A stretch of DNA of 64,000 bases from assembly GCA_023381415.1 (NCBI GenBank), contig JAMCUN010000012.1, positions 344 to 64,343 on the forward strand. Direction: 5' to 3'. Origin of the DNA: Thermoplasmatota archaeon (lineage in GTDB: Archaea; Thermoplasmatota; Thermoplasmata; Thermoplasmatales; GCA-001856825). A program made the position numbers and the translations under genes. Below the pieces are notes generated by a model, which had not been told where the DNA came from, made no database searches, and saw only the letters and a program-made list of their open reading frames with translations. Every line of letters starts with the position of its first letter. The stretch's first letter is position 1. Positions 1 through 64,000 of this stretch are shown here, in pieces.

Positions 1-821
1 CACAGAACGGCAACTGGGATCTGCTGATACAATTTGGACACAGCCCAATACCCAACCTTGGTTCCTTCAAGAACGTAATTTTCGAGGAGATACAAGAGGG
101 CTTGGATTTTGATATTTCTCCCGAGAGGGTCCCTTTCAAATCTCTAATCCTAACATCAAATGTTACTTATTCCAATCAGCTCCCCAAAATCAAGAGAAAG
201 CTCGAGGATTCAGGGATAAAGGTTACTCTGAGGAAGGGAGACTCTAGAGTTTTCTATCCTGGCCAGATACTGGGATGCAATATTTCTTCTGCAAGAGGAG
301 TGGAGGAGAACGTGCTTTTCGTGGGAGAAGGAATGTTCCACCCACTAGGAATAGCCCTTGGTCTGCCTGACAAGAAGGTAGTCGCATTCAATCCAAAAAC
401 TGGCGAGTATATAGACATGGAAGGCGAAAGGAGGAGATTCCTCGCTCAAAGGTACAGCGCAATTGACCTGGCCTCCAGGGCAAATAGATTCGGCATAATA
501 GTTTCCACAAAGATTGGCCAAACGAGGTATTCAATAGCGAGGATCGCGTCAAGGATCCTCGTGGAATCCGGCAGGTCCCCCTTCATTATAACTCTTGATC
601 TCGTGAGGGACGAGGAACTGGTAAATTTTCCAGCAGAAGTATATGTCAACACGGCATGTCCGAGAGTGACTGTAGAAGACTATGGAACATTCTCCAGGCC
701 TGTGATAAGTTTCTATGAGCTCCAGATGGCCCTTGGACTTAAAGATAAAAGCAGATATATATTCGATGAAATTGTTATGACAGATGAGATTGGCAGTTCT
801 GGTTTCGGGAAACGGGACTAA
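1..821 (+). CDS. dph2: Diphthamide biosynthesis enzyme Dph2 (5' truncated by window edge)
   Basis: Frame is open from position 3 (DLLIQFGHSP); GQILGCN, VGEGMFHP and NTACPR motifs. Confidence 0.92.
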   Translation, partial: QNGNWDLLIQFGHSPIPNLGSFKNVIFEEIQEGLDFDISPERVPFKSLILTSNVTYSNQLPKIKRKLEDSGIKVTLRKGDSRVFYPGQILGCNISSARGVEENVLFVGEGMFHPLGIALGLPDKKVVAFNPKTGEYIDMEGERRRFLAQRYSAIDLASRANRFGIIVSTKIGQTRYSIARIASRILVESGRSPFIITLDLVRDEELVNFPAEVYVNTACPRVTVEDYGTFSRPVISFYELQMALGLKDKSRYIFDEIVMTDEIGSSGFGKRD

Positions 822-1371
822 CCTTCAATCTATAATAGATGCGATCAGTGAAGGGTACATCCCCAAAGTCCGGATTTCCTGGGTGATTAGCAGTAGCAGC
901 AAGGCCTATGCCCTTAAGCGGGCAGATGCGAATGGTCTGCAGACGCTAGTAATATCCAAGAAGGAAATGGTGACGGCACTGAAACCGATATTCGAACAGG
1001 TTGACCTCATTGTTCTGGCTGGATTCATATGGATAATTCCAGACGAATTGCTGAATATCAAGCCTATAATCAACGTTCACCCATCCCTCCTTCCATTGTT
1101 CGGTGGAAAGGGGATGTACGGTGCGAAGGTAAGCGAAGCCATACTCGCCAGCGGAATGAAGGTTTCCGGGACGACAGTCCACCTAGTGACAGGAGATATA
1201 GATGGGGGTCCCATAATAATGCAGAAATGTATAGAGGTGATGGATAACGATACTCCGGAAACCCTCCTGGAGCGAACGCATCCACTGGAACATCAGATTC
1301 TTGTAGAAGCTATAAAACAAATGAGTGAAAGAAAATATAAAATAGTGGGGAAAAGAGTAATCTTCCCCTAG
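784..1371 (+). CDS. purN: Phosphoribosylglycinamide formyltransferase
   Basis: SGNGTNLQ, LAGF, INVHPSLLP, GTTVHLV, DGGPII. Confidence 0.95.
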   Translation: MRLAVLVSGNGTNLQSIIDAISEGYIPKVRISWVISSSSKAYALKRADANGLQTLVISKKEMVTALKPIFEQVDLIVLAGFIWIIPDELLNIKPIINVHPSLLPLFGGKGMYGAKVSEAILASGMKVSGTTVHLVTGDIDGGPIIMQKCIEVMDNDTPETLLERTHPLEHQILVEAIKQMSERKYKIVGKRVIFP

Positions 1372-1373
1372 TT

Positions 1374-3116
1374 TTATGCCAGTTTTCTTCCGATAGACTT
1401 TTCGTAGTATGCTATAGTGGCTGCCTTTTCCTGGTCGGTGTATCTCCTGTTGAATTTCTGTTCCTTCAGAGTCATTCCCGTCTTCTCCTCGTAAACCTTC
1501 GGGTCCATAGAGAAGCGTCTCTGGGTTGCATCCCTGTAAAGCTCAGGGATAACGTTGAAGGCGCAGAACGGGACGACCTTTCCGTCAGGCATCGCATAGT
1601 GGATATCGCATCTCTCGACCCTGTCGACGTCGTAGGTGTACGGGTCCATGAAGTGCATGAATCCAACGAACATAGAGTTGTAGTGGAATGCCTTCAGGCC
1701 GTGATAGTCCCCGCCCGTGAATGCACCGAATATCATTTCCCTCATCTTGAATCCTTCAGGTGCGTGCTTTTCGTCTACGAACGTATTGAGTTTCCTAAGC
1801 AGTGCAGTCAGGGCAGATGCTTTCTTCAGTGTCTTGACCCTGGACTCGTTAATGTCCGTGGACAGTTCATTCAGATACTCGAAGAGCCCCTGAACGTCTA
1901 TGAACTTTGTAACGGGGATAATCGATCCGTCAGGCTTCTTGAAAATGTAGGTTCCCATACCGCATGCAAAGTGAATGCTTAGCCTGTAGGTTGGTTTTCC
2001 CTTAAGTGCTTCAACGAAGTTCGTGACTGCTGTCGTGCTCGGCACGGTGAAGAAGTCTTCCCTTCCGATCGCACCATCAGTCTGAGCCTCAATCTTCTTT
2101 ATGCAGCCCGGGATTGTAACCCTCTGCCTCTCCCTCAGCTTGTCCGGCATTCTTCCGACAAGTGATACTGGCTGGAAGTTGACGCTCCTTACGACATCGA
2201 TGTTTGAGAGTCCGAATCTGATGATATCTCCCAGCTCTCCGTCGTTCACTCCTCCTATTACTGTAGGGACCAGGACCACACCCACGTTAACTTTCCTGTA
2301 CGTGTTGAGTGCTTCCGGTATTTCCCAGAAGTTCTTGGGGTTTGACCTGGGTGTCACACCATCGAAGCTGGTATATATGACATTTGATCCAGCGTCGCGG
2401 CATTTCTGTATGAACTCAACATCTCTGGACGCCCTGATGCTGTTAGTATTTAGCTGAACATGTTCATACCCCTCTTCCCTGGCGATCTTGATGATTTCCG
2501 GGAGATCATCCCTCATTGTGGGTTCTCCTCCGGTCAGCTGAACTGCATTTGCTCCCACCGGCTTCTCGTTCCTCATTCTTCTGAGCATCATCCTGATCTG
2601 GTCCTGAGTAGGTTCGTATATCGGGTCGTTTTCCTTAGCGTAGAAGAAGCAGTACCAGCACGAAAGGTCGCATCTGTTCGTAAGTACTACGTTTCCTAGG
2701 CCCGTGTGGCTCTTATGCTTCACGCAAAGACCACAGTGCGTTGGGCAGTTGATCTTCTCTGCTGCAAGGCTGATCATTGGGTTTTCCAGTTTTATACCCT
2801 TATCCAGCCATTTCTTAGCCTTCATGTACATATCATAGTCTTCCCAATACTTCTCCTTCGTGACTCCGTGCTCGGGGCACTCCTTAATCATTCTCACTTC
2901 CCCGCCTTCTGCATAAACTAGTGCGGGTATTTTCATTCTGTCAAACTTGTTCTCTGCGACGCACTCTGGGCACAGAGACGCTGTAACTCTCAAAGCGAGC
3001 ATTCCGGGGTTAATCAAATGGCCGAACTTTTCGTAAACCTCGTCCAAATTCTTCATTTTTGAGTTTGGACTGATTTCGAATTCCGGAGATAGTATGGACT
3101 CGAACGCTTGATCCAT
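1374..3116 (-). CDS. tes: Radical SAM tetraether lipid synthase (Tes / GDGT-MAS, MJ0619 family)
   Basis: N-terminal CPEC..CPEHG, CPTHCGLC, radical SAM CDLSCWYC, HFACG, FMDPYTYDVDRVERC..PFCAFN. Confidence 0.88.
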   Translation of the reverse strand: MDQAFESILSPEFEISPNSKMKNLDEVYEKFGHLINPGMLALRVTASLCPECVAENKFDRMKIPALVYAEGGEVRMIKECPEHGVTKEKYWEDYDMYMKAKKWLDKGIKLENPMISLAAEKINCPTHCGLCVKHKSHTGLGNVVLTNRCDLSCWYCFFYAKENDPIYEPTQDQIRMMLRRMRNEKPVGANAVQLTGGEPTMRDDLPEIIKIAREEGYEHVQLNTNSIRASRDVEFIQKCRDAGSNVIYTSFDGVTPRSNPKNFWEIPEALNTYRKVNVGVVLVPTVIGGVNDGELGDIIRFGLSNIDVVRSVNFQPVSLVGRMPDKLRERQRVTIPGCIKKIEAQTDGAIGREDFFTVPSTTAVTNFVEALKGKPTYRLSIHFACGMGTYIFKKPDGSIIPVTKFIDVQGLFEYLNELSTDINESRVKTLKKASALTALLRKLNTFVDEKHAPEGFKMREMIFGAFTGGDYHGLKAFHYNSMFVGFMHFMDPYTYDVDRVERCDIHYAMPDGKVVPFCAFNVIPELYRDATQRRFSMDPKVYEEKTGMTLKEQKFNRRYTDQEKAATIAYYEKSIGRKLA

Positions 3117-3439
3117 ACCTCCACAAACTATGGGCCTATTAAAGAGCTTTTGTATTTGCGATAACTAAGAAATAGGGAGTTGTCTCTTCCATAGCTAATA
3201 ATTCAATCATTTTATTCGATGGCAACTGAACATCCAGAAACAGGCTATTTTTACCCTGTGTAGAGATATCAAAATGGGCGTCATTGTGCGTATAACATCA
3301 GCTCCAGATGTACCAGGTGAAGGCTAAGGGTTATTTTTCGACATTCATGTCCACCGATGAAATTCGAAGGATAATTAGCGTAAAGAGTGGATGAATTATA
3401 ATATAAACACATTGAAATATAAGATGAGGATGTTATAAA

Positions 3440-4390
3440 GTGGAAATAAGAAAGATCCAGAAAACAGGTGGCAGCACTCTGGTTGTATCACTGCCAAAGG
3501 CATGGTGCCAGAATTTTGACCTGAAGGTCGGGTCAAAGGTAATGCTCAACTATAATGAGAAAGGCGGGATCATGATGGAGCCCTTCGACAGAGGGCAGAG
3601 CTCCTCAGGAGCGACAGTGGACATTAAGAAAAATTCAGATATGGAAAACGAGCTGAGGATGCTCATATCAAAGTATATCCAGGGAGTGAAGAGGATAAAC
3701 ATAAGATCGGAAGACAAGAAGGCAATGGATGACGTGATCAGAAGATTCTTGGAGTACACAATAGGATTCGAGATAGTTGACGAAAAGGGAAACGAAGCTG
3801 TTCTTGAAGATCTCATATCCCTCCCGATGCTGACCTTCGACAAAGGTATGAAAAGGATGGTAACTCTCGTTAGGAGTATAGTTACGGAATCAATAAGTGA
3901 TGAGAAGATACCGATTGAATATGTTCTCCAGAAAGAGAACGAAGTCGACAAGTTCAACATATATATCCAGAGGCTCTTCAGCCAGACGCTCAAGGATTAT
4001 TCAGTGCTGCAACTCAACAAGATATCTTCCTCTCAAGCCCTCTCATACCTGCTTGTATCAAGAATTCTTGAAAGGATCGCCGATCATGGGGTCAGAATTT
4101 ACACTCTCCTTGGAGACAAGAAACTTAAGAATGATGAGATCAGGGAGTACCTCAAGGCATCCATTGACATAATGGGAAGGTCAATGGAATATTTCTTCAA
4201 TAAGGATGTGCACAATTCCAATTTGGAGATTTCCAAGAAAGAATATTTCAAGAATGAAAGGGAGATGATAAATAGATCCCTGAGGGAAAATTCCGAAGGC
4301 ATCCTCCTGGCAGAAATACTTGAGGATGCCGAAAGGATTGCGTTGTACTCGACTGACATATGCGAACTCGTAATGGATTATTTTGAATAG
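3440..4390 (+). CDS. AbrB-PhoU family phosphate-uptake regulator
   Basis: RKIQKTGGSTLVVSLPKAW AbrB-like N-terminus; LERIADH and ERIA PhoU repeats. Confidence 0.88.
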   Translation: MEIRKIQKTGGSTLVVSLPKAWCQNFDLKVGSKVMLNYNEKGGIMMEPFDRGQSSSGATVDIKKNSDMENELRMLISKYIQGVKRINIRSEDKKAMDDVIRRFLEYTIGFEIVDEKGNEAVLEDLISLPMLTFDKGMKRMVTLVRSIVTESISDEKIPIEYVLQKENEVDKFNIYIQRLFSQTLKDYSVLQLNKISSSQALSYLLVSRILERIADHGVRIYTLLGDKKLKNDEIREYLKASIDIMGRSMEYFFNKDVHNSNLEISKKEYFKNEREMINRSLRENSEGILLAEILEDAERIALYSTDICELVMDYFE

Positions 4391-4450
4391 GTGAGCCATG
4401 AAAACGGTCGAAGAAGTTAATGGTATTGTTTTTAATAGAGGTCGACAAAT

Positions 4451-5359
4451 ATGAGTGAATTATTCAAAGGGAATGAGGGTAGGCCCAATACAGCAGTGCT
4501 CAGAAAACTCGTCTCGGAGGGGATCGTAATGGCACCTGGAGTGTTCAACGGCATAAGTGCAATTATGGCTGAAAGGAGGGGGTTCAAAGCTATTTATTTA
4601 TCCGGATCAGGAGTGGCAGGGTCCATGGGCCTGCCGGATCTTTCACTTACGACCCTGAGCGAGGTCATCGAGGAGACAAGGAGAATTAAACTTGTGAGCA
4701 GCCTTCCTCTGATAGTGGACATAGACACGGGGTTCGGAGAGGTTCTGAACGTTGAGAGAACCATAAGGGAGGTGGAGCGGTCTGGGGCGTCTGCAGTACA
4801 TATGGAGGATCAGGTCTTGCCGAAGAAGTGCGGTCATTTAGAGGGAAAGAAGCTGATACAACCTTATGAAATGGTAGAAAAGATTGAAGCTGCTGTCAAG
4901 TCAAAAACCAACAAAGATTTTATGGTAATTGCGAGAACTGATGCAAGGAGCGTAGAAGGGATAGACGGCGCAATAGACAGGGCCAAGCTATATCTCAAGG
5001 CTGGAGCGGATGGAATTTTTCCCGAAGCACTGGAGACCAAGGAGGAGTTCAGAGAGTTCTCAGAAAAGGTTGGCGGCATATTGCTAGCTAACATGACTGA
5101 GTTTGGCAAAAGCCCTTTACTCAGCTCAAAGGAACTGGGTGAGTTGGGTTATAGAATAGTGATTTATCCTCTTACTGCGTTCAGGGGGGTACTGAAGAGG
5201 ATGGATGAGATATACTCAAGCCTGTACAAGAACGGCTCGCAATTACCATAAAATCTTTGTTGGATGACAAGGAAGGAATTTTACGAGGTCATAAACTACC
5301 AGTCCTTCGAAGACGAAGACAGGAAACTGAAACAGAAATCTAAAGAAGTAATGCGGTAA
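4451..5359 (+). pseudogene. prpB: Methylisocitrate lyase with in-frame TAA at 5249-5251; conserved C-terminus continues in frame to 5359
   Basis: YLSG, DIDTGFG, EDQVLPKKCGH, ARTDA, LANMTEFGKSP; after the TAA the frame reads MTRKEFYEVINYQSFEDED, the usual PrpB tail. May be an assembly artefact. Confidence 0.75.
4908..5263. repeat. 28-bp perfect inverted repeat (4908-4935 and 5236-5263) within prpB
   Basis: ccaacaaagattttatggtaattgcgag and its exact reverse complement ctcgcaattaccataaaatctttgttgg. Confidence 0.95.
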
Positions 5360-5369
5360 TCAGCTAATA

Positions 5370-5441
5370 GGGCCGGTAGATCAGCGGAAGATCGCTTGCT
5401 TCGCAAGCAAGAGGCCTCGGGTTCAAATCCCGACCGGTCCA
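5370..5441 (+). tRNA. tRNA-Ala(CGC)
   Basis: GGGCCGG/CCGGTCC acceptor stem with G3:U70, anticodon arm CTTGC-TT-CGC-AA-GCAAG, GGTTCAAATCC T-arm; CCA not encoded. Confidence 0.97.
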
Positions 5442-5531
5442 TTTAGCCGTTTTCCAGGCGTCAAGACCTCTATTTTTAGGAAACAGGTGGATTACGTTCC
5501 AGATTACTCGTATTGGATGCGTAAATGGTTC

Positions 5532-6107
5532 TTAAAGCCAGTTCTTCATATTCGACACAATAACTTCCTTGATTAAGTCAAAGCTCTCATCTGGACTTAC
5601 TTCTAATCCAAATCCACCAGATATTTCCAGAGAAACGAACCCATGTATTGCACTGCGCATGTATCTTGTTGCATGAATAAGTTTTTCCCCGGAGAGCCCA
5701 TAAATTCGCAGTACAGCATAGATGGTGTCAAGAATTTCTCCTGCAACTGCCCTGATTTCTTCGTCGTCTTCAATATCGCTCTCAACTGTTAAACTGTACA
5801 ACGATGGGTGCTCCTTAACGAATGACCTGAATGAATCAGCGAACCTTCTGATAGCCTCATCTCCTGAGACTCCGATGACGGCACGCTGAAACTCCCGCGC
5901 CATGATTTTGAGACCTCTTAATCTCAAAAGTTTAATCAAACCCTCTATACCATCCACGTGTTCATATAGGGACGGTGACTTGACACCAAGTTCCTCGGCT
6001 ATCCTGAATAATGTAAGTTGGGCAATACCTTCTTTATCGGCTATCTTCATGGCAGTCTCTACGACGATTTCAGTGGTAAGTCCAGCTCTAGGTGGCACTA
6101 GCATCAC
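5532..6107 (-). CDS. TetR/AcrR family regulator (WHG-type C-terminal domain)
   Basis: IAEELGVKSPSLYEH HTH; RSAIHGFVSLE C-terminal motif. Confidence 0.92.
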   Translation of the reverse strand: MMLVPPRAGLTTEIVVETAMKIADKEGIAQLTLFRIAEELGVKSPSLYEHVDGIEGLIKLLRLRGLKIMAREFQRAVIGVSGDEAIRRFADSFRSFVKEHPSLYSLTVESDIEDDEEIRAVAGEILDTIYAVLRIYGLSGEKLIHATRYMRSAIHGFVSLEISGGFGLEVSPDESFDLIKEVIVSNMKNWL

Positions 6108-6903
6108 CTATGAAATCAGTTAGGTATGCGATAAATTTTTCGGGACATTCGGCCTGTGGGTAGTGTCCTACACCTTCAATCATGACGCTTTTTGCACCTG
6201 TTCGCGCAGCAATCCAGTCTAATTCTTTTTTGGGGTCTGGAAAGTCAGTGTCTTTGGAGCCCATAACTATCATCGCGGGAACATTCATGTGTTCTATATT
6301 CTCTTCTGCTTTGCTATGGTCGGTGGCAGCCATTTTTTGGAATGCTTTCATCCTTCCCTTGCAACGGAGCATTGTTTTTACAGAGAGACTGTATGTTTCC
6401 ATATCAGGCGGCTTCATCGAAGGATACAGCTTGGAAGACTGATATCTAGTCCATACTGAAGCCCCCCAAGGTTTTGCAAGGGCAAGCCGGAACAAAAGAA
6501 GTTTGGAGCGAGGTATATGGACATTTCGAACGAACGGGGAAACGAGCACAACTTTTGAAATCAGCTCAGGGTGCTGAGCGGACACTATAACAGCTGCACC
6601 AGCAGAGATTGAGTTACCTATAAGGATCACTGATTTCAGATCAAGTTGATTTATGAGTGAAACAATGTCAAGGGCAATTGATGACTCTGAGTAATCTCGC
6701 CACTTAACGGTTGAATCACCCATTCCCCTTAAGTCCATTGTAATAACCCTGTAGCCCATTCTATTCAAATCGTATGTTACAAACCTGTAAACGCTTCTGA
6801 GATCGCCCATCCCAGGAACACAGATGACAGGCGCTCGGTCTCCGCCTGTATCCTCAAAAGAGATCTTTCCCTCCTCCGTAAGAATGTACTTTGCACTTGA
6901 CAT
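6088..6903 (-). CDS. Alpha/beta fold hydrolase
   Basis: PGMGD, DLRGMGDS, GNSISA nucleophile elbow, GHYPQAE. Confidence 0.9.
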   Translation of the reverse strand: MSSAKYILTEEGKISFEDTGGDRAPVICVPGMGDLRSVYRFVTYDLNRMGYRVITMDLRGMGDSTVKWRDYSESSIALDIVSLINQLDLKSVILIGNSISAGAAVIVSAQHPELISKVVLVSPFVRNVHIPRSKLLLFRLALAKPWGASVWTRYQSSKLYPSMKPPDMETYSLSVKTMLRCKGRMKAFQKMAATDHSKAEENIEHMNVPAMIVMGSKDTDFPDPKKELDWIAARTGAKSVMIEGVGHYPQAECPEKFIAYLTDFIGDASAT

Positions 6904-6925
6904 TTTAATTCCACCCTTTGTTTTA

Positions 6926-6958
6926 CCTAACTACATTAGGATATAACCTATTTATATA
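6926..6958 (-). promoter_or_regulatory. TATA box plus palindromic operator upstream of hydrolase-TetR operon
   Basis: CCTAA-ctaca-TTAGG palindrome at 6926-6940; minus-strand TATATAAATA at 6949-6958. Confidence 0.55.
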
Positions 6959-7370
6959 AGGTTTCTACTTCTTGTGTTCTCTTAAAATATAATGAAAAAG
7001 CTTTTCTGATCACCCTTTCATTACAGTGTCAGCTTAGGAGCCCTAGAGGTAGCAGTCTCTAATATTTTCCCCGTCAGGTTGTGCTTAAGATTGGCTGCAT
7101 AAGTATAGGAAAGCACTGCACAATTTGGCAATTTTTCTCTTGTTGCCGCGAACCACAAGTTTTCATGAATATTGACGTATACGAATATCGTATAATGTAT
7201 AGTCGACCATACTCCAAAGTGAGGCAGAGGAATATTCGTGGGGTAAATTGCGTGCAGAACCTAATGGCTCCAGAAACTCTTAATGTTACTATATTAGAAG
7301 TTTTCAAATACCATAATTAGGTGCGGCTGGAAAATGAAAAGATTAAAGGGATCAGATGTAAACTCCAAGA

Positions 7371-7760
7371 TTAACCAAGGTCAGACCTTTTCAAGGAACC
7401 AGTTATGTTACCTTTGTTCCACGATCTATTTTCGACCACCTGGAGAAAGGGTAGTAAACTCTCCCTGACGCTCTTTCCAAAATCGGTAAGCGAGTAAGTG
7501 ACTCCTGAATTCCCCTTGTTCCGCCTTATTAGATCGAACCCCTGAAGTTCCCTCAATCTTTTAGAGATCATCGTTGTACTGGAAGAAGGGATGTCCTTTA
7601 TTATCTCGTTGAAATTCTTTCTGTTGCCCCTATTGCCTATAACACCCAATATCATCATTGTATATTTCTTGCCTATGATGTCCAGAAATGGCAAGGATGG
7701 GTCGATGCAGATTGAAGTTCCCTGATATTCAAGCATGCACGCCTTGCTCTTATTTTTCAT
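7371..7760 (-). CDS. HxlR/DUF24 winged-helix regulator, divergent from mer genes
   Basis: CIDPSLPFLDIIGKKYTMMIL, ISKRLREL, YSLTDFG; start moved to ATG 7760 because the longer ORF overlaps the HMA gene. Confidence 0.85.
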   Translation of the reverse strand: MKNKSKACMLEYQGTSICIDPSLPFLDIIGKKYTMMILGVIGNRGNRKNFNEIIKDIPSSSTTMISKRLRELQGFDLIRRNKGNSGVTYSLTDFGKSVRESLLPFLQVVENRSWNKGNITGSLKRSDLG

Positions 7761-7805
7761 TCTTATATCTTCACTGTCTCTCACCGATCTCACTCCATCG
7801 TAATT

Positions 7806-7870
7806 TGAATCTAGTCTAGTAAAAAAAAGTTTACTTTGCAGTATTAATAATACTGACAATTCTAGATTCA
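7806..7870. promoter_or_regulatory. Nested palindromes in divergent hxlR/mer promoter (likely operator)
   Basis: CAGTATTA-a-TAATACTG at 7839-7855; outer TGAATCTAG (7806-7814) / CTAGATTCA (7862-7870). Confidence 0.6.
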
Positions 7871-8103
7871 TGGAAGAGAAAAGAGCAACTATTAGAGTAT
7901 ACGGAATGACATGTGACGATTGCGTCGAGAAGATCAGCCAGGAACTCAAGAAGCAGGAAGGAGTGATCAGTGCATACGTTTCTCTTAACGAAGGGACAGG
8001 TAGCGTGACGATTGATCCAGATAAAGTGAAGCCCGAGGATTTGCTGAAGAATCCAATATTTTCAAAGGGGTCACATTACAGAGCAATTCTCTTGGATCAG
8101 TGA
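7870..8103 (+). CDS. Heavy-metal-associated (HMA) metallochaperone
   Basis: GMTCDDC motif in a 77-aa protein; stop overlaps the merA ORF. Confidence 0.9.
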   Translation: MEEKRATIRVYGMTCDDCVEKISQELKKQEGVISAYVSLNEGTGSVTIDPDKVKPEDLLKNPIFSKGSHYRAILLDQ

Positions 8104-8108
8104 ACTCA

Positions 8109-9545
8109 ATGCCTGAAGTACAAAAATTTGATCTGGTAATACTTGGAAGAGGAGCGGCCGCTTTCTCAGCAGCAATTAAGGCATCGGAACTGAGCAACGG
8201 AGAGATGACAATTGCTATGGTAGGCACGGGGCCTTTAGGCGGGACTTGCGTGAACTTTGGATGCGTTCCATCCAAGTATCTGTTAGAGGGGTCTCATTCA
8301 GTTTTTTATCCAATGAACCCTAAGATGCAGGGGGTAAGCAAGACATCCGTAGGATTTGATTTTACGAAAATCATGGAAGGCCTGAGATCTTATGTTGCGA
8401 AGGTCAGGAATTCGAAATATGAAAATGTCATTGGGAACTATAGAAATGTAAAACTTCTTACGGGAAAGGGGAAATTCGTAGACAATAAAACAATATCGAT
8501 TTCAGACATGGATGAGAGAGAGATTGCATTGGTCTCAGGATCAAAAGTTATAATTGCTACCGGGTCCCGTCCAAAAGTGCCTAACATAGACGGACTTACA
8601 GAAACAGGTTTCCTGACAAGTGATACGATATGGGAAATCAATGCCCTTCCCGAATCGGTCGCAATAATAGGTGGAGGTGCAATAGGTCTTGAAATAGGCC
8701 AGGCACTCCTTCACTTTGGATCAAAGGTCACTGTAATCGAGAGCCTTAACTCCCTCCTACCGCAAACAGAACATGAAATAGGATATGCACTGAAAAAACA
8801 TCTTGAGGCGGAGGGCATGAAATTCGTAATGGGGGCCAGGGTAAATGAAGTATCAAAATCAGGGAGAATGAAGAAGGTTGAAGTGACTACCAATTTCGGT
8901 AGTGAGACTGTAGAAGTTCATGAAATCGTAGTCGCGACAGGAAGGCGACCTAACACAGAATATCTCAATCTTAAGGCTGCAGGGGTAGATACTGACCAAA
9001 ATGGTCTAATAAAAACTTCGCTAAAAATGCAAACTTCAGCACAAGGGATATTCGCTGCGGGAGACTGTGTTTCAAAGAAAATTTTTCTGGAGACACTAGC
9101 TGCGAGGGAAGGAGTGATTGCTGTAGAGAGCATGTTCGGAGAGGATGTCAGCATTGATTACAATTCAACTGCATGGGCAGTATTCACCAGCCCACAAGTT
9201 GCTGTTGTTGGAATGAAGGAGGATGAGTTTTCAGCAAGAAACGGATCCTGCTCTTGCAGGGTATTTTCTCTTGAGAACCTTACAAAGGCAAGCATAATGG
9301 GGGAAAAAGACGGGTTAATTAAGATGATAGTCAATCCCAAGAACAACAAGATAGTGGGGATGCATATAATGGCTCCAAACGCATCAGACATTATAACTGA
9401 AGGGGCATATTCGATAAAAAATGGCTACACGATAGACGACGTTATATCTACTAGCCACATATTTCCTTCCATATCAGAAGGGGTAAAACTTGCGGCCCAG
9501 TCATTCATAAGGGATATATCCAAGATGGCGTGCTGCGTAGAATAG
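8109..9545 (+). CDS. merA: Mercuric reductase
   Basis: GGTCVNFGCVPSK redox centre, GGGAIG NADPH site, C-terminal vicinal Cys (MACCVE); start ATG 8109 or GTG 8100. Confidence 0.95.
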   Translation: MPEVQKFDLVILGRGAAAFSAAIKASELSNGEMTIAMVGTGPLGGTCVNFGCVPSKYLLEGSHSVFYPMNPKMQGVSKTSVGFDFTKIMEGLRSYVAKVRNSKYENVIGNYRNVKLLTGKGKFVDNKTISISDMDEREIALVSGSKVIIATGSRPKVPNIDGLTETGFLTSDTIWEINALPESVAIIGGGAIGLEIGQALLHFGSKVTVIESLNSLLPQTEHEIGYALKKHLEAEGMKFVMGARVNEVSKSGRMKKVEVTTNFGSETVEVHEIVVATGRRPNTEYLNLKAAGVDTDQNGLIKTSLKMQTSAQGIFAAGDCVSKKIFLETLAAREGVIAVESMFGEDVSIDYNSTAWAVFTSPQVAVVGMKEDEFSARNGSCSCRVFSLENLTKASIMGEKDGLIKMIVNPKNNKIVGMHIMAPNASDIITEGAYSIKNGYTIDDVISTSHIFPSISEGVKLAAQSFIRDISKMACCVE

Positions 9546-9787
9546 TGAGACTATTGAGGCCCTAAGGAGTGACCAGTACGTTAGAATGGCACCTACTTTT
9601 CCTTCCCGCACAGTGCACACTGCGATACTGAGCTCAACTTCCACAAAACTTCGTTGCCTGCAGAATAGAAAATAGTAGGACTGGTTCAGACATTTGGTAC
9701 AACGGAAGGACATTTAAGCAATACCTAACATTCACATCTTAGTTGTCCGGGATAACTTTGACCCTAGATTTTACAAAAAGTCAATCC

Positions 9788-10228
9788 CTACCTTCCTTCA
9801 AATTTTTTGGAATGCTTGAGTTGATTCAACTTCATCGCTTCAAGGATGATTGCCTTTAGTGCGTCAAATTCTATGTCCTCGTCTTTATGTAAGTCAATCG
9901 CCCTTACTGACTTGCTGTCAAGACGAGCATTGAAAAATCCTTTTGGATCCCCAATCATAGCCCCTTTCGGGAAGGTCAACCTCACGGAGTTCTTAAGTAT
10001 GTTACAGAAACAAATAATGCCCATATAGGACCAAACAGGTATTCCGAGGGGGTTGCTCGGTTTCCTCCATTTGATTTCCTCTACGATTGATGGGTGAACG
10101 CTCTTGATATTTTCGCGCAGGTTTGACAGTTTCTTTCCTCTCCAGTCAGGAGTGCTCATCATTATTCTGTCAATTTGCTTTGACTCGGTTGACTCCTTGC
10201 TTCTTTGATTCACTTTTATTTTTTTCAT
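9788..10228 (-). CDS. DUF1801 (YdhG-like) protein
   Basis: DWRG..L, EEIKW..P.W, LTFPKGA..DP..FN pattern. Confidence 0.8.
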   Translation of the reverse strand: MKKIKVNQRSKESTESKQIDRIMMSTPDWRGKKLSNLRENIKSVHPSIVEEIKWRKPSNPLGIPVWSYMGIICFCNILKNSVRLTFPKGAMIGDPKGFFNARLDSKSVRAIDLHKDEDIEFDALKAIILEAMKLNQLKHSKKFEGR

Positions 10229-10341
10229 ATGCGATTCATTCGCTTGTGAACAGGGCTAATACTGAAGGTAGGTCTTCGCACCCTCTTAAAATCACCAACG
10301 CGCATTTTGGGAATCCCATTTTATTCGATTAATAGTATCAA

Positions 10342-10920
10342 TCATATCTTCCTGAGCACCTTGATCCTGTACTGCCACCTGCCTGACCCTTTTCCCATGA
10401 TCTCTTTCTCAGTTGTTGATAAAGACCTGAAAAATCTGTCATCAGAAGAGTTATAAGGGAAGAGATCTCCTACGACGAAATATCCATTACTTTTCAGGGC
10501 AGCAAATACGTTACGATATCCATCAAATCTCTTCTTTCCCATATTGTGAAAGACAAGGTTAGATATAATTAGGTCAAAATTCCAGTCAGTCGGAAGTGGA
10601 TACACAAGATTGTGCTTGAAAAACTTGACCCTGTCGTCTAATCCCAGGAGTTTCATATTCCTCTCCGCCCTTTCTATTGAGGATCCTGCCAGACTTCCAT
10701 CCTGAAATGTGTCAATACCAGTCACGCTAGAATATCGGAAAACGCGACCGACTATGGAAGATAGGAATCCTAATCCACATCCGGCATCAAGCACATTTAT
10801 CTTTGAATCAGGAGGAAATAGCGTGGGTAGAAGTGATGAGAATACATCTCTCAACTCCCCCCTCAGACTTTCAGATTCCTCCTTTGAGGCGTGATGGTAA
10901 GTCCCGAAATCCAATTTCAT
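10342..10920 (-). CDS. Class I SAM-dependent methyltransferase
   Basis: VLDAGCGLG, FDLIISNLVFHN, LKSNG. Confidence 0.88.
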   Translation of the reverse strand: MKLDFGTYHHASKEESESLRGELRDVFSSLLPTLFPPDSKINVLDAGCGLGFLSSIVGRVFRYSSVTGIDTFQDGSLAGSSIERAERNMKLLGLDDRVKFFKHNLVYPLPTDWNFDLIISNLVFHNMGKKRFDGYRNVFAALKSNGYFVVGDLFPYNSSDDRFFRSLSTTEKEIMGKGSGRWQYRIKVLRKI

Positions 10921-11017
10921 CTCTCTACAAATCAAGCCGATAATTTATATTTGACTAGTATCCTCCATCTAGGCAACAAAAAGTATTATTATTTATTCCC
11001 GGCTGAAATCTCAAACC

Positions 11018-12535
11018 ATGATCATACTCACAGGCAACGACTTGACTCTGGACCAGGTTGTAAGGGTTTCTGACAGGATGGAGAAGGTAGTTGTATCGAG
11101 CGGTGCCATGAACCGCGTCAAGGCTAGCCGTGAAAAAGTTGAGAAAATGATAGATTCAGGCAAACCCATTTATGGCGTCACCACAGGTTTCGGGGATCTG
11201 ATAAGCGAGAGGATAGGTCTGGACAAGATAAGAGAACTCCAAACAAATCTCATACGATCTCATTCCTCTGGATTTGGAGAACCGGTAGACGCAAGGACCG
11301 TAAGGGCGATGATGATAGTAAGGGCCAACTCGCTCAGCAAGGGCTATTCTGGCGTCAGGACGGAGTTGATCCAATCTCTTGTAGACATGATAAATGCCAA
11401 TGTTATCCCGTTCGTCCCGGAGAAGGGGAGCGTGGGTTCATCTGGAGATCTTTCTCCTTTATCGCATCTAGTGCTTACGCTTATAGGGGAGGGTAGGGTG
11501 GTGGAAGACGGGAAAACGGTTGATTCAAAGACGGCACTTTCAAGAAAGGGGCTGAAACCAATAAGCCTGGAGGCAAAGGAAGGTATATCTCTTATCAATG
11601 GAACTTCCTATATGCTGGCCAATCTATCGCTGGGTTATTCGGATTCAGAAAACCTCCTGAAGCATGCCATCATCGCAGCTGGTTTGTCAATGCATGTTTT
11701 GAGCGCCACTGAAAGGGCGCTCGACTGCGGATTATTTGAGGCGAGGCCACATCTCGAGCACGGAATAGTGGCAAAGGCACTTAAATCATTCCTGCAAGGT
11801 AGTGAGAGGATAAGGAAAGGAACGGAATCAAAGGTCCAGGACGCCTATTCTCTCAGATGCATCCCCACTGTTCTTGGGTCGGTTCTCCAAACATTGAACT
11901 ATGTCGGTGGGATAGTGAGGACGGAGCTGAACTCTGCAACAGACAACCCGCTAGTGCTAGAGGAGGTAACTTCAGGATGCAATTTCCACGGGGAACCCCT
12001 GGCTCTCGCGGCCGATTACCTTTCCATAGCAATGACTGAACTAGGGAATATATCGGAAAGGAGGATATTCAGGATGCTTGACAAGTCCCTCTCGGGGCTG
12101 TCGCCTTTCCTGGCTGAAAGGCCAGGAGTAGAGTCCGGGCTAATGATCCCCCAGTACGTCGCTGCATCTTTATGCAACGAAAACAAGGTACTGTCGTATC
12201 CTTCATCTGCCGATAATATCACCACTTCTGCAAATCAGGAGGACCACAATTCTATGGGGGGAACATCAACTAGGAAACTGAGACAGGTGGTGAGGAACGT
12301 CAAGGGAATAATAGCAATTGAAATGCTTGTCTCATACAGGGGGATGATTATGTACGGGTCATCAGGAAAGAACGTCAACACAGCCTATTCTATCCTTAAT
12401 GAGTATCTTGGAGATTTCAAGGGTGACAGGGAAACTACAACTATGATAGAGAAGGTCACAAGGTTAATTGATTCCAATAAGATGCTCGAGGAAATCCCGA
12501 TCAAACTGGATATGCCTGCCTCTTCTTCTTCCTAG
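11018..12535 (+). CDS. hutH: Histidine ammonia-lyase (MIO family)
   Basis: YGVTTGFG, NLIRSH, GSVGSSGDL, KEGISLING, QDAYSLRC, NFHG, NQEDHNSMG. Confidence 0.9.
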   Translation: MIILTGNDLTLDQVVRVSDRMEKVVVSSGAMNRVKASREKVEKMIDSGKPIYGVTTGFGDLISERIGLDKIRELQTNLIRSHSSGFGEPVDARTVRAMMIVRANSLSKGYSGVRTELIQSLVDMINANVIPFVPEKGSVGSSGDLSPLSHLVLTLIGEGRVVEDGKTVDSKTALSRKGLKPISLEAKEGISLINGTSYMLANLSLGYSDSENLLKHAIIAAGLSMHVLSATERALDCGLFEARPHLEHGIVAKALKSFLQGSERIRKGTESKVQDAYSLRCIPTVLGSVLQTLNYVGGIVRTELNSATDNPLVLEEVTSGCNFHGEPLALAADYLSIAMTELGNISERRIFRMLDKSLSGLSPFLAERPGVESGLMIPQYVAASLCNENKVLSYPSSADNITTSANQEDHNSMGGTSTRKLRQVVRNVKGIIAIEMLVSYRGMIMYGSSGKNVNTAYSILNEYLGDFKGDRETTTMIEKVTRLIDSNKMLEEIPIKLDMPASSSS

Positions 12536-12686
12536 AACAGATTGCGAATTCGTCGCCATCGAAGAATACCTCCCTTTCAGGATACTCCTTTCTTATTTCC
12601 TCGACCATGTCTAGGATTTCCTTTACGGTGAGATTAGTATTTCTCCCTATCTTCCTGTGAACTATCTTGTCCTCAAGGGAGTCCAT
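12501..12686 (-). CDS. Small hypothetical protein downstream of hisS
   Basis: 61 aa, ATG start, protein-like composition (YPEREVFFDGDEFAIC). Confidence 0.65.
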   Translation of the reverse strand: MDSLEDKIVHRKIGRNTNLTVKEILDMVEEIRKEYPEREVFFDGDEFAICSRKKKRQAYPV

Positions 12687-12747
12687 CTGTACTTGGTTAT
12701 CAGTTGTTAACTATAAAAGTTTCTTGAAACTTTCTTCCAGTACGGGA

Positions 12748-13983
12748 TCATTTCAGCAGGGAGATGAGTTCTCCAGCTTTTTCGAGTTCCACCTCTGTCT
12801 GGCTGCCTGTACCCATATTCTTCAGTGATATGGACTGCTTCCTGGCCTCATTTTCCCCAAGCACTACTACATACTGGTACCCCATCTTTGCGGCGTAGTC
12901 GAGCTGTTTGCTTATCCCCCTGTCCGTAACGTTCAAATCAACTTTGAGGCCAAGGTTGCGCAATACAGATGCCGCTCTGACAGCATAATCCCTCCCAGCC
13001 TGATCAATGGGTGCTACAAAAACTCCAATTTCCCTCCTTTGGGTCCAGAGACCGTTCGCCTTCAGGATGTTCTCAAGCACGGCATCCCCCATCGCAAATC
13101 CAGTTGCAGGGGTCTGATCCCCCCCGAGTTGTGCTATGACGTTATCGTATCTACCCCCTCCAAGAATTGATCTCTGTTTTTCCTCCCTGTCTGATGCCTC
13201 GAAGACGCATCCTGTGTAGTATGCTATCCCCCGGACTATCTTAAGGTCTATATCAACCTCCATGCCGACTGATGATATTACGTAGTCACGAATTTTGTAC
13301 AATCTATCAAGTTCTGGGTCGCTCACTCCTTCCAGAATCTTCCCATTTACGAAGGACATGATGGTCTCCATATTCAGCGACTTTTCCGTTGCATACGCTT
13401 CCCTCTCCTCTTCCGTGAGCTTTGACCATCTGTCCAGTATGTAGTAAACTTCATCCCTCTTCCCAGGAAGGTTTCTCTCTATCAGCCTGTCTATCAATAT
13501 TCTGGAACTAACTCTCAGCTTGGTTACGTCCCCAACGCCCAACTTCTTCAGGATGTAACCCCCAAGGGAGATCACCTCTGCGTCGGCGAAAAAACTTTCA
13601 CTCCCAAGAATGTCGGCGTTTAGCTGGTAGAATTCCCTCAGTCTTCCAGACTGGGGTTCCTCGTATCTCCAGAACTTTTCTACGCTGAACCATTTCAGCG
13701 GCTTCACAAGGTCCTTCCTGGAAGCAACCATTCTGGATAGGGTCGGTGTAAACTCCGGTATGAGGGTGATGTCCCTCCCTCCCTTGTCCTTAAATGAAAA
13801 CATCTGGTTCATTATCTCCATTCCGGATTTGTTGGCAAACAGTTCAATGCTTTCGACTGATGGTGCGTCTATCTCCTTGAAACCGAACTGCCTGCAGGAT
13901 TCCTTCATAGTGGCGAAAATTTCACTCCTGATCTCCTGCTCCTCCGGGTAGAAGTCCCTGAATCCCTTAAGTCTTTCAACCAT
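12748..13983 (-). CDS. hisS: Histidine--tRNA ligase
   Basis: KGFRDF, WRYEEPQSGRLREFYQ, RGIAYYTG, GGGRYD; start placed at ATG 13983. Confidence 0.96.
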   Translation of the reverse strand: MVERLKGFRDFYPEEQEIRSEIFATMKESCRQFGFKEIDAPSVESIELFANKSGMEIMNQMFSFKDKGGRDITLIPEFTPTLSRMVASRKDLVKPLKWFSVEKFWRYEEPQSGRLREFYQLNADILGSESFFADAEVISLGGYILKKLGVGDVTKLRVSSRILIDRLIERNLPGKRDEVYYILDRWSKLTEEEREAYATEKSLNMETIMSFVNGKILEGVSDPELDRLYKIRDYVISSVGMEVDIDLKIVRGIAYYTGCVFEASDREEKQRSILGGGRYDNVIAQLGGDQTPATGFAMGDAVLENILKANGLWTQRREIGVFVAPIDQAGRDYAVRAASVLRNLGLKVDLNVTDRGISKQLDYAAKMGYQYVVVLGENEARKQSISLKNMGTGSQTEVELEKAGELISLLK

Positions 13984-14251
13984 TACCACTGCACTCTCTA
14001 TCTCCACATAAGCCCAAACTATGTTAAAATTGCTCAAGAGCCGATGCTATCCAATCACTCTGATAAAATCCAGGGTGGTAGAGGGGGAAAGGGGCTATGG
14101 AGAAACCACTTAGGTATCCATATTGGAAGCGTAGCAGCACAAAGTTCCCCGTCCTTCCATTAAACCATCCCGCACAATGCAGGGAGGAACATATTCAGCC
14201 CTTGCCCTACAATTAACTATTTATATACACTATATATAAACTGCGAAAATT

Positions 14252-14809
14252 ATGGCAGACGAAGAAAACATAGCAATTGAGAACATAGTTGCATCAACTT
14301 CACTCGCCGATAAACTTGACCTCAGCAAGATAGCCCTTGCACTGGAAGGGTCTGAGTACGAGCCGGAACAGTTTCCTGGACTGATATACAGACTTTCTGA
14401 GCCTAAGACTGCAGTCCTGATATTCAGGTCAGGCAAGGTAAACTGCACCGGTGCCAAGACGATCGACTCGGTCAACAAGACAATAAGCACAATAGTGGAT
14501 AAGTTGAAGAAGACCGGCATTGCAGTCAACAGCAACCCGGATATCGTGGTACAGAACATAGTGGCTGTTTATGACCTGAACATGCAGCTAAACCTCACTA
14601 ACATTGCAATGTCACTCGGGTTGGAGAACGTTGAGTATGAGCCTGAACAGTTCCCGGGACTTGTGTACAGGATAGAGGAGCCAAAGGTCGTCCTTCTCCT
14701 GTTCGGCTCAGGAAAGGTAGTCTGCACCGGAGCAAAGGAGAAGGGAGAAATTTCCCAGGCCGTAAAGATTCTAAAGAAGGATTTGGAGAAGATAACAGCA
14801 GTCAAATGA
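14252..14809 (+). CDS. tbp: TATA-box binding protein
   Basis: Two repeats of NIVA..YEPEQFPGL..F.SGK.CTGAK. Confidence 0.98.
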   Translation: MADEENIAIENIVASTSLADKLDLSKIALALEGSEYEPEQFPGLIYRLSEPKTAVLIFRSGKVNCTGAKTIDSVNKTISTIVDKLKKTGIAVNSNPDIVVQNIVAVYDLNMQLNLTNIAMSLGLENVEYEPEQFPGLVYRIEEPKVVLLLFGSGKVVCTGAKEKGEISQAVKILKKDLEKITAVK

Positions 14810-15048
14810 CCGTAAGGGAAAAGACGGGCAGGAAGCGGTACGTCCACTTCATTAACCCGTCTCCGGAGAAGCTCAGGAGAATCGTTCAACTTTTTGATGA
14901 TTCGAGGGTAGTCAATTATGGTGGCGTTATTGCACTGAGGATCAGGCATAACCAGTTGAGAAACCTCAGGGATAAGGCGGCGGAGCTGAACATAGGCATC
15001 GACATGGTGTCCGGGACCCTCAAGGCGCTCAGGAGGAAGGTTTCATAG
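14806..15048 (+). CDS. Short Rpp14/Pop5-like RNase P protein
   Basis: N-terminal RKRYV and C-terminal VSGTLKALRRK match Pop5 motifs; ATGA-coupled to tbp. Confidence 0.65.
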   Translation: MTVREKTGRKRYVHFINPSPEKLRRIVQLFDDSRVVNYGGVIALRIRHNQLRNLRDKAAELNIGIDMVSGTLKALRRKVS

Positions 15049-16263
15049 TTCCAGGGAGAGGACCTCGTCTACATCAAGGTCCGTTCTTCTCCCTATCATT
15101 TCCCTGAATTCCTCGTCCCTTTGCAGTAGGTAGTAGAAGTAAATGAGGGAATCCTTGTTCATGAAGGCAGACGACTTGTGGACGTATCTCCCCATTACCA
15201 TAGAAAAGTTCTTTCTGATCCCCCTGTACTTCTTCAGGGAAGACATGTTCCTAATCAGAGACGGGAAAGCAAATTTCTCGAATCTATCGCTCTTCAGATT
15301 CAATTCTGAGATGTAGGCCATCAGATCATTCGCATAAGACCAGAGGGAATAGTTCATCCTTCTTCCAACCCTGCCTAGGAATAGATCGGCAATACCTATG
15401 CTCCTCAGCGCAGTCTCGTAATCTTCCACCCTGGAATGAAGTGGGTATATGTTTTCAAGCAGGTAAAGGATGAAATCGTTAGGGTCCATCCCGACATTCA
15501 TTATTTCCGCCTTGGTCCCACGGATATCTCTGTTATGGCCGTGGAGTATGTCGTTGATTACTGCATACGCAGTAAGCGTAATGTCTCTCCCTTCGGCCTC
15601 GTAAATTTCCCCAATTCCTTGCAGGTCGTTTACAGCTGCCCTCATGTCTCCGTTTGCATTCTCAGCTATCTCATTCAACTTATCTGCAGGTGCGTAGATC
15701 CCCTCGTTCTGGAGGATCTCCTTGAGGACACTGACGATCTGAGACTTCATGTACCTTCTGAACTCAACCTGCTCGCACCTGTCTACTATTGTCTTCCCCG
15801 AACTTGAAGAGCGGAGAGCATACAGGTCATTGGCAATGAGTATCACAGGATTGAGAGTCTTCTCCAGAAGATTGGCTATTGCAGCCTTCCCCCCGGCGTC
15901 TGATCCTTCAACATTCCTTTCATATAGGGAATCCACCTCGTCCATGACTATTAGCTTCTTCCTGTTCCTTTCATCTGATATTGATGAATAGAACGACCCC
16001 TTAGTTGCATTCTGTTCAATGGCATCCTTAGACCGTATGTCTGAGGCGTTGAATTCCACATATTCCCAGTCCATCTCCTTAGCCAAGGCGATGGCAGAGG
16101 AAGTCTTTCCGGTGCCTGGTGCACCATAGATGATGAGCCCTTTCTTTGACGGGATTCCTTCTTTCCACTTCTTGGCCCAGGATATCATCGTCTCTACCGC
16201 CTTTTCCCTCTTGAGCTGGCTAAGAAGGGCTGGCCTGTATTTCTCGGTCCAGGGGATTTCCAC
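15043..16263 (-). CDS. rfcL: Replication factor C large subunit
   Basis: PWTEKYRP, GAPGTGKT, NASD, DEVD, GDMRAAVNDLQ; probable GTG start 16263. Confidence 0.95.
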   Translation of the reverse strand: MEIPWTEKYRPALLSQLKREKAVETMISWAKKWKEGIPSKKGLIIYGAPGTGKTSSAIALAKEMDWEYVEFNASDIRSKDAIEQNATKGSFYSSISDERNRKKLIVMDEVDSLYERNVEGSDAGGKAAIANLLEKTLNPVILIANDLYALRSSSSGKTIVDRCEQVEFRRYMKSQIVSVLKEILQNEGIYAPADKLNEIAENANGDMRAAVNDLQGIGEIYEAEGRDITLTAYAVINDILHGHNRDIRGTKAEIMNVGMDPNDFILYLLENIYPLHSRVEDYETALRSIGIADLFLGRVGRRMNYSLWSYANDLMAYISELNLKSDRFEKFAFPSLIRNMSSLKKYRGIRKNFSMVMGRYVHKSSAFMNKDSLIYFYYLLQRDEEFREMIGRRTDLDVDEVLSLEL

Positions 16264-16343
16264 AATTACAGATTGTTTTGTAGTTAAAACCTTTGTCTTC
16301 TGGCGGAACAAAGATTAAATTAATTTGTTGCGGTTGCGGACTC

Positions 16344-17387
16344 ATGAAGATTAATCTGGATGGGAGGGTAAGCAACATCAAGGCAGTGTGGTACGAAGAG
16401 CCGGTCATAAAGATGATAGACCAGAGAATATTGCCGGATGCATTCAAGGTCGTTGACATCAAGAACACCAAGGAACTCTTTGATGGAATCAGGAACATGA
16501 CGGTGAGGGGTGCACCGTCCATAGGCGCAGCAGCTGCTTATGGCATCGCTCAGGCGAAGGCCCTAGGAATGGACCTGGAAGAAGCAGGGAAAATTATAAA
16601 GTCGGCAAGACCGACTGCAAATGACCTGTTTTTTGCTGTGGACTTCGTGCTCGAGCACAAGGAAGATGCAAAGAAGTATGCAGAAATCTATGTGGATTCA
16701 ATAGTGGAAAGGTCCCGGCTGATAGGGGTAAATGGCAACGAACTGATAGGGAAGAACAAGAAAATACTGACCCATTGCAATGCAGGAGCCCTTGCCTCAG
16801 TTGATTATGGAACTGCTCTGTCCCCCATCAGGATGGCTAGTGAGAGTGGAAAAGACCCTTTCGTCTGGGTTGACGAAACCAGACCAAGGCTGCAGGGGGC
16901 AAAGCTCACAGCATGGGAACTGGTCCAAGAGGGTATAAGACATAAGGTTATTGCAGACAACGCTGCAGGGTTCCTCATGGAAAGGGGAGAGGTGGACCTG
17001 GCGATTGTTGGTGCAGACAGGATCACAGAGAATGGTGACTTCGCTAACAAGATAGGCACTTATGAGAAGGCAGTTCTCGCCAAGGAGAACGGGGTAAGCT
17101 TCTACGTTGCAGCTCCACTCAGCACGTTTGATTTCGATATAAAGAACGGGAGAGGTATTCCGATAGAGGTAAGGGGAGAAGACGAGGTAAAGGAGGTGAA
17201 AGGCGTCCAGATTTCACCAAAGGAGTCAATGGCTTACAACCCGGCATTTGATGTGACGCCAAACAGGTATGTTACTGGGTACATCACTGAATACGGGATA
17301 TTCAAGAGTTCAGATCTTCACAAACTCAAGGGCAAGGGGAAGGAATCCACAATTGAACAAATTGGGAGTGTTCAGAAAGGAATTTAA
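16344..17387 (+). CDS. mtnA: Methylthioribose-1-phosphate isomerase (eIF2B-like family)
   Basis: DQR.LP, VRGAPSIG, RPTA, THCNAGALA, ETRPRLQG, NPAFDVTP. Confidence 0.92.
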   Translation: MKINLDGRVSNIKAVWYEEPVIKMIDQRILPDAFKVVDIKNTKELFDGIRNMTVRGAPSIGAAAAYGIAQAKALGMDLEEAGKIIKSARPTANDLFFAVDFVLEHKEDAKKYAEIYVDSIVERSRLIGVNGNELIGKNKKILTHCNAGALASVDYGTALSPIRMASESGKDPFVWVDETRPRLQGAKLTAWELVQEGIRHKVIADNAAGFLMERGEVDLAIVGADRITENGDFANKIGTYEKAVLAKENGVSFYVAAPLSTFDFDIKNGRGIPIEVRGEDEVKEVKGVQISPKESMAYNPAFDVTPNRYVTGYITEYGIFKSSDLHKLKGKGKESTIEQIGSVQKGI

Positions 17388-17409
17388 CGTATCTCGGGAT
17401 GATCTCTGA

Positions 17410-19371
17410 GTGCCCGTGACAAGTAGAAACATCCTCTGGAAATCAGAAAAATTCTGCGAACAGTCTAACATGAAGAAATATCAGGAATGGATCGGAGAAA
17501 GGTACGGAAAGGATTTCAAGGAGTATGAGGAACTTAGGACCTGGTCAATTCAGAACCCTTCTGATTTCTGGGAGTCAATTCTTCATTATTTCAGGGTGAA
17601 GAGTGAAGGGGAATACAAGAGAGTGATGAGCTCTCCTACGATGCCAGATACTCGTTGGTTTGAAGGGCTGAAGCTTAACTACGCAGAAAATAATCTAACA
17701 CTGGGGGATCAGCAAGAGCTAGTCCTTTTTTTCAACGAGTCTGGTGAGAAGAGGGCGGTCTCCAGGGCGGAATTCATCGGAAGGGCAGGTGGAATCCAAA
17801 AATACCTCATTGATGCAGGGCTGAAGCCAGGCGATAGGGTAGCATCGCTTCTGCCTAATGTCCCCGAAGCTATGGAGGCCCTCTACGCTACAGCAGCTTC
17901 AGGTGCCATCTGGTCCAGCTCTTCACCAGATTTCGGCCCGGAGGCTATACTGGAAAGGTTCAAGCAAATCACGCCTAAGTTCCTGTTTGCCCCGGATAGC
18001 TACACTTACGGAGGCAGGAGATTCGATAAGTCGGATGTCATAAAGAAGGTAATGGAAAGTATTCCATCGATCGAAATGGTTTTAATTCTGGGGGAACGCG
18101 ACATTAAGGGGGTTAGTAACTCAGTACAATTATCTTCTATCATCAGGAACAGTGGTGGCCTGGTCTTTAAAAAGGTACCATTCGACAATCCATTGTGGAT
18201 ACTTTACTCCTCAGGAACCACCGGTCCCCCAAAAGCAATCGTCCACAGCCATGGTGGCATACTTCTGGAGCATCTGAAGCTTCTGGGCCTTCATTACAAT
18301 CAGAAGGCCGGGGACAGATTCTTCTGGTACACCACAACGGGATGGATGATGTGGAACGTACTAGTAAGTTCAATCGCAACAGGTGCATCTGCAGTTCTGT
18401 ACGATGGAAGCGCAACATATCCAGATAACTACTACCTGTGGAAAGTCGCAGATGAAGAAAGGTTTTCATTCTTCGGAACAAGTGCGGCGTATATCTCGTA
18501 CCTCCTCAAGGAAAGGGTGAAGATCATGGATAGGTACCCTCTAAGAAATCTTTACGCAATAGGTTCAACGGGGTCTCCACTTTCGAGGGAAGGGTTCCGT
18601 TATGTTTACGAGAGCATAAAGAAGGATGTGTGGCTGGCCTCAATCAGTGGGGGAACAGACCTCTGTACCGCTTTCCTCGGCGGATGCCCCTGTCTACCGG
18701 TAATAGAGGGAGAGCTCCAATGCATAGACCTTGGAGCAGACATATGCTCATTTGACGAAGAGGGGAATCCAATAGTGGAGCAGGTGGGAGAACTGGTTAT
18801 AAAGAAACCGATGCCGTCGATGCCCGTCTTCCTGTGGAACGATGACGGAGAGAAGTTGAAGGAGACTTATTTCTCCAAATATCCGGGAATATGGAGGCAT
18901 GGGGACTGGCTTTACCTTACATCAGAAGGGTCTGCAATCATCTACGGCAGATCTGATTCCACACTTAAGAGGAGGGGAATAAGGATAGGTACTGCTGAGA
19001 TTTACGGGGTCATTGATGCGATTAATGAGGTGAAGGACAGCATTATTGTAGGCATTGAGTTGGAAGGTGGAGAATACTACATGCCCCTATTCGTGGTGAC
19101 TGACAAGGATGAAGATTTTGACCAGGTGAAGAGTAAGATTGTGGATAGGCTGAAGTCAGACCTTTCACCCAGACATGTTCCTGATGAAATAATAAGGGTT
19201 TCACAGGTTCCAAGAACGATCAATGGCAAAAAGATGGAAGTTCCCCTGAAAAAGCTGCTAATGGGATTCCCGCCAGATAAGGCGATGAATGTGGGTTCAA
19301 TGGCAAACCCTGAATCACTCAAAGAGTACCTCGAATTCGCAGAATCTATAAAGAAAAGGAAAGCCCTCTGA
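17410..19371 (+). CDS. Acetoacetate--CoA ligase
   Basis: WF.G.KLNYAEN, YSSGTTGPPK, WMMWN, SGGTDLC, WRHGD, GKKMEVP, ANPES. Confidence 0.92.
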   Translation: MPVTSRNILWKSEKFCEQSNMKKYQEWIGERYGKDFKEYEELRTWSIQNPSDFWESILHYFRVKSEGEYKRVMSSPTMPDTRWFEGLKLNYAENNLTLGDQQELVLFFNESGEKRAVSRAEFIGRAGGIQKYLIDAGLKPGDRVASLLPNVPEAMEALYATAASGAIWSSSSPDFGPEAILERFKQITPKFLFAPDSYTYGGRRFDKSDVIKKVMESIPSIEMVLILGERDIKGVSNSVQLSSIIRNSGGLVFKKVPFDNPLWILYSSGTTGPPKAIVHSHGGILLEHLKLLGLHYNQKAGDRFFWYTTTGWMMWNVLVSSIATGASAVLYDGSATYPDNYYLWKVADEERFSFFGTSAAYISYLLKERVKIMDRYPLRNLYAIGSTGSPLSREGFRYVYESIKKDVWLASISGGTDLCTAFLGGCPCLPVIEGELQCIDLGADICSFDEEGNPIVEQVGELVIKKPMPSMPVFLWNDDGEKLKETYFSKYPGIWRHGDWLYLTSEGSAIIYGRSDSTLKRRGIRIGTAEIYGVIDAINEVKDSIIVGIELEGGEYYMPLFVVTDKDEDFDQVKSKIVDRLKSDLSPRHVPDEIIRVSQVPRTINGKKMEVPLKKLLMGFPPDKAMNVGSMANPESLKEYLEFAESIKKRKAL

Positions 19372-19397
19372 TTCCTTTGTTTTAGCTTACCAGCTCC

Positions 19398-20546
19398 CTA
19401 AGAGTGGATCTTTTGCCACATATGTTTTGCTAGCCTGCCTTCGTACAGGAACTTGTCGTAGTCCCTTTCACTGGCTTCCCTCTTCCTTCTGTGTTCTTCG
19501 AGTAACTCATTCACCTTTTGTGCAAGTATTTTCTTTATTTCTCCTGTGAGCATCCTGCCGGCGGAATATTCATCAGCAATCCTCTTGATTTCATCATCAT
19601 CCTCCTCGAATATATAGTAGAGCCACTGGTATGGCACATCCACATTCAAATCTGCTCCCAGCTTCCTCTGGAGCTCTGTCGTCGCCTGTCCCCCGGAAAA
19701 AGCATACTTCATGATCTTCTTCTCGACGGTCTTGGGAGGGTCAGAGAGGTAGACTGCAGATTCAGGGATCGATGAACTCATCTTCCCCCCAGAACTGGCA
19801 AGGGGTGGCAGGAATTTGCTGTGTATTTCTGCTGCTTTGTGGTATCCTAGTGATTCAGCTAGGTCCCTCTGCAGCCTCCAGTATGGGTCCTGATCTATTG
19901 CAGCAGGGATCAGGCACCTGCTCTTCTCGAACATTGTCGGGACTATCTGTATAGCAGGATAGAACAGGATTCCTATGTTTGACGATGAATCAAGCCCGAA
20001 CGTCGCCTTTATCTGTGAGAAATTAAGTCTCTTGGCTATAGATGTGACCAGAGGGTACATGTTCCTTATGTACTCCGTATCCTTGAAGATGAAAGTCTTG
20101 TCCGGATTGAACCCTACTGCAATTATGTCCAAGATGTTCTGGTAGGCCCATTCCGAAGTCTGCTTGAGGGTGTACTCCTGGTTGCGCATGAATTTTTCAT
20201 CGTCTGTTATCTCAATATAGACATTGACGTCAAAGATATCCTGTAGCCACTTGGTAAATAGGAAAGGAACCAGGTGACCAATGTGCATTCCAAGGGATGG
20301 TGCCCTGCCCGTGTATAGGAAGAACCCCTTACCTTCTCTATAATCTTTGAGTATCAGGTCGAGGTCCCTGTGTGAGAAAAAAATGTTTCGGCGCAGCATG
20401 ACGTGCATCTTCCCCTTGGAAATCGTGGAAATGTCGTTCAATATTTCATTTGATATCTTCTGGGTCCCGAATTGCTGTATGAGTCTCTCATAGTCTACCT
20501 TTCCAGTGACTTCCCAGGGTGTAACTTTGAAATTATCCTCTTGCAC
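19398..20546 (-). CDS. trpS: Tryptophan--tRNA ligase
   Basis: VTPWEV, HIGH, DQDPYWR, KMSSS. Confidence 0.96.
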   Translation of the reverse strand: MQEDNFKVTPWEVTGKVDYERLIQQFGTQKISNEILNDISTISKGKMHVMLRRNIFFSHRDLDLILKDYREGKGFFLYTGRAPSLGMHIGHLVPFLFTKWLQDIFDVNVYIEITDDEKFMRNQEYTLKQTSEWAYQNILDIIAVGFNPDKTFIFKDTEYIRNMYPLVTSIAKRLNFSQIKATFGLDSSSNIGILFYPAIQIVPTMFEKSRCLIPAAIDQDPYWRLQRDLAESLGYHKAAEIHSKFLPPLASSGGKMSSSIPESAVYLSDPPKTVEKKIMKYAFSGGQATTELQRKLGADLNVDVPYQWLYYIFEEDDDEIKRIADEYSAGRMLTGEIKKILAQKVNELLEEHRRKREASERDYDKFLYEGRLAKHMWQKIHS

Positions 20547-20653
20547 CCAGAGTAATAGTGACACGTGATAAAATCATTTTTGAATCTAGGGCTGATGTAT
20601 GGCAGTCTCAAGTACCGCAGAAAATACTTCTATACATTTCAGCATGCACTATC

Positions 20654-21118
20654 ATGACATTCAGCATAGAAGTTAGTGGATTCGATAACGGAGGGGAAAT
20701 CCCCGCAGAACTCACATGCGATGGCAAGAATCATTCCCCTAGGATACTCCTGAACGATATCCCTAAAGGGACTAAATCACTTGCACTAGTTGTCGAGGAC
20801 CCGGATGCACCAGTAGGATTGTTTGTTCACTGGGTGATATTCAACATAAATTCCGACATACCTGTGATCAGAGAGAACATAGAGAAATCTCAAAGGACAT
20901 CCGAAGGTTTCTTGCAAGGAAAGAATGATTTTGGTAGAATCGGCTACGACGGGCCGTGCCCACCTAAAGGGCACGGATATCACAGGTATTTCTTCAGGAT
21001 GTTCGCATTAGGCGGAACGGTCACTGTCGATGGTGCAGTTTCAAGAGACAGACTACTGAAGGCTATTGAGGGCAAGGTGCTTTCACAAGCTGAATACGTG
21101 GGAAAGTACAAAAGATGA
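20654..21118 (+). CDS. YbhB/YbcL (PEBP/RKIP-like) protein
   Basis: DPDAP..FVHW, GYDGPCPP, HRYFF. Confidence 0.92.
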   Translation: MTFSIEVSGFDNGGEIPAELTCDGKNHSPRILLNDIPKGTKSLALVVEDPDAPVGLFVHWVIFNINSDIPVIRENIEKSQRTSEGFLQGKNDFGRIGYDGPCPPKGHGYHRYFFRMFALGGTVTVDGAVSRDRLLKAIEGKVLSQAEYVGKYKR

Positions 21119-22057
21119 TCATCCAAGGTAGCCTATGAAGTGGTGAGCGATAAGACCTATGGCGAATGTTGCTATAAAACCAAGCGTCACGAGGCCAAGG
21201 GATCTAAATAGATCCCTCCTAAGTCTTCCATTAGATTGTATGGAAATTACAGAAGTAACTATTCCGTCCACCAACATAACGAGGGCAAATGAAATAGATA
21301 AGGCAATGTATCTCTGGAAGAAAAGAAACGGAGCTATAGGGACTATCGCCCCGATGAAATAATACAATGCTGTATTTCCTGCAGCCGACACCGCGCGATG
21401 CGTCTGGGATGCATCTATCTGGCTCTTTGCACGTTCCGATAGATAGGCACCTATCGTCATAGAAACGAGGCCTGAAGCCCCGAAAACGATTCCACCGACA
21501 GCCACAAATATGTTATTTATGAACACTCCCGTGAGTCCTGCAACGCTAGCAAGGACTTCTATAAGTCCGTCTGACATCCCGTAAATCGCATCCCTGATTG
21601 ATTCTGAATTTCCCTTAAGTTCAGAACTCATCTGGATGAAAGCATCCTCATGTTCGCGTTCGTCCTTCAGAATCTTGTTTAGTTGCTCCTTTTCCCATTC
21701 TTCTTTCGATTCCCTTTCTATGTATTCTGAGTATTCCTTTATCGCGTCCTCTTCTCCTCTTTCCAGATAGCGGACCAGGAACGATACTCCAAATATTCTC
21801 TGGAGGAAGCCGATGTAGGAGTAGTATCCGCGGTTCCTTTTCCTGTACGGAGGGGGAGTTCCTCCTCTCTTCTTAATCAACTCAGCCCAGAAAGCGGCAT
21901 GTTTTGACTCTATATTTGATAGTTCGATCAGCTTCTTAGCGATGTCCTCGTTCCTTGCGCTCTTCCTGAATGAGGCCATTACCCTCCTAGAAATCTGCTG
22001 GTAGAGGCTTGAATCGTTCAGTTCATTCTGATAAAAAGTTTCTGGGCTAGTTACCAC
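21119..22057 (-). CDS. Rubrerythrin/ferritin-like + VIT1/CCC1 membrane protein (MbfA-like)
   Basis: ExxH pairs (ESKH, EREH) followed by IYGMSDGL and SMTIGAYLS VIT1 motifs with TM helices. Confidence 0.88.
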   Translation of the reverse strand: MVTSPETFYQNELNDSSLYQQISRRVMASFRKSARNEDIAKKLIELSNIESKHAAFWAELIKKRGGTPPPYRKRNRGYYSYIGFLQRIFGVSFLVRYLERGEEDAIKEYSEYIERESKEEWEKEQLNKILKDEREHEDAFIQMSSELKGNSESIRDAIYGMSDGLIEVLASVAGLTGVFINNIFVAVGGIVFGASGLVSMTIGAYLSERAKSQIDASQTHRAVSAAGNTALYYFIGAIVPIAPFLFFQRYIALSISFALVMLVDGIVTSVISIQSNGRLRRDLFRSLGLVTLGFIATFAIGLIAHHFIGYLG

Positions 22058-22204
22058 GCGGATGCATCAGTAAATCGTTCTTAATTGTTTCTAATTTTAA
22101 GGCACTTAGATCTGGCTCCGACATATCAAAAGTCTGATCCTAATTTTGCATAGTGGACCTCAGGAAAGAATAAATCTTTTCAAACCATAAGGGAAGGAGA
22201 TCAT

Positions 22205-23524
22205 ATGACCCAAAATGTCTTGATAATGGGGGCGGCAGGTCGTGACTTCCACAATTTCAATACGTACTTCAGGGACAGGAAAGAGTACAACGTTGTAGGA
22301 TTCACGGCCACACAGATACCCAATATAGAAGGAAGGACCTATCCGAAGGAACTGGCGGGGAAACTTTACCCGAAGGGAATACCCATATACCCAGAATCTG
22401 ATCTAACAAAACTCATAAAGGAAAAAAACGTCGATTTAGTGGTATTCTCTTATTCTGACGTAACACATGAATACGTGATGCATAAGGGATCTGAAGTCCT
22501 TGCGGCAGGAGCGAACTATCTGCTTCTAGGTCCGAAGGACACCCAGATAAAGAGCAAGAAGCCTCTTATTTCGATATGTGCCGTAAGGACAGGTTCAGGT
22601 AAATCACAGACGACAAGGAGGGTTGAAGATATACTTACGGGAATGGGAAAGAAGGTAGTGGCAATAAGGCACCCAATGCCCTACGGAAACCTCTTGGAGC
22701 AGAAAGTTCAGAGGTTTGCTACGATGGAAGATCTGGCGAAGCAGAAATGCACGATAGAAGAGAGGGAGGAGTACGAGCCTCACATAAAAAGGGGTGTAAT
22801 CATCTATGCAGGAGTGGATTATGAGGCTATACTGAGACAGGCAGAGAAAGAGGGGGACATAGTATTGTGGGATGGAGGAAACAACGATTTCTCATTCTAC
22901 AAGAGCGACCTACAGATAGTGGTGGCTGACCCGCACAGGGCAGGACACGAAACAAAATACCACCCTGGAGAAGTGAATCTGAGGTCTGCGGACGTCATAG
23001 TCATAAACAAGGAAGAAACGGCAACCCTGGAGAACATAAACATCGTGAGAGAAAACATCAGAAAACTCAATCCCAAGGCGATTGTCGTTGACGGGGCCTC
23101 TCCTTTCTTCAGTGAGGGATCGGAGAAAGTCAGAGGCAAGAAAGTGCTGGCGATAGAGGACGGCCCGACACTAACCCATGGTGAGATGAGCTACGGAGCA
23201 GCAGTGCTGTTCTCAATAAAGTACGGTGCAGCAGAGCTTGTGGACGCAAAGGAGTATGCGAAGGGGACGATAAAGGGTGTTTATGAAAAGTACAAGCAGA
23301 TACACAACTATCTACCTGCAATGGGTTATTCCCCGAAGCAGGTCAAGGACCTAGAGGCAACAATCAATGCCACGCCTGCTGATGTTGTCGTTTCCGGGAC
23401 ACCGATAGATCTCACGAAGGTCGTAAAGATAAACAAGCCCCTGGTCAATGTTAAATATGAGCTTCAGGAGATCGGAAAACCGGACTTAACAGACATACTG
23501 GAAAAATTTGTCAAGGCCCACTAG
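22205..23524 (+). CDS. COG2403 P-loop protein (cDPG synthase-like; probable arginine synthetase ArcE family)
   Basis: GAAGRDFHNFN, VRTGSGKSQ, RHPMPYG, EEREEYE, WDGGNND, EDGPTLTHG, PAMGY. Confidence 0.8.
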   Translation: MTQNVLIMGAAGRDFHNFNTYFRDRKEYNVVGFTATQIPNIEGRTYPKELAGKLYPKGIPIYPESDLTKLIKEKNVDLVVFSYSDVTHEYVMHKGSEVLAAGANYLLLGPKDTQIKSKKPLISICAVRTGSGKSQTTRRVEDILTGMGKKVVAIRHPMPYGNLLEQKVQRFATMEDLAKQKCTIEEREEYEPHIKRGVIIYAGVDYEAILRQAEKEGDIVLWDGGNNDFSFYKSDLQIVVADPHRAGHETKYHPGEVNLRSADVIVINKEETATLENINIVRENIRKLNPKAIVVDGASPFFSEGSEKVRGKKVLAIEDGPTLTHGEMSYGAAVLFSIKYGAAELVDAKEYAKGTIKGVYEKYKQIHNYLPAMGYSPKQVKDLEATINATPADVVVSGTPIDLTKVVKINKPLVNVKYELQEIGKPDLTDILEKFVKAH

Positions 23525-23762
23525 AGGCTTTTGACTCTATTTTTTTTATTAATCCCTCTTTACTTCCTTCCCACTCCACTTCTATCCTCTTCTCAACTCT
23601 TGATGGTGACTTTGGATATCTGGCCTCTACGACGTTGAATTCCAGCCCCATAGATTTGAGGATATCGAACAACTTGTGAGATGGAAAGTTCTTCTTTACC
23701 CTTCTACCCATCTTCCTTGTTACAGAATTGTCAAAATATGTTTCCCAGAGGATCCGTTTCAT
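23511..23762 (-). CDS. srp19: Signal recognition particle 19 kDa protein
   Basis: ILW.TYFD..TRKMGRRV and YPK motifs; follows rps8e as in other archaea. Confidence 0.85.
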   Translation of the reverse strand: MKRILWETYFDNSVTRKMGRRVKKNFPSHKLFDILKSMGLEFNVVEARYPKSPSRVEKRIEVEWEGSKEGLIKKIESKASSGP

Positions 23763-24142
23763 TTCTTTATCAGGACAGCATTGATTCTTCCGCTCTGCCC
23801 GGGTCTTGACGTTACTCTTGCGTTCCCAAGTTCCGTGACTACGATTGCGCCCTTTGTGATGATGTTCCTCTGCGCGAAATGCGGGTCAGCTATGTTTTCC
23901 TTTACATTCAGTATTTTGACCTTTTTTGTCACTCCGTCCTTCGGGTCTGTCACGTTAACTTCGTTCCCGCTGAGGAGCACTGACTTTGTATTTCCACCCA
24001 TGCCCCTAACCTGTTTCCTCTTGATATTTCCCAGTACCGTTAGTGTGGGTTCGTTACCTAGTTCGAACCTCTTCTTGTGCCTGTTAGACCTGAGCTTGCC
24101 TCCACTTATCTTTACGCTTGCTCTTCCGTGATATATGGCCAT
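23759..24142 (-). CDS. rps8e: 30S ribosomal protein S8e
   Basis: KRFELG, RNIITKGA, VTSRPGQSG.INAVL. Confidence 0.97.
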   Translation of the reverse strand: MAIYHGRASVKISGGKLRSNRHKKRFELGNEPTLTVLGNIKRKQVRGMGGNTKSVLLSGNEVNVTDPKDGVTKKVKILNVKENIADPHFAQRNIITKGAIVVTELGNARVTSRPGQSGRINAVLIKK

Positions 24143-24230
24143 GTAGGAGGGCTATGAAAGGAAGGTAGTTAAACCTTTCACCCTCGAACCGCATTGATGG
24201 GGTATCCTTCCCCTACTGGGTGAACGACAT

Positions 24231-25382
24231 CTACCTATTGTTCATAGGAACGTAAGGGAGGTCCAGGGAACCGGTGTACCACTCTAGGGGGCGAACTAGC
24301 TTGTTGTTCTGCCAATATTCTATTATATGGGCTCCCCATCCTGACATCCTCGAGGCCACGAATATAGGGGTGAACAGATGGGAATCGATTCCCAATACCC
24401 TGTAAAGAGGTCCTGCAAAGAAGTCTATGTTTGGCCATATCCCCTTTGTCTTTCCCAGCTTGTCTATCATCATCTTCTCAGCTATCAGGGCTATCTGGAG
24501 GAGCCTCTTGACCTCATCAGAAGGCTCCTTCGTGAGGCTCTCCTCCAGGTAGCTTCTGACAATCTTGGCTCTTGGATCGTACGTCTTATACACCCTGTGT
24601 CCGAATCCCATTATCCTCTTCTTTCCCTCTAGAGCTTCCTCTATGTATTTTTCTGTGTTGCTTGGGTCTCCGATTGCATTCATCATGCTCAAGGCGGCCT
24701 CATCAGCCCCTCCGTGAAGCGGTCCTTTCAAAGTTCCTATCCCGGTTGTGGTCGCTGAATATATGTCCGCCAAGGTGGATGCTGTAACCAGAACTGAGAA
24801 TGTTGAGGCATTCGTGCTGTGTTCTGCATGGAGAATGAACATCAGATCTATCAGTTTGCTCTCAAACTCGTTTGGTTTGTTGCCAGTGAGCATGTACAGG
24901 AAGTTAGCTGAGTGACCCAGGTTATTGTCAGGGGGGATGTAATCCTTCTTTTCCCTAAACCTCCCAGTCGCCGCGGCAATGGTCGGAAGCTTTGCCACAA
25001 GAGAAATCACCTTCTCAGTGGTTTCGTCCCCTTCCCTGTTGCTCGGGTCATTGTCGAACATTACCAGCATTGAGGCTGCAGTCCTCATGACATCCATCGG
25101 ATGGGCAGTTGGAGCCATCTTTCTGATTAAATCCTTTATGTCTCCTGGAAGCTCCCTTCTCTCCTTCAGCTTCTTGGTGAAATCATCGTACTCCTTCCTT
25201 GAAGGAAGCCTGCCTTTCAGGAGAAGATAGGTTACCTCCTCAAAATTTGACTGTCTTGCGAGTTCTTCAATTGCATACCCTCTATACCACAATTTGCCGT
25301 TCTGTCCGTCCACCTTCGATATGGAGCTTTCATCAACATAAATTCCCTCCAATCCGTAGTTTATGGTCGGTTTGTCGTTCAC
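24231..25382 (-). CDS. Citrate / 2-methylcitrate synthase
   Basis: GLEG, HAEH..NASTF, GPLHGGA, MGFGHRVYK..DPR, PNIDF; probable GTG start 25382. Confidence 0.93.
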   Translation of the reverse strand: MNDKPTINYGLEGIYVDESSISKVDGQNGKLWYRGYAIEELARQSNFEEVTYLLLKGRLPSRKEYDDFTKKLKERRELPGDIKDLIRKMAPTAHPMDVMRTAASMLVMFDNDPSNREGDETTEKVISLVAKLPTIAAATGRFREKKDYIPPDNNLGHSANFLYMLTGNKPNEFESKLIDLMFILHAEHSTNASTFSVLVTASTLADIYSATTTGIGTLKGPLHGGADEAALSMMNAIGDPSNTEKYIEEALEGKKRIMGFGHRVYKTYDPRAKIVRSYLEESLTKEPSDEVKRLLQIALIAEKMMIDKLGKTKGIWPNIDFFAGPLYRVLGIDSHLFTPIFVASRMSGWGAHIIEYWQNNKLVRPLEWYTGSLDLPYVPMNNR

Positions 25383-25488
25383 AATAATCAATCCAGATAA
25401 TCTATCCAAAATACTTAATATTAGCTTTGTGACGATAATGTGGATTGATTTAAGAAATCCTTATTTCTTTATTAGAGATGAGCAACAG

Positions 25489-26748
25489 ATGAAGACCGGC
25501 TTGGTCATTCTGTTATTCCTAGCCCTCCTGGTCCTGTTTACCATACCGGTAAGCCACGCAGATTCTCGATCCTTGGTTATCGTGGAATTCAACTACCAGG
25601 TAGATAGGGGGGCACAGGATTATTTTCAGCAGGTAATGTCCTATGCCGTATCCAACAACGATCCTGTTATAATAGTGATGAACACCCCAGGTGGATATCT
25701 GACTAACGGATTTGCAATAGTTAATTACACAATTGCAGCAGAGAAGAGCATCACTGTTACGACATACGTGCCTCCGGGCAACATGGCAGCATCAGCTGGC
25801 TCCTACATTGCCCTCTCGTCTAATTACGTGTACATGGGAAATTCAAGTTTCATAGGTCCTTCTGAACCTTATATCATTGGTGGGACTGCGCTGGAGCAGC
25901 AGCACGTCACCAACGCATCCCTTGCCTTCATGGAGTCGTTAGCGGAGGATCATGGCTGGAACCAGTCTGCTGTATATCAGATGGTTGAGCATAATGTTGC
26001 TTACACCGCACAGAACGCTTCTAGGATAGGTCTGATTACAGGTGTGTCAGATAGCCTTTCTGGGGTGATACAAAAGCTCGGATACGAGGGGCTCCCACAG
26101 GTCCAGTTCACGGAAAATACGGTTGAACAGCTAGAATCGTTCCTTTCTAACTCGACAGTTGCAGATTTTCTCATTCTGATAGGGGCCGTTGCCATACTTC
26201 TTGACATCTACCATGGGTCAATTGCGTTGAGTGTTGCTGGAATAGTAGCAATAGCACTTGGTTTCTGGGGTGTAACCCTGATAAGCTTCCAACCCATTGC
26301 AATACTCTTCATGATACTGGGTATCGCCCTGATATTCCTTGAGATAAAACTTGGACATGGGCTTGCCGTAGTTGGAGGTGTAATCCTGGTGATAGTCGGG
26401 GGGCTGATAATGATGATCGGAGTAGGATATTCTTCTCCTACTAATCCCGTGCTGAACGGGTCAAACTATGCATTTATAGCGCTTGAGGCTACGGTAGTTC
26501 CAATTGGGGCCGTCTATCTCATCGCACTCAGGAAAAAGGTCATGGCTGCTCCTGCTAAGATAGGCCCCCAGCTGATAATCGGGAAGAGGGGAAGGGCTGT
26601 GACCGAGATTTCCCCTCAGAAAAAGGGGGTAGTTAACGTAAGCTCGGAGGAGTGGACCGCAATCTCATCAGAGACGATCAACGAGGGGGATGAGGTCGAA
26701 GTTCTAGATTACAAAGATGGTGTGGTTACGGTCAGGAAGATATCTTAA
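25489..26748 (+). CDS. Long-form NfeD (ClpP-like protease domain + TM + OB fold)
   Basis: Signal peptide, NTPGG, AASAG, several TM helices, C-terminal G.V.V.SEEWTA OB domain. Confidence 0.9.
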   Translation: MKTGLVILLFLALLVLFTIPVSHADSRSLVIVEFNYQVDRGAQDYFQQVMSYAVSNNDPVIIVMNTPGGYLTNGFAIVNYTIAAEKSITVTTYVPPGNMAASAGSYIALSSNYVYMGNSSFIGPSEPYIIGGTALEQQHVTNASLAFMESLAEDHGWNQSAVYQMVEHNVAYTAQNASRIGLITGVSDSLSGVIQKLGYEGLPQVQFTENTVEQLESFLSNSTVADFLILIGAVAILLDIYHGSIALSVAGIVAIALGFWGVTLISFQPIAILFMILGIALIFLEIKLGHGLAVVGGVILVIVGGLIMMIGVGYSSPTNPVLNGSNYAFIALEATVVPIGAVYLIALRKKVMAAPAKIGPQLIIGKRGRAVTEISPQKKGVVNVSSEEWTAISSETINEGDEVEVLDYKDGVVTVRKIS

Positions 26749-27148
26749 CCCTGAGGGTAGCAGTATCCTCAAGTACCTCGGTCACAGTAACAATCTGGTT
26801 GTCAGAGGTATCAGAGTCGCATACAAAACTCCAATCTTCATTCAGTACGGTTATCGTGCCTGGGGTCCCAGCCGGCACGCCTTTGATGACCCTCCCTTTC
26901 TGGCCGATCAGTGTTTCTGGATGAAAATATTTCTTTGTTATCCTGTTGGATATTGTAATCCTGAACCCGAAAAAAAGAAGGACTGTAATGACAAGGAAAA
27001 GGAAGAAAAGACCCAGGAGGACGTTATCGCTCCTCCCAGTATTAAAATAAAGAACCAAGAATAGAAATGCGACTAGCAGGAACATGGCAAGGGGTACTAT
27101 CACCCTCATTCCATACTTCACAGTGAAGTCGCTTGGTTCCTTTGGCAT
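26732..27148 (-). CDS. Short-form NfeD (TM + OB fold)
   Basis: Two TM helices then LIGQKGRV..G.I.V.NEDW; directly downstream of SPFH gene. Confidence 0.85.
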   Translation of the reverse strand: MPKEPSDFTVKYGMRVIVPLAMFLLVAFLFLVLYFNTGRSDNVLLGLFFLFLVITVLLFFGFRITISNRITKKYFHPETLIGQKGRVIKGVPAGTPGTITVLNEDWSFVCDSDTSDNQIVTVTEVLEDTATLRVKISS

Positions 27149-27159
27149 ACGTTTCCCCG

Positions 27160-28047
27160 CTACTTCGTGTCATTTGTGGTTGAAGATGCTGCCCTCAGCG
27201 TTTCAGTGAAAGGCCTGAACATCTCCGTGAACTCCATCGGAATCACGTACTTCGTTGAGTTGCTCGATCCCAGTGTCTTCAGCATGTCAAGGTACTGCAG
27301 TGCCATGGTCTTCTGGTCTATGGCCTTTGCCGCGTTGAATATTGTGGTGAGTGCCATAGCGTAACCTTCTGCTCTCAGTATGGCAGACTGCCTGTCACCC
27401 TCTGCCCTCAGAATGTTAGATTGCTTGTCACCTTCAGCTACCGTGATAGTCGCCTGCTTCTTTCCCTCTGCCTCCGTAACTACGGCCCTCCTTGACCTTT
27501 CTGCACTCATCTGCATTATCATTGCGTCAGAAACATTCTTCGGCGGAAGTATCTCCCTTATTTCCACATTCGTAACTTTGACTCCCCATCTGGTGGTGAC
27601 CTCATCCAGCTTTGTCCTGAGTATTGCGTTTATGTTCTCTCTCTTAGAAAGAACTTCATCAAGTATGATGTCTCCTACTACTGCCCTGAGGGTAGTGGTG
27701 GCAATTCCCATGGCAGCTCCTTCGAAATTCTGAACTTGAATGACTGAATCTGATGCATTAGTTACCTTGAAATATATGATGAAATCAACGTCCACAGGGG
27801 CATTATCCTTGGTTATGCATGTCTGATGCGGTATAGTCAGATACCTTTCCCTCAGGTCGACCCTGACAGGAACATCTATCAACGGAATTATGAACACTAT
27901 TCCAGGTCCTTTCTGCGCTAGCGCCCTACCGAACCTGAAGACAACGATTCTTTGATATTCCCTGACAATCCTAATGGCATAGAAAAGGAACGCCAGTAGA
28001 ATGATCACTACTAATACTATAACTGCGTCTTCGGCTATATTGACCAT
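27160..28047 (-). CDS. SPFH/stomatin (band 7) protein
   Basis: VVFRFG, GPG, ITKDN, TTLRAVVG, WGVKV, AER.RRA coiled coil. Confidence 0.95.
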   Translation of the reverse strand: MVNIAEDAVIVLVVIILLAFLFYAIRIVREYQRIVVFRFGRALAQKGPGIVFIIPLIDVPVRVDLRERYLTIPHQTCITKDNAPVDVDFIIYFKVTNASDSVIQVQNFEGAAMGIATTTLRAVVGDIILDEVLSKRENINAILRTKLDEVTTRWGVKVTNVEIREILPPKNVSDAMIMQMSAERSRRAVVTEAEGKKQATITVAEGDKQSNILRAEGDRQSAILRAEGYAMALTTIFNAAKAIDQKTMALQYLDMLKTLGSSNSTKYVIPMEFTEMFRPFTETLRAASSTTNDTK

Positions 28048-28215
28048 GTCACATCATCAGAAGTCCGTATTAATGCTTTTTGAGGTTTTAAGCGTATTCC
28101 AGGCGCATCTTCGCAGTTTCTAATAGAAATTCGAAACCATTACAAAATTCCTTTCCAGTATTCGTTCACAAATCCGAGGTCAAAAATTATTAATATTATC
28201 TTTTTCTCTCAAAAT

Positions 28216-28644
28216 ATGGCCAAAGTTGACTACAATTCTAAACCTATTGACGACAATTTCTTCGATAAGCCGGACGAATTTCCAATTACGGGAAATCATT
28301 CAGGTCACGAGGTCAGGGCAGAAGGGAAGGAAAGGTTGGACAAGGACGGGAAGGTATATCCAACAAAGCTCGGCATTCACGGAACGAATGTAGCCGTAGA
28401 CTGGGAGTCGTGCATCGCAGACGGTTCCTGCATGGACGTATGTCCTGTCAATGTGTATGAATGGTTCCTAAATCCTGGACAGAAAGGAACAGGCAACGAT
28501 AAGAAGATTGCGGAGGGAACGGAGGAATGGAACAAGTACAGGACAGACAAATGTGATCCTATCAGGGAGGCCGACTGCATCTTCTGCAATGCCTGCGTGA
28601 CTGCCTGTCCTGTCAGTGCTATTTCAGTGGCAATGAGAAAGTAG
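28216..28644 (+). CDS. zfx: Zinc-containing dicluster ferredoxin (Thermoplasma/Sulfolobus type)
   Basis: N-terminal His extension (H..H, GIHG), CIADGSCMDVCP and CIFCNACVTACP. Confidence 0.9.
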   Translation: MAKVDYNSKPIDDNFFDKPDEFPITGNHSGHEVRAEGKERLDKDGKVYPTKLGIHGTNVAVDWESCIADGSCMDVCPVNVYEWFLNPGQKGTGNDKKIAEGTEEWNKYRTDKCDPIREADCIFCNACVTACPVSAISVAMRK

Positions 28645-28763
28645 CACGACCTACTTATTCTCGGTATTTCGACCTATTTCGATTTTGTTTTTCCCTCTTT
28701 CATTTTCTTCCAGAACGGAGGTCCACGTCAGGAAGCAGTTGCTCAAAAGTGGATCCTTATCCT

Positions 28764-29555
28764 TCATTTCAGGTACTTCCCGAAGAATGAGGAAGCTTTC
28801 TCCCATGCGTCTTCAGATGCAGCCTTATCGTATGCCGCACCATCTGTGTTTGCAAAAGCGTGCTTAGTGTTTGGGTAAATCTTCAGCTCTATCTGCTTCT
28901 TGAACTTCAGGAAAGTGTTGACAGCATCTGGAATACCTTTGTTTATGTTAGGGTCATCGCCGGCGTACAGTCCAAGCATTGGGCCTTTCATGTTGGCAAC
29001 ATCGTTAAGGTCCGGGGGATTTGCACCGTAATAGACCACAGTTGCGTCGAATGGAAGTCTGGTTGAGATCCTGAAGGACAGACCTCCTCCCATGCAGAAT
29101 CCTACAACTCCAAATTTTGCCGGCTCGAACTCTTTCTTCAAATATTCATATCCCATTGCAAGGTCCTTGATCATTCTCTCCTCCAGTGCTCCTCTTCCCA
29201 TCATGAGTTTCGTTATAACCTCTCGCTGTTCAGGATTAGCCCTTTCCATAACTGCGTTTATGGAATCCTTGTCCCCTCGCTTCTCTTGTGGAATCTCGAA
29301 AAAGAGCCTCATCGACATAGCTATGTTCTCCTGACTGAAGATTTCAGATTCCTCCTTCCTTGAATAAAGGTGCGGAGCAAGCACAAGAAATCCAAGGGAT
29401 GCTACTCTTCTGGAATAATTCTTAATGTAGTTGGTCAGTCCCCAGATCTCTTGAATGACAATTACTGCTCCCCTGGAATTCTTTTCTCCAACCAGGAAGG
29501 CGCTCACATCTGTTCCATCGAATGTCGGATACCTTATCATCTCTCCGTTATCCAT
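28764..29555 (-). CDS. Dienelactone hydrolase family protein
   Basis: QEIWGL, GFCMGG, YYG, D, HAF triad motifs. Confidence 0.92.
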   Translation of the reverse strand: MDNGEMIRYPTFDGTDVSAFLVGEKNSRGAVIVIQEIWGLTNYIKNYSRRVASLGFLVLAPHLYSRKEESEIFSQENIAMSMRLFFEIPQEKRGDKDSINAVMERANPEQREVITKLMMGRGALEERMIKDLAMGYEYLKKEFEPAKFGVVGFCMGGGLSFRISTRLPFDATVVYYGANPPDLNDVANMKGPMLGLYAGDDPNINKGIPDAVNTFLKFKKQIELKIYPNTKHAFANTDGAAYDKAASEDAWEKASSFFGKYLK

Positions 29556-29631
29556 AAAGCGCTATCAAAATGCCTAATTAAGGTTGCCTGTCGTTAAAGA
29601 AACGAACCAGCAGGATTATTAAACGCAATAC

Positions 29632-30096
29632 TCACCTTCTCCTAACTCTTCTCATTGCTTCGAAACCGTGTCCAATGATCTCTTTGACATTATCGAACGT
29701 CTCAATGTCTTTCACTTCCCTTTCGTCGAACCATCTGCAATCCGTAGATTCACTGTTGGTCCTGAATTCTAGGCTTTTAGCAATGCCTAGGTAAATCATG
29801 TCGAAGTGCCTGTGAGCTCCGGTAGAGTAAGGGACGATTTCATCCATTATGATCAGTGGTTTAGGTAGGCTGTTGGCTCCTTGTGAAATAACAACTAGCT
29901 CATCTGTGTTCACTATCTCAAAAGAGGCTCCGGTCTCCTCTACTACCTCCCTCACTGCACATTCCAGAGGTGTTTCATTCTCTTCAAGATGCCCTCCAGG
30001 GTATATCCAAACCCCAAGCTTCCTGTGCTTCACTAGGAGCACCTCTGGTCCGTCTTCGCTTATTATAAGGACCCCTGCTACTATGCATTTCTTCAA
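29632..30096 (-). CDS. NUDIX hydrolase
   Basis: GGHLEENETPLECAVREVVEETG Nudix box. Confidence 0.92.
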   Translation of the reverse strand: MKKCIVAGVLIISEDGPEVLLVKHRKLGVWIYPGGHLEENETPLECAVREVVEETGASFEIVNTDELVVISQGANSLPKPLIIMDEIVPYSTGAHRHFDMIYLGIAKSLEFRTNSESTDCRWFDEREVKDIETFDNVKEIIGHGFEAMRRVRRR

Positions 30097-30239
30097 AGAT
30101 TCATCCTTCTTAAGGGCAAAATAGGAGTGTATGCAAATATTTTCTTGTCACTGGGTAGACCATGGTCCAAATCCTTAAATTGTTAAAAGGGCACAAGAGA
30201 TACAAACCTCTCCCGTTGTTGTACCTCTTGTAACTTGCT

Positions 30240-31460
30240 TCACGCTGCCAGTGATTTCTCCAGATTTTTCTTCACAGTTGCAATGAACTCGTCAGAAGTT
30301 ACGTACTTAGAAACAGGAGGTTCAGACAGTTTAGCAATGTCCTGAGTCATTACCTTGTCCTTTTCTATCGTGTTTAGAACCGCATTTTCCAGTTTCTTGG
30401 AGAAATCAACTAGGTCATTCAGACCGTCAATTTCTCCTCTCCTCATAAGTCCTCTTGTCCAGGCAAATATCAGGGCCGTGGGGTTCGTGGATACCTTCTC
30501 CCCCTTGAGGTACCTGTAATAATGTCTCTGCACAGTCCCGTGTGCAGCTTCAGACAGGTAATATCCTTCCGGTGAAAATAGTTCAGATGTCATAAGTGCA
30601 AGTGAACCGAACGCAGTGGAGACCATATCAGAGAAAACATCTCCATCATAATTCTTGCAAGCCCAAAGGAAACCTCCCTCAGACCTGATTACTCTCGATA
30701 TTGCATCATCTATTAGGTAGTAGTAGTAATTTATTCCAAGTTTTGCAAATTCCTCCTTGTATTTAGTCTCATAGACTCTCCTGAATATTTCCTTAAAGTC
30801 AGCATCATAGACCTTAGATATTGTATCCTTGGCAGCGAACCAAAGGTCAGTTTTCTTCATAATAGCATACTTGAACGATGCGTCAGCGAAACCTTCTATT
30901 GACTTGTCTATATTGTAAATCCCCAGCAAGACACCTGGACCCTTGAGTTCCGGGTATTTCACTTTCTCATCTTTTCCGGATCTTCCCTTGTACGATATCT
31001 CCGCAGACCCAGGTTCATTGAATCTTATGGCAACTCCGTCGTAGATATCGCCGAAGGCGTGCCTCGCAACGATTATTGGTTTCTTCCAGTATCTCACTGC
31101 AGGTTGAACGGAGCTCACCATTATTGGAGCTCTGAATACTGTACCGTCAAGAATCTTCCTAATAGTGCCATTCGGGCTTGGCCATTCCTTCTTCAGGTTG
31201 TACTCCTTTACCCTCTCAGCATTAGGAGTGATGGTGGCGCACTTTACTCCTACACCCAATCTTTTGACTGCATTCGCAGCATCGAAGGTCACTCTGTCTT
31301 CAGTCTTGTCCCTGTTGCTAACGTGAAGGTCATAATATTCCGTCTTCAGGTTGACGTACGGTAACAGCAGGTTTTCCTTGACGGAAGACCAGAGGACTCT
31401 TGTCATCTCGTCACCGTCCATTTCAACTATAGGTCGACTCATTTCAATTTTACCAGTCAT
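30240..31460 (-). CDS. icd: NADP-dependent isocitrate dehydrogenase, type II
   Basis: DGDEMTR, KCATITP, SPNGTIR, NYDGDV.SD, EAAHGTVQRHY. Confidence 0.95.
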   Translation of the reverse strand: MTGKIEMSRPIVEMDGDEMTRVLWSSVKENLLLPYVNLKTEYYDLHVSNRDKTEDRVTFDAANAVKRLGVGVKCATITPNAERVKEYNLKKEWPSPNGTIRKILDGTVFRAPIMVSSVQPAVRYWKKPIIVARHAFGDIYDGVAIRFNEPGSAEISYKGRSGKDEKVKYPELKGPGVLLGIYNIDKSIEGFADASFKYAIMKKTDLWFAAKDTISKVYDADFKEIFRRVYETKYKEEFAKLGINYYYYLIDDAISRVIRSEGGFLWACKNYDGDVFSDMVSTAFGSLALMTSELFSPEGYYLSEAAHGTVQRHYYRYLKGEKVSTNPTALIFAWTRGLMRRGEIDGLNDLVDFSKKLENAVLNTIEKDKVMTQDIAKLSEPPVSKYVTSDEFIATVKKNLEKSLAA

Positions 31461-31535
31461 TTGATCACCGAAAACATCTCTTAATCCTCATTTTCTATTA
31501 ATATTTGGCTTCCAAGTGGATTGATGCTAGTTAAA

Positions 31536-32586
31536 TCATCTGAGCATCATATTACTTCTATTCACTTCCTTTATTGGAGCAAATACTGATAGTGCAATCT
31601 CCAAATTGAATTCTGCAAGAAGATTTCTAAAAATCGTTTAACGCCTGCCTAACCTGCTAAAGGTAGTACGTAAGCATACAGCCTTCCAATACGCACATTG
31701 TATGCTCAAAGAGAAATGACTTTTAAGGGATCTTCGCTCAAGCTTATGCCGCATCAATCAAGACGCAAATTTAATAATCCTTTGAAGACGTTATTCTATA
31801 AAGCGAGCACATAGAAGATATGGCCCGATCCACCACGATTCGATACTGTGACTGCATCTACCCCTGAAGCAACTTCTAGTTTAACGTCTTCAGGATGACT
31901 GTTGCCATTAACAATCAGGAGGAGTTTTGTAAAGACCTGTTTCTCTTATTCCTTCCCATAAGAAAGAAGGATTAACGTTTACTTTCAGATATTCAAGAAT
32001 TGCTGGCTCCATGTCACTCTTGGAATCTTACTTCAATCTTTAAGAAAAACAGGATCAGTTGAAAAATTTATGATCCCCTCACCTTTCATGAAGGAAGATA
32101 GGGATTCTTCAAATCTGTCTATCTCCATCCAAGCATTGATCTATCCACTGTTATCACTATCGCATTGTTACCTAAATTTTCGGCAGGTTTGACCATATTT
32201 CTCATTACCGCTAAGTAGTTCCCTGGATAAAGCTGAAAACAACGCTCGGAGTCTCCTATTAGAGCCCGACATTCTTCTATGCTAAGGGAAGAGATGGTGC
32301 TCAGGACGAACTGGATTCCATCTCTATAGCGGCTTTGGCACTACCCTTTGGGCTTCACGTGAATTATCGATTGTAGCAGATAGAAGCAAGAGTAAATGGT
32401 GTTGGAAACTTCCTTCCAAACAGTGAGATTTCTAAGGCTTTTTCGTTTACATTTCTTAGATGTGTAGGCCATGCGACACAACTTTTGAACGCTTAATTGT
32501 TGTTCCTACAAGTAATCTCTTCTTTAAGTGATATCGGTAGGCTGCTCTTCGACCCAAAAACATCATAAGTTGCACTTTCATCCCAT
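31536..32586 (-). pseudogene. Degraded FMN-dependent alpha-hydroxy-acid oxidase (lactate 2-monooxygenase-like)
   Basis: Manual minus-strand translation gives collinear fragments with stops and frameshifts: LRNV..SLFGRKFPTP, FVLST..SIEE, FQLY, AIVITVD..LGWR*.DL..YLP, GEG..F.TDPVF, HPED..SGVDAVTVSNRGG, IGRLYAY.L.LAG*AGV, LAEF. Confidence 0.88.
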
Positions 32587-32875
32587 AATTTTCCTTGATA
32601 AGTTACCGTTGATTAATATTTTAATCTAATGAGTCAAACGAGCCTCTAGAATTTGGAAATATGCTGTAAAGAATGCACAGGAAACCCGCGGAGGAAGTTG
32701 TCTGCACAGTCTATCAATTAACAATGATTTACTGAAAGCAATACCATATGAAGCGTAAAACTCAAAGGGTTCTGAATGTGAGTCATTCATGAGTAGGTAT
32801 ATAACAAACCACGAAACTGGTTGTCAAATTCACTACCGAATAATCTTTATTGTGTTTGTTTGTTTACCACTGGAT

Positions 32876-33667
32876 GTGACAGAGGTGATAGAGTACGGTT
32901 TGATGAGCATTAGAGGGGAGTCACGTCAAAGAGATGAAGACAGTGCACTGTGTATGGCTAACATTCAAGGAATCAGCGAGGGGAAGGACAAAGTTGTATC
33001 ATTCGCGGCCGTAGCAGACGGAATGGGAAGTGGAGAAAGGGGCGAGATTGCAAGTAAAATTGCAGTTAACACCTTAGGAAAAAATATAATGGGTTTCATT
33101 TTAGAAGAAGAAATATCGAGTTCTAAAATAACGAGATTATTCCTAAACAGCGTTAGAGAAGCAAATCAGATGATATCACAGTACGCAAGAAGGAATGACA
33201 TCTCGTCTATCGGGACAACTCTTACTGCTGCACTCATAGAATCCGACAAGGTTCACGTTGCAAACATTGGAGATTCTAGAACGTATCTTATGTCTAAATA
33301 CGGAAATATAAAGAATAGAACTAAGGACCATTCGTATGTTCAGCAACTTGTGGATAGTGGCCTTCTAAAAGATTCAGAAGTAAGAAAACATCCCAGGAGG
33401 AATATAGTTACAAAAATAATGGACGGTGGAGAAGGCGTAGAACCTGATCTCTACGAATGGAAAATAGTCAAGAACGAATATGTACTGCTGTGTTGCGATG
33501 GACTCTGGGAGGCTTTGACTGACGAGGCAATTGAAAAGATAGTATTGTCGGGAGGTTCTCCACAAGAAATAGTGAGGAGTATGGTAAAGAGAGCAAATGA
33601 AATAGATGGGTCTGATAACATAACAGCGATAATTATGAAGAAAATTGAAGGAATTGAAGAAGCGTGA
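32876..33667 (+). CDS. PP2C/PPM family Ser/Thr protein phosphatase
   Basis: RDEDS, VADGMG, NIGDSRTY, DHS, HPRRNIVT, LLCCDGLW, GSDNIT; metal-binding Asps intact; start uncertain (ORF opens 32789). Confidence 0.95.
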   Translation: MTEVIEYGLMSIRGESRQRDEDSALCMANIQGISEGKDKVVSFAAVADGMGSGERGEIASKIAVNTLGKNIMGFILEEEISSSKITRLFLNSVREANQMISQYARRNDISSIGTTLTAALIESDKVHVANIGDSRTYLMSKYGNIKNRTKDHSYVQQLVDSGLLKDSEVRKHPRRNIVTKIMDGGEGVEPDLYEWKIVKNEYVLLCCDGLWEALTDEAIEKIVLSGGSPQEIVRSMVKRANEIDGSDNITAIIMKKIEGIEEA

Positions 33668-33759
33668 ATTGAACTCCAACCGTTCATTTCAAAAGCCCAA
33701 ACCAGCCAAATGATTTTATAAGCATTAGACGGCCTGACCATCGCCTTCTATTTCGTTCT

Positions 33760-34593
33760 TTATTGAATATTGTAGCCATAAAACGATATTGAACAGATCT
33801 TTCTAAATCCAATTTTTTCGCATATCGGTGCAGATGTCTCCTCAAGCGCATGAATAATGAGGAACTCAAGACCGTTATACTTTGCATCTTCTAATCTCTT
33901 CCAAACCATGCTTTTATATATACCACGCCCTCTAAAGGATGGGAGTACAGCTGAGCCATCAAGTATTCCATACTTTCCTTCTCTATCCATCTCCATCACT
34001 GCGAACCCCACTTTGCCCCCTGTTTCTTTATCATAAGCGATATACGTTTTTATCTGCCCATTATAACGCTTCGTGGCATTTACCGCTTTCATTGTTTGTA
34101 ATATAGCATTTGCAGAGCCTTTATTCATGTCACTTCCGAATGATTTGACTATCAAGTCTAGATTTTCCTCCAGCTCATCTAAGGTTACCTCTTTGACGGA
34201 AGAAGTATGGCTTTCTCTGATGTTATCAGAAGATAATTCCATCACCATTCCGGCCTCTTGAATATCTGTCATTTGATGGAAGCCGTTATTTTTAAGGCGG
34301 TCTCCGAGATCAGAAGGAGTACTATCCGGGCCAACTGCCCAGCTAAAAGATTTACCGTATTTCTTGAACTCTTGTATTACGATCTGGATCATTTCGTCCG
34401 CATTATCTTGAGAGAAGCGAGCAAGACCAACGTGGTTAACTCTCTCTGAGTTTATAGGAGAAACATATCCTTTCAGGTGCGGAATATGCAATCTCTCAAA
34501 GCCCATGTTCTTAAAAAATTCATCATCTAATCCTTCCCTGTCCAAAATCGCATTAGTCCTTTCTATAGTTTCAATTATGTGGTGCTTTTCCAT
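33760..34593 (-). CDS. GNAT family acetyltransferase
   Basis: C-terminal VLPSFRGRGIY acetyl-CoA motif and KIGF. Confidence 0.88.
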   Translation of the reverse strand: MEKHHIIETIERTNAILDREGLDDEFFKNMGFERLHIPHLKGYVSPINSERVNHVGLARFSQDNADEMIQIVIQEFKKYGKSFSWAVGPDSTPSDLGDRLKNNGFHQMTDIQEAGMVMELSSDNIRESHTSSVKEVTLDELEENLDLIVKSFGSDMNKGSANAILQTMKAVNATKRYNGQIKTYIAYDKETGGKVGFAVMEMDREGKYGILDGSAVLPSFRGRGIYKSMVWKRLEDAKYNGLEFLIIHALEETSAPICEKIGFRKICSISFYGYNIQ

Positions 34594-34781
34594 AGTTTAG
34601 CAGTAGATAATACACTTAAACTTTTTTTTGTCCATTCCAATCTTCCTGTAGATTTGAACTACTTAAGAAGCGAGATTAAGCCTTAATTTTAAAATCCAGG
34701 CAGAAAGTGATGATTATTACGTAGAAATTCTAATCTCCTTAAACAACAAGATTTAACTAAGATTATTATTATAATGTTATT

Positions 34782-35546
34782 ATGCTGAATGGATCGAAAG
34801 TAGCTGTTATTACTGGATCAGGAAGAGGAATCGGAAGAGAAATTTCCATAAGACTAGCCAAGGAAGGTTTCAAAATTGTGATCAATGTTAAGAAACGTTT
34901 GGAGGAGGCCCAGGAAACATTGAAGGAGGTCTCAATGTATAGTGAAGGATTAATTGTTCAAGCAGACGTTTCGACTAGGGATGGTTGTAAAAAGATTGCA
35001 GAAGAGACTAGGAAAAGTTTTGGAAGATGCGATCTTCTTGTCAACAATGCCGGTCTTGCAATAGCTATGCCATTCATGGAGTGCGATGATAAACTTATAG
35101 AGAAGATAGTTTCAACTGACTTCCTTTCAGTGATATACTGCACACAGGAGATTGTGAAGATAATGCCTGAAGGAAGTTCAATAGTAATGATGACATCCCT
35201 ATCTGGGATCAAACCAATGAAATATTTATCGCTCTACGGTAGCCTCAAAGCTGCAGTTATTAGATTAACAGAATACCTGGCACTGGAGTTAAGTCCAAAC
35301 AAGATCAGAGTAAACTCGATTGCTCCGTCTGTGGTTAGGACAAAGATGGGAGACAGCCTCTTAAATTTTCTGAACTTGAAGGAAGAAGAATATGCCGACA
35401 AGTACACTCTGACTGGAAGCGTAATTTTTCCTAAAGAAATAGCAGCTACGGTTGTGTACCTCCTAGAATCACCTAACATCAATGGACAGACTCTAATAAT
35501 AGACTCAGGCCAATCGCTAATGCTGAATTTTCCTGGGCAGCAGTGA
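34782..35546 (+). CDS. Short-chain dehydrogenase/reductase
   Basis: TGSGRGIG, NNAG, YGSLK, NSIAP. Confidence 0.93.
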   Translation: MLNGSKVAVITGSGRGIGREISIRLAKEGFKIVINVKKRLEEAQETLKEVSMYSEGLIVQADVSTRDGCKKIAEETRKSFGRCDLLVNNAGLAIAMPFMECDDKLIEKIVSTDFLSVIYCTQEIVKIMPEGSSIVMMTSLSGIKPMKYLSLYGSLKAAVIRLTEYLALELSPNKIRVNSIAPSVVRTKMGDSLLNFLNLKEEEYADKYTLTGSVIFPKEIAATVVYLLESPNINGQTLIIDSGQSLMLNFPGQQ

Positions 35547-35885
35547 TTTTTTCTCTTTGACAAACAGGATTGGTCATCCCTTCGTTTGGTTATTTTATCC
35601 GTTACTGGGGTTATTCAAGACCAGAAGAATAGGCAGGAATGTCTAAGAAAGTTGAGGGCCGACTGGGCAATAAGCCAAAAATTACTGACCTGTAAATTTT
35701 CTACGCAATACTTAATTGAAATCTGGAGGCAATCCATAAATGTATTGAGTCGCACTTAGAAGTAATGACCTAACTCAATATTCCAAATACTTAGATTCTT
35801 TCTAATCTATCGAATGGAGTGTTCAGTAAGTAAGTTCATGGAACCTGATTTAGCAACTCCTTCTACGGGTGCTTCTGGGCAAATA

Positions 35886-38800
35886 TCAGGCATTAAGAAG
35901 TCCCTTCAATCTGAGACACTTTTCTGCGAAAGGAACGCAGTTCAGTCTGTCAAATATATCGTAAGCGACAGAAAGTGCATTGTCACTTCCTTCCCAGTCA
36001 TTATCCTTTTGAAGCAGTCTCGCAAGTTCATAAGAAAGTTGTGCGCCGAATAATACGTAACCGGTTTTTAGAAAATAATCTCTAGCCTCTCTCATTGAAA
36101 CAACTGCCTTCTCGATGTCCCCAAATTTTTCCTCATAATAGGACTCCGCTGCGTTCCTGTACTGAGATATCCACTCTTCTCTGAACCTTGAAGAAAAATC
36201 GTTCAGGACTTTTAGGTATCTTTCAGCATCTTCCTTTTTACCCAACAAAGCGCTTGCAATTGATGAGTAATATGACATATTCACGTAAGCATCGAAAACT
36301 TCTGTATTTAATATCTTATTCTCTATTTTTTCTATGATAGAATGAGCATAAGATACTGCCTCCTCTAATTTGTTCTGCTCTACGAGGCTCATCGCTTTGT
36401 ACGGAGAAGAGAAACTGAGGAACTGAGCAGATGAAGCCTTGTCAACTTCATTAAATCCATTCATTGCTATATTCCAGTTCCCCTTGAAGGCTTCTATAAC
36501 AGATTTTATTAATGTAGAAACCAAACTCACATGATTGCCTTTAGATTCATCCACTTCATTGTTTTCTAACAGTTTCTTAAGTTGTTCCCATCTACCACCG
36601 GGAAGAAGGGAGAGTAGACCCCTTTCATATTCAATTACTTCCCTAGTTCTTTTCGTGCAGAGGTCAAGATTAAATGCCAGTCCCTTAGAGAATGCTGCTT
36701 CCGTCCCCATAAGGTCGTGTTTAAGGAACACGTAAACATTAGCATAGTGGTCATAGAACGTTAGTGCTACGTTCTGAAGTTCAACATTATTTGGGTCTTC
36801 GGCAGTGCTTCTAATGACCCATCTTTCAGCATCCTGATTGATCTTCAATATGTAATCTATGTCACTTCTTTCCTTGATTTCAATCAAGTTTCCAGACTGT
36901 AACCTGAGTGCGATTGTGTAGATGTCGTTTACTCCTGTCTCAGTAACATACTCGAGTACCTTTCCGTTTACCTCCCTCGCCTCTTTGAATTCGGACCTGT
37001 ACCAATGGGCACCCGAGATAGAATAGGCAAGTCTTTGCAGATAGTTTTTAGAGGCAGGGTCCGTCAAATTCTTTTCTAGGAAGTCAGTTGCATACTTTAA
37101 CCAGTAGTCCTGCCTTTGATCACTTCTTGCTACCATCCCTGAGAGGCATTTGGCCATCATCTCAACATCGTTCAGGGACTCAAAGATCCTTATTGCCTGT
37201 TCTATGCTTTCAAAATCTGTGATTCCAGAGAACAATCCATAATAATAGGTCTTGTATAAGATCATAGCCTTCTGCTTTTTCCCTTCATTGCTCTTGGAAT
37301 AATTTGGAATCATATCCATTATCTCAAGGTCTGACCTGTATTGATCGGCCGCCCTATTGAACTGAAATGAAGAAGCCCACAGGTCGCCTAGGCTTATTCC
37401 GAACTTCAACGCGTTCAGGTAGTCTCCTCCTTCAAGCGTGTGGTATGCAAGATCAGGCAATACATCCTTATCTTCATCTCCGTATGTTGACAGCATTATT
37501 TCTGCTATCCTGAGATGAAGTTTCTTCTTCCTTAACATTGAAATTGAATTAAAGAAGAAGTCGTGCACTTGTGGATTTTCGAAATATAATCTAAACTGTC
37601 CAGGTCTTGTTTTCTTTTCCAGAAGAATACGGCCCTTCTCTAGTTTTTCTATTTCGTTATAAAGTGTATCACTATCTACCGAATCCATGAGTTTTTCGAG
37701 TATCTCCAGATCAAACTCTTGTCCTATAACGGACGCAACTGAAAGTATTTCCTTACTTGTTTCCCCAACGCTTGACAACCTTTCCCTTATCAGGCCTCTA
37801 ACGGATGAAGGAATTCCTATTTCATTTATGGGTTTCCTATCCCAGCTGCCTGAATCCTTACGGAAAATCATTCTCTTTTCTATGAGCAGTTTTAGGACTT
37901 CTTCGACGTAGAATGGATTTCCTTCGGTCCTTGAATAAATGAAATTTGAAAACTCAACGCTTATGTTGCTTTTTTTCTCCCCAAGATTCCTTGCTATCAG
38001 CTCTGCTGTCTGATCTTTATCAAGATTGTGCAGTCTCAAAGATTGGACTTTCCTGCTTCCCATTATCTTCTCGAGTAACGGATTTTCCTGATCGTCAACT
38101 GGAACGGAGGTCATAACTAGAAGCATTTTGATATTCTTGATCCCATCAAGGAGAGAATTTATTATATTCAAAGATCCAGAATCTGCAAAATTGATATCTT
38201 CAATTTCTAAGAGAAATGGGGTCTCTCTTCCAATGTTCCTGAATATTTCATATATGCCATCGAGGAATCTCACTGCTGCATCTTCAGGATTCTGGGTAAA
38301 CAGGTCATTTACTCTTCCCAGTTTACCAACAAGGTCAGGAAGGAGTTTAATGGCAACGTCACCATAGTTTCCGCACACCTTGAACATCAACTGTTGGGGC
38401 ATTTCCGAGAAAATTTCTCTCAATAATTCTGAGAATATGTAATTTGGACTCGAGGCCCTATTTTCCCTGCCCTTTGCTATAATTACCTTCAATCCCCTCA
38501 GGAGTCCATAATCCATGAGGTCTTGCACCATTCTCGTCTTACCCTGACCGTGATCTCCTACAACGATGATAGCCTTACCTTCGCCTAACATAGCAGAATC
38601 GAGGGCCGCCCTTAGCGTTGACATCTCTTCCTCCAATCCTATCAGCTGAGAGTTCCCTATGTTGGTTCTCGAGGTGGAGGCAGATATAGACGAATTGCTA
38701 TAAGAAGACATTGTGGATCTAACCTCGGTTCCTTGGGTATTCGTCAAGTCTTCTATGTCCTTAACTGCACCTATAAGTTTACCAGCATCCCGAAACCTTT

Positions 38801-39578
38801 CTTGAGGGTTCTTCCTAAGAAGTTTCATTATGATGGCATCTAATTGTTTTGGAATGTTGGAATTTATTGAGGAAGGGGATAGCGGATAATCATGGATGTG
38901 GCTATATATTAGCTGAATACTGTCCCTAGATTCAAACGGTGGATGGCCTGTTGACATAAAGTAGATAACGCAGCCTAAGGAATAAAGATCGGATCTGGCA
39001 TCCACGATGTTACCCAGAGCACCTTCGGGGGATATGTACGCAGGAGTTCCCACTATAGTTCCCGCGTGTGTCAGCATCGGTGCGTCGAAAGCCTTGGCTA
39101 GACCAAAATCCATTATCTTAGGTGTTCCATCCTTGGTCATCATTATATTTTCTGGCTTTATGTCTCTGTGAAATATCCCTCTGTTATGCGCATATTCCAG
39201 AGCATTTGCTACTGATTTCGTTATCCTTAGAACCTCTGTAACAGATAGTCTTCCGTGATTCCTAAAAACGTATTCCTGGAGGTTCTCACCATCCACGAAT
39301 TCCATTACCATGTAGAATTTGTTCCCCTCCCTCTGCATATCGTATATAGCAACTATGTTAGGGTGCAACATCTTGGCTGTAGTTTCAGCCTCCCTCAGGA
39401 TCCTGTTGTAAGAGTCCCCCTCTGTGACTTCCCCCTTTATGAGTTTTATGGCCACTATCCGGTTAAGATTATTGTCAAGACACTTGTATACTATGCCCTT
39501 TCCTCCCTCACCTAGTTTCTTCAGAATTTTATATCTCCCATTTTGGAAGCTTTCAGGAGTGTCAGAAATTCCTTTCAC
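35886..39578 (-). CDS. Hanks Ser/Thr kinase - STAND/AAA NTPase - TPR-like protein (paralogue 1)
   Basis: GEGGKG, VAIK, HRDIKPEN, DFG, GTPAYISPE; Walker A GDHGQGKT, Walker B IEDINFAD, GNPFY, IPSSVR; helical C-terminus; start uncertain (GTG 39578, ORF opens 39653). Confidence 0.92.
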   Translation of the reverse strand: MKGISDTPESFQNGRYKILKKLGEGGKGIVYKCLDNNLNRIVAIKLIKGEVTEGDSYNRILREAETTAKMLHPNIVAIYDMQREGNKFYMVMEFVDGENLQEYVFRNHGRLSVTEVLRITKSVANALEYAHNRGIFHRDIKPENIMMTKDGTPKIMDFGLAKAFDAPMLTHAGTIVGTPAYISPEGALGNIVDARSDLYSLGCVIYFMSTGHPPFESRDSIQLIYSHIHDYPLSPSSINSNIPKQLDAIIMKLLRKNPQERFRDAGKLIGAVKDIEDLTNTQGTEVRSTMSSYSNSSISASTSRTNIGNSQLIGLEEEMSTLRAALDSAMLGEGKAIIVVGDHGQGKTRMVQDLMDYGLLRGLKVIIAKGRENRASSPNYIFSELLREIFSEMPQQLMFKVCGNYGDVAIKLLPDLVGKLGRVNDLFTQNPEDAAVRFLDGIYEIFRNIGRETPFLLEIEDINFADSGSLNIINSLLDGIKNIKMLLVMTSVPVDDQENPLLEKIMGSRKVQSLRLHNLDKDQTAELIARNLGEKKSNISVEFSNFIYSRTEGNPFYVEEVLKLLIEKRMIFRKDSGSWDRKPINEIGIPSSVRGLIRERLSSVGETSKEILSVASVIGQEFDLEILEKLMDSVDSDTLYNEIEKLEKGRILLEKKTRPGQFRLYFENPQVHDFFFNSISMLRKKKLHLRIAEIMLSTYGDEDKDVLPDLAYHTLEGGDYLNALKFGISLGDLWASSFQFNRAADQYRSDLEIMDMIPNYSKSNEGKKQKAMILYKTYYYGLFSGITDFESIEQAIRIFESLNDVEMMAKCLSGMVARSDQRQDYWLKYATDFLEKNLTDPASKNYLQRLAYSISGAHWYRSEFKEAREVNGKVLEYVTETGVNDIYTIALRLQSGNLIEIKERSDIDYILKINQDAERWVIRSTAEDPNNVELQNVALTFYDHYANVYVFLKHDLMGTEAAFSKGLAFNLDLCTKRTREVIEYERGLLSLLPGGRWEQLKKLLENNEVDESKGNHVSLVSTLIKSVIEAFKGNWNIAMNGFNEVDKASSAQFLSFSSPYKAMSLVEQNKLEEAVSYAHSIIEKIENKILNTEVFDAYVNMSYYSSIASALLGKKEDAERYLKVLNDFSSRFREEWISQYRNAAESYYEEKFGDIEKAVVSMREARDYFLKTGYVLFGAQLSYELARLLQKDNDWEGSDNALSVAYDIFDRLNCVPFAEKCLRLKGLLNA

Positions 39579-39708
39579 CTCAACTAAATATCTTAAGGGT
39601 GTTAAATTTATAAATATTTCGTCATCTCGTCTTGCTGGATACGAAGTGTTCATAGGGTTATCAGAGATATCCTCAAAGTGCTTATGCCTGAATCTCCGGT
39701 CCTTCAGA

Positions 39709-39746
39709 ACAATAGGTCTAATTTTACGTTAATGGAGACCTATTGT
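39709..39746 (-). terminator. Hairpin immediately after the GYD gene
   Basis: ACAATAGGTCT (39709-39719) / AGACCTATTGT (39736-39746), 11-bp perfect inverted repeat, 16-nt loop; function inferred. Confidence 0.5.
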
Positions 39747-39754
39747 AAGGTAAG

Positions 39755-40045
39755 TTACTTAATGTGCTTTTTACTGACTTTTTGGTAGAGATTATCGTCT
39801 ATGACTTGCATGGTTATGACATCAATCCATGGTTTAACAGTATGTAAATACTCCAAATACAATTCTTCAGACTTATCCGTTCCATCACTTTCAACAATAA
39901 CAACAGAGTCATACGGGCCATATGTTCTAAAAATTTCAATCTTAACCCCTGATTTGGTAGCTTTGCTTACGATTTTCAAAGCCCTGTCGTTCTCCTCTTT
40001 GGTTGGCAATCTTTTTAGTTTGTCTAACATTACAACTTTATTCAT
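39755..40045 (-). CDS. GYD-domain-like small protein
   Basis: 96 aa with GVKI..TYGPYDSVVIVES family signature. Confidence 0.75.
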   Translation of the reverse strand: MNKVVMLDKLKRLPTKEENDRALKIVSKATKSGVKIEIFRTYGPYDSVVIVESDGTDKSEELYLEYLHTVKPWIDVITMQVIDDNLYQKVSKKHIK

Positions 40046-40137
40046 GCTAGTTTTTTAGGAAAAATCTTATTTAAAATCCATGTAAATATAAAGGCTAAAC
40101 CCACGAATGGAGAACCAGACAGTATTCACTATCCTCC

Positions 40138-43100
40138 TTACGCCTTTAGAAGTTCCATCAAGCTTAGGCACTTTCTAACATAGCTTCCACAATCCAGTCT
40201 AGTAAAGACCTCCAGTGCATTTGCAACGTTCTTAGAGCTCTCACTCCAATTACCCATTTTCTGATAAAATTTTGCAAGTTCAAGTGATGTCGTCGCATAC
40301 CTAAGCACATACCCGGATGATTTAAAGAATGAAACTACAGAAGTCATCTCATCTATTGCTTTACTCAAATCTCCGAACTTTGCCTCGAACACGGATTCCG
40401 CCTGTTTGACGAAGGACCATATCCATTCTTCGGTAAAATATGATGCAATATCCTTGAGACTAGATAGTATTTCTTCGGCTCTCTTCTTATTGTCTATTGA
40501 TGAATAGATCTCAACACCCGCACTTGGGACTACGATTCTTGCAAAAAAGGTATCCATTGTTCTAGGCAACCTTCCTAGCATTTCGAGAGTTTCTTCCATG
40601 TAGGTTACCGATTTCTCTGGCATTCCGGCCTCCAAGTACATCCTTGGTATGAGGTCGTTAGCGTGACTTAGGAATTGATAGGAGAGGCCTTCCATCCTGG
40701 ACCTCAGCTGATCAACCTCTTCCTCATTCACTCCTCGATAGAGAGAAATTGCTGACTTACTAAGAGATACCATTGCGACAAGATGATTATAAAAACGATC
40801 ATTTGGATTCAAAAATGGGGATATACGCTCGTCAATGAGCTTCATAGCTTCCTCCCATCTTCCTGCATTTATGAGTACCATCTGTATTAGCTCGGAGACG
40901 TAAACCATATTTAAGCCAAGGCCCATCTTCTTTCCATATGACTCCATGCCCTTTCTGAACGCATTTTCTGCTGAGGCAAGGTCCATCTTTATTTCCACCA
41001 TGAAATTCGCATAAAAGTCGTAATAATTCAGTGCTGAGCTGCTAATATCTGTTAAATTGTTGGTCCTCCCACTCCTAAGACCCTCTTCCAATCTCTCTGA
41101 GTTCTTCACAACTGAAATTATCCAGTCAATATCACTCTGCTTCTCTATGTCTAGCAGAATTGTGCCCATGAAATAGTCATTTATCGCTTGAAACTCCCAG
41201 TCAAGGTTCCTTGATTTTATGTAGTTGTCGGTCCACTTGTAGTATTTTCTTGCATCATCTATCCGATTCACATACCAGTATCTTGCAGTGACCATGATTC
41301 CAAGAGCAGCAAGGTCAGCCCCCAGATCTTTGTTATCTTCATTATCTTTCAAATAGGATTCTGCTTTCATCATTATTTCTGTCAGAGGCAGATAGAAAAC
41401 ACCAAATTTCAGCATTGTAGCTTGGAGCTTCAAATCTCCGATCAATTCTGCCGCATTATAGCCCGTTCTCCAGTAGTGTTCAAACTTGTCAAGAGGGCTA
41501 TTTCTCGCGGAGTTGCATATCTTAGAGCATACTTCACCAATTTCCTTTGCATAAGATTCGTCCTTATCCTTTACAGAAACATTCTCAAGGATATCGAACG
41601 CCTCTATGTAACGTTGCAGAGCCTCAGAATACTCGTAAGATTGAAACCATAAGTCTCCAAGTTTCACAAGGTATGGAACTGCCTTGATTTGTTCTCCACC
41701 CTCAATGAAGTGGTATGCCAGATCCCCGTACGAAGATTGGTTAAATATATCTCCTTTTTTCTCCATTATGTTAGCTAACTTCTGATGTAGTCTCCTTTTT
41801 TTCAGCATGCTGAACTGGTCAAAGAAGTAGTAGTAGATTTGAGGATTCTGGAAGAATAGACGTATGTTTCCTGATGTTGTCTTTCTTTCCCCCAGTAGAC
41901 TTTTCTTTATTAGTTTCTCAAGGGAATCGTAAAATCTATCAGAATTATCCTCAAGAAGTTCAGATAGAATTTCCGAATCAAATTCCATGCCTATGACTGC
42001 AGCATTTGAAAGGATATTCGAACTGAAGTCATCTACACCAGCTAAACTCTCTCTTATAATTCCTACGAGAGATGCAGGGATTCCCGAATTTTCTATTTGC
42101 TTTCTTTCCCAGCTACCCGTCTCGCTCTTGTAGATTACTTTCTTATCAATTAAGAATTTCAAGACTTCTTCAATGTACAGCGGATTTCCAGCAGTCCTCT
42201 TGTATATGAATGAAAGGAATTCATCAGAGATGTTTTTCATTGGTTCCGAAAGATAAGATGATATCAATCTTCTAGTGTCATCCTTGTCCAACGGGTGAAG
42301 GATTATGTGATAAAACTTCCTCGTGGACAGAAGTTCTTCTTGCACTGAATCTCCCGTCGGTGAGCTAACCCCGCCAACAGTAACAACTAGGAGGGCCCTG
42401 GAACTTTCTATAGTTTCTGACAAGGCCTTCATTATTAAAACAGAAGTTGAATCCGCAAACTGGGCATCTTCTACTATCACACATATTGGGCCTTCTGCCG
42501 AGATGTTTCCCAATATGGCAATTACTCCTTCTTGAAACCTTAGCTTTAGGTAATCAGGGTCTTGATTAGGAGGGTAAGCAACTTTTCCTAATTTTACCTC
42601 GAGATCAGGAAGTAGTTTTATTGCAACGTCGGAGTAATCACCGCACACCTTGTATATTAGCGCTTGAGACGCCATATAGAGGTACTCTCTCATTATCTCG
42701 TTTAACACATAATGAGGCGTACTTCTCTTGCTATCTCTGCACTTTACTGTGATCGTTCTCATACCTCTTAGGACAGAGTAATCTCTTAACTCGGATGATA
42801 GTCTAGTTTTCCCAAGACCTGCGTCCCCTGTTATCAAGGCGGCTTTACCGTTTCCCATTAAGGAACTGTCTGCGAGGTTCCTAAGATCTCTAATCTGATC
42901 ATCCAATCCTATTAGAGCCCCTTTGTATGTTTGAATAGTAATCGTTTTAGAATTTGTCGTTTCTTTAGGAAATTGTGAGTGAACTTTGTCATCTGGCGTA
43001 AGAATGGATGTGAGTGAGGATAGAACATCTGCCAATTCAGATGCGTCACTGTATCTTTCGTCAGGATTCTTGCTCAGAAGTTTCATGACTACAGAGTCAA

Positions 43101-43836
43101 CCTGAACAGGAAGGTGGGGATTGACCTTACTCGGGGGCGGAGGAATATCGTGAATATGACTGTAAATTAATTTGAGACTGTCCTCTCCCTTAAAGGGTGG
43201 AACCCCCGTCAGCATCTGGTAAAGGACGCAACCTAGGGAGTAAAGGTCTGACCTTGCGTCGGCTTCCTTCCCCAGTGCACATTCTGGTGCTAAGTATGCA
43301 GGAGTCCCTATGATAGTTCCTGCGTGAGTCAATCCGGGACTGTCAAAAGATTTGGCAAGCCCAAAATCCATAAGTTTTGGATTCTTTTCCTTCGAAATCA
43401 TTATGTTTTCTGGCTTGATATCTCTATGGAGTATCCCCTTACCATGAGCGTAGCTAAGTGCATCGCATATCTTTCTAGTTATCCTTACTGCCTCTCCCAA
43501 AGTCAAAGAACCTCCTAACTCTGAAATGTATGAATCTAAAGTTTTTCCATCAACAAACTCTATGACCATTATGAACCGCTCTCCCTCCTTCAAGAGGTCG
43601 TATATTGCCATGATGCCGGGATGAGAAAGTTTGGCAGTAGTCTGAGCTTCCCTCATGAGTCGTGAAAACGTATCACTGTCCATCGACTCTCCCTTAATTA
43701 GTTTCAGGGCAACAATGCGTCCTAGGCTGTTGTCCTGGCACTTGAAAACTATTCCCTTCCCCCCTTCTCCGAGTTTCTTTATTATAGAGTATCTCCCATT
43801 CTGGAAGGAAGTAAGGTCATCATATCCTTCAGGCAA
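40138..43836 (-). CDS. Hanks Ser/Thr kinase - STAND/AAA NTPase - TPR-like protein (paralogue 2)
   Basis: GEGGKG, VALK, HRDIKPEN, DFG, GTPAYLAPE; Walker A GDAGLGKT, Walker B VEDAQFAD, GNPLY, LAYHF; helical C-terminus. Confidence 0.92.
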   Translation of the reverse strand: MPEGYDDLTSFQNGRYSIIKKLGEGGKGIVFKCQDNSLGRIVALKLIKGESMDSDTFSRLMREAQTTAKLSHPGIMAIYDLLKEGERFIMVIEFVDGKTLDSYISELGGSLTLGEAVRITRKICDALSYAHGKGILHRDIKPENIMISKEKNPKLMDFGLAKSFDSPGLTHAGTIIGTPAYLAPECALGKEADARSDLYSLGCVLYQMLTGVPPFKGEDSLKLIYSHIHDIPPPPSKVNPHLPVQVDSVVMKLLSKNPDERYSDASELADVLSSLTSILTPDDKVHSQFPKETTNSKTITIQTYKGALIGLDDQIRDLRNLADSSLMGNGKAALITGDAGLGKTRLSSELRDYSVLRGMRTITVKCRDSKRSTPHYVLNEIMREYLYMASQALIYKVCGDYSDVAIKLLPDLEVKLGKVAYPPNQDPDYLKLRFQEGVIAILGNISAEGPICVIVEDAQFADSTSVLIMKALSETIESSRALLVVTVGGVSSPTGDSVQEELLSTRKFYHIILHPLDKDDTRRLISSYLSEPMKNISDEFLSFIYKRTAGNPLYIEEVLKFLIDKKVIYKSETGSWERKQIENSGIPASLVGIIRESLAGVDDFSSNILSNAAVIGMEFDSEILSELLEDNSDRFYDSLEKLIKKSLLGERKTTSGNIRLFFQNPQIYYYFFDQFSMLKKRRLHQKLANIMEKKGDIFNQSSYGDLAYHFIEGGEQIKAVPYLVKLGDLWFQSYEYSEALQRYIEAFDILENVSVKDKDESYAKEIGEVCSKICNSARNSPLDKFEHYWRTGYNAAELIGDLKLQATMLKFGVFYLPLTEIMMKAESYLKDNEDNKDLGADLAALGIMVTARYWYVNRIDDARKYYKWTDNYIKSRNLDWEFQAINDYFMGTILLDIEKQSDIDWIISVVKNSERLEEGLRSGRTNNLTDISSSALNYYDFYANFMVEIKMDLASAENAFRKGMESYGKKMGLGLNMVYVSELIQMVLINAGRWEEAMKLIDERISPFLNPNDRFYNHLVAMVSLSKSAISLYRGVNEEEVDQLRSRMEGLSYQFLSHANDLIPRMYLEAGMPEKSVTYMEETLEMLGRLPRTMDTFFARIVVPSAGVEIYSSIDNKKRAEEILSSLKDIASYFTEEWIWSFVKQAESVFEAKFGDLSKAIDEMTSVVSFFKSSGYVLRYATTSLELAKFYQKMGNWSESSKNVANALEVFTRLDCGSYVRKCLSLMELLKA

Positions 43837-44218
43837 GTGAACACACCTTGTTTATTTAATTTCTAAATCTGATTAATACTTTTAGGTGTGCCTTATTCTA
43901 TTAATGCAATGACAACGTCCATCTCTTTCCCCAAACCTAGACATTACGAAACTGTCCAAGGAACCTATGATGCATTTAGCAGAGGTATTAGAATACTGCA
44001 ATGAATACACATTTTCTAATGAAACGCAAGATGCTCGCTTAGCTAAAGACCCGTCCAATGTTAATCCTTGATGGGCGATTAATATTGTGTATCAACGTAG
44101 GCCGCTCAGAGAAAGGGGATTGCAATCGTAACAGGCTGACTTTTTAGAATGGGTGTCTTTGTAGAAGGAAGAAGCGAAAATAATTGCCCGTCCTCAAAAA
44201 GATCAAGTTTCGAACGTA

Positions 44219-44315
44219 CGCCGGGGGGGAGATTTGAACTCCCGATCTCTTGCGAGAACAAGCTTTCTGTATAACTGTTCCAGGCTTGCGCCTTACCGGT
44301 CTGGGCCACCCCGGC
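44219..44315 (-). tRNA. tRNA-Ser(GGA) with ~13-nt intron at 37/38
   Basis: GCCGGGG/CCCCGGC acceptor stem, CAAGC-CT-GGA-A[cagttatacagaa]A-GCTTG anticodon arm, long variable arm, GTTCAAATC, G discriminator. Confidence 0.93.
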
Positions 44316-44370
44316 TATATTCTACCACAAATGCACAAGGTTTATTATTATTTCCACATTTTCACCGACG

Positions 44371-45132
44371 ATGGAGCTTCTTGAAGGAACAACAGACGTT
44401 CTTGACGTATTCGTCAAGGAATTCGTGGGCTCGAGGCACGTTGTGCTAGGCATATCAGGTGGCATAGATTCTGCCCTTGTTGCGTACCTGCTCAAGAAGA
44501 ACATCAAGAAGGAGAAGATTCACCTGTATTCACTTCCATACGGGGAGGAAAGCAAATATGTGAAAAGGCTCTCTTATTTTTTGAATCTTCCCTACGAGAA
44601 GGTTGATATGAGCGATGCCCTTGATTTCTTCCGAGGAGACACGAAAGACTTGAGGGTAATCGGCAATGTCAAGGCAAGACTCAGAATGGTATTCCTTTAT
44701 ATGAAAGCAAATGAGTACGGCGGTCTGGTCGCAGGCACTTCAAACAAGAGTGAGCTGTTAACCGGATATTTCACGAAATTCGGCGATGGAGGGTCTGACT
44801 TCCAGCCTCTGGGGGACCTGTACAAGACCCAGGTTTATGAGGTCGCGAGGAGTTACGGCTTTCCCGATTGGATACTCAATAAGGCTCCGAGTGCTGATTT
44901 GTGGGAAGGGCAGACAGATGAGAAGGAGCTAAATATAACGTATGAAAAGCTGGACAGGATCCTCGAATGCTTGGAGTATCTCAAGAAACCCGAACAGTGC
45001 AGGATTGAGGGATGCACCGTTAAGGAGATCAAGAGGATATACGATATGGTTGAAAGCAATGCGCATAAGAGGGTAAATCTCTACATCCCGAAGGTGAGTT
45101 TCAGGTCTGTAGGTACAGACTGGATGGAATGA
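44371..45132 (+). CDS. nadE: NH3-dependent NAD+ synthetase
   Basis: GISGGIDS, GNVKARLRM, GYFTKFGDG, PSADLW.GQTDE. Confidence 0.96.
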   Translation: MELLEGTTDVLDVFVKEFVGSRHVVLGISGGIDSALVAYLLKKNIKKEKIHLYSLPYGEESKYVKRLSYFLNLPYEKVDMSDALDFFRGDTKDLRVIGNVKARLRMVFLYMKANEYGGLVAGTSNKSELLTGYFTKFGDGGSDFQPLGDLYKTQVYEVARSYGFPDWILNKAPSADLWEGQTDEKELNITYEKLDRILECLEYLKKPEQCRIEGCTVKEIKRIYDMVESNAHKRVNLYIPKVSFRSVGTDWME

Positions 45133-45135
45133 TAG

Positions 45136-45516
45136 TCACACTTGTTGCCTTGAAGGGTTCTGATAGGCTCTCATAAGATCATCGAACTTGACGTAAGCGA
45201 TTATCATGAATATTCCAACTATTATGAAACCGAAAATCAGCCCTACGATCATCCATATTAGTGTCTTCTCCTTAGCGGCTGAAAGCTGTCTCTGGTCTGT
45301 GAGCTTGATAATCTCCCTACACTCATAAAATACAACGATATCAACAACCCCCACTATGGCCGTTATCCCTAAGGATATAAGTCCAGTCAAGAGGAGAATT
45401 ATCCCGAATATGAGGGAAAGTATCCAGGATATAGTCAACATATCCCTTATAGTATTCTTTTCTGGCGGGTCGAAAAAGGGTTGATTCATATCCGGATTAC
45501 CAGGTTGGTTGGCCAC
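45136..45516 (-). CDS. Hypothetical membrane protein
   Basis: Three hydrophobic segments in 126 aa. Confidence 0.7.
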   Translation of the reverse strand: MANQPGNPDMNQPFFDPPEKNTIRDMLTISWILSLIFGIILLLTGLISLGITAIVGVVDIVVFYECREIIKLTDQRQLSAAKEKTLIWMIVGLIFGFIIVGIFMIIAYVKFDDLMRAYQNPSRQQV

Positions 45517-45562
45517 CTCGACAAAGTTCTGTAGTCGATATAAAGTTAACTAGCCTAAACAA

Positions 45563-45898
45563 TCAGACAAGCTTGAACGTTCCAGTTATTGAATCTATGA
45601 CGGAATCCTCGTCTGGTCCAAATCCGGAGCACGTGAGGGTGTCAGGTTCAACCTGAGTAAGTCCAGCATCCCTAATGGGACAGCAGTTCACTCCAATTGA
45701 CCTCGCCTTTGTTATCAATGACTGAAGTTCCTTTTCGTCCTTCACCCAGACTACAACCTTCTTCTGCCCCTCTGATATCCACTTTCTTCTCTTTTCAGAG
45801 GCATCCATTGAACACTCTACTGCGGCGTGAGCAACCTGCGCCGCTATCTTCCCTTTCCCCATGTCGAGGTCTTTCCTGACGGCTATTGCCATCTTCAC
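45563..45898 (-). CDS. pth2: Peptidyl-tRNA hydrolase Pth2
   Basis: VRKDLDMGKGKIAAQVAHA, GQKKVV, DAGLTQV. Confidence 0.96.
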   Translation of the reverse strand: MKMAIAVRKDLDMGKGKIAAQVAHAAVECSMDASEKRRKWISEGQKKVVVWVKDEKELQSLITKARSIGVNCCPIRDAGLTQVEPDTLTCSGFGPDEDSVIDSITGTFKLV

Positions 45899-45942
45899 TA
45901 TGTCAGAAATTATAATTACTATTTATTTTATCACCTTGGAAA

Positions 45943-46575
45943 ATGAATTTCTACCCTGCAATACTGATTCCCCTGGCCGTCTTCACGCCACTATTCTACC
46001 TGAACTGGAATAGGATTGACAAGATAGTGGAAGAATCTCTGTTTGCCCGCTTCCTGTTTCTTGGACTGCTGCTTGGAATATTGTATGCCTTTATGTTCGT
46101 ATATTCCATCTCTACACTCAAGGAATTCATCGATCTGACTCTGTTTGCTGTAATGATCTTCCTCCCTCTCCTTTCCACAGGAGAACAACTGTTCATAGTA
46201 ACAGGAAAATACAGGGGAAGGAAAGATATTATTCAACTCTCGTCCTCTATGGGGGGAGCCTTTTCACTCCCAGTTGCGTTTGGGGTCGCGATCGTATCCA
46301 GTTCATCCCTACCAAATTACGTATTCGTCGCTTTAATAGCCGCCTTTTCCTTCATAACAAACGTAATGTCGGCTGCGCTTCTGTCAATCGGTGCTTCCGA
46401 GAGCAGGATACTGCATTATTACGGGTTGGCATTTTTGATACAGGTTCTGTTTTCATCCTCCATTTTCCTGGAATATTGGTACGGATCATATTCTCTATAT
46501 GCGATTATCCCTGAAATTGCAGTTGCGATAATGTTGTACAAGAGATATTTCCATTCAAGACTTGGGTCAAACTAG
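45943..46575 (+). CDS. Hypothetical polytopic membrane protein
   Basis: About 7 hydrophobic segments. Confidence 0.7.
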   Translation: MNFYPAILIPLAVFTPLFYLNWNRIDKIVEESLFARFLFLGLLLGILYAFMFVYSISTLKEFIDLTLFAVMIFLPLLSTGEQLFIVTGKYRGRKDIIQLSSSMGGAFSLPVAFGVAIVSSSSLPNYVFVALIAAFSFITNVMSAALLSIGASESRILHYYGLAFLIQVLFSSSIFLEYWYGSYSLYAIIPEIAVAIMLYKRYFHSRLGSN

Positions 46576-46811
46576 CTGCCAAGAATGGCTGTGGTAACGA
46601 ACCTGAAATGTTGCAATCCCTGCCTAGATGGATAAATCCCGCATTATTAAGGAAATCAACAGCAATTCGTACCACACATATAAATTCCCGGTTTTGAGTA
46701 TGTAATATCAAAGGGTGACAGATTGCATGCTTACTTTCGATGATGTTTCATACCCATCGAGCAGGCGAATATTTTTAATCTCAACGTGGCTAACACTTCT
46801 AAAGGGTTCCT

Positions 46812-47306
46812 ATGATTATTCCTTCGGTCACGCTTCGAAAGAGGAAGATAGTAGAAGCTGAAGCACTTGAAAGGTACGAGTCTGGTCCGCTTTGGTTGGT
46901 AGATGAGGATTACAAGAATGGAAAGGAGCTGAATTTCAAGAGATACGATGATCTTTCAGGTCTTTACGAACTATATCTAGATGCAGAGATTTCCCAGGTG
47001 GATGACATTGCTGACTCAATAACTGGAGGGGCAGCTATGGTCACAATATCAGAAAACATTGATAAGGAAAAGCTGAAGAGAGCTCTTTTCTATACAGACT
47101 CCCTGATACTTTACGTCAGGAATAACTCGGAAATAGTGGATTTCTTCACGGCTAACGGGGGGAGCCGCATATATTCAGATACTCAACTTTTTAATGAAAA
47201 TATTATGGAATATACAAGCAAGCTTGTCTGTGAAAGATGCAACGTTGTAGTACCCATAGGAGGTTTCGATGGTCGACGAAATAAGGAAGCTCCTGCTCTA
47301 CCTTAA
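46812..47306 (+). CDS. Degenerate HisA/HisF-like partial TIM-barrel protein
   Basis: MIIPSVTLRKRKIV and DAEISQVDDIADSITGGAAMVTI resemble HisA segments. Confidence 0.55.
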   Translation: MIIPSVTLRKRKIVEAEALERYESGPLWLVDEDYKNGKELNFKRYDDLSGLYELYLDAEISQVDDIADSITGGAAMVTISENIDKEKLKRALFYTDSLILYVRNNSEIVDFFTANGGSRIYSDTQLFNENIMEYTSKLVCERCNVVVPIGGFDGRRNKEAPALP

Positions 47307-47712
47307 GAACACGACAGGAAAGTATGAGTTCACAGAAGCAGAAATAATGGCAACTCTGGCAATAAAGACTAGATTTCTTACCCCAGACCAGGTAAAGGAG
47401 TTTCTCAGAATATGCCTGGAACAGAGGTGCCTGAAACAGACAGACAACGGATACGCGATAACGTGTTCGATAAATGGTATAGAGGTGGGCCTTGATTACA
47501 GACCGGACTTCGATGCAATTGTGAATGAAAGGGACGTGGAGGACGTCACTGAGACGGTTGTAGCGCTTATCACAGAGAGGACAGGAATGAGCAAAAGAGA
47601 CGTAATTTCAGAGATCAACAAGATAAGGGAGAAGAATCCATTTTTAAGCACGAAGGTCGCATCGATGGTGATAGCAAGACTCAATGGGGTTGACGTAGAG
47701 AGATTTGTTTGA
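47269..47712 (+). CDS. DUF2240-like archaeal protein
   Basis: Size and pattern (..FLTPDQVK..; VISEINK..; VASMVIAR..GVDV). Confidence 0.65.
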   Translation: MVDEIRKLLLYLKNTTGKYEFTEAEIMATLAIKTRFLTPDQVKEFLRICLEQRCLKQTDNGYAITCSINGIEVGLDYRPDFDAIVNERDVEDVTETVVALITERTGMSKRDVISEINKIREKNPFLSTKVASMVIARLNGVDVERFV

Positions 47713-47721
47713 CTACTATAG

Positions 47722-48453
47722 TCACTTCACGAACTCCTGAGGGTCCTTGTTCAGGTAGGAAGCGTACTTCGTGGCTTGGTCGTATGCATCTAGTTCCATA
47801 GCGATGTCGGATGCTGCATCAAATATCTCAGAATAATTGGAAACAGCACGTATCCTCTCCTCCTTCCTCTTCAGCTTGGCAGCCTCTGTCAGTATCTTCT
47901 TGATTACTTTGTCTAGGGTGTTCAGGGGGGCGTCTCCTCCTTTCTGTTCGACAAGGAGGTAAGCATAATTGACTGCGGCTTGAGCCATCATATCAAGGTT
48001 GTTTGCATTCGTGGCCTCTTGCAGAGCCTTCTCGAAAAGCGCGGACGCTTCGGTGAAATCCTCAAGTATTGTTGCCAGTGAGATCATTGAATAAATGTAC
48101 TCATTCTTATCGTTGATTCTCTGATATATCTCCATTGCCTTCCTCCCGTATTCTATTGCCTTCTTGGTGTCATCAAGCACCAGAATCTGAGAGAGTAGCA
48201 GGTTTGTATCAGCAATTCTTTTCTGGTCTCCTTTCTCTGTTGAAATCTTCAGGGCTTCCTCTGCGTACTTCCTGGCCGTTTCTTGGTCCGGGACTTCCTG
48301 GTAGAGAAAGCATTCTGATTTTATTCTGAGCAAGTCGGTCTTGATCTGCTCGTTCTGGATTGAATCAATATTCTCATCTATGTACTTTATGCATTCTTTC
48401 AAGTCGCCGTTATCTTCAAGTTCCATTGCTTTCTCAACTATCTCATTGTCCAT
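47722..48453 (-). CDS. TPR-like helical repeat protein
   Basis: Repeated A..Y..KAL/AM helical pairs. Confidence 0.7.
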   Translation of the reverse strand: MDNEIVEKAMELEDNGDLKECIKYIDENIDSIQNEQIKTDLLRIKSECFLYQEVPDQETARKYAEEALKISTEKGDQKRIADTNLLLSQILVLDDTKKAIEYGRKAMEIYQRINDKNEYIYSMISLATILEDFTEASALFEKALQEATNANNLDMMAQAAVNYAYLLVEQKGGDAPLNTLDKVIKKILTEAAKLKRKEERIRAVSNYSEIFDAASDIAMELDAYDQATKYASYLNKDPQEFVK

Positions 48454-49108
48454 TTTTTCTCTCCTTTATACAACTTCTTAGTGAATTAATATTTTCCTCA
48501 ATATTGCCAGAGAATATTGCCGAAGCACTGACTATTATATCTGGACCTAGTGCAGCTATGCGAGAAATGTTTTCCTTCTTTATTCCTCCGTCTATTCCAA
48601 TCAGGAAATCAAGATTGTTCCTCTTCCTGTATTCGTTGAGATGTGGAATTTTCAGTGCAGCCTCCTCAATAAGTTCCTGGCCAGAGAATCCTGGTTCCAC
48701 TGTCATTACAAGCACGTATTTGACAGACTGTAGCAATGGCTCGATGCTTGAAACCGGTGTCTTCGGGTTTATGGAAATTCCAGGCATTGCTCCCTTCTTT
48801 TCTATTTCCTTAAGCACCCTGATTGTCTGCACTGGAGACTCATAGTGAATTGTAACTAACTTCGAGAACGAGCAGTACTTGTCAAGGTACATATCAGGGT
48901 TGTCGACCATCATGTGGCTTTCGATATTCACATCGAATTTCTTATTTATTGCGTATCCGAACGGGATTCCCATTGTGAGGTTAGGAACAAAGTGCCCGTC
49001 CATAACATCTAGGTGAATCCACTTGATTCCAGAGCGAATTGCCTCTCCTATGTCCCTCTCGAGATTCAGAAGATCGGCGGCAAGTATCGAAGCAGATAGT
49101 TCAGCCAT
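48443..49108 (-). CDS. rpe: Ribulose-phosphate 3-epimerase
   Basis: SILAAD, HLDVMDGHFVPN, HMMV, MTVEPGFSGQ, IDGG. Confidence 0.96.
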   Translation of the reverse strand: MAELSASILAADLLNLERDIGEAIRSGIKWIHLDVMDGHFVPNLTMGIPFGYAINKKFDVNIESHMMVDNPDMYLDKYCSFSKLVTIHYESPVQTIRVLKEIEKKGAMPGISINPKTPVSSIEPLLQSVKYVLVMTVEPGFSGQELIEEAALKIPHLNEYRKRNNLDFLIGIDGGIKKENISRIAALGPDIIVSASAIFSGNIEENINSLRSCIKERKNGQ

Positions 49109-49197
49109 TGTTCTCAAAGATGATTGATACTTTCCTAATAAATGTTAAACAGGAGGTGATCACAAAATTTCTAAATACCCTTTGAAAATTGCTTACA

Positions 49198-49662
49198 ATG
49201 AAAGGGGAATACGATTCTCTGGACATAAGGATATTGAATGTTCTGAGGGAAGATGCAACTATCGGATATAACGAGATATCAAAGAGGGTTAAGTCTCCTC
49301 CCACAACGGTGTTCCAGAGGGTCAAGAGGATGAAGGACAGGGAAATCATAAAGAAAATCGTTCCGCTTATTGACCACGACAAGCTTGATTACAAACTGAC
49401 TGCCTTCGTTACTGTTTCCATAAGCGATATCAAGGAGCTAGACAGGATTGCTAAGGAGCTTTCCAAGTTCGAGGAGGTTCTGGACGTTCACCACACTTCG
49501 GGAGATAGTGACCTTCTCCTAAAGATAAAGGTGAGGGACAGTAACGAGCTGAAGGATTTCGAGGTGGAAAAGGTCGGGGCAATTAAGGGTATAAGGTCTG
49601 TCGGCACTACCCTCAGTCTGGGAGTTTTCAAGGAAGAGTTTTCAGTTAAGCTGAGAGCGTAA
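49198..49662 (+). CDS. Lrp/AsnC family regulator
   Basis: LDIRILNVL..HTH..RVKRM; SGDSDLLLKI RAM domain. Confidence 0.93.
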   Translation: MKGEYDSLDIRILNVLREDATIGYNEISKRVKSPPTTVFQRVKRMKDREIIKKIVPLIDHDKLDYKLTAFVTVSISDIKELDRIAKELSKFEEVLDVHHTSGDSDLLLKIKVRDSNELKDFEVEKVGAIKGIRSVGTTLSLGVFKEEFSVKLRA

Positions 49663-50501
49663 TGATTGAAATACAGGGGATCACAAAGAGGTACAATAAG
49701 CACATATTTGCACTGAAGGGGATTGAGGCTTCCCTCAAGGAGAGAGTGACCACTGTAATTGGCAGGAATGGGGCTGGCAAAACAACTCTAATCAGGATTC
49801 TTTCAACACAACTCTTCCCTTCGTCAGGGACTGCCCTTATAGAGGGATTTGATATCCTAAAGGAAACAAAGAAAGTGAGACAGCTGATCAGCAGCATTCC
49901 TCAGGAGGCCCAACTGATTGGCATCCTATCTCCTCTTGAGCAGATGCAGTTATACTTGATGGCCAGGGGATTTTCTACTTCACAGGCAAAGGAGGAATCC
50001 AAGGATGCGTTGGACGAACTTGAACTCTATGATTTCAGAAATGCTCCTTCAGACACTCTCTCAGGAGGAATGAAGAGGAAGGTATTTGTTGCAATGGCAC
50101 TTGCGGCTAAAGCTCCAGTTATATTTCTTGATGAGCCTACAACAGGACTGGACCCTCTTTCTAGAATCGAAGTCTGGTCTGCCATCAAGAGGTTGTCGTC
50201 AAAGATAATTCTGACAACTCACTATATGGAGGAGGCGCAGGAACTTTCAAACGAAGTTGTTGTCATAGATCAGGGTAAAATAATCACACAAGGAACTGTT
50301 AACAATCTTCTTTCGACGTTCAATGGAAAGATGAGAGCGGAGAAGTTGGACGGGGAGGAATTTGACATAAAGATTGCGAATGTAGCAATCAAATATATTG
50401 AACAGGATAGGGTTGATGAATTCCTGAGGAAGGGGTATGATATCAAGAGAATCAACCTTGACGATATATTCCTCTCAAAGGGGGTAAGTCTTGAATCCTA
50501 A
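49662..50501 (+). CDS. ABC exporter ATP-binding subunit
   Basis: GRNGAGKT, LSGGMKR, LDEPTTGLD, TTHYMEEA. Confidence 0.95.
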   Translation: MIEIQGITKRYNKHIFALKGIEASLKERVTTVIGRNGAGKTTLIRILSTQLFPSSGTALIEGFDILKETKKVRQLISSIPQEAQLIGILSPLEQMQLYLMARGFSTSQAKEESKDALDELELYDFRNAPSDTLSGGMKRKVFVAMALAAKAPVIFLDEPTTGLDPLSRIEVWSAIKRLSSKIILTTHYMEEAQELSNEVVVIDQGKIITQGTVNNLLSTFNGKMRAEKLDGEEFDIKIANVAIKYIEQDRVDEFLRKGYDIKRINLDDIFLSKGVSLES

Positions 50502-51210
50502 GTTCATTCTTTTCTTTGCCTGGTATTACGGGTTTTACGTGGTTCTAAGAGGTCCGTCATATTTGCTTGCATCACTCTCTCTTCCGTTGACCCTCCTATT
50601 CATGGTCACAATATTCACCCACGGTACCCTTATAGCGTTTGCAATAGCGGGAGGACCTATAGCGATAGTCGCAGCTAACAGTATAAACGGAGCTGCAGAT
50701 GCCGCGTTTTTCAGGATACAGATAAGGATCCAGGACCTGTTTGTTGCAACGAGTATCACTTCCCAGGACTACATGTTTGCCCTTTCGCTGAGCTATCTGG
50801 TCTTTTCGCTTCCAGGAATCATCTTGTACGGAATTCTTGGTTCATACCTAAGAGTCTTTTCTCTCAATTCTGCACCGTGGATAATCGGCGTGCTTGTCCT
50901 GCTAACGCTCACAATTTCCAATCTATCATTCATAATAGCGGGCCTTCTTAAGCACATAAGGAACGTGTGGGGAATAACGGCCATACTATCCATAATAATG
51001 ACAGTCCTTCCTCCCACATTCTATCCCTATAGCTACCTCCCAAACTGGATACTGTATGTTCTATCAATTTCGCCCGTCACCCCTGCTGCTGTGCTTTTGC
51101 AAGGAATTGTTGGGTTAGAGAGGATTCAGTACTGGATGTTGGCAATACTTTTTTTCGAAACAGTAGTTCTCACACTTCTGGGAAGGAAATTCATCAGATG
51201 GAGGGAATAA
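50491..51210 (+). CDS. ABC-2 type permease
   Basis: Six TM helices, FYP..LP.W..ISPVT; overlaps ATPase gene. Confidence 0.88.
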   Translation: MNPKFILFFAWYYGFYVVLRGPSYLLASLSLPLTLLFMVTIFTHGTLIAFAIAGGPIAIVAANSINGAADAAFFRIQIRIQDLFVATSITSQDYMFALSLSYLVFSLPGIILYGILGSYLRVFSLNSAPWIIGVLVLLTLTISNLSFIIAGLLKHIRNVWGITAILSIIMTVLPPTFYPYSYLPNWILYVLSISPVTPAAVLLQGIVGLERIQYWMLAILFFETVVLTLLGRKFIRWRE

Positions 51211-51265
51211 TTTACAGTTTTCCATTTTGGACAAACATTTTAATCGATAGATTGATTGACAGTAC

Positions 51266-51571
51266 GCCGGGCTGGCCGGGAGGGTAGGCGTCTCCTGTTA
51301 CTCGAAACCGTCTATACGCGGGGGCGACAGCCGACATAGAAGGCAACCTTGAGGGTGTGAGCCCCTGATGTTCGGCGAAACTCTGTCCCATCAGATCCAG
51401 GTTGTATACAACTCACCCGTAGGGGAGAGCGGTATGCGTTATCACGGAAATCCCGCCAGGACCGGAAGGGAGCAACGGTTACGTGGACCGCGGATGCCGG
51501 TGGGGGCACGGAGCGGAGAACTGATTGGGTATCCACATCCTACTATCGCCCTTTGATGTCGGTGGCCCGGC
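51266..51571 (+). ncRNA. ffs: Archaeal SRP (7S) RNA
   Basis: ~305 nt, terminal helix GCCGGGC/GCCCGGC, helix-8 motif CCAGGACCGGAAGGGAGCAACGG, GC-rich. Confidence 0.93.
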
Positions 51572-51719
51572 TTCTACACCTTAGACATAATTGATGCTTT
51601 AGTGGAATTGATGTAACTTTCTCGCTGAGAAAAAAGGTGTATTATGCACATCTGCAACTCCAAATTGAGGACCGGACCGCTAGCTCAAGTGTTAAATATT
51701 CATTGAAAATTGTGCCATA

Positions 51720-52823
51720 TTGAACAATAAGAAGACAATACACGACTCGATTTATGGATCGATAGAGTTAGAAGACATAGCTTCAAGATTGATAGAAACG
51801 AAGGAATTTCAGAGGCTGAATACGATAAAACAGCTCGGCTTCACTTATCTTGTGTTCCCTGGAGCCACTCACTCCAGGTTTGAGCATTCATTGGGGACAC
51901 ACTATCTTGCGAGAGAGGCATCTAGCAGGCTGGAATTGGACAAGATGGATGTGCTTGACGTCTCGCTGGCAGGCCTCCTTCACGATGTAGGACATTCCCC
52001 CTTCTCTCACGCTCTAGAGGAGGCTATGATCAGGATGTACGGGAAAGATCACCTTGATGTTACTATAGAAATAATTCAAGGGAAGACAAAGGACAACGAG
52101 ATCAGGGATGTCCTGGGGAGCCACACAGAGGCGGTGGTCGAAATCCTGAAAGGGCGGAAAGGTGTGCTGAGCAGGTTGATCTCCGGGAACGGCGACGTCG
52201 ATCAGATAGACTACCTGGCGAGGGATTCCCACTATACAGGGGTAGCGTTGGGAGCAGTCGACATTCCTAGGATACTGAGAGTCCTTTCTATATTCAACGG
52301 TGAGTTTTGCGTGGAAGAGAAAGGGCTCCCATCGGTGGAGGGGTTGATGGTTGCCAGGATGCTGATGTACAGAACCGTTTACAGGCACAAGACGGCCCTC
52401 ATAGTTGCATCTATAGCGAACGATGCACTTGAGGCCCTCAATCCGGACTTTGAAGATTTCGTGGCCTGGAATGATTGTGATTTCCTGTCAGAGCTAAAGA
52501 CAAATGATCTTAAAACATATGAAGCAATCAAAAACAGAAGGATCCCGAAGGGAATTCTGGTCAAGTGTAGCCAGGAAGAATTCCTAGGAGTGGTAGAGAG
52601 ATTCGAGGGGAAGATAATGTCGTCACAGTACCTGAAGTCCCCATTCAAGAAAGAGGTTCTCAATGTGCTCACCAACGGAGAGATAAGGCCAATGACTGAT
52701 TTCTCGTCGATTATGGAGTTCCTTGAAAGGGAGCTGGAGGGGATGGGCCTCCTGGTATTCGAGAATGAAAACGAGGAGTACATAAGGGATGCCCTCAGGA
52801 GAATGAATATAACAGGCCAGTAG
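51720..52823 (+). CDS. HD-domain phosphohydrolase (dNTPase/SAMHD1-like family)
   Basis: EFQRL..IKQLG, HSRFEHSLG, LLHDVGHSPFSH, DVDQIDYLARD. Confidence 0.92.
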   Translation: MNNKKTIHDSIYGSIELEDIASRLIETKEFQRLNTIKQLGFTYLVFPGATHSRFEHSLGTHYLAREASSRLELDKMDVLDVSLAGLLHDVGHSPFSHALEEAMIRMYGKDHLDVTIEIIQGKTKDNEIRDVLGSHTEAVVEILKGRKGVLSRLISGNGDVDQIDYLARDSHYTGVALGAVDIPRILRVLSIFNGEFCVEEKGLPSVEGLMVARMLMYRTVYRHKTALIVASIANDALEALNPDFEDFVAWNDCDFLSELKTNDLKTYEAIKNRRIPKGILVKCSQEEFLGVVERFEGKIMSSQYLKSPFKKEVLNVLTNGEIRPMTDFSSIMEFLERELEGMGLLVFENENEEYIRDALRRMNITGQ

Positions 52824-52855
52824 CAAATAATTATAGAATATCGTCATTTATCACC

Positions 52856-53416
52856 ATGATCCGGCCTATCGGGAAAAGAGCTAAGGAGATCGTGATGAAG
52901 GACCCAGTGAACCTCAGCTCATTTCCTGATAAGGATGTGTACCTCTGTTTCCTGCCAGAGATGTCAGGGGAGGAGGAGAACTTCCTGATAGAGTCAATGA
53001 ACAACTTCCTTGTCCTCCTTTTTCCGATGGGGGTTGAATTCACCGAGAAAGTGGTCCAGAGCCAGGGAATCCTAACACGGATGGAGAGAAGACGATCAAA
53101 GATAGTACTCTATGACGACGAGATGAGGAAGTTTCCGAATTTTGCATTCTCAAAACTGGTGGAGTTCAGGGAGCACCTTATCTACCTGCTCCACATAGCA
53201 TACTCGCAGCGTCAGTCCCTGTTTCTTGGAAGGGATGCAGTTGGAATGAGTTATGCAAAGATAAAGTATGACCCGTTCACCACCATAGACGCAGTAAGGA
53301 CAAGTCCCTGGTATGCTCCAGGGAAGGAGGAGGTGTTTTCCTTTTCAAAGTATAACGCCGGTCACATATTATCGCCAGATCTGGGAGAGATATTCGCAGT
53401 CACTTTCAAAGAGTGA
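52856..53416 (+). CDS. Hypothetical protein
   Basis: 186-aa ORF co-oriented in the gene string, genome-like codon usage, no recognised motif. Confidence 0.7.
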   Translation: MIRPIGKRAKEIVMKDPVNLSSFPDKDVYLCFLPEMSGEEENFLIESMNNFLVLLFPMGVEFTEKVVQSQGILTRMERRRSKIVLYDDEMRKFPNFAFSKLVEFREHLIYLLHIAYSQRQSLFLGRDAVGMSYAKIKYDPFTTIDAVRTSPWYAPGKEEVFSFSKYNAGHILSPDLGEIFAVTFKE

Positions 53417-53473
53417 GCAGACATCTCATCAATCCATAAGAAAATTAGATTAATCAATTAGGTCTCAGGACTT

Positions 53474-54550
53474 ATGGACGTAGAGAAGTTGTTTGATCTT
53501 AACCAGAATGTAGAAGCAATTCTTATATACAATGGAGGGGAAAGTTCGAATGACCCCTCGTTCTTCTATTTCACTCAGCTTACGAGGGGCCTGTTTGAAG
53601 GCTCCTACGTATTTGTAACAAGGAAGAACCTGAAGGTTATCACGAGCCAGTTAGAGGAAGAGACTGCGAGGACAGAGGACCTGGACGTTGAGGTATTCAG
53701 TTCAGGGAAGGAGAGAGATCAAATCCTAAAGGATATAACAAAAGGCATAACATTTCTAGGAGTAAATTTCTCGGGATTGTCACATACAGATTATCTATCC
53801 CTCAGGAACAGACTGCCGGACAAAGAAATGGTGGATGTGGGCGAGTCAATAGCAAACCTGAGGCAGATCAAGTCGGAGAGGGAGATCACTAAGTTGAAGG
53901 AAGCGGCAAGGATTGTTTCCAAAGTGGGAGAGGAAATTCCGGGCATGCTGATTGAAGGACTCACTGAAGGGGAGCTTGCAGCTAAAGTCAACTACGAAAT
54001 GATGAAGTACGGAGCATCATCACCAAGTTTCGATACAATTGCAGCATTCGGACCAGATGCCGCCGAGCCTCACTTCTCAGGAGGAAAGAGAAAACTGAAA
54101 AAAGGGGATGTCGTATTGGTGGACTTCGGGGCAAAGTTTGAGAGGTACTGCTCAGACATGACGAGAACGTACTTCTACGGTAAACCGGATAAGGAGATGC
54201 AGGAAATGTATGATGTAGTACTGGAGGCGCAGAGCGCCGGAATCAAGGCAGTAAAAAGTGGGGAAAACGGCAAGGCTGTCGATGGCGCTTCAAGGAAGGT
54301 CATAGACTCGTCGAAATTCAAGGGTAAGTTCATTCACGGACTTGGACATGGAATCGGGCTGAATGTCCATGACCATCCAGCCCTGAGTCCTCTTCTGGAC
54401 TTCTATCTTAAGGAGAACATGGTCGTAACCGTCGAGCCGGGAGTTTACATTCCGAAGAAGGGTGGAGTGAGGATTGAAGATGATGTAGTGGTAACAAAGA
54501 GCGGTAGCCAGTTAATCACAACAGCATCGAGAGAGTTACAAATAGTATGA
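53474..54550 (+). CDS. pepQ: Xaa-Pro peptidase (M24B)
   Basis: PH, DFGA..YCSDMTRT, HGLGHGIGL.VHD, TVEPG, GVRIEDD. Confidence 0.93.
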   Translation: MDVEKLFDLNQNVEAILIYNGGESSNDPSFFYFTQLTRGLFEGSYVFVTRKNLKVITSQLEEETARTEDLDVEVFSSGKERDQILKDITKGITFLGVNFSGLSHTDYLSLRNRLPDKEMVDVGESIANLRQIKSEREITKLKEAARIVSKVGEEIPGMLIEGLTEGELAAKVNYEMMKYGASSPSFDTIAAFGPDAAEPHFSGGKRKLKKGDVVLVDFGAKFERYCSDMTRTYFYGKPDKEMQEMYDVVLEAQSAGIKAVKSGENGKAVDGASRKVIDSSKFKGKFIHGLGHGIGLNVHDHPALSPLLDFYLKENMVVTVEPGVYIPKKGGVRIEDDVVVTKSGSQLITTASRELQIV

Positions 54551-55608
54551 AGAAAGAGGAAATGGTGGGAGTTTACCCTTTCATGAGGGTTGCCCTAAGG
54601 GAGTACTTCCATCGAGGAACCTCAATCGAATCGTTTCTGGATTCAAACGAAGCGAATCTGAAGCAATCTGTGGAACAGCTCTCGAGGATAATGAATGGTG
54701 AAGAGATCACATTTTCTACTGACCCTGAGGACAGGGTGGTTGACTACATAATAACCAAGATTGTGCTAACCTACATCCGGGACTACTTCATTTCTGCTAG
54801 ATATGCAATCAAGGAAAGGAATGCTCTATACGAAAACCTAAAAAGGGAGAACGACCCCAAGACCCTGAAGCTTGTTTCTCAGGAGCTGAACGTTGACGTT
54901 GAGAAACAGGGGGAGAATTATCTCATACCAATCTCACCTTTTCTGAAGAATGCAGTCGTTTTCAACGACAGGGAGCTGAAGCTGTGCAACCAGGTGTTGA
55001 AAGACGGGAATGTTGTAGCATCACAGAACGTGCTCGCGAAAATTCTGAGGGAGGCATTCTATAGGAAATATATGCAGGAGGTTAACGAGGTTGTGGAATT
55101 TCCTCAAGAAGTAGACAAGATGCTGAAACCATGGGTAGGCGGGATAATATCCAAGGGGCAGGAGATAAGGCAGGAAAGGGCAAATCTCGGTCCCCTCAAC
55201 GAGAGGTCTTTCCCACCGTGTCTTGCTGAGATAATAGACCAGATGAAAAAGGGTGCTAACGTATCTCACGCGGGCCGGTTCTTTCTCGTCACGTTCCTGC
55301 ACAGGATTGGGCTTCCTAACGATGAGATACTGAAATATTTCGGCAAGGTACCAGACTTCGCGGAGAAAATTACGAAGTATCAGATAGAACACATAACCGG
55401 CAGCGGAAGAGGGAGGGAGTACAGCGTTCCGTCATGTCAGACTCTTGGTTCTCTAGGGCTATGTTATAAGGAGAGGGACCCTCTCTGTGCTTCTGGCAAG
55501 GTATCCCATCCTCTCGGTTTCTATAGAACCAGAAACCTAGGTAATAGATCGGTAAGCAAGGGTAGCTCTGTAGACGGAGTTGACAATCCCCGCAACCCCA
55601 AGAAATAG
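54547..55608 (+). CDS. priL: DNA primase large subunit
   Basis: YPF, FPPC, H.GRF, YQIEHI, Y.VPSC, Fe-S Cys ligands, HPL.FY. Confidence 0.93.
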   Translation: MKKEEMVGVYPFMRVALREYFHRGTSIESFLDSNEANLKQSVEQLSRIMNGEEITFSTDPEDRVVDYIITKIVLTYIRDYFISARYAIKERNALYENLKRENDPKTLKLVSQELNVDVEKQGENYLIPISPFLKNAVVFNDRELKLCNQVLKDGNVVASQNVLAKILREAFYRKYMQEVNEVVEFPQEVDKMLKPWVGGIISKGQEIRQERANLGPLNERSFPPCLAEIIDQMKKGANVSHAGRFFLVTFLHRIGLPNDEILKYFGKVPDFAEKITKYQIEHITGSGRGREYSVPSCQTLGSLGLCYKERDPLCASGKVSHPLGFYRTRNLGNRSVSKGSSVDGVDNPRNPKK

Positions 55609-56145
55609 CAGTGCCCACGAAGTTATGAAGTAACCGAATATCGGGAGGTTTGTGGTAAAGACCTGAGCCACGGTCACAAGTAGTATTATCACCAATCTGT
55701 CTGCCCTTCCAGGGAAACCTCCGTAAATCCTGTTCAACCCTACGGCCTGGGACTGCGTGCCCACGTAGCTACTCAGGAAAGTTCCTGCAATGGCCAGAAT
55801 ACCGAAAGGCAGGTTTCCGAAGATGCTGACGGTCATTCCAAGAAGGATGACGAAATCTGAATACCTGTCAAGAAGATGATCAAGGAAGTCACCCTTCTTT
55901 GAGGACTTGTTGAACTTCCTAGCAACCGCTCCGTCTAGTGCGTCGAGATAGGCCGAGCCAGCGAGAAGGATGAATGCGCATATGATGAAAATGATACCAT
56001 GGCTTCCTAGATAGTAAAATAGGCCGAAAAGTGCTGCAAGGAAGAATGACAGGATAGTGATGAAATTTGGGTTGACATGCTCCAGTCTAGATGCAACTCC
56101 TTCGAAAAGGAAACCTGTGCTCTTCCTCGACTTGTCTAGTACCAA
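55537..56145 (-). CDS. CDP-alcohol phosphatidyltransferase (archaetidylinositol phosphate synthase-like)
   Basis: PNFIT; DALDGAVAR..GDFLDHLLDRYSD. Confidence 0.92.
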   Translation of the reverse strand: MVLDKSRKSTGFLFEGVASRLEHVNPNFITILSFFLAALFGLFYYLGSHGIIFIICAFILLAGSAYLDALDGAVARKFNKSSKKGDFLDHLLDRYSDFVILLGMTVSIFGNLPFGILAIAGTFLSSYVGTQSQAVGLNRIYGGFPGRADRLVIILLVTVAQVFTTNLPIFGYFITSWALLFLGVAGIVNSVYRATLAYRSIT

Positions 56146-56621
56146 TCCAGTATCTCCTCCGTAAGATCTACCTTTACACTAGTAGAAACTCTACCTTTAA
56201 TTACATTTTCTATGAAATCAGCAGTGTTTTCCACGCTTGTATTCATTATCTCGAATGTGTTCCCTGGATGAATCATCTCTGCCTCATACCCTATAATGTC
56301 TATAGCCTCGCTCTCAATGTTGTCCATTATCTTGGAACTTGAATATCCCCTTCGTCTCAGCCTGTTTCCGATATCCTTCAGATGCGCCCTTATGACAACC
56401 ACCTTGTCACATCTCGCATAGTGTGAGAGGTGGCCGAAGAAGATTCCTTCGACCCTGATATTCTTAAGGCATTCCTGATCAACTATCCTCTCGCCATCCT
56501 CCACTCTCAGGACGCAATCGTCAATCAGAGCATCGAACTCAGATGCATCATATCCTCTATCTGAAAGTTTCTTCATGACAGTGGATTTTCCAACTCCAGG
56601 GGTCCCCGTGACGCATATCAT
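56136..56621 (-). CDS. Adenylate kinase AK6/Fap7 family
   Basis: TGTPGVGKS, GHLSH, RL..RGY...KI.DN.ESE. Confidence 0.9.
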   Translation of the reverse strand: MICVTGTPGVGKSTVMKKLSDRGYDASEFDALIDDCVLRVEDGERIVDQECLKNIRVEGIFFGHLSHYARCDKVVVIRAHLKDIGNRLRRRGYSSSKIMDNIESEAIDIIGYEAEMIHPGNTFEIMNTSVENTADFIENVIKGRVSTSVKVDLTEEILDWY

Positions 56622-57889
56622 TTTACTATTCCTAGCTTCAAGGGCCTTGCAAGGTGCCTCCGTGCGATGACCGGCACTTCATAAAATCCAGGAGTTAAAT
56701 CTCTCCTCTCCACTTTCACATCCCCTTTATTGCTTCTTGCTCCGCACTTTCTGCACCTGAATCCGGAATTTCTGCCTGCGCTCTCCATCCTCGTCTTGCA
56801 ATTCGGACACAGAGGAGGTCTAATCTCCTTCACCTCAGAGAGGGATACCACCTCAATCTTCTCAACATTTATCGTACCTACCTTTGTTATCCCCCCATAG
56901 ACCCTCACTTCGTCTCCTTTCCTAAGCTTGGCAAGTAATAATCTGAACTCTTTCGTGGGCTCCATGGCTACCGCTTTCATTTTCTCTCCTTTCATCTCTA
57001 TGCCGAAGGATAGGATTCCACCTCTGCCCCATTCCGGTCCTGAATCTACAAATCCCCTTATGATGGATGAGTTGTATAGCATGGAATCGGCTATGGACCT
57101 TTCCACAAGGTGGTCATCTGTCGCCTGATTAGTCTCGTAAATTATTGAAGATGAATATCTCTCGCTCTTAACGTGCCCTTCATATTCAATAAGTCTATAA
57201 GGATCGATTCCCCTGATCCCAAAGAGGACGGGGGTCTTTGTTGTGGGTCTGATAGCGTTGTACTTGTTCTTAAAGTCAAAACTATCAAAAGTGTCTTTAA
57301 ACGTTCTCTCGATGAACATCGAGCTTTCGTCGTCTACAAAATGCTTCCCGGTCCAGTCTTTCCTGTCCAGATAGGCTATCAGTTCGTACGTTGGGTTATT
57401 TCTTGGCCAGGAGATGGCTGCGTTAGCCCCAACAATTCCGATCTGCCCGTTCATGCTGCTGAAATCACCCTTCGCCTTCTCAAGTACCTTTCTGTAGTCC
57501 ACGAACTCCCGGACAGCTTCCCAGTAGAAATTCTCGTTGTTTGAATCTTCTGCGATCATTAGAGCCGGATTGGTATCCTCGTCCTTTGGGGAAAATCTTT
57601 CAATTATCGACATCACGTCAATGTCCATTTTTTCTCTTCTGTAACGTGGATAGGACCGGACGTTCTCGCCATCTATCTTGCCGATCACTGTGCTTTCTCC
57701 CTCTCCCCTCCCAAGTCTAAGGGAGATAGCAGCGTTTCCTCGAGTCTTTAGGGGTATGTTGGGGTTCAGCCTGACCAGTTTCGGATACCCTATCAGATCA
57801 AGGTTTGAACTCCTGAGAATTTCGATTGTTAGATAAGTTGTGCACATCTCGTTACGGGAATCGGTATCATCTATACCAAGTATCGGCAC
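56618..57889 (-). CDS. tiaS: tRNA(Ile2) agmatinylcytidine synthase
   Basis: GIDDTDS..MCTTY, LVRLNPNIP.KTRGN, TNQATDDH, EPTK.FR, zinc ribbon, RRHLARP. Confidence 0.96.
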   Translation of the reverse strand: MPILGIDDTDSRNEMCTTYLTIEILRSSNLDLIGYPKLVRLNPNIPLKTRGNAAISLRLGRGEGESTVIGKIDGENVRSYPRYRREKMDIDVMSIIERFSPKDEDTNPALMIAEDSNNENFYWEAVREFVDYRKVLEKAKGDFSSMNGQIGIVGANAAISWPRNNPTYELIAYLDRKDWTGKHFVDDESSMFIERTFKDTFDSFDFKNKYNAIRPTTKTPVLFGIRGIDPYRLIEYEGHVKSERYSSSIIYETNQATDDHLVERSIADSMLYNSSIIRGFVDSGPEWGRGGILSFGIEMKGEKMKAVAMEPTKEFRLLLAKLRKGDEVRVYGGITKVGTINVEKIEVVSLSEVKEIRPPLCPNCKTRMESAGRNSGFRCRKCGARSNKGDVKVERRDLTPGFYEVPVIARRHLARPLKLGIVK

Positions 57890-58674
57890 TATTTCCCGTA
57901 CCTCCTCTGTCTCTTCTGGTAATCCCTCACTGCCTTGAGCAAATCTAGCTTAGTTATATCAGGCCAGTATACATCAGTAAAATAGAGTTCAGAGTAGGCC
58001 GATTGCCAGAGGAGGAAATTGCTGATCCTCTCCTCCCCTGAAGTTCTGATCACCAGGTCAGGATCATCTATTTCCCCTGTATAGAGGTACCGTTCTATGA
58101 GTTTCTCGTCAATATCTTCTGGATTGAGGGTGCCCTTCTTCACCTCCTTAGAAATACTCTTTATCGCATCCAGTATCTCCTCCCTCCCTCCGTAGGCTAT
58201 CGCTACATTGAGAAGGTATTTATCGAAATTCTTCGTATACTCTTCCGCCCTGCTCGCTGCAAGTCTCACAGCTTCAGGGAGGAGTTCTGTCTTTCCGATC
58301 AGCCTCACTCTTATCCTGTTCTTAGTTATCCTCTCATCCCTGACCAGGTCGTTGAAGCTGTTTGCGTAAAGATTCATAAGGTATTCTATCTCAGAAGAAT
58401 CCCTCTTGAAATTTTCTGTTGAGAACGCATATACTGTAACTATCTTAATTCCTATGTCGTATGCCCAGTCCAGGAACTCCTCAAGACGCTCCTTTCCAAG
58501 GAGGTGTCCCTTGTCGCTGGATACGTTCAACTGTCTTGCGAATCTTCTGTTCCCATCCATTATCACAGCCACGTGCCTGGGAAGCGGGTCCTTCTTTATG
58601 TCCTCCAAGAGGCTCTGTTCGTATCTCTCCCTTATTCCAGATAGAACAGAACTGAAGAATCCCTGCTTCGCCAT
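57889..58674 (-). CDS. uppS: cis-polyprenyl diphosphate synthase
   Basis: HVAVIMDGNRR, YAFSTENF, YGGR, IRTSGEERISNFLLWQ. Confidence 0.96.
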   Translation of the reverse strand: MAKQGFFSSVLSGIRERYEQSLLEDIKKDPLPRHVAVIMDGNRRFARQLNVSSDKGHLLGKERLEEFLDWAYDIGIKIVTVYAFSTENFKRDSSEIEYLMNLYANSFNDLVRDERITKNRIRVRLIGKTELLPEAVRLAASRAEEYTKNFDKYLLNVAIAYGGREEILDAIKSISKEVKKGTLNPEDIDEKLIERYLYTGEIDDPDLVIRTSGEERISNFLLWQSAYSELYFTDVYWPDITKLDLLKAVRDYQKRQRRYGK

Positions 58675-58706
58675 GATTGCTCAAATAGTTAAAGAGAATA
58701 AATTGT

Positions 58707-59600
58707 TTACTTCTTTTCAAGCATGAAGTAGAAGAGAGAAGAAGATGGGGAATAACCATGGACAGTCTTCTTCAACAGGATTTCCACTCCAGAGAATGTC
58801 ACTTCCTCTGTTCTCTTTGATATGCAAGTGACGTGGATAATGGTCCCCTTCATCAAGCTCTCAATTATCTCCTGGGTAACAGGTACAGGCTGGGTCGGGT
58901 GATTCATGATCACCTGTTCAACACCACTGATGCAACTGTATATACTGTTTGAGTCTGCGATTACAGCTTTACCGCTCACCCTGTTCATTCTCATGTTCCG
59001 TACCATCAGCCGGATTGCTTCAGGGTTCATGTCTATAGACAGGACGTTCATGTTCCTCTTGAGAAGAGGAATGGATATCGGCCCCACTCCAGAATACATA
59101 TCCACTATCAGCCCAGATTTGGCTGACTTCAAGCATTTTTCAACAATATCATTTCTGAGGGAAGCCAGTCGGGGGGAGAAATATGCGCTTTCAAGGTCTA
59201 CGTAGTACCTGAGACCATTCTCTCTGTGAATGCCTGAAGGGTTTCCAGTCCCGTACACCCTCTTTAGTTTTCTGATCCTGAAAGACCCTTCCACTCCACT
59301 GTCAAGGAATATCGCCCTAGGTGCCTGTTTCCTTTGAATTTCTTCGAGAACATCCTGCCATCCATCCCTCTCCTTTATTACAAAAAAGTCAGCAACCCTC
59401 TCAAAACTTCCCACGTGTTCCATCCTGATCCTCTTGTTCTCCACGAATTCTCCAGTTTCAGTGGAGTGCCTGACCGGTACAAGGACCCATTCTTTCTCCC
59501 TCCTGATCTTGTAACCTTCTAGTAACTCGCCGCTCGTCTTCAGCCTGCCGATCTCCTTCTCCGCATCTTTCTGTTTAATTCTGACGAATGGAACTCTCAC
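58707..59600 (-). CDS. Trm5/Met-10-like tRNA methyltransferase
   Basis: HRENG, YFSPRL, DMYSGVGP, IMNHP. Confidence 0.85.
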   Translation of the reverse strand: MRVPFVRIKQKDAEKEIGRLKTSGELLEGYKIRREKEWVLVPVRHSTETGEFVENKRIRMEHVGSFERVADFFVIKERDGWQDVLEEIQRKQAPRAIFLDSGVEGSFRIRKLKRVYGTGNPSGIHRENGLRYYVDLESAYFSPRLASLRNDIVEKCLKSAKSGLIVDMYSGVGPISIPLLKRNMNVLSIDMNPEAIRLMVRNMRMNRVSGKAVIADSNSIYSCISGVEQVIMNHPTQPVPVTQEIIESLMKGTIIHVTCISKRTEEVTFSGVEILLKKTVHGYSPSSSLFYFMLEKK

Positions 59601-59640
59601 CTCAGGAAAATGTATTTATTTAATTTAACTTTGGGAAATT

Positions 59641-59946
59641 GTGTTCTGTCCTAAATGTGGATCTATGATGTTCCCGAAGGGCGAAGTTTGGATATGCAGG
59701 AAATGTGGCTACACTGTAGCGATAAAGGAAGAGGAGAAGAAAGGTATAGTGGAGAAGGGGAAGAAGAAGGAAACAATAGTAGTAGAGAAAGAAGAAATCA
59801 ATCTTCCGATAGACAAGACTGTCCAGTGCCCTAAGTGCAAGGAATTCGGAGTATACTGGGAGGCGATGCAAACTAGGGCAGCAGACGAGCCTGAGACAAG
59901 ATTCTACACCTGCACCCACTGCGGGCACAGGTGGAGGGAATACTAA
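59641..59946 (+). CDS. tfs: Transcription factor S
   Basis: Two zinc ribbons; QTRAADEP acidic hairpin; WREY. Confidence 0.96.
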   Translation: MFCPKCGSMMFPKGEVWICRKCGYTVAIKEEEKKGIVEKGKKKETIVVEKEEINLPIDKTVQCPKCKEFGVYWEAMQTRAADEPETRFYTCTHCGHRWREY

Positions 59947-59972
59947 TCCCGATCAACAGTCAAAACTGTCAA

Positions 59973-60368
59973 TCAGCCAAACCCAACAACATCCTTCTTC
60001 TTTTGCAAAGTCGGCATCGGGATTGGCGGAGGGAGGCGGAGTTCGCGGGCCAAGAGGATAGTCTCAATTATTGATGAAGAGAATATCGCCGTCTGGACTT
60101 CATTTGCAACCGTTTCAGGAAGCGACTTGTCTTTCCTCCATCTGGATTCTATATCCTCGCTTCCCTGGTATAGCAGGGTTCCCTCAAGTGAAATTCCACC
60201 AAGGCTTGAAAAGGAAGAAGTGAATTTGTATATTATCCTCGAGAATTCGCCTTCCTTCTTAACATCTGCAATAGTGAGATTCTGGTCTATTCTAACTTCC
60301 TGCGGCCTCGTGTCTATCGGAGCGTATCTCCTACCTTCTATCGAAGTGATTTCTAGGTCCTTTATCAC
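59973..60368 (-). CDS. Conserved archaeal hypothetical protein
   Basis: 131 aa ending ARELRLPPPIPMP, a pattern seen in euryarchaeal hypothetical proteins. Confidence 0.7.
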   Translation of the reverse strand: MIKDLEITSIEGRRYAPIDTRPQEVRIDQNLTIADVKKEGEFSRIIYKFTSSFSSLGGISLEGTLLYQGSEDIESRWRKDKSLPETVANEVQTAIFSSSIIETILLARELRLPPPIPMPTLQKKKDVVGFG

Positions 60369-60421
60369 GCAACGTCAGTATAATTTGGATTAATTCCTTT
60401 TCCTAGCAATCTGCACCGCCT

Positions 60422-61174
60422 TCACTTCTTTGAAGGAGACCTTGATTGGGCTCTGGACCTGAGATATTCTCTGTAGAATGCAGGTAAGGTCTCGTATTCT
60501 AAAGGGTCTTCAGAACCGGCTTCCATGAAACCTTTCAACCTGAGTTTGCACGATTCGCACACTCCGCACGCCTTCTTTCCTCCCATGTAGCAAGACCAAG
60601 TAAGTTCAAGAGGCGTTCCTAGCTTGATGGCTAGCTTCACTATATCCGCCTTGGAATATTTCAGGAGAGGAGCTTCCACCTCAATGTGCCCTCCCTCAAC
60701 AGTCTTCTTTGTTGCAAGGCTGAAAGTTTTATTGATAGAACGGAAGTATTCTGGTCTGCAATCAGGATACCCTGAGTAATCCAGTGCATTTGCTCCTATG
60801 AATATCTTCGAGGCATCTGTCACTTCTGCCAGGCCCAGAGCCATAGAGAGCAGTATCGTATTCCTCGCGGGAACGTATGTTATTGGGATTTTATTCCCTA
60901 TATCTTTTAGAGGAGTATCCGGTACAGCCATGTCATCGGTGAGGGCGCTTCCGCCTATAGCCCTAAGATCTATTTTCATTATTTTGTGCTCTACCCCATA
61001 ATGCTTTGCCACCCTCGTCGCAGATCTAAGCTCCTTTTTGTGCCTCTGTCCATAATCGAACGACAATGCCACTACCTTGTACCCCTTGGAGAGGGCAAGG
61101 GAAAGCAGTGTTGAACTGTCCAGTCCCCCAGATAGAAGACTAACGGCCCTAATGTTTCCACGTTGACTTTGCAT
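60422..61174 (-). CDS. queC: 7-cyano-7-deazaguanine synthase
   Basis: LSGGLDS, FDYGQRH, VPARN, YPDCR, TWSCY..CG.CESC; start uncertain. Confidence 0.96.
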   Translation of the reverse strand: MQSQRGNIRAVSLLSGGLDSSTLLSLALSKGYKVVALSFDYGQRHKKELRSATRVAKHYGVEHKIMKIDLRAIGGSALTDDMAVPDTPLKDIGNKIPITYVPARNTILLSMALGLAEVTDASKIFIGANALDYSGYPDCRPEYFRSINKTFSLATKKTVEGGHIEVEAPLLKYSKADIVKLAIKLGTPLELTWSCYMGGKKACGVCESCKLRLKGFMEAGSEDPLEYETLPAFYREYLRSRAQSRSPSKK

Positions 61175-61616
61175 ATTGACCTGGTCCCTCATGGACTTCA
61201 ACCTCCACCCCTTCCACCTTTTGTTCGAGAGATTTCACGAACTTTTCAAGTATGTATTCGCTAAGGCACTCTGCAGTTGTGTCCTTGACGGGGATGACCC
61301 TAGTTTCATCCAGCGGGAAGGTATAGGACTTCCCTTCTAGGTCCACTTTCAAGTAGCCTCCCTTTTCCTCGAGGACGATTCCCCTTCTGTTTCCTGGGAT
61401 TAGAACCCTATGGTCCAGGAAATCTGCTATCTCCTTCAGGTTAGATTTTGCCTTGGAAAAATCCAGGAAATAGGAGTCTCCGTTAAGCGACCCGATGATT
61501 CTTACGGATATAGAGTAGTCGTGGCCGTGAATTCTAGAACACTTCCAGTCTCCAGGTATGAAATGAGCCGAGGAGAACCTGATGTTTGAATAATTACCAT
61601 CTATGAATATTTCCAC
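61149..61616 (-). CDS. queD: 6-carboxytetrahydropterin synthase
   Basis: FSSAH, CSRIHGHDY, LDH, TTAE. Confidence 0.93.
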   Translation of the reverse strand: MEIFIDGNYSNIRFSSAHFIPGDWKCSRIHGHDYSISVRIIGSLNGDSYFLDFSKAKSNLKEIADFLDHRVLIPGNRRGIVLEEKGGYLKVDLEGKSYTFPLDETRVIPVKDTTAECLSEYILEKFVKSLEQKVEGVEVEVHEGPGQYAKSTWKH

Positions 61617-62004
61617 GGAACTGTATCAATATTCGCACAAAAATCCTTTTGGAAAATTATAGGAAGTATCATTAGCACTTACAAGGAGATTGAATGATCA
61701 AATCCCGCATTATAATGAGTTTTGAAATGGGAGAGCAGAATTTCGATACGGGAGTGGCGTAATCAATGCGAATGATACAGGGCAAAATGATTGATGAGTT
61801 GAACATCCCCTTTCTTGGATAAACGAATTGATCATTGCGGACGCAACGTGACAAAGACCAGACCTCACAAGGAAACTTGTTAGCTTTGCAGCAGTTGGTT
61901 CCGCCGAAGTATTTTCCTCAAAATGAAAAGATAGTCAATGAGAAAACTTCATGGACCAAATCTAGAGGCGAATTGGGAAAGGCTGGCCACCATTCTGTAA
62001 AGGG

Positions 62005-63669
62005 CTACCTACCAGTCACATTCTGGAAGTCAAAGAATTCAGGCTCTGAGTGGTCACCCAGGGGAGGTATAAGAAGAACGCTAGTCCCTGCAGGAATGTC
62101 GTCCTTCCTGTCCCTGAACGCGGATAGGATCAACTTCGGGAAGAAGCTCATTTTCTCCCTTATTCTCTCCTTTCTCTCAAAATCAGAGTACTCGCACTCC
62201 ACTGCGATCAACTCTTCTCCCTTCTTGATGACGAGGTCCGGGCGGTGGCCATCATAGTCTATTCCCTCGTACACTTCATACCCCATCTTCTTGAAGAAGA
62301 AATATGACCTTGTTATGAGATACCTGTGGAACACAGACTCCTTCCCTCTCTTTGATCTAGAACCTATCTTCTGAAAGTATTCGTTCTCCAGGTGCACATT
62401 TCCGTCAACAACAGTCGCAAGTCCCAAGGATATTAGGTGGCTCAGCCTGGCAGGATCAATATTCTCTGGAACATCCTGATCTAAGGGTTCTTCGTCGTTT
62501 CCAAAATCATAGAAATCCCTGGATACTGAGAATTCCCTTGTTCGGGAAGCCAGTAAAGTTGAACCTGAAAATATGCTGTCGGTCCTTGGTACCAGGCAAT
62601 TGAAGTGATGAAATTCAGGGTTCTTCAATGGTTTACCATCTCTTCTGAACAGGTTGGCGTCTTCATTTGAGAGTTGAAAGAGGAAGAAGTTGTGCACGTT
62701 TGTCCTTATAGCTGATGCAAGCGATTGGTCAAGCCCGAATAGCGACTGGGTTGCCATTACGGCCCATATAGAAAATTTCCTCCCTTCAGTAACTATTTTC
62801 TGGGATATATGGGGAGAAACGGTCTGGAATTCGTCCATGATCAGGACGACGTCCTTCATCCTCCTCAGGATTACATTGTTCCATATCTTGTACAGGAGCA
62901 TGATTGAAAAAGGCCTGGAGAGGGACTGGGGCGAGTGTTCCCCTGACAGCTCTACGTACAATGTCCCCTTAAGCTTCGATATATCAAAGAAATCCTCCCT
63001 TGAAGAAAACAGGTTCCTGGAGACGTCGCTGGATATGAGTGGAATTATCTTGTTCACCGTAGATGAGATGAAATCATATCCTTGATTGAATATAGAATAG
63101 AACTCATTCCTTTCCTCTGGCTCGAGAGAGACGGCAAAGTCCTTCCTCTTGTGGAAATCAAGGAGAATATCTGACAGGTCCTTGATTGTGGGATTTATCT
63201 TGTATTTCAGCAAAAGGCGAGTCATCACGGTGAATATCAGTTCAATCCTTGGCCCCCATGTTCCTATAGAAAATGCCGACTCGCTGGAGAATATATCCTT
63301 TAAAGTCTGAACCACTAGCTCCTCATTTATCAGTTTCTCACGGTGGTTTTGGAACGGCATAACAGACATCATGTTGAACCTTAGATAACCCGTCTCCTCC
63401 CCTGAGAAGGGCGAAAGGGTGATGATCGAAGAACTCTTGCTCCCAAATTTCCACAGTTCGCCATGCGGATCAAATACCACCACAGTCTTCCCCGTCTCTT
63501 CGTATAGGCGAATCAGTTGTACCAACAGATTTGATTTCCCCGTTCCCGTCTTTCCGAGGACAAGTGAGTGGTTCTCGAGGAATTCATCAGGGAACAGTAG
63601 TCTCTTCTCCTTCAATGGGAAGTGAAGCCCCTTCTCATAAGGCCAGTAATCCATCCCTTCCGCCTCCAT
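62005..63669 (-). CDS. HerA/VirB4-like (DUF87) ATPase with C-terminal PD-(D/E)xK-like domain
   Basis: Walker A GKTGTGKS, DPHGE, Walker B MDEFQ, EGRKF..ATQS; C-terminal H..GY.V..RPDLV..IAVECE. Confidence 0.85.
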   Translation of the reverse strand: MEAEGMDYWPYEKGLHFPLKEKRLLFPDEFLENHSLVLGKTGTGKSNLLVQLIRLYEETGKTVVVFDPHGELWKFGSKSSSIITLSPFSGEETGYLRFNMMSVMPFQNHREKLINEELVVQTLKDIFSSESAFSIGTWGPRIELIFTVMTRLLLKYKINPTIKDLSDILLDFHKRKDFAVSLEPEERNEFYSIFNQGYDFISSTVNKIIPLISSDVSRNLFSSREDFFDISKLKGTLYVELSGEHSPQSLSRPFSIMLLYKIWNNVILRRMKDVVLIMDEFQTVSPHISQKIVTEGRKFSIWAVMATQSLFGLDQSLASAIRTNVHNFFLFQLSNEDANLFRRDGKPLKNPEFHHFNCLVPRTDSIFSGSTLLASRTREFSVSRDFYDFGNDEEPLDQDVPENIDPARLSHLISLGLATVVDGNVHLENEYFQKIGSRSKRGKESVFHRYLITRSYFFFKKMGYEVYEGIDYDGHRPDLVIKKGEELIAVECEYSDFERKERIREKMSFFPKLILSAFRDRKDDIPAGTSVLLIPPLGDHSEPEFFDFQNVTGR

Positions 63670-64000
63670 TTATCAGTGAAGACAGCTCAAATGCCGTCAA
63701 TATGAGTGGATTTCTCCTCTCAAATGTGAGGCATTGCATGCCATTTCTGCTTGAGTAGTCCCTTACCAGAACTGGAGAGAATAATTTCACTCTGTACAGA
63801 ACTCTCCCGTTCTTAGCTCCAAGTTGTCTTCTCCTCAAAGGATTGAAGGTTGAATACCTCTCTACCTTGACGCCAAGGATATCTCCATCCAAAAGGATGA
63901 GCGGTGTTTCCAGCAGAAAGGGGAAAACAGAATCGAGAGCGTATTTCGGCTTGTTGAAGAGGAATATGTTCTCCCTCCACTCGGAGTCGAGATAGACGTT
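63635..64000 (-). CDS. Hypothetical protein, 5' part outside window, overlapping the ATPase start
   Basis: Frame remains open from 63892 to the window end. Confidence 0.6.
   Translation of the reverse strand, partial: NVYLDSEWRENIFLFNKPKYALDSVFPFLLETPLILLDGDILGVKVERYSTFNPLRRRQLGAKNGRVLYRVKLFSPVLVRDYSSRNGMQCLTFERRNPLILTAFELSSLINGGGRDGLLAL

Follow-up and report, generated by a model that had tools for sequence, protein, structure and literature searches.

Two long-diverged kinase-STAND-TPR genes on a strain-polymorphic island of an acid-mine archaeon, candidate accessory receptors for internal signals

The window analyzed here, a stretch of 64,000 nucleotides of contig JAMCUN010000012.1, belongs to an acid-mine archaeon whose genome is 81% complete. 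It contains an accessory island with two kinase-STAND genes (K1 and K2), a GYD-like gene, a PP2C gene, and genes for a GNAT acetyltransferase and a short-chain dehydrogenase (SDR). The first-pass annotation of this DNA had listed the kinases, GYD and PP2C, and these stand; GNAT and SDR, which lie between PP2C and K2, had been overlooked. In window coordinates, the features are:

31513..44212 (.), accessory island, about 12.7 kb, between idh and the 3' end of tRNA-Ser(GGA)
32876-33667 (+), PP2C/PPM phosphatase, start known to within a few codons
33760-34593 (-), GNAT acetyltransferase
34782-35546 (+), SDR, island cargo
35886-39578 (-), K2, 1230 aa, architecture as K1, subfamily B
39755-40045 (-), GYD-like gene, 96 aa, small alpha/beta protein of a narrow Thermoplasmata subfamily
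40138-43836 (-), K1, 1232 aa, Hanks kinase at about 13-275, AAA_16 STAND core at about 309-750, TPR-like sensor, subfamily A
44219-44315 (-), tRNA-Ser(GGA) with a 13-nt intron, its 3' end facing and bordering the island

K1 and K2 had been described as two co-oriented genes for kinase-STAND-TPR proteins of about 1230 aa, and motifs, Pfam and AlphaFold/Foldseek all agree with that description. Both proteins have intact kinase motifs (Gly loop, VAxK lysine, alphaC Glu, HRDIKPEN, DFG and APE/SPE), the HRD loop being intact in 17/17 full-length members of the family, and both match Pfam Pkinase (E values of 3e-58 and 1e-59 for K1 and K2, respectively) and AAA_16 (1e-15 and 3e-14; 59 and 54 bits for a cut-off of 32.6). 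Walker A (K343 in K1), Walker B (D457 in K1) and GNP (550-552 in K1) are present in the two proteins. An AlphaFold model of K1 309-1232 (pLDDT 85, pTM 0.75) predicts a STAND core followed by an all-helical solenoid, and its top Foldseek matches are Apaf-1, PH0952, Avs3 and MalT. By motifs and predicted fold, then, the features of STAND proteins are found together: a P-loop NBD with Walker A and B, a helical domain with GxP, a winged helix and a repeat sensor; the effector-STAND-TPR architecture proposed earlier holds. K2 starts at a GTG preceded by GAGGTG, in agreement with the N-termini of its orthologs, while the longest ORF extends to 39653. The two proteins are 40% identical over 1247 columns, and K2 is 64-65% identical to its orthologs in G012, G014, G019 and G117. 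A recent tandem duplication was rejected as their origin because K1 and K2 fall in separate subfamilies; they are a long-diverged pair, and two different subfamilies are paired in three genomes.

The island is a block gained or lost by strains as a unit. Its six genes are jointly present or jointly absent between strains, and the block is missing at all 16 congener sites as well as in a co-occurring strain. The flanks match the unoccupied sites in G003 and G013 up to 31512-31522 and again from 44213, and contigs of runs X3 and X9 provide an island-less junction, joining 31616 directly to 43959. Island GC is 0.403 compared to 0.466 for the genome, where none of 371 12-kb windows is equally low; the AT-richer block at a tRNA 3' end that the first-pass annotation had pointed out is real, and it is variable. 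No att repeat of at least 12 bases was found at the island and no integrase was seen in it. An assembly artefact is unlikely, as the block recurs unchanged on long contigs from three studies; these contigs, from runs that may include the source sample, are interrupted at a single place, near 39136-39165, and their pieces overlap there. A sigma-70 promoter scan returned 19 matches for 18.7 expected by chance, with a model that is unsuited to archaea. Two homologs of the GNAT (52% and 35%) lie upstream of a B-type kinase-STAND gene in G012.

Kinase-STAND genes were found in 15 of 169 Thermoplasmatales genomes, a patchy distribution that is not that of a single-copy core gene, and they mostly stand alone amid metabolic genes. 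Pfam analysis of 82 proteins, mostly neighbors, gave P450s, esterases, SDRs, amidohydrolases, tRNA synthetases and eIF5A, and the G241 copy adjoins AnmK/NamZ cell-wall scavenging genes. In a tree restricted to the loci collected in this analysis, the clade is monophyletic and archaeal. Transfer across families is indicated by a kinase-STAND identity of 87% where that of PolB is 50%. Sensors are mosaic: the C-type copies of G012 and G014 are 85-100% identical at residues 1-540 and 32-50% at residues 781-1200, where dS is saturated. In all measurable regions dN/dS is below 1 (0.02-0.12 for kinase plus NBD, 0.10-0.40 for the TPR), and within species sensor variability does not exceed about 1% (three clusters of 5-10 distinct sequences each); among the folded regions of the B-type cluster, variation peaks in the first half of the TPR, with 15 columns of at least three states. 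Among the nearest archaeal relatives the associated domains are kinase, adenylate cyclase, KaiC or DUF362, and nuclease, TIR or SIR2 domains occur in 0/6 of those scanned; additional Thermoplasmata relatives are kinase- or cyclase-like. A scan of viral contigs found no kinase-STAND relatives.

The architecture itself is already known. The SWACOS clade of STAND NTPases was reportedly defined by Leipe, Koonin and Aravind in 2004. Its name is in use in passages of PMC8195603, PMC13236601 and PMC13581612. As in SWACOS/AAA_16 proteins, an AAA_16 core with a GKTR Walker A, an ED/DD..AD Walker B and GNP..EE is combined with an N-terminal Ser/Thr kinase and a C-terminal TPR, and sister proteins of the K1/K2 clade carry adenylate cyclase domains; the archaeal subclade differs from them in having no sensor-I Arg, Walker B Trp or winged-helix His, and its members share a conserved C-terminal end of the ELLKA type. 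The best curated model for the kinase and STAND parts, TIGR03903 (TOMM system kinase/cyclase fusion protein), matches 20/20 members, but with a score of 247 for a cut-off of 706, and the archaeal proteins have neither a cyclase domain nor a TOMM cluster. PknK, a mycobacterial kinase-STAND protein described in PMC9045387 as a homodimer-forming regulator of growth and transcription, likewise fuses a Hanks kinase to a STAND module, a likeness by description; the NCBI record of one family member carries the name PknK, but the archaeal genes have no linked transcription-factor substrate. MalT and the archaeal PH0952 of Pyrococcus (PDB 8BOB, 6MFV) share the STAND core, arm and TPR sensor fold, whereas their effector is a DNA-binding domain, their identity to the K1/K2 type is about 12-14%, and in both of them the winged-helix His still contacts ADP. 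The novelty lies in the clade itself, which is archaeal, spreads across families, exchanges its TPR sensors and has neither a sensor-I Arg nor a winged-helix His.

We interpret K1 and K2 as accessory signalling kinases, that is, cytoplasmic one-component receptors for an internal, probably metabolic or stress, ligand, a reading to which we give about an even chance. Binding of such a ligand to the TPR sensor would free the STAND core, cluster the kinase domains and turn phosphorylation on; autoinhibition, ligand-triggered oligomerization and trans-autophosphorylation of the Thr-containing activation loop are suggested by analogy with MalT, PH0952 and Apaf-1. This signalling role is favored by the family ties to AAA_16 and TIGR03903, the kinase, cyclase and KaiC relatives, the metabolic neighbors, the lack of an Avs match, purifying selection and the PknK precedent. 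Against it count patchy spread, cross-family transfer, presence or absence among strains, sensor replacement and subfamily pairing, which are typical of immune receptors too, together with a kinase stub near cas genes, weak mad8 matches and the small sample of defence neighbors (all described below). Kinase signalling in Thermoplasmatales is almost unstudied: according to one review, the characterised Hanks kinases are mainly from Sulfolobales. Two-component systems are lacking in the three genomes of the order surveyed in PMC5007285, which also favors the signalling role. Since these cells have few signalling genes besides, and the receptor-like sensor is part of the same protein as the kinase, the ligand and substrates should be tractable.

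A role in antiviral defence is less likely than accessory internal signalling, and we consider it rather unlikely. K1 and K2 would then be receptors against viruses or mobile elements, in which the TPR binds a virus protein and the kinase stops growth, while subfamilies and swapped sensors cover different invaders. The effector-STAND-TPR layout shared with Avs3 (PDB 8DGC), which matches the K1 model structurally, fits this proposal, as do the strain-polymorphic island, the cross-family transfer, the sensor swap between G012 and G014 and the variable first TPR half. Kinases are known as antiphage effectors, many PADLOC kinase models match the kinase domain, including those for PD-T4-6 and MADS Mad6, and a locus with GYD and a kinase stub lies about 7 kb from cas2/cas1/cas4 (one locus). 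Defence and non-defence STAND clades are, moreover, interspersed (Lee et al.). However, none of 20 STAND+TPR regions matches an Avs model in PADLOC-DB 2.0.0, a release without the newer Avs families of 2026; matches to MADS mad8 are weak and partial (6/20 members, best E 1e-8), and the PADLOC matches of the full proteins, among the best 25 of 35-36, are to the kinase domain only. Around 19 loci, PADLOC was run on the 129 ORFs lying no more than 4.5 kb away and gave nine matches, all to generic domains, and no defence system; several contigs end near the gene, and zero defence neighbors at the 18 full-length or contig-cut loci would arise with a chance of about 15% even at a true rate of 10%. 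Cyclase or KaiC outputs in close relatives, dN/dS below 1 and sensors that are nearly invariant within species also argue against defence, and the immune function raised as one option in the first-pass annotation gains no positive support from defence models or neighbors. Somewhat more doubtful still is a fuller picture of NLR-like archaeal immune kinases, mobile, sensor-swapping, often in paired subfamilies and with a rewired STAND switch, that would detect virus proteins and impose arrest by phosphorylation, GYD acting as a brake and the captured PP2C making the arrest reversible. Were the trigger viral, K1 and K2 would represent NLR-like immune receptors of archaea that use a kinase as their effector, a kind not described in the literature searched.

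The sensor-I Arg after strand 4 is a usual STAND switch residue, as is the winged-helix His. Within the motif window, the sensor-I Arg is present in 1/22 clade members (in a shifted position) versus 64/65 wider relatives; the winged-helix His is present in 0/22 versus 54/65, its aligned column being N or D in 22/22, and the N-terminal GR Arg in 3/22 versus 61/65, equivalence of residues being set by sequence alignment. The Walker and GNP motifs noted earlier are genuine, but since neither the sensor-I Arg nor the winged-helix His is kept, the switch of this clade is likely non-standard. Natural loss of two switch residues makes the clade a probe of how general the ADP/ATP switch model is: in resting STANDs the winged-helix His hydrogen-bonds the ADP beta-phosphate (PMC10427625, PMC6468293). 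These losses could be taken to mean that the STAND core is a nucleotide-binding scaffold without such a switch, with a kinase that is basally active or governed by the TPR or by an inhibitor (GYD, for instance) that binds the protein, much as MalY holds MalT. We regard this as improbable, given that the Walker A Lys, Walker B Asp and GNP are retained in 22/22 members and the core is under purifying selection; the His to Asp change is old, because all seven wider relatives listed (six archaeal) carry it too.

The island PP2C scores above the Pfam cut-off and has the metal-binding Asp motifs, the last being GSDNIT in the translation. It is closest to, and grouped (100/99) with, the G005 phosphatase encoded in a vWA-FHA-membrane kinase-PP2C operon, and is of the same type, but searches of the island's genome found no vWA, FHA or membrane kinase gene, no remnant of them upstream of the PP2C and no decayed kinase in the idh-PP2C interval. 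A membrane kinase precedes PP2C in 22 of 29 PP2C loci examined, whereas a kinase-STAND gene adjoins it in this genome only (1/15). The island PP2C probably derives, by capture, from another kinase operon. As the sole PP2C found alongside the sole Hanks kinases in this incomplete genome, it may nevertheless reset K1 and K2 here; the Thermoplasma volcanium PPM is Mn-dependent and of broad specificity, according to PMC5007285. G003 and G013, the two syntenic congeners of the island's genome (G000), have neither a PP2C match nor a Hanks kinase over the Pfam cut-off, and kinases and phosphatase therefore likely arrived together. G030, which is 99% complete, has a kinase-STAND gene and no PP2C found with two queries. 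A genome-level co-occurrence of kinase and PP2C (10/15 versus 48/154) was dropped, as Pfam revealed more divergent PP2Cs in G117 and G130 and kin are non-independent.

By profile and model, the GYD-like protein appears as a distant GYD relative: Pfam GYD (PF08734) matches it at E 0.012 and 16.1 bits, below the gathering cut-off of 31.4, its Atlas look-alikes are GYD with scores below 0.9, and three of five aligned homologs match GYD and two of five the Lrp/AsnC ligand domain. Its invariant Thr15 was considered as a phosphosite, but a helix cap, the general-rule reading of such a Thr, fits equally well. Linkage to the kinases is partial: four of the five genomes of the order with a close GYD also carry kinase-STAND, yet the gene adjoins a full-length kinase-STAND in 2/15 genomes, plus the stub, and these three cases come from one genus and just two arrangements. 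Search did not find GYD in 11/15 kinase-STAND genomes, and G131 and G187 have GYD where kinase-STAND was looked for and not found. GYD is likely an optional regulator or a co-travelling gene. That the kinases make up a single dedicated and conserved module together with GYD (a substrate or adaptor) and PP2C (the module's own reset enzyme), as the first-pass annotation had it, is suggested by the joint gain and loss of the six genes, the GYD linkage and the probable joint arrival of kinases and phosphatase, but is made very improbable by the rarity of both adjacencies, the kinase-less GYD genomes and the kinship of PP2C to the membrane kinase operons. In a GTDB scan the matches listed are distant relatives only, with a GYD or PP2C match (narrow profiles) at 0/80 loci. 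Picrophilus oshimae, a named and cultured acidophile, carries both a family member (AAT42720.1) and a GYD homolog.

All genes named in the first-pass annotation are real and intact. K1 (1232 aa) and K2 (1230 aa), each a Hanks kinase joined to a STAND (AAA_16) NTPase and a TPR sensor, lie in the same orientation on the minus strand, are 40% identical and enclose a 96-aa GYD-like gene; GNAT and SDR genes separate K2 from the PP2C phosphatase gene. Placement of these genes in an AT-rich block at the 3' end of a tRNA also held: no other part of the genome is as poor in GC as the block (0.403, with none of 371 12-kb windows as low), which adjoins the 3' end of tRNA-Ser(GGA). This tRNA (window 44219-44315) bears an intron, and ARAGORN run without intron search miscalls it as tRNA-Cys. 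Named homologues mark the host as a Thermoplasmatales-type archaeon. In its 81% complete assembly (G000), no Hanks kinases other than K1 and K2 were found, and the single PP2C found is the island copy; G000:C22 10612-10986 is empty, at a site that carries a solo PP2C in 7 congeners (same-genus genomes). A second lower-GC stretch follows tRNA-Ala(CGC) at window 5442-10935, with genes for a TetR-like regulator, a hydrolase, an HxlR regulator, a disulphide oxidoreductase (a candidate mercuric reductase), a DUF1801 protein and a methyltransferase.

The K1/K2 block is an accessory, strain-variable island. Alignment to two syntenic congeners, G003 and G013, where nadE and idh are spaced by about 337 bp, mapped the insertion to approximately 31513-44212. 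The tRNA site was read in 16 of the 17 congeners having a nadE match: none of the 16 carries kinase, STAND, GYD or PP2C genes there, and in 11 the site runs directly into idh or a Nudix gene. In two DNA sequencing runs from two studies (X3 and X9), a contig joins 31616 to 43959 without all six genes. Since this contig skips the block and the flanking contigs differ from the window by only 16 to 23 letters over 1.4 to 1.6 kb, a close strain exists without the block, contig depth in these runs being no measure of cell share. The block itself is present in 12 DNA runs from 3 studies (mine tailings, drainage, sediment), 10 of which are possible source samples. An integrase and an att repeat were sought at the island and none was found. 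Its left end, about 1.4 kb (window 31513-32875), holds no ORF of at least 70 aa and no detected homology. The adjoining idh gene (window 30240-31460) was matched, at E 1e-60, in no more than 7 of 18 congeners; among those compared it occupies the island-adjoining site only in G003 and G013.

The island genes had been proposed to form a kinase, GYD and PP2C system, but they are not a conserved four-gene system. We read the kinase-STAND neighbourhoods in all 14 other carrier genomes of the order, and most copies are solitary, surrounded by metabolic or housekeeping genes. Convergent pairs of subfamilies B and C occur in G012 and G014, and in G019 a B copy faces a 273-aa TPR remnant. A close GYD homologue was found in 5 of 169 genomes:

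G000 (host): between K1 and K2
G014: divergent from a C-type kinase-STAND
G012, L028:5889-8828 and L060 (G012:C4 ~408,000-425,000): divergent from a 119-aa C-type kinase-STAND stub, between IS110 transposases
G030: unlinked to kinase-STAND
G131: no kinase-STAND in the genome by search

Beyond the order, searches showed GYD but no kinase in G187 and the reverse in G241. PP2C was found in 58 of the 169 genomes and, among the carriers read, adjoins a kinase-STAND only in the host. Among 29 PP2C loci read (including L064-L089, Thermoplasmatales), a membrane kinase precedes the PP2C in 22, and the other 7 lie at a conserved genus-specific site; in G167 PP2C shares the kinase-STAND contig, 22 kb apart, and two queries found none in G030 (99% complete). 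From these occurrences and neighbourhoods, GYD accompanies kinase-STAND repeatedly but not obligatorily (linked in G000, G014 and, to a stub, in G012), whereas PP2C is a one-off neighbour. The island PP2C groups with the G005 copy (support 100/99), which is the last gene of an operon of vWA, zinc-ribbon-FHA, membrane Hanks kinase and PP2C genes (L217:7789-13061, G005:C9), an arrangement reminiscent of the Sulfolobus ArnA/ArnB network.

The G241 kinase-STAND adjoins the end of a cell-wall scavenging cluster (L241:2405-12160, G241:C6) with NlpC/P60, epimerase-like enolase, SIS protein, NamZ and AnmK genes. Upstream of the G012 B-type gene are two GNAT homologues and an esterase, and a cytochrome P450 lies directly upstream of two B-type genes:

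L021:10700-11893: whole P450, G012
L025:7073-7300: 75-aa P450 piece read from sequence, G019

Of 169 genomes of the order Thermoplasmatales, 15 (in 10 of 37 genera) carry full-length or contig-cut homologues of K1 and K2, as does G241 outside it; AAT42720.1 of Picrophilus oshimae is a member. Three metagenome loci and one broken locus add to these. A FastTree phylogeny of 87 STAND cores, built with no outgroup root, unites the 22 clade sequences in one group (support 100). Their neighbours are Bathyarchaeia and other Thermoplasmata proteins (support 96), inside the bacterial AAA_16 radiation, and the output domains of relatives are kinase, cyclase, KaiC or DUF362. K1 and K2 fall in different subfamilies (A and B). 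B-type copies of G012 and G117, which belong to different families, are 87% identical against 50% for PolB, and the comparison for G019 gives 89% against 74%; identities so far above PolB point to lateral transfer, although the G117 contig is only 10 kb long and possibly misbinned. We take the clade to be of the SWACOS/AAA_16 kind (definition after Leipe 2004), and it is a real, uncharacterised archaeal variant of an already known protein kind. A literature search, largely outside subscription journals, found no paper on the family; related work includes 10.64898/2026.01.04.697583, PMC13236601, PMC8195603, PMC7159879, PMC11504038, PMC5007285 and PMC9045387.

A C-type gene is broken between its kinase and STAND parts in G157 (L059:2605-6319, G157:C1), and 342-aa and 943-aa pieces occur in one cluster (P0127, P0132 and P0133), which suggests frequent decay or splitting. 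ELLKA-type last residues are conserved clade-wide, K1 and K2 included, despite the very variable sensor that precedes them, and recur in G220, G499 and one Bathyarchaeia kinase-STAND. Some Bathyarchaeia AAA_16 STAND-TPR proteins have no N-terminal effector and end in a KaiC-like ATPase or DUF362 domain:

L102:1809-5357
L117:7944-11453
L106:7953-10811

The STAND switch of the clade appears unusual from its residues. Walker A Lys, Walker B Asp and GNP are kept in 22/22 sequences. The sensor-I Arg, which has a role in ATP sensing, occurs in 1/22 (shifted) versus 64/65 wider relatives, and the winged-helix His in 0/22 versus 54/65. Other Thermoplasmata kinase-STANDs (G220, G499) keep the Arg; its loss is not unique to the clade, as two cyclase-type STANDs also lack it. 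According to PMC6468293 and PMC10427625, this His contacts ADP when a STAND is at rest. If K1 and K2 work like MalT and PH0952 as described there, the sensor would hold K1 and K2 in a resting state, a ligand would drive their clustering and the clustered kinases would trans-autophosphorylate. Directly observed parts of this scheme are catalytic motifs, fold class, distribution, linkage and island status; the predicted K1 model and its fold matches establish architecture only.

We put the chances that kinase-STANDs act in signalling at about even. This reading is favoured because Avs models match none of 20 STAND+TPR regions, no defence system was found among 129 neighbouring ORFs, viral contigs scanned for relatives yielded none, dN/dS is below 1 throughout the regions measured, and sensors are nearly invariant in three within-species clusters. 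In PADLOC at E 1e-5, 9 of the 129 neighbours match, each through a generic domain (for example ArsR HTH, methyltransferase, HNH or NYN; some were identified by gene context rather than by Pfam), and none belongs to a system. The same observations count against a role in immunity, which we consider less likely, although kinase-STAND mobility and the strain polymorphism of the island would fit it, as would weak mad8 matches in 6/20 members, a first TPR half that evolves more quickly, and the tRNA-Pro-adjacent GYD/stub locus of G012, about 7 kb from cas2/cas1/cas4. On whether the clade has already been scored as defence, 7 source-data supplements of PMC13581612 (clade tables aside) contained no match to it. 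Also in favour of immunity is a mosaic C-type pair, 85-100% identical over the first 540 residues with sensors at 32-50% and dS saturated; both sensors are sisters in the TPR tree (support 85), and the sensor donor was therefore a related allele.
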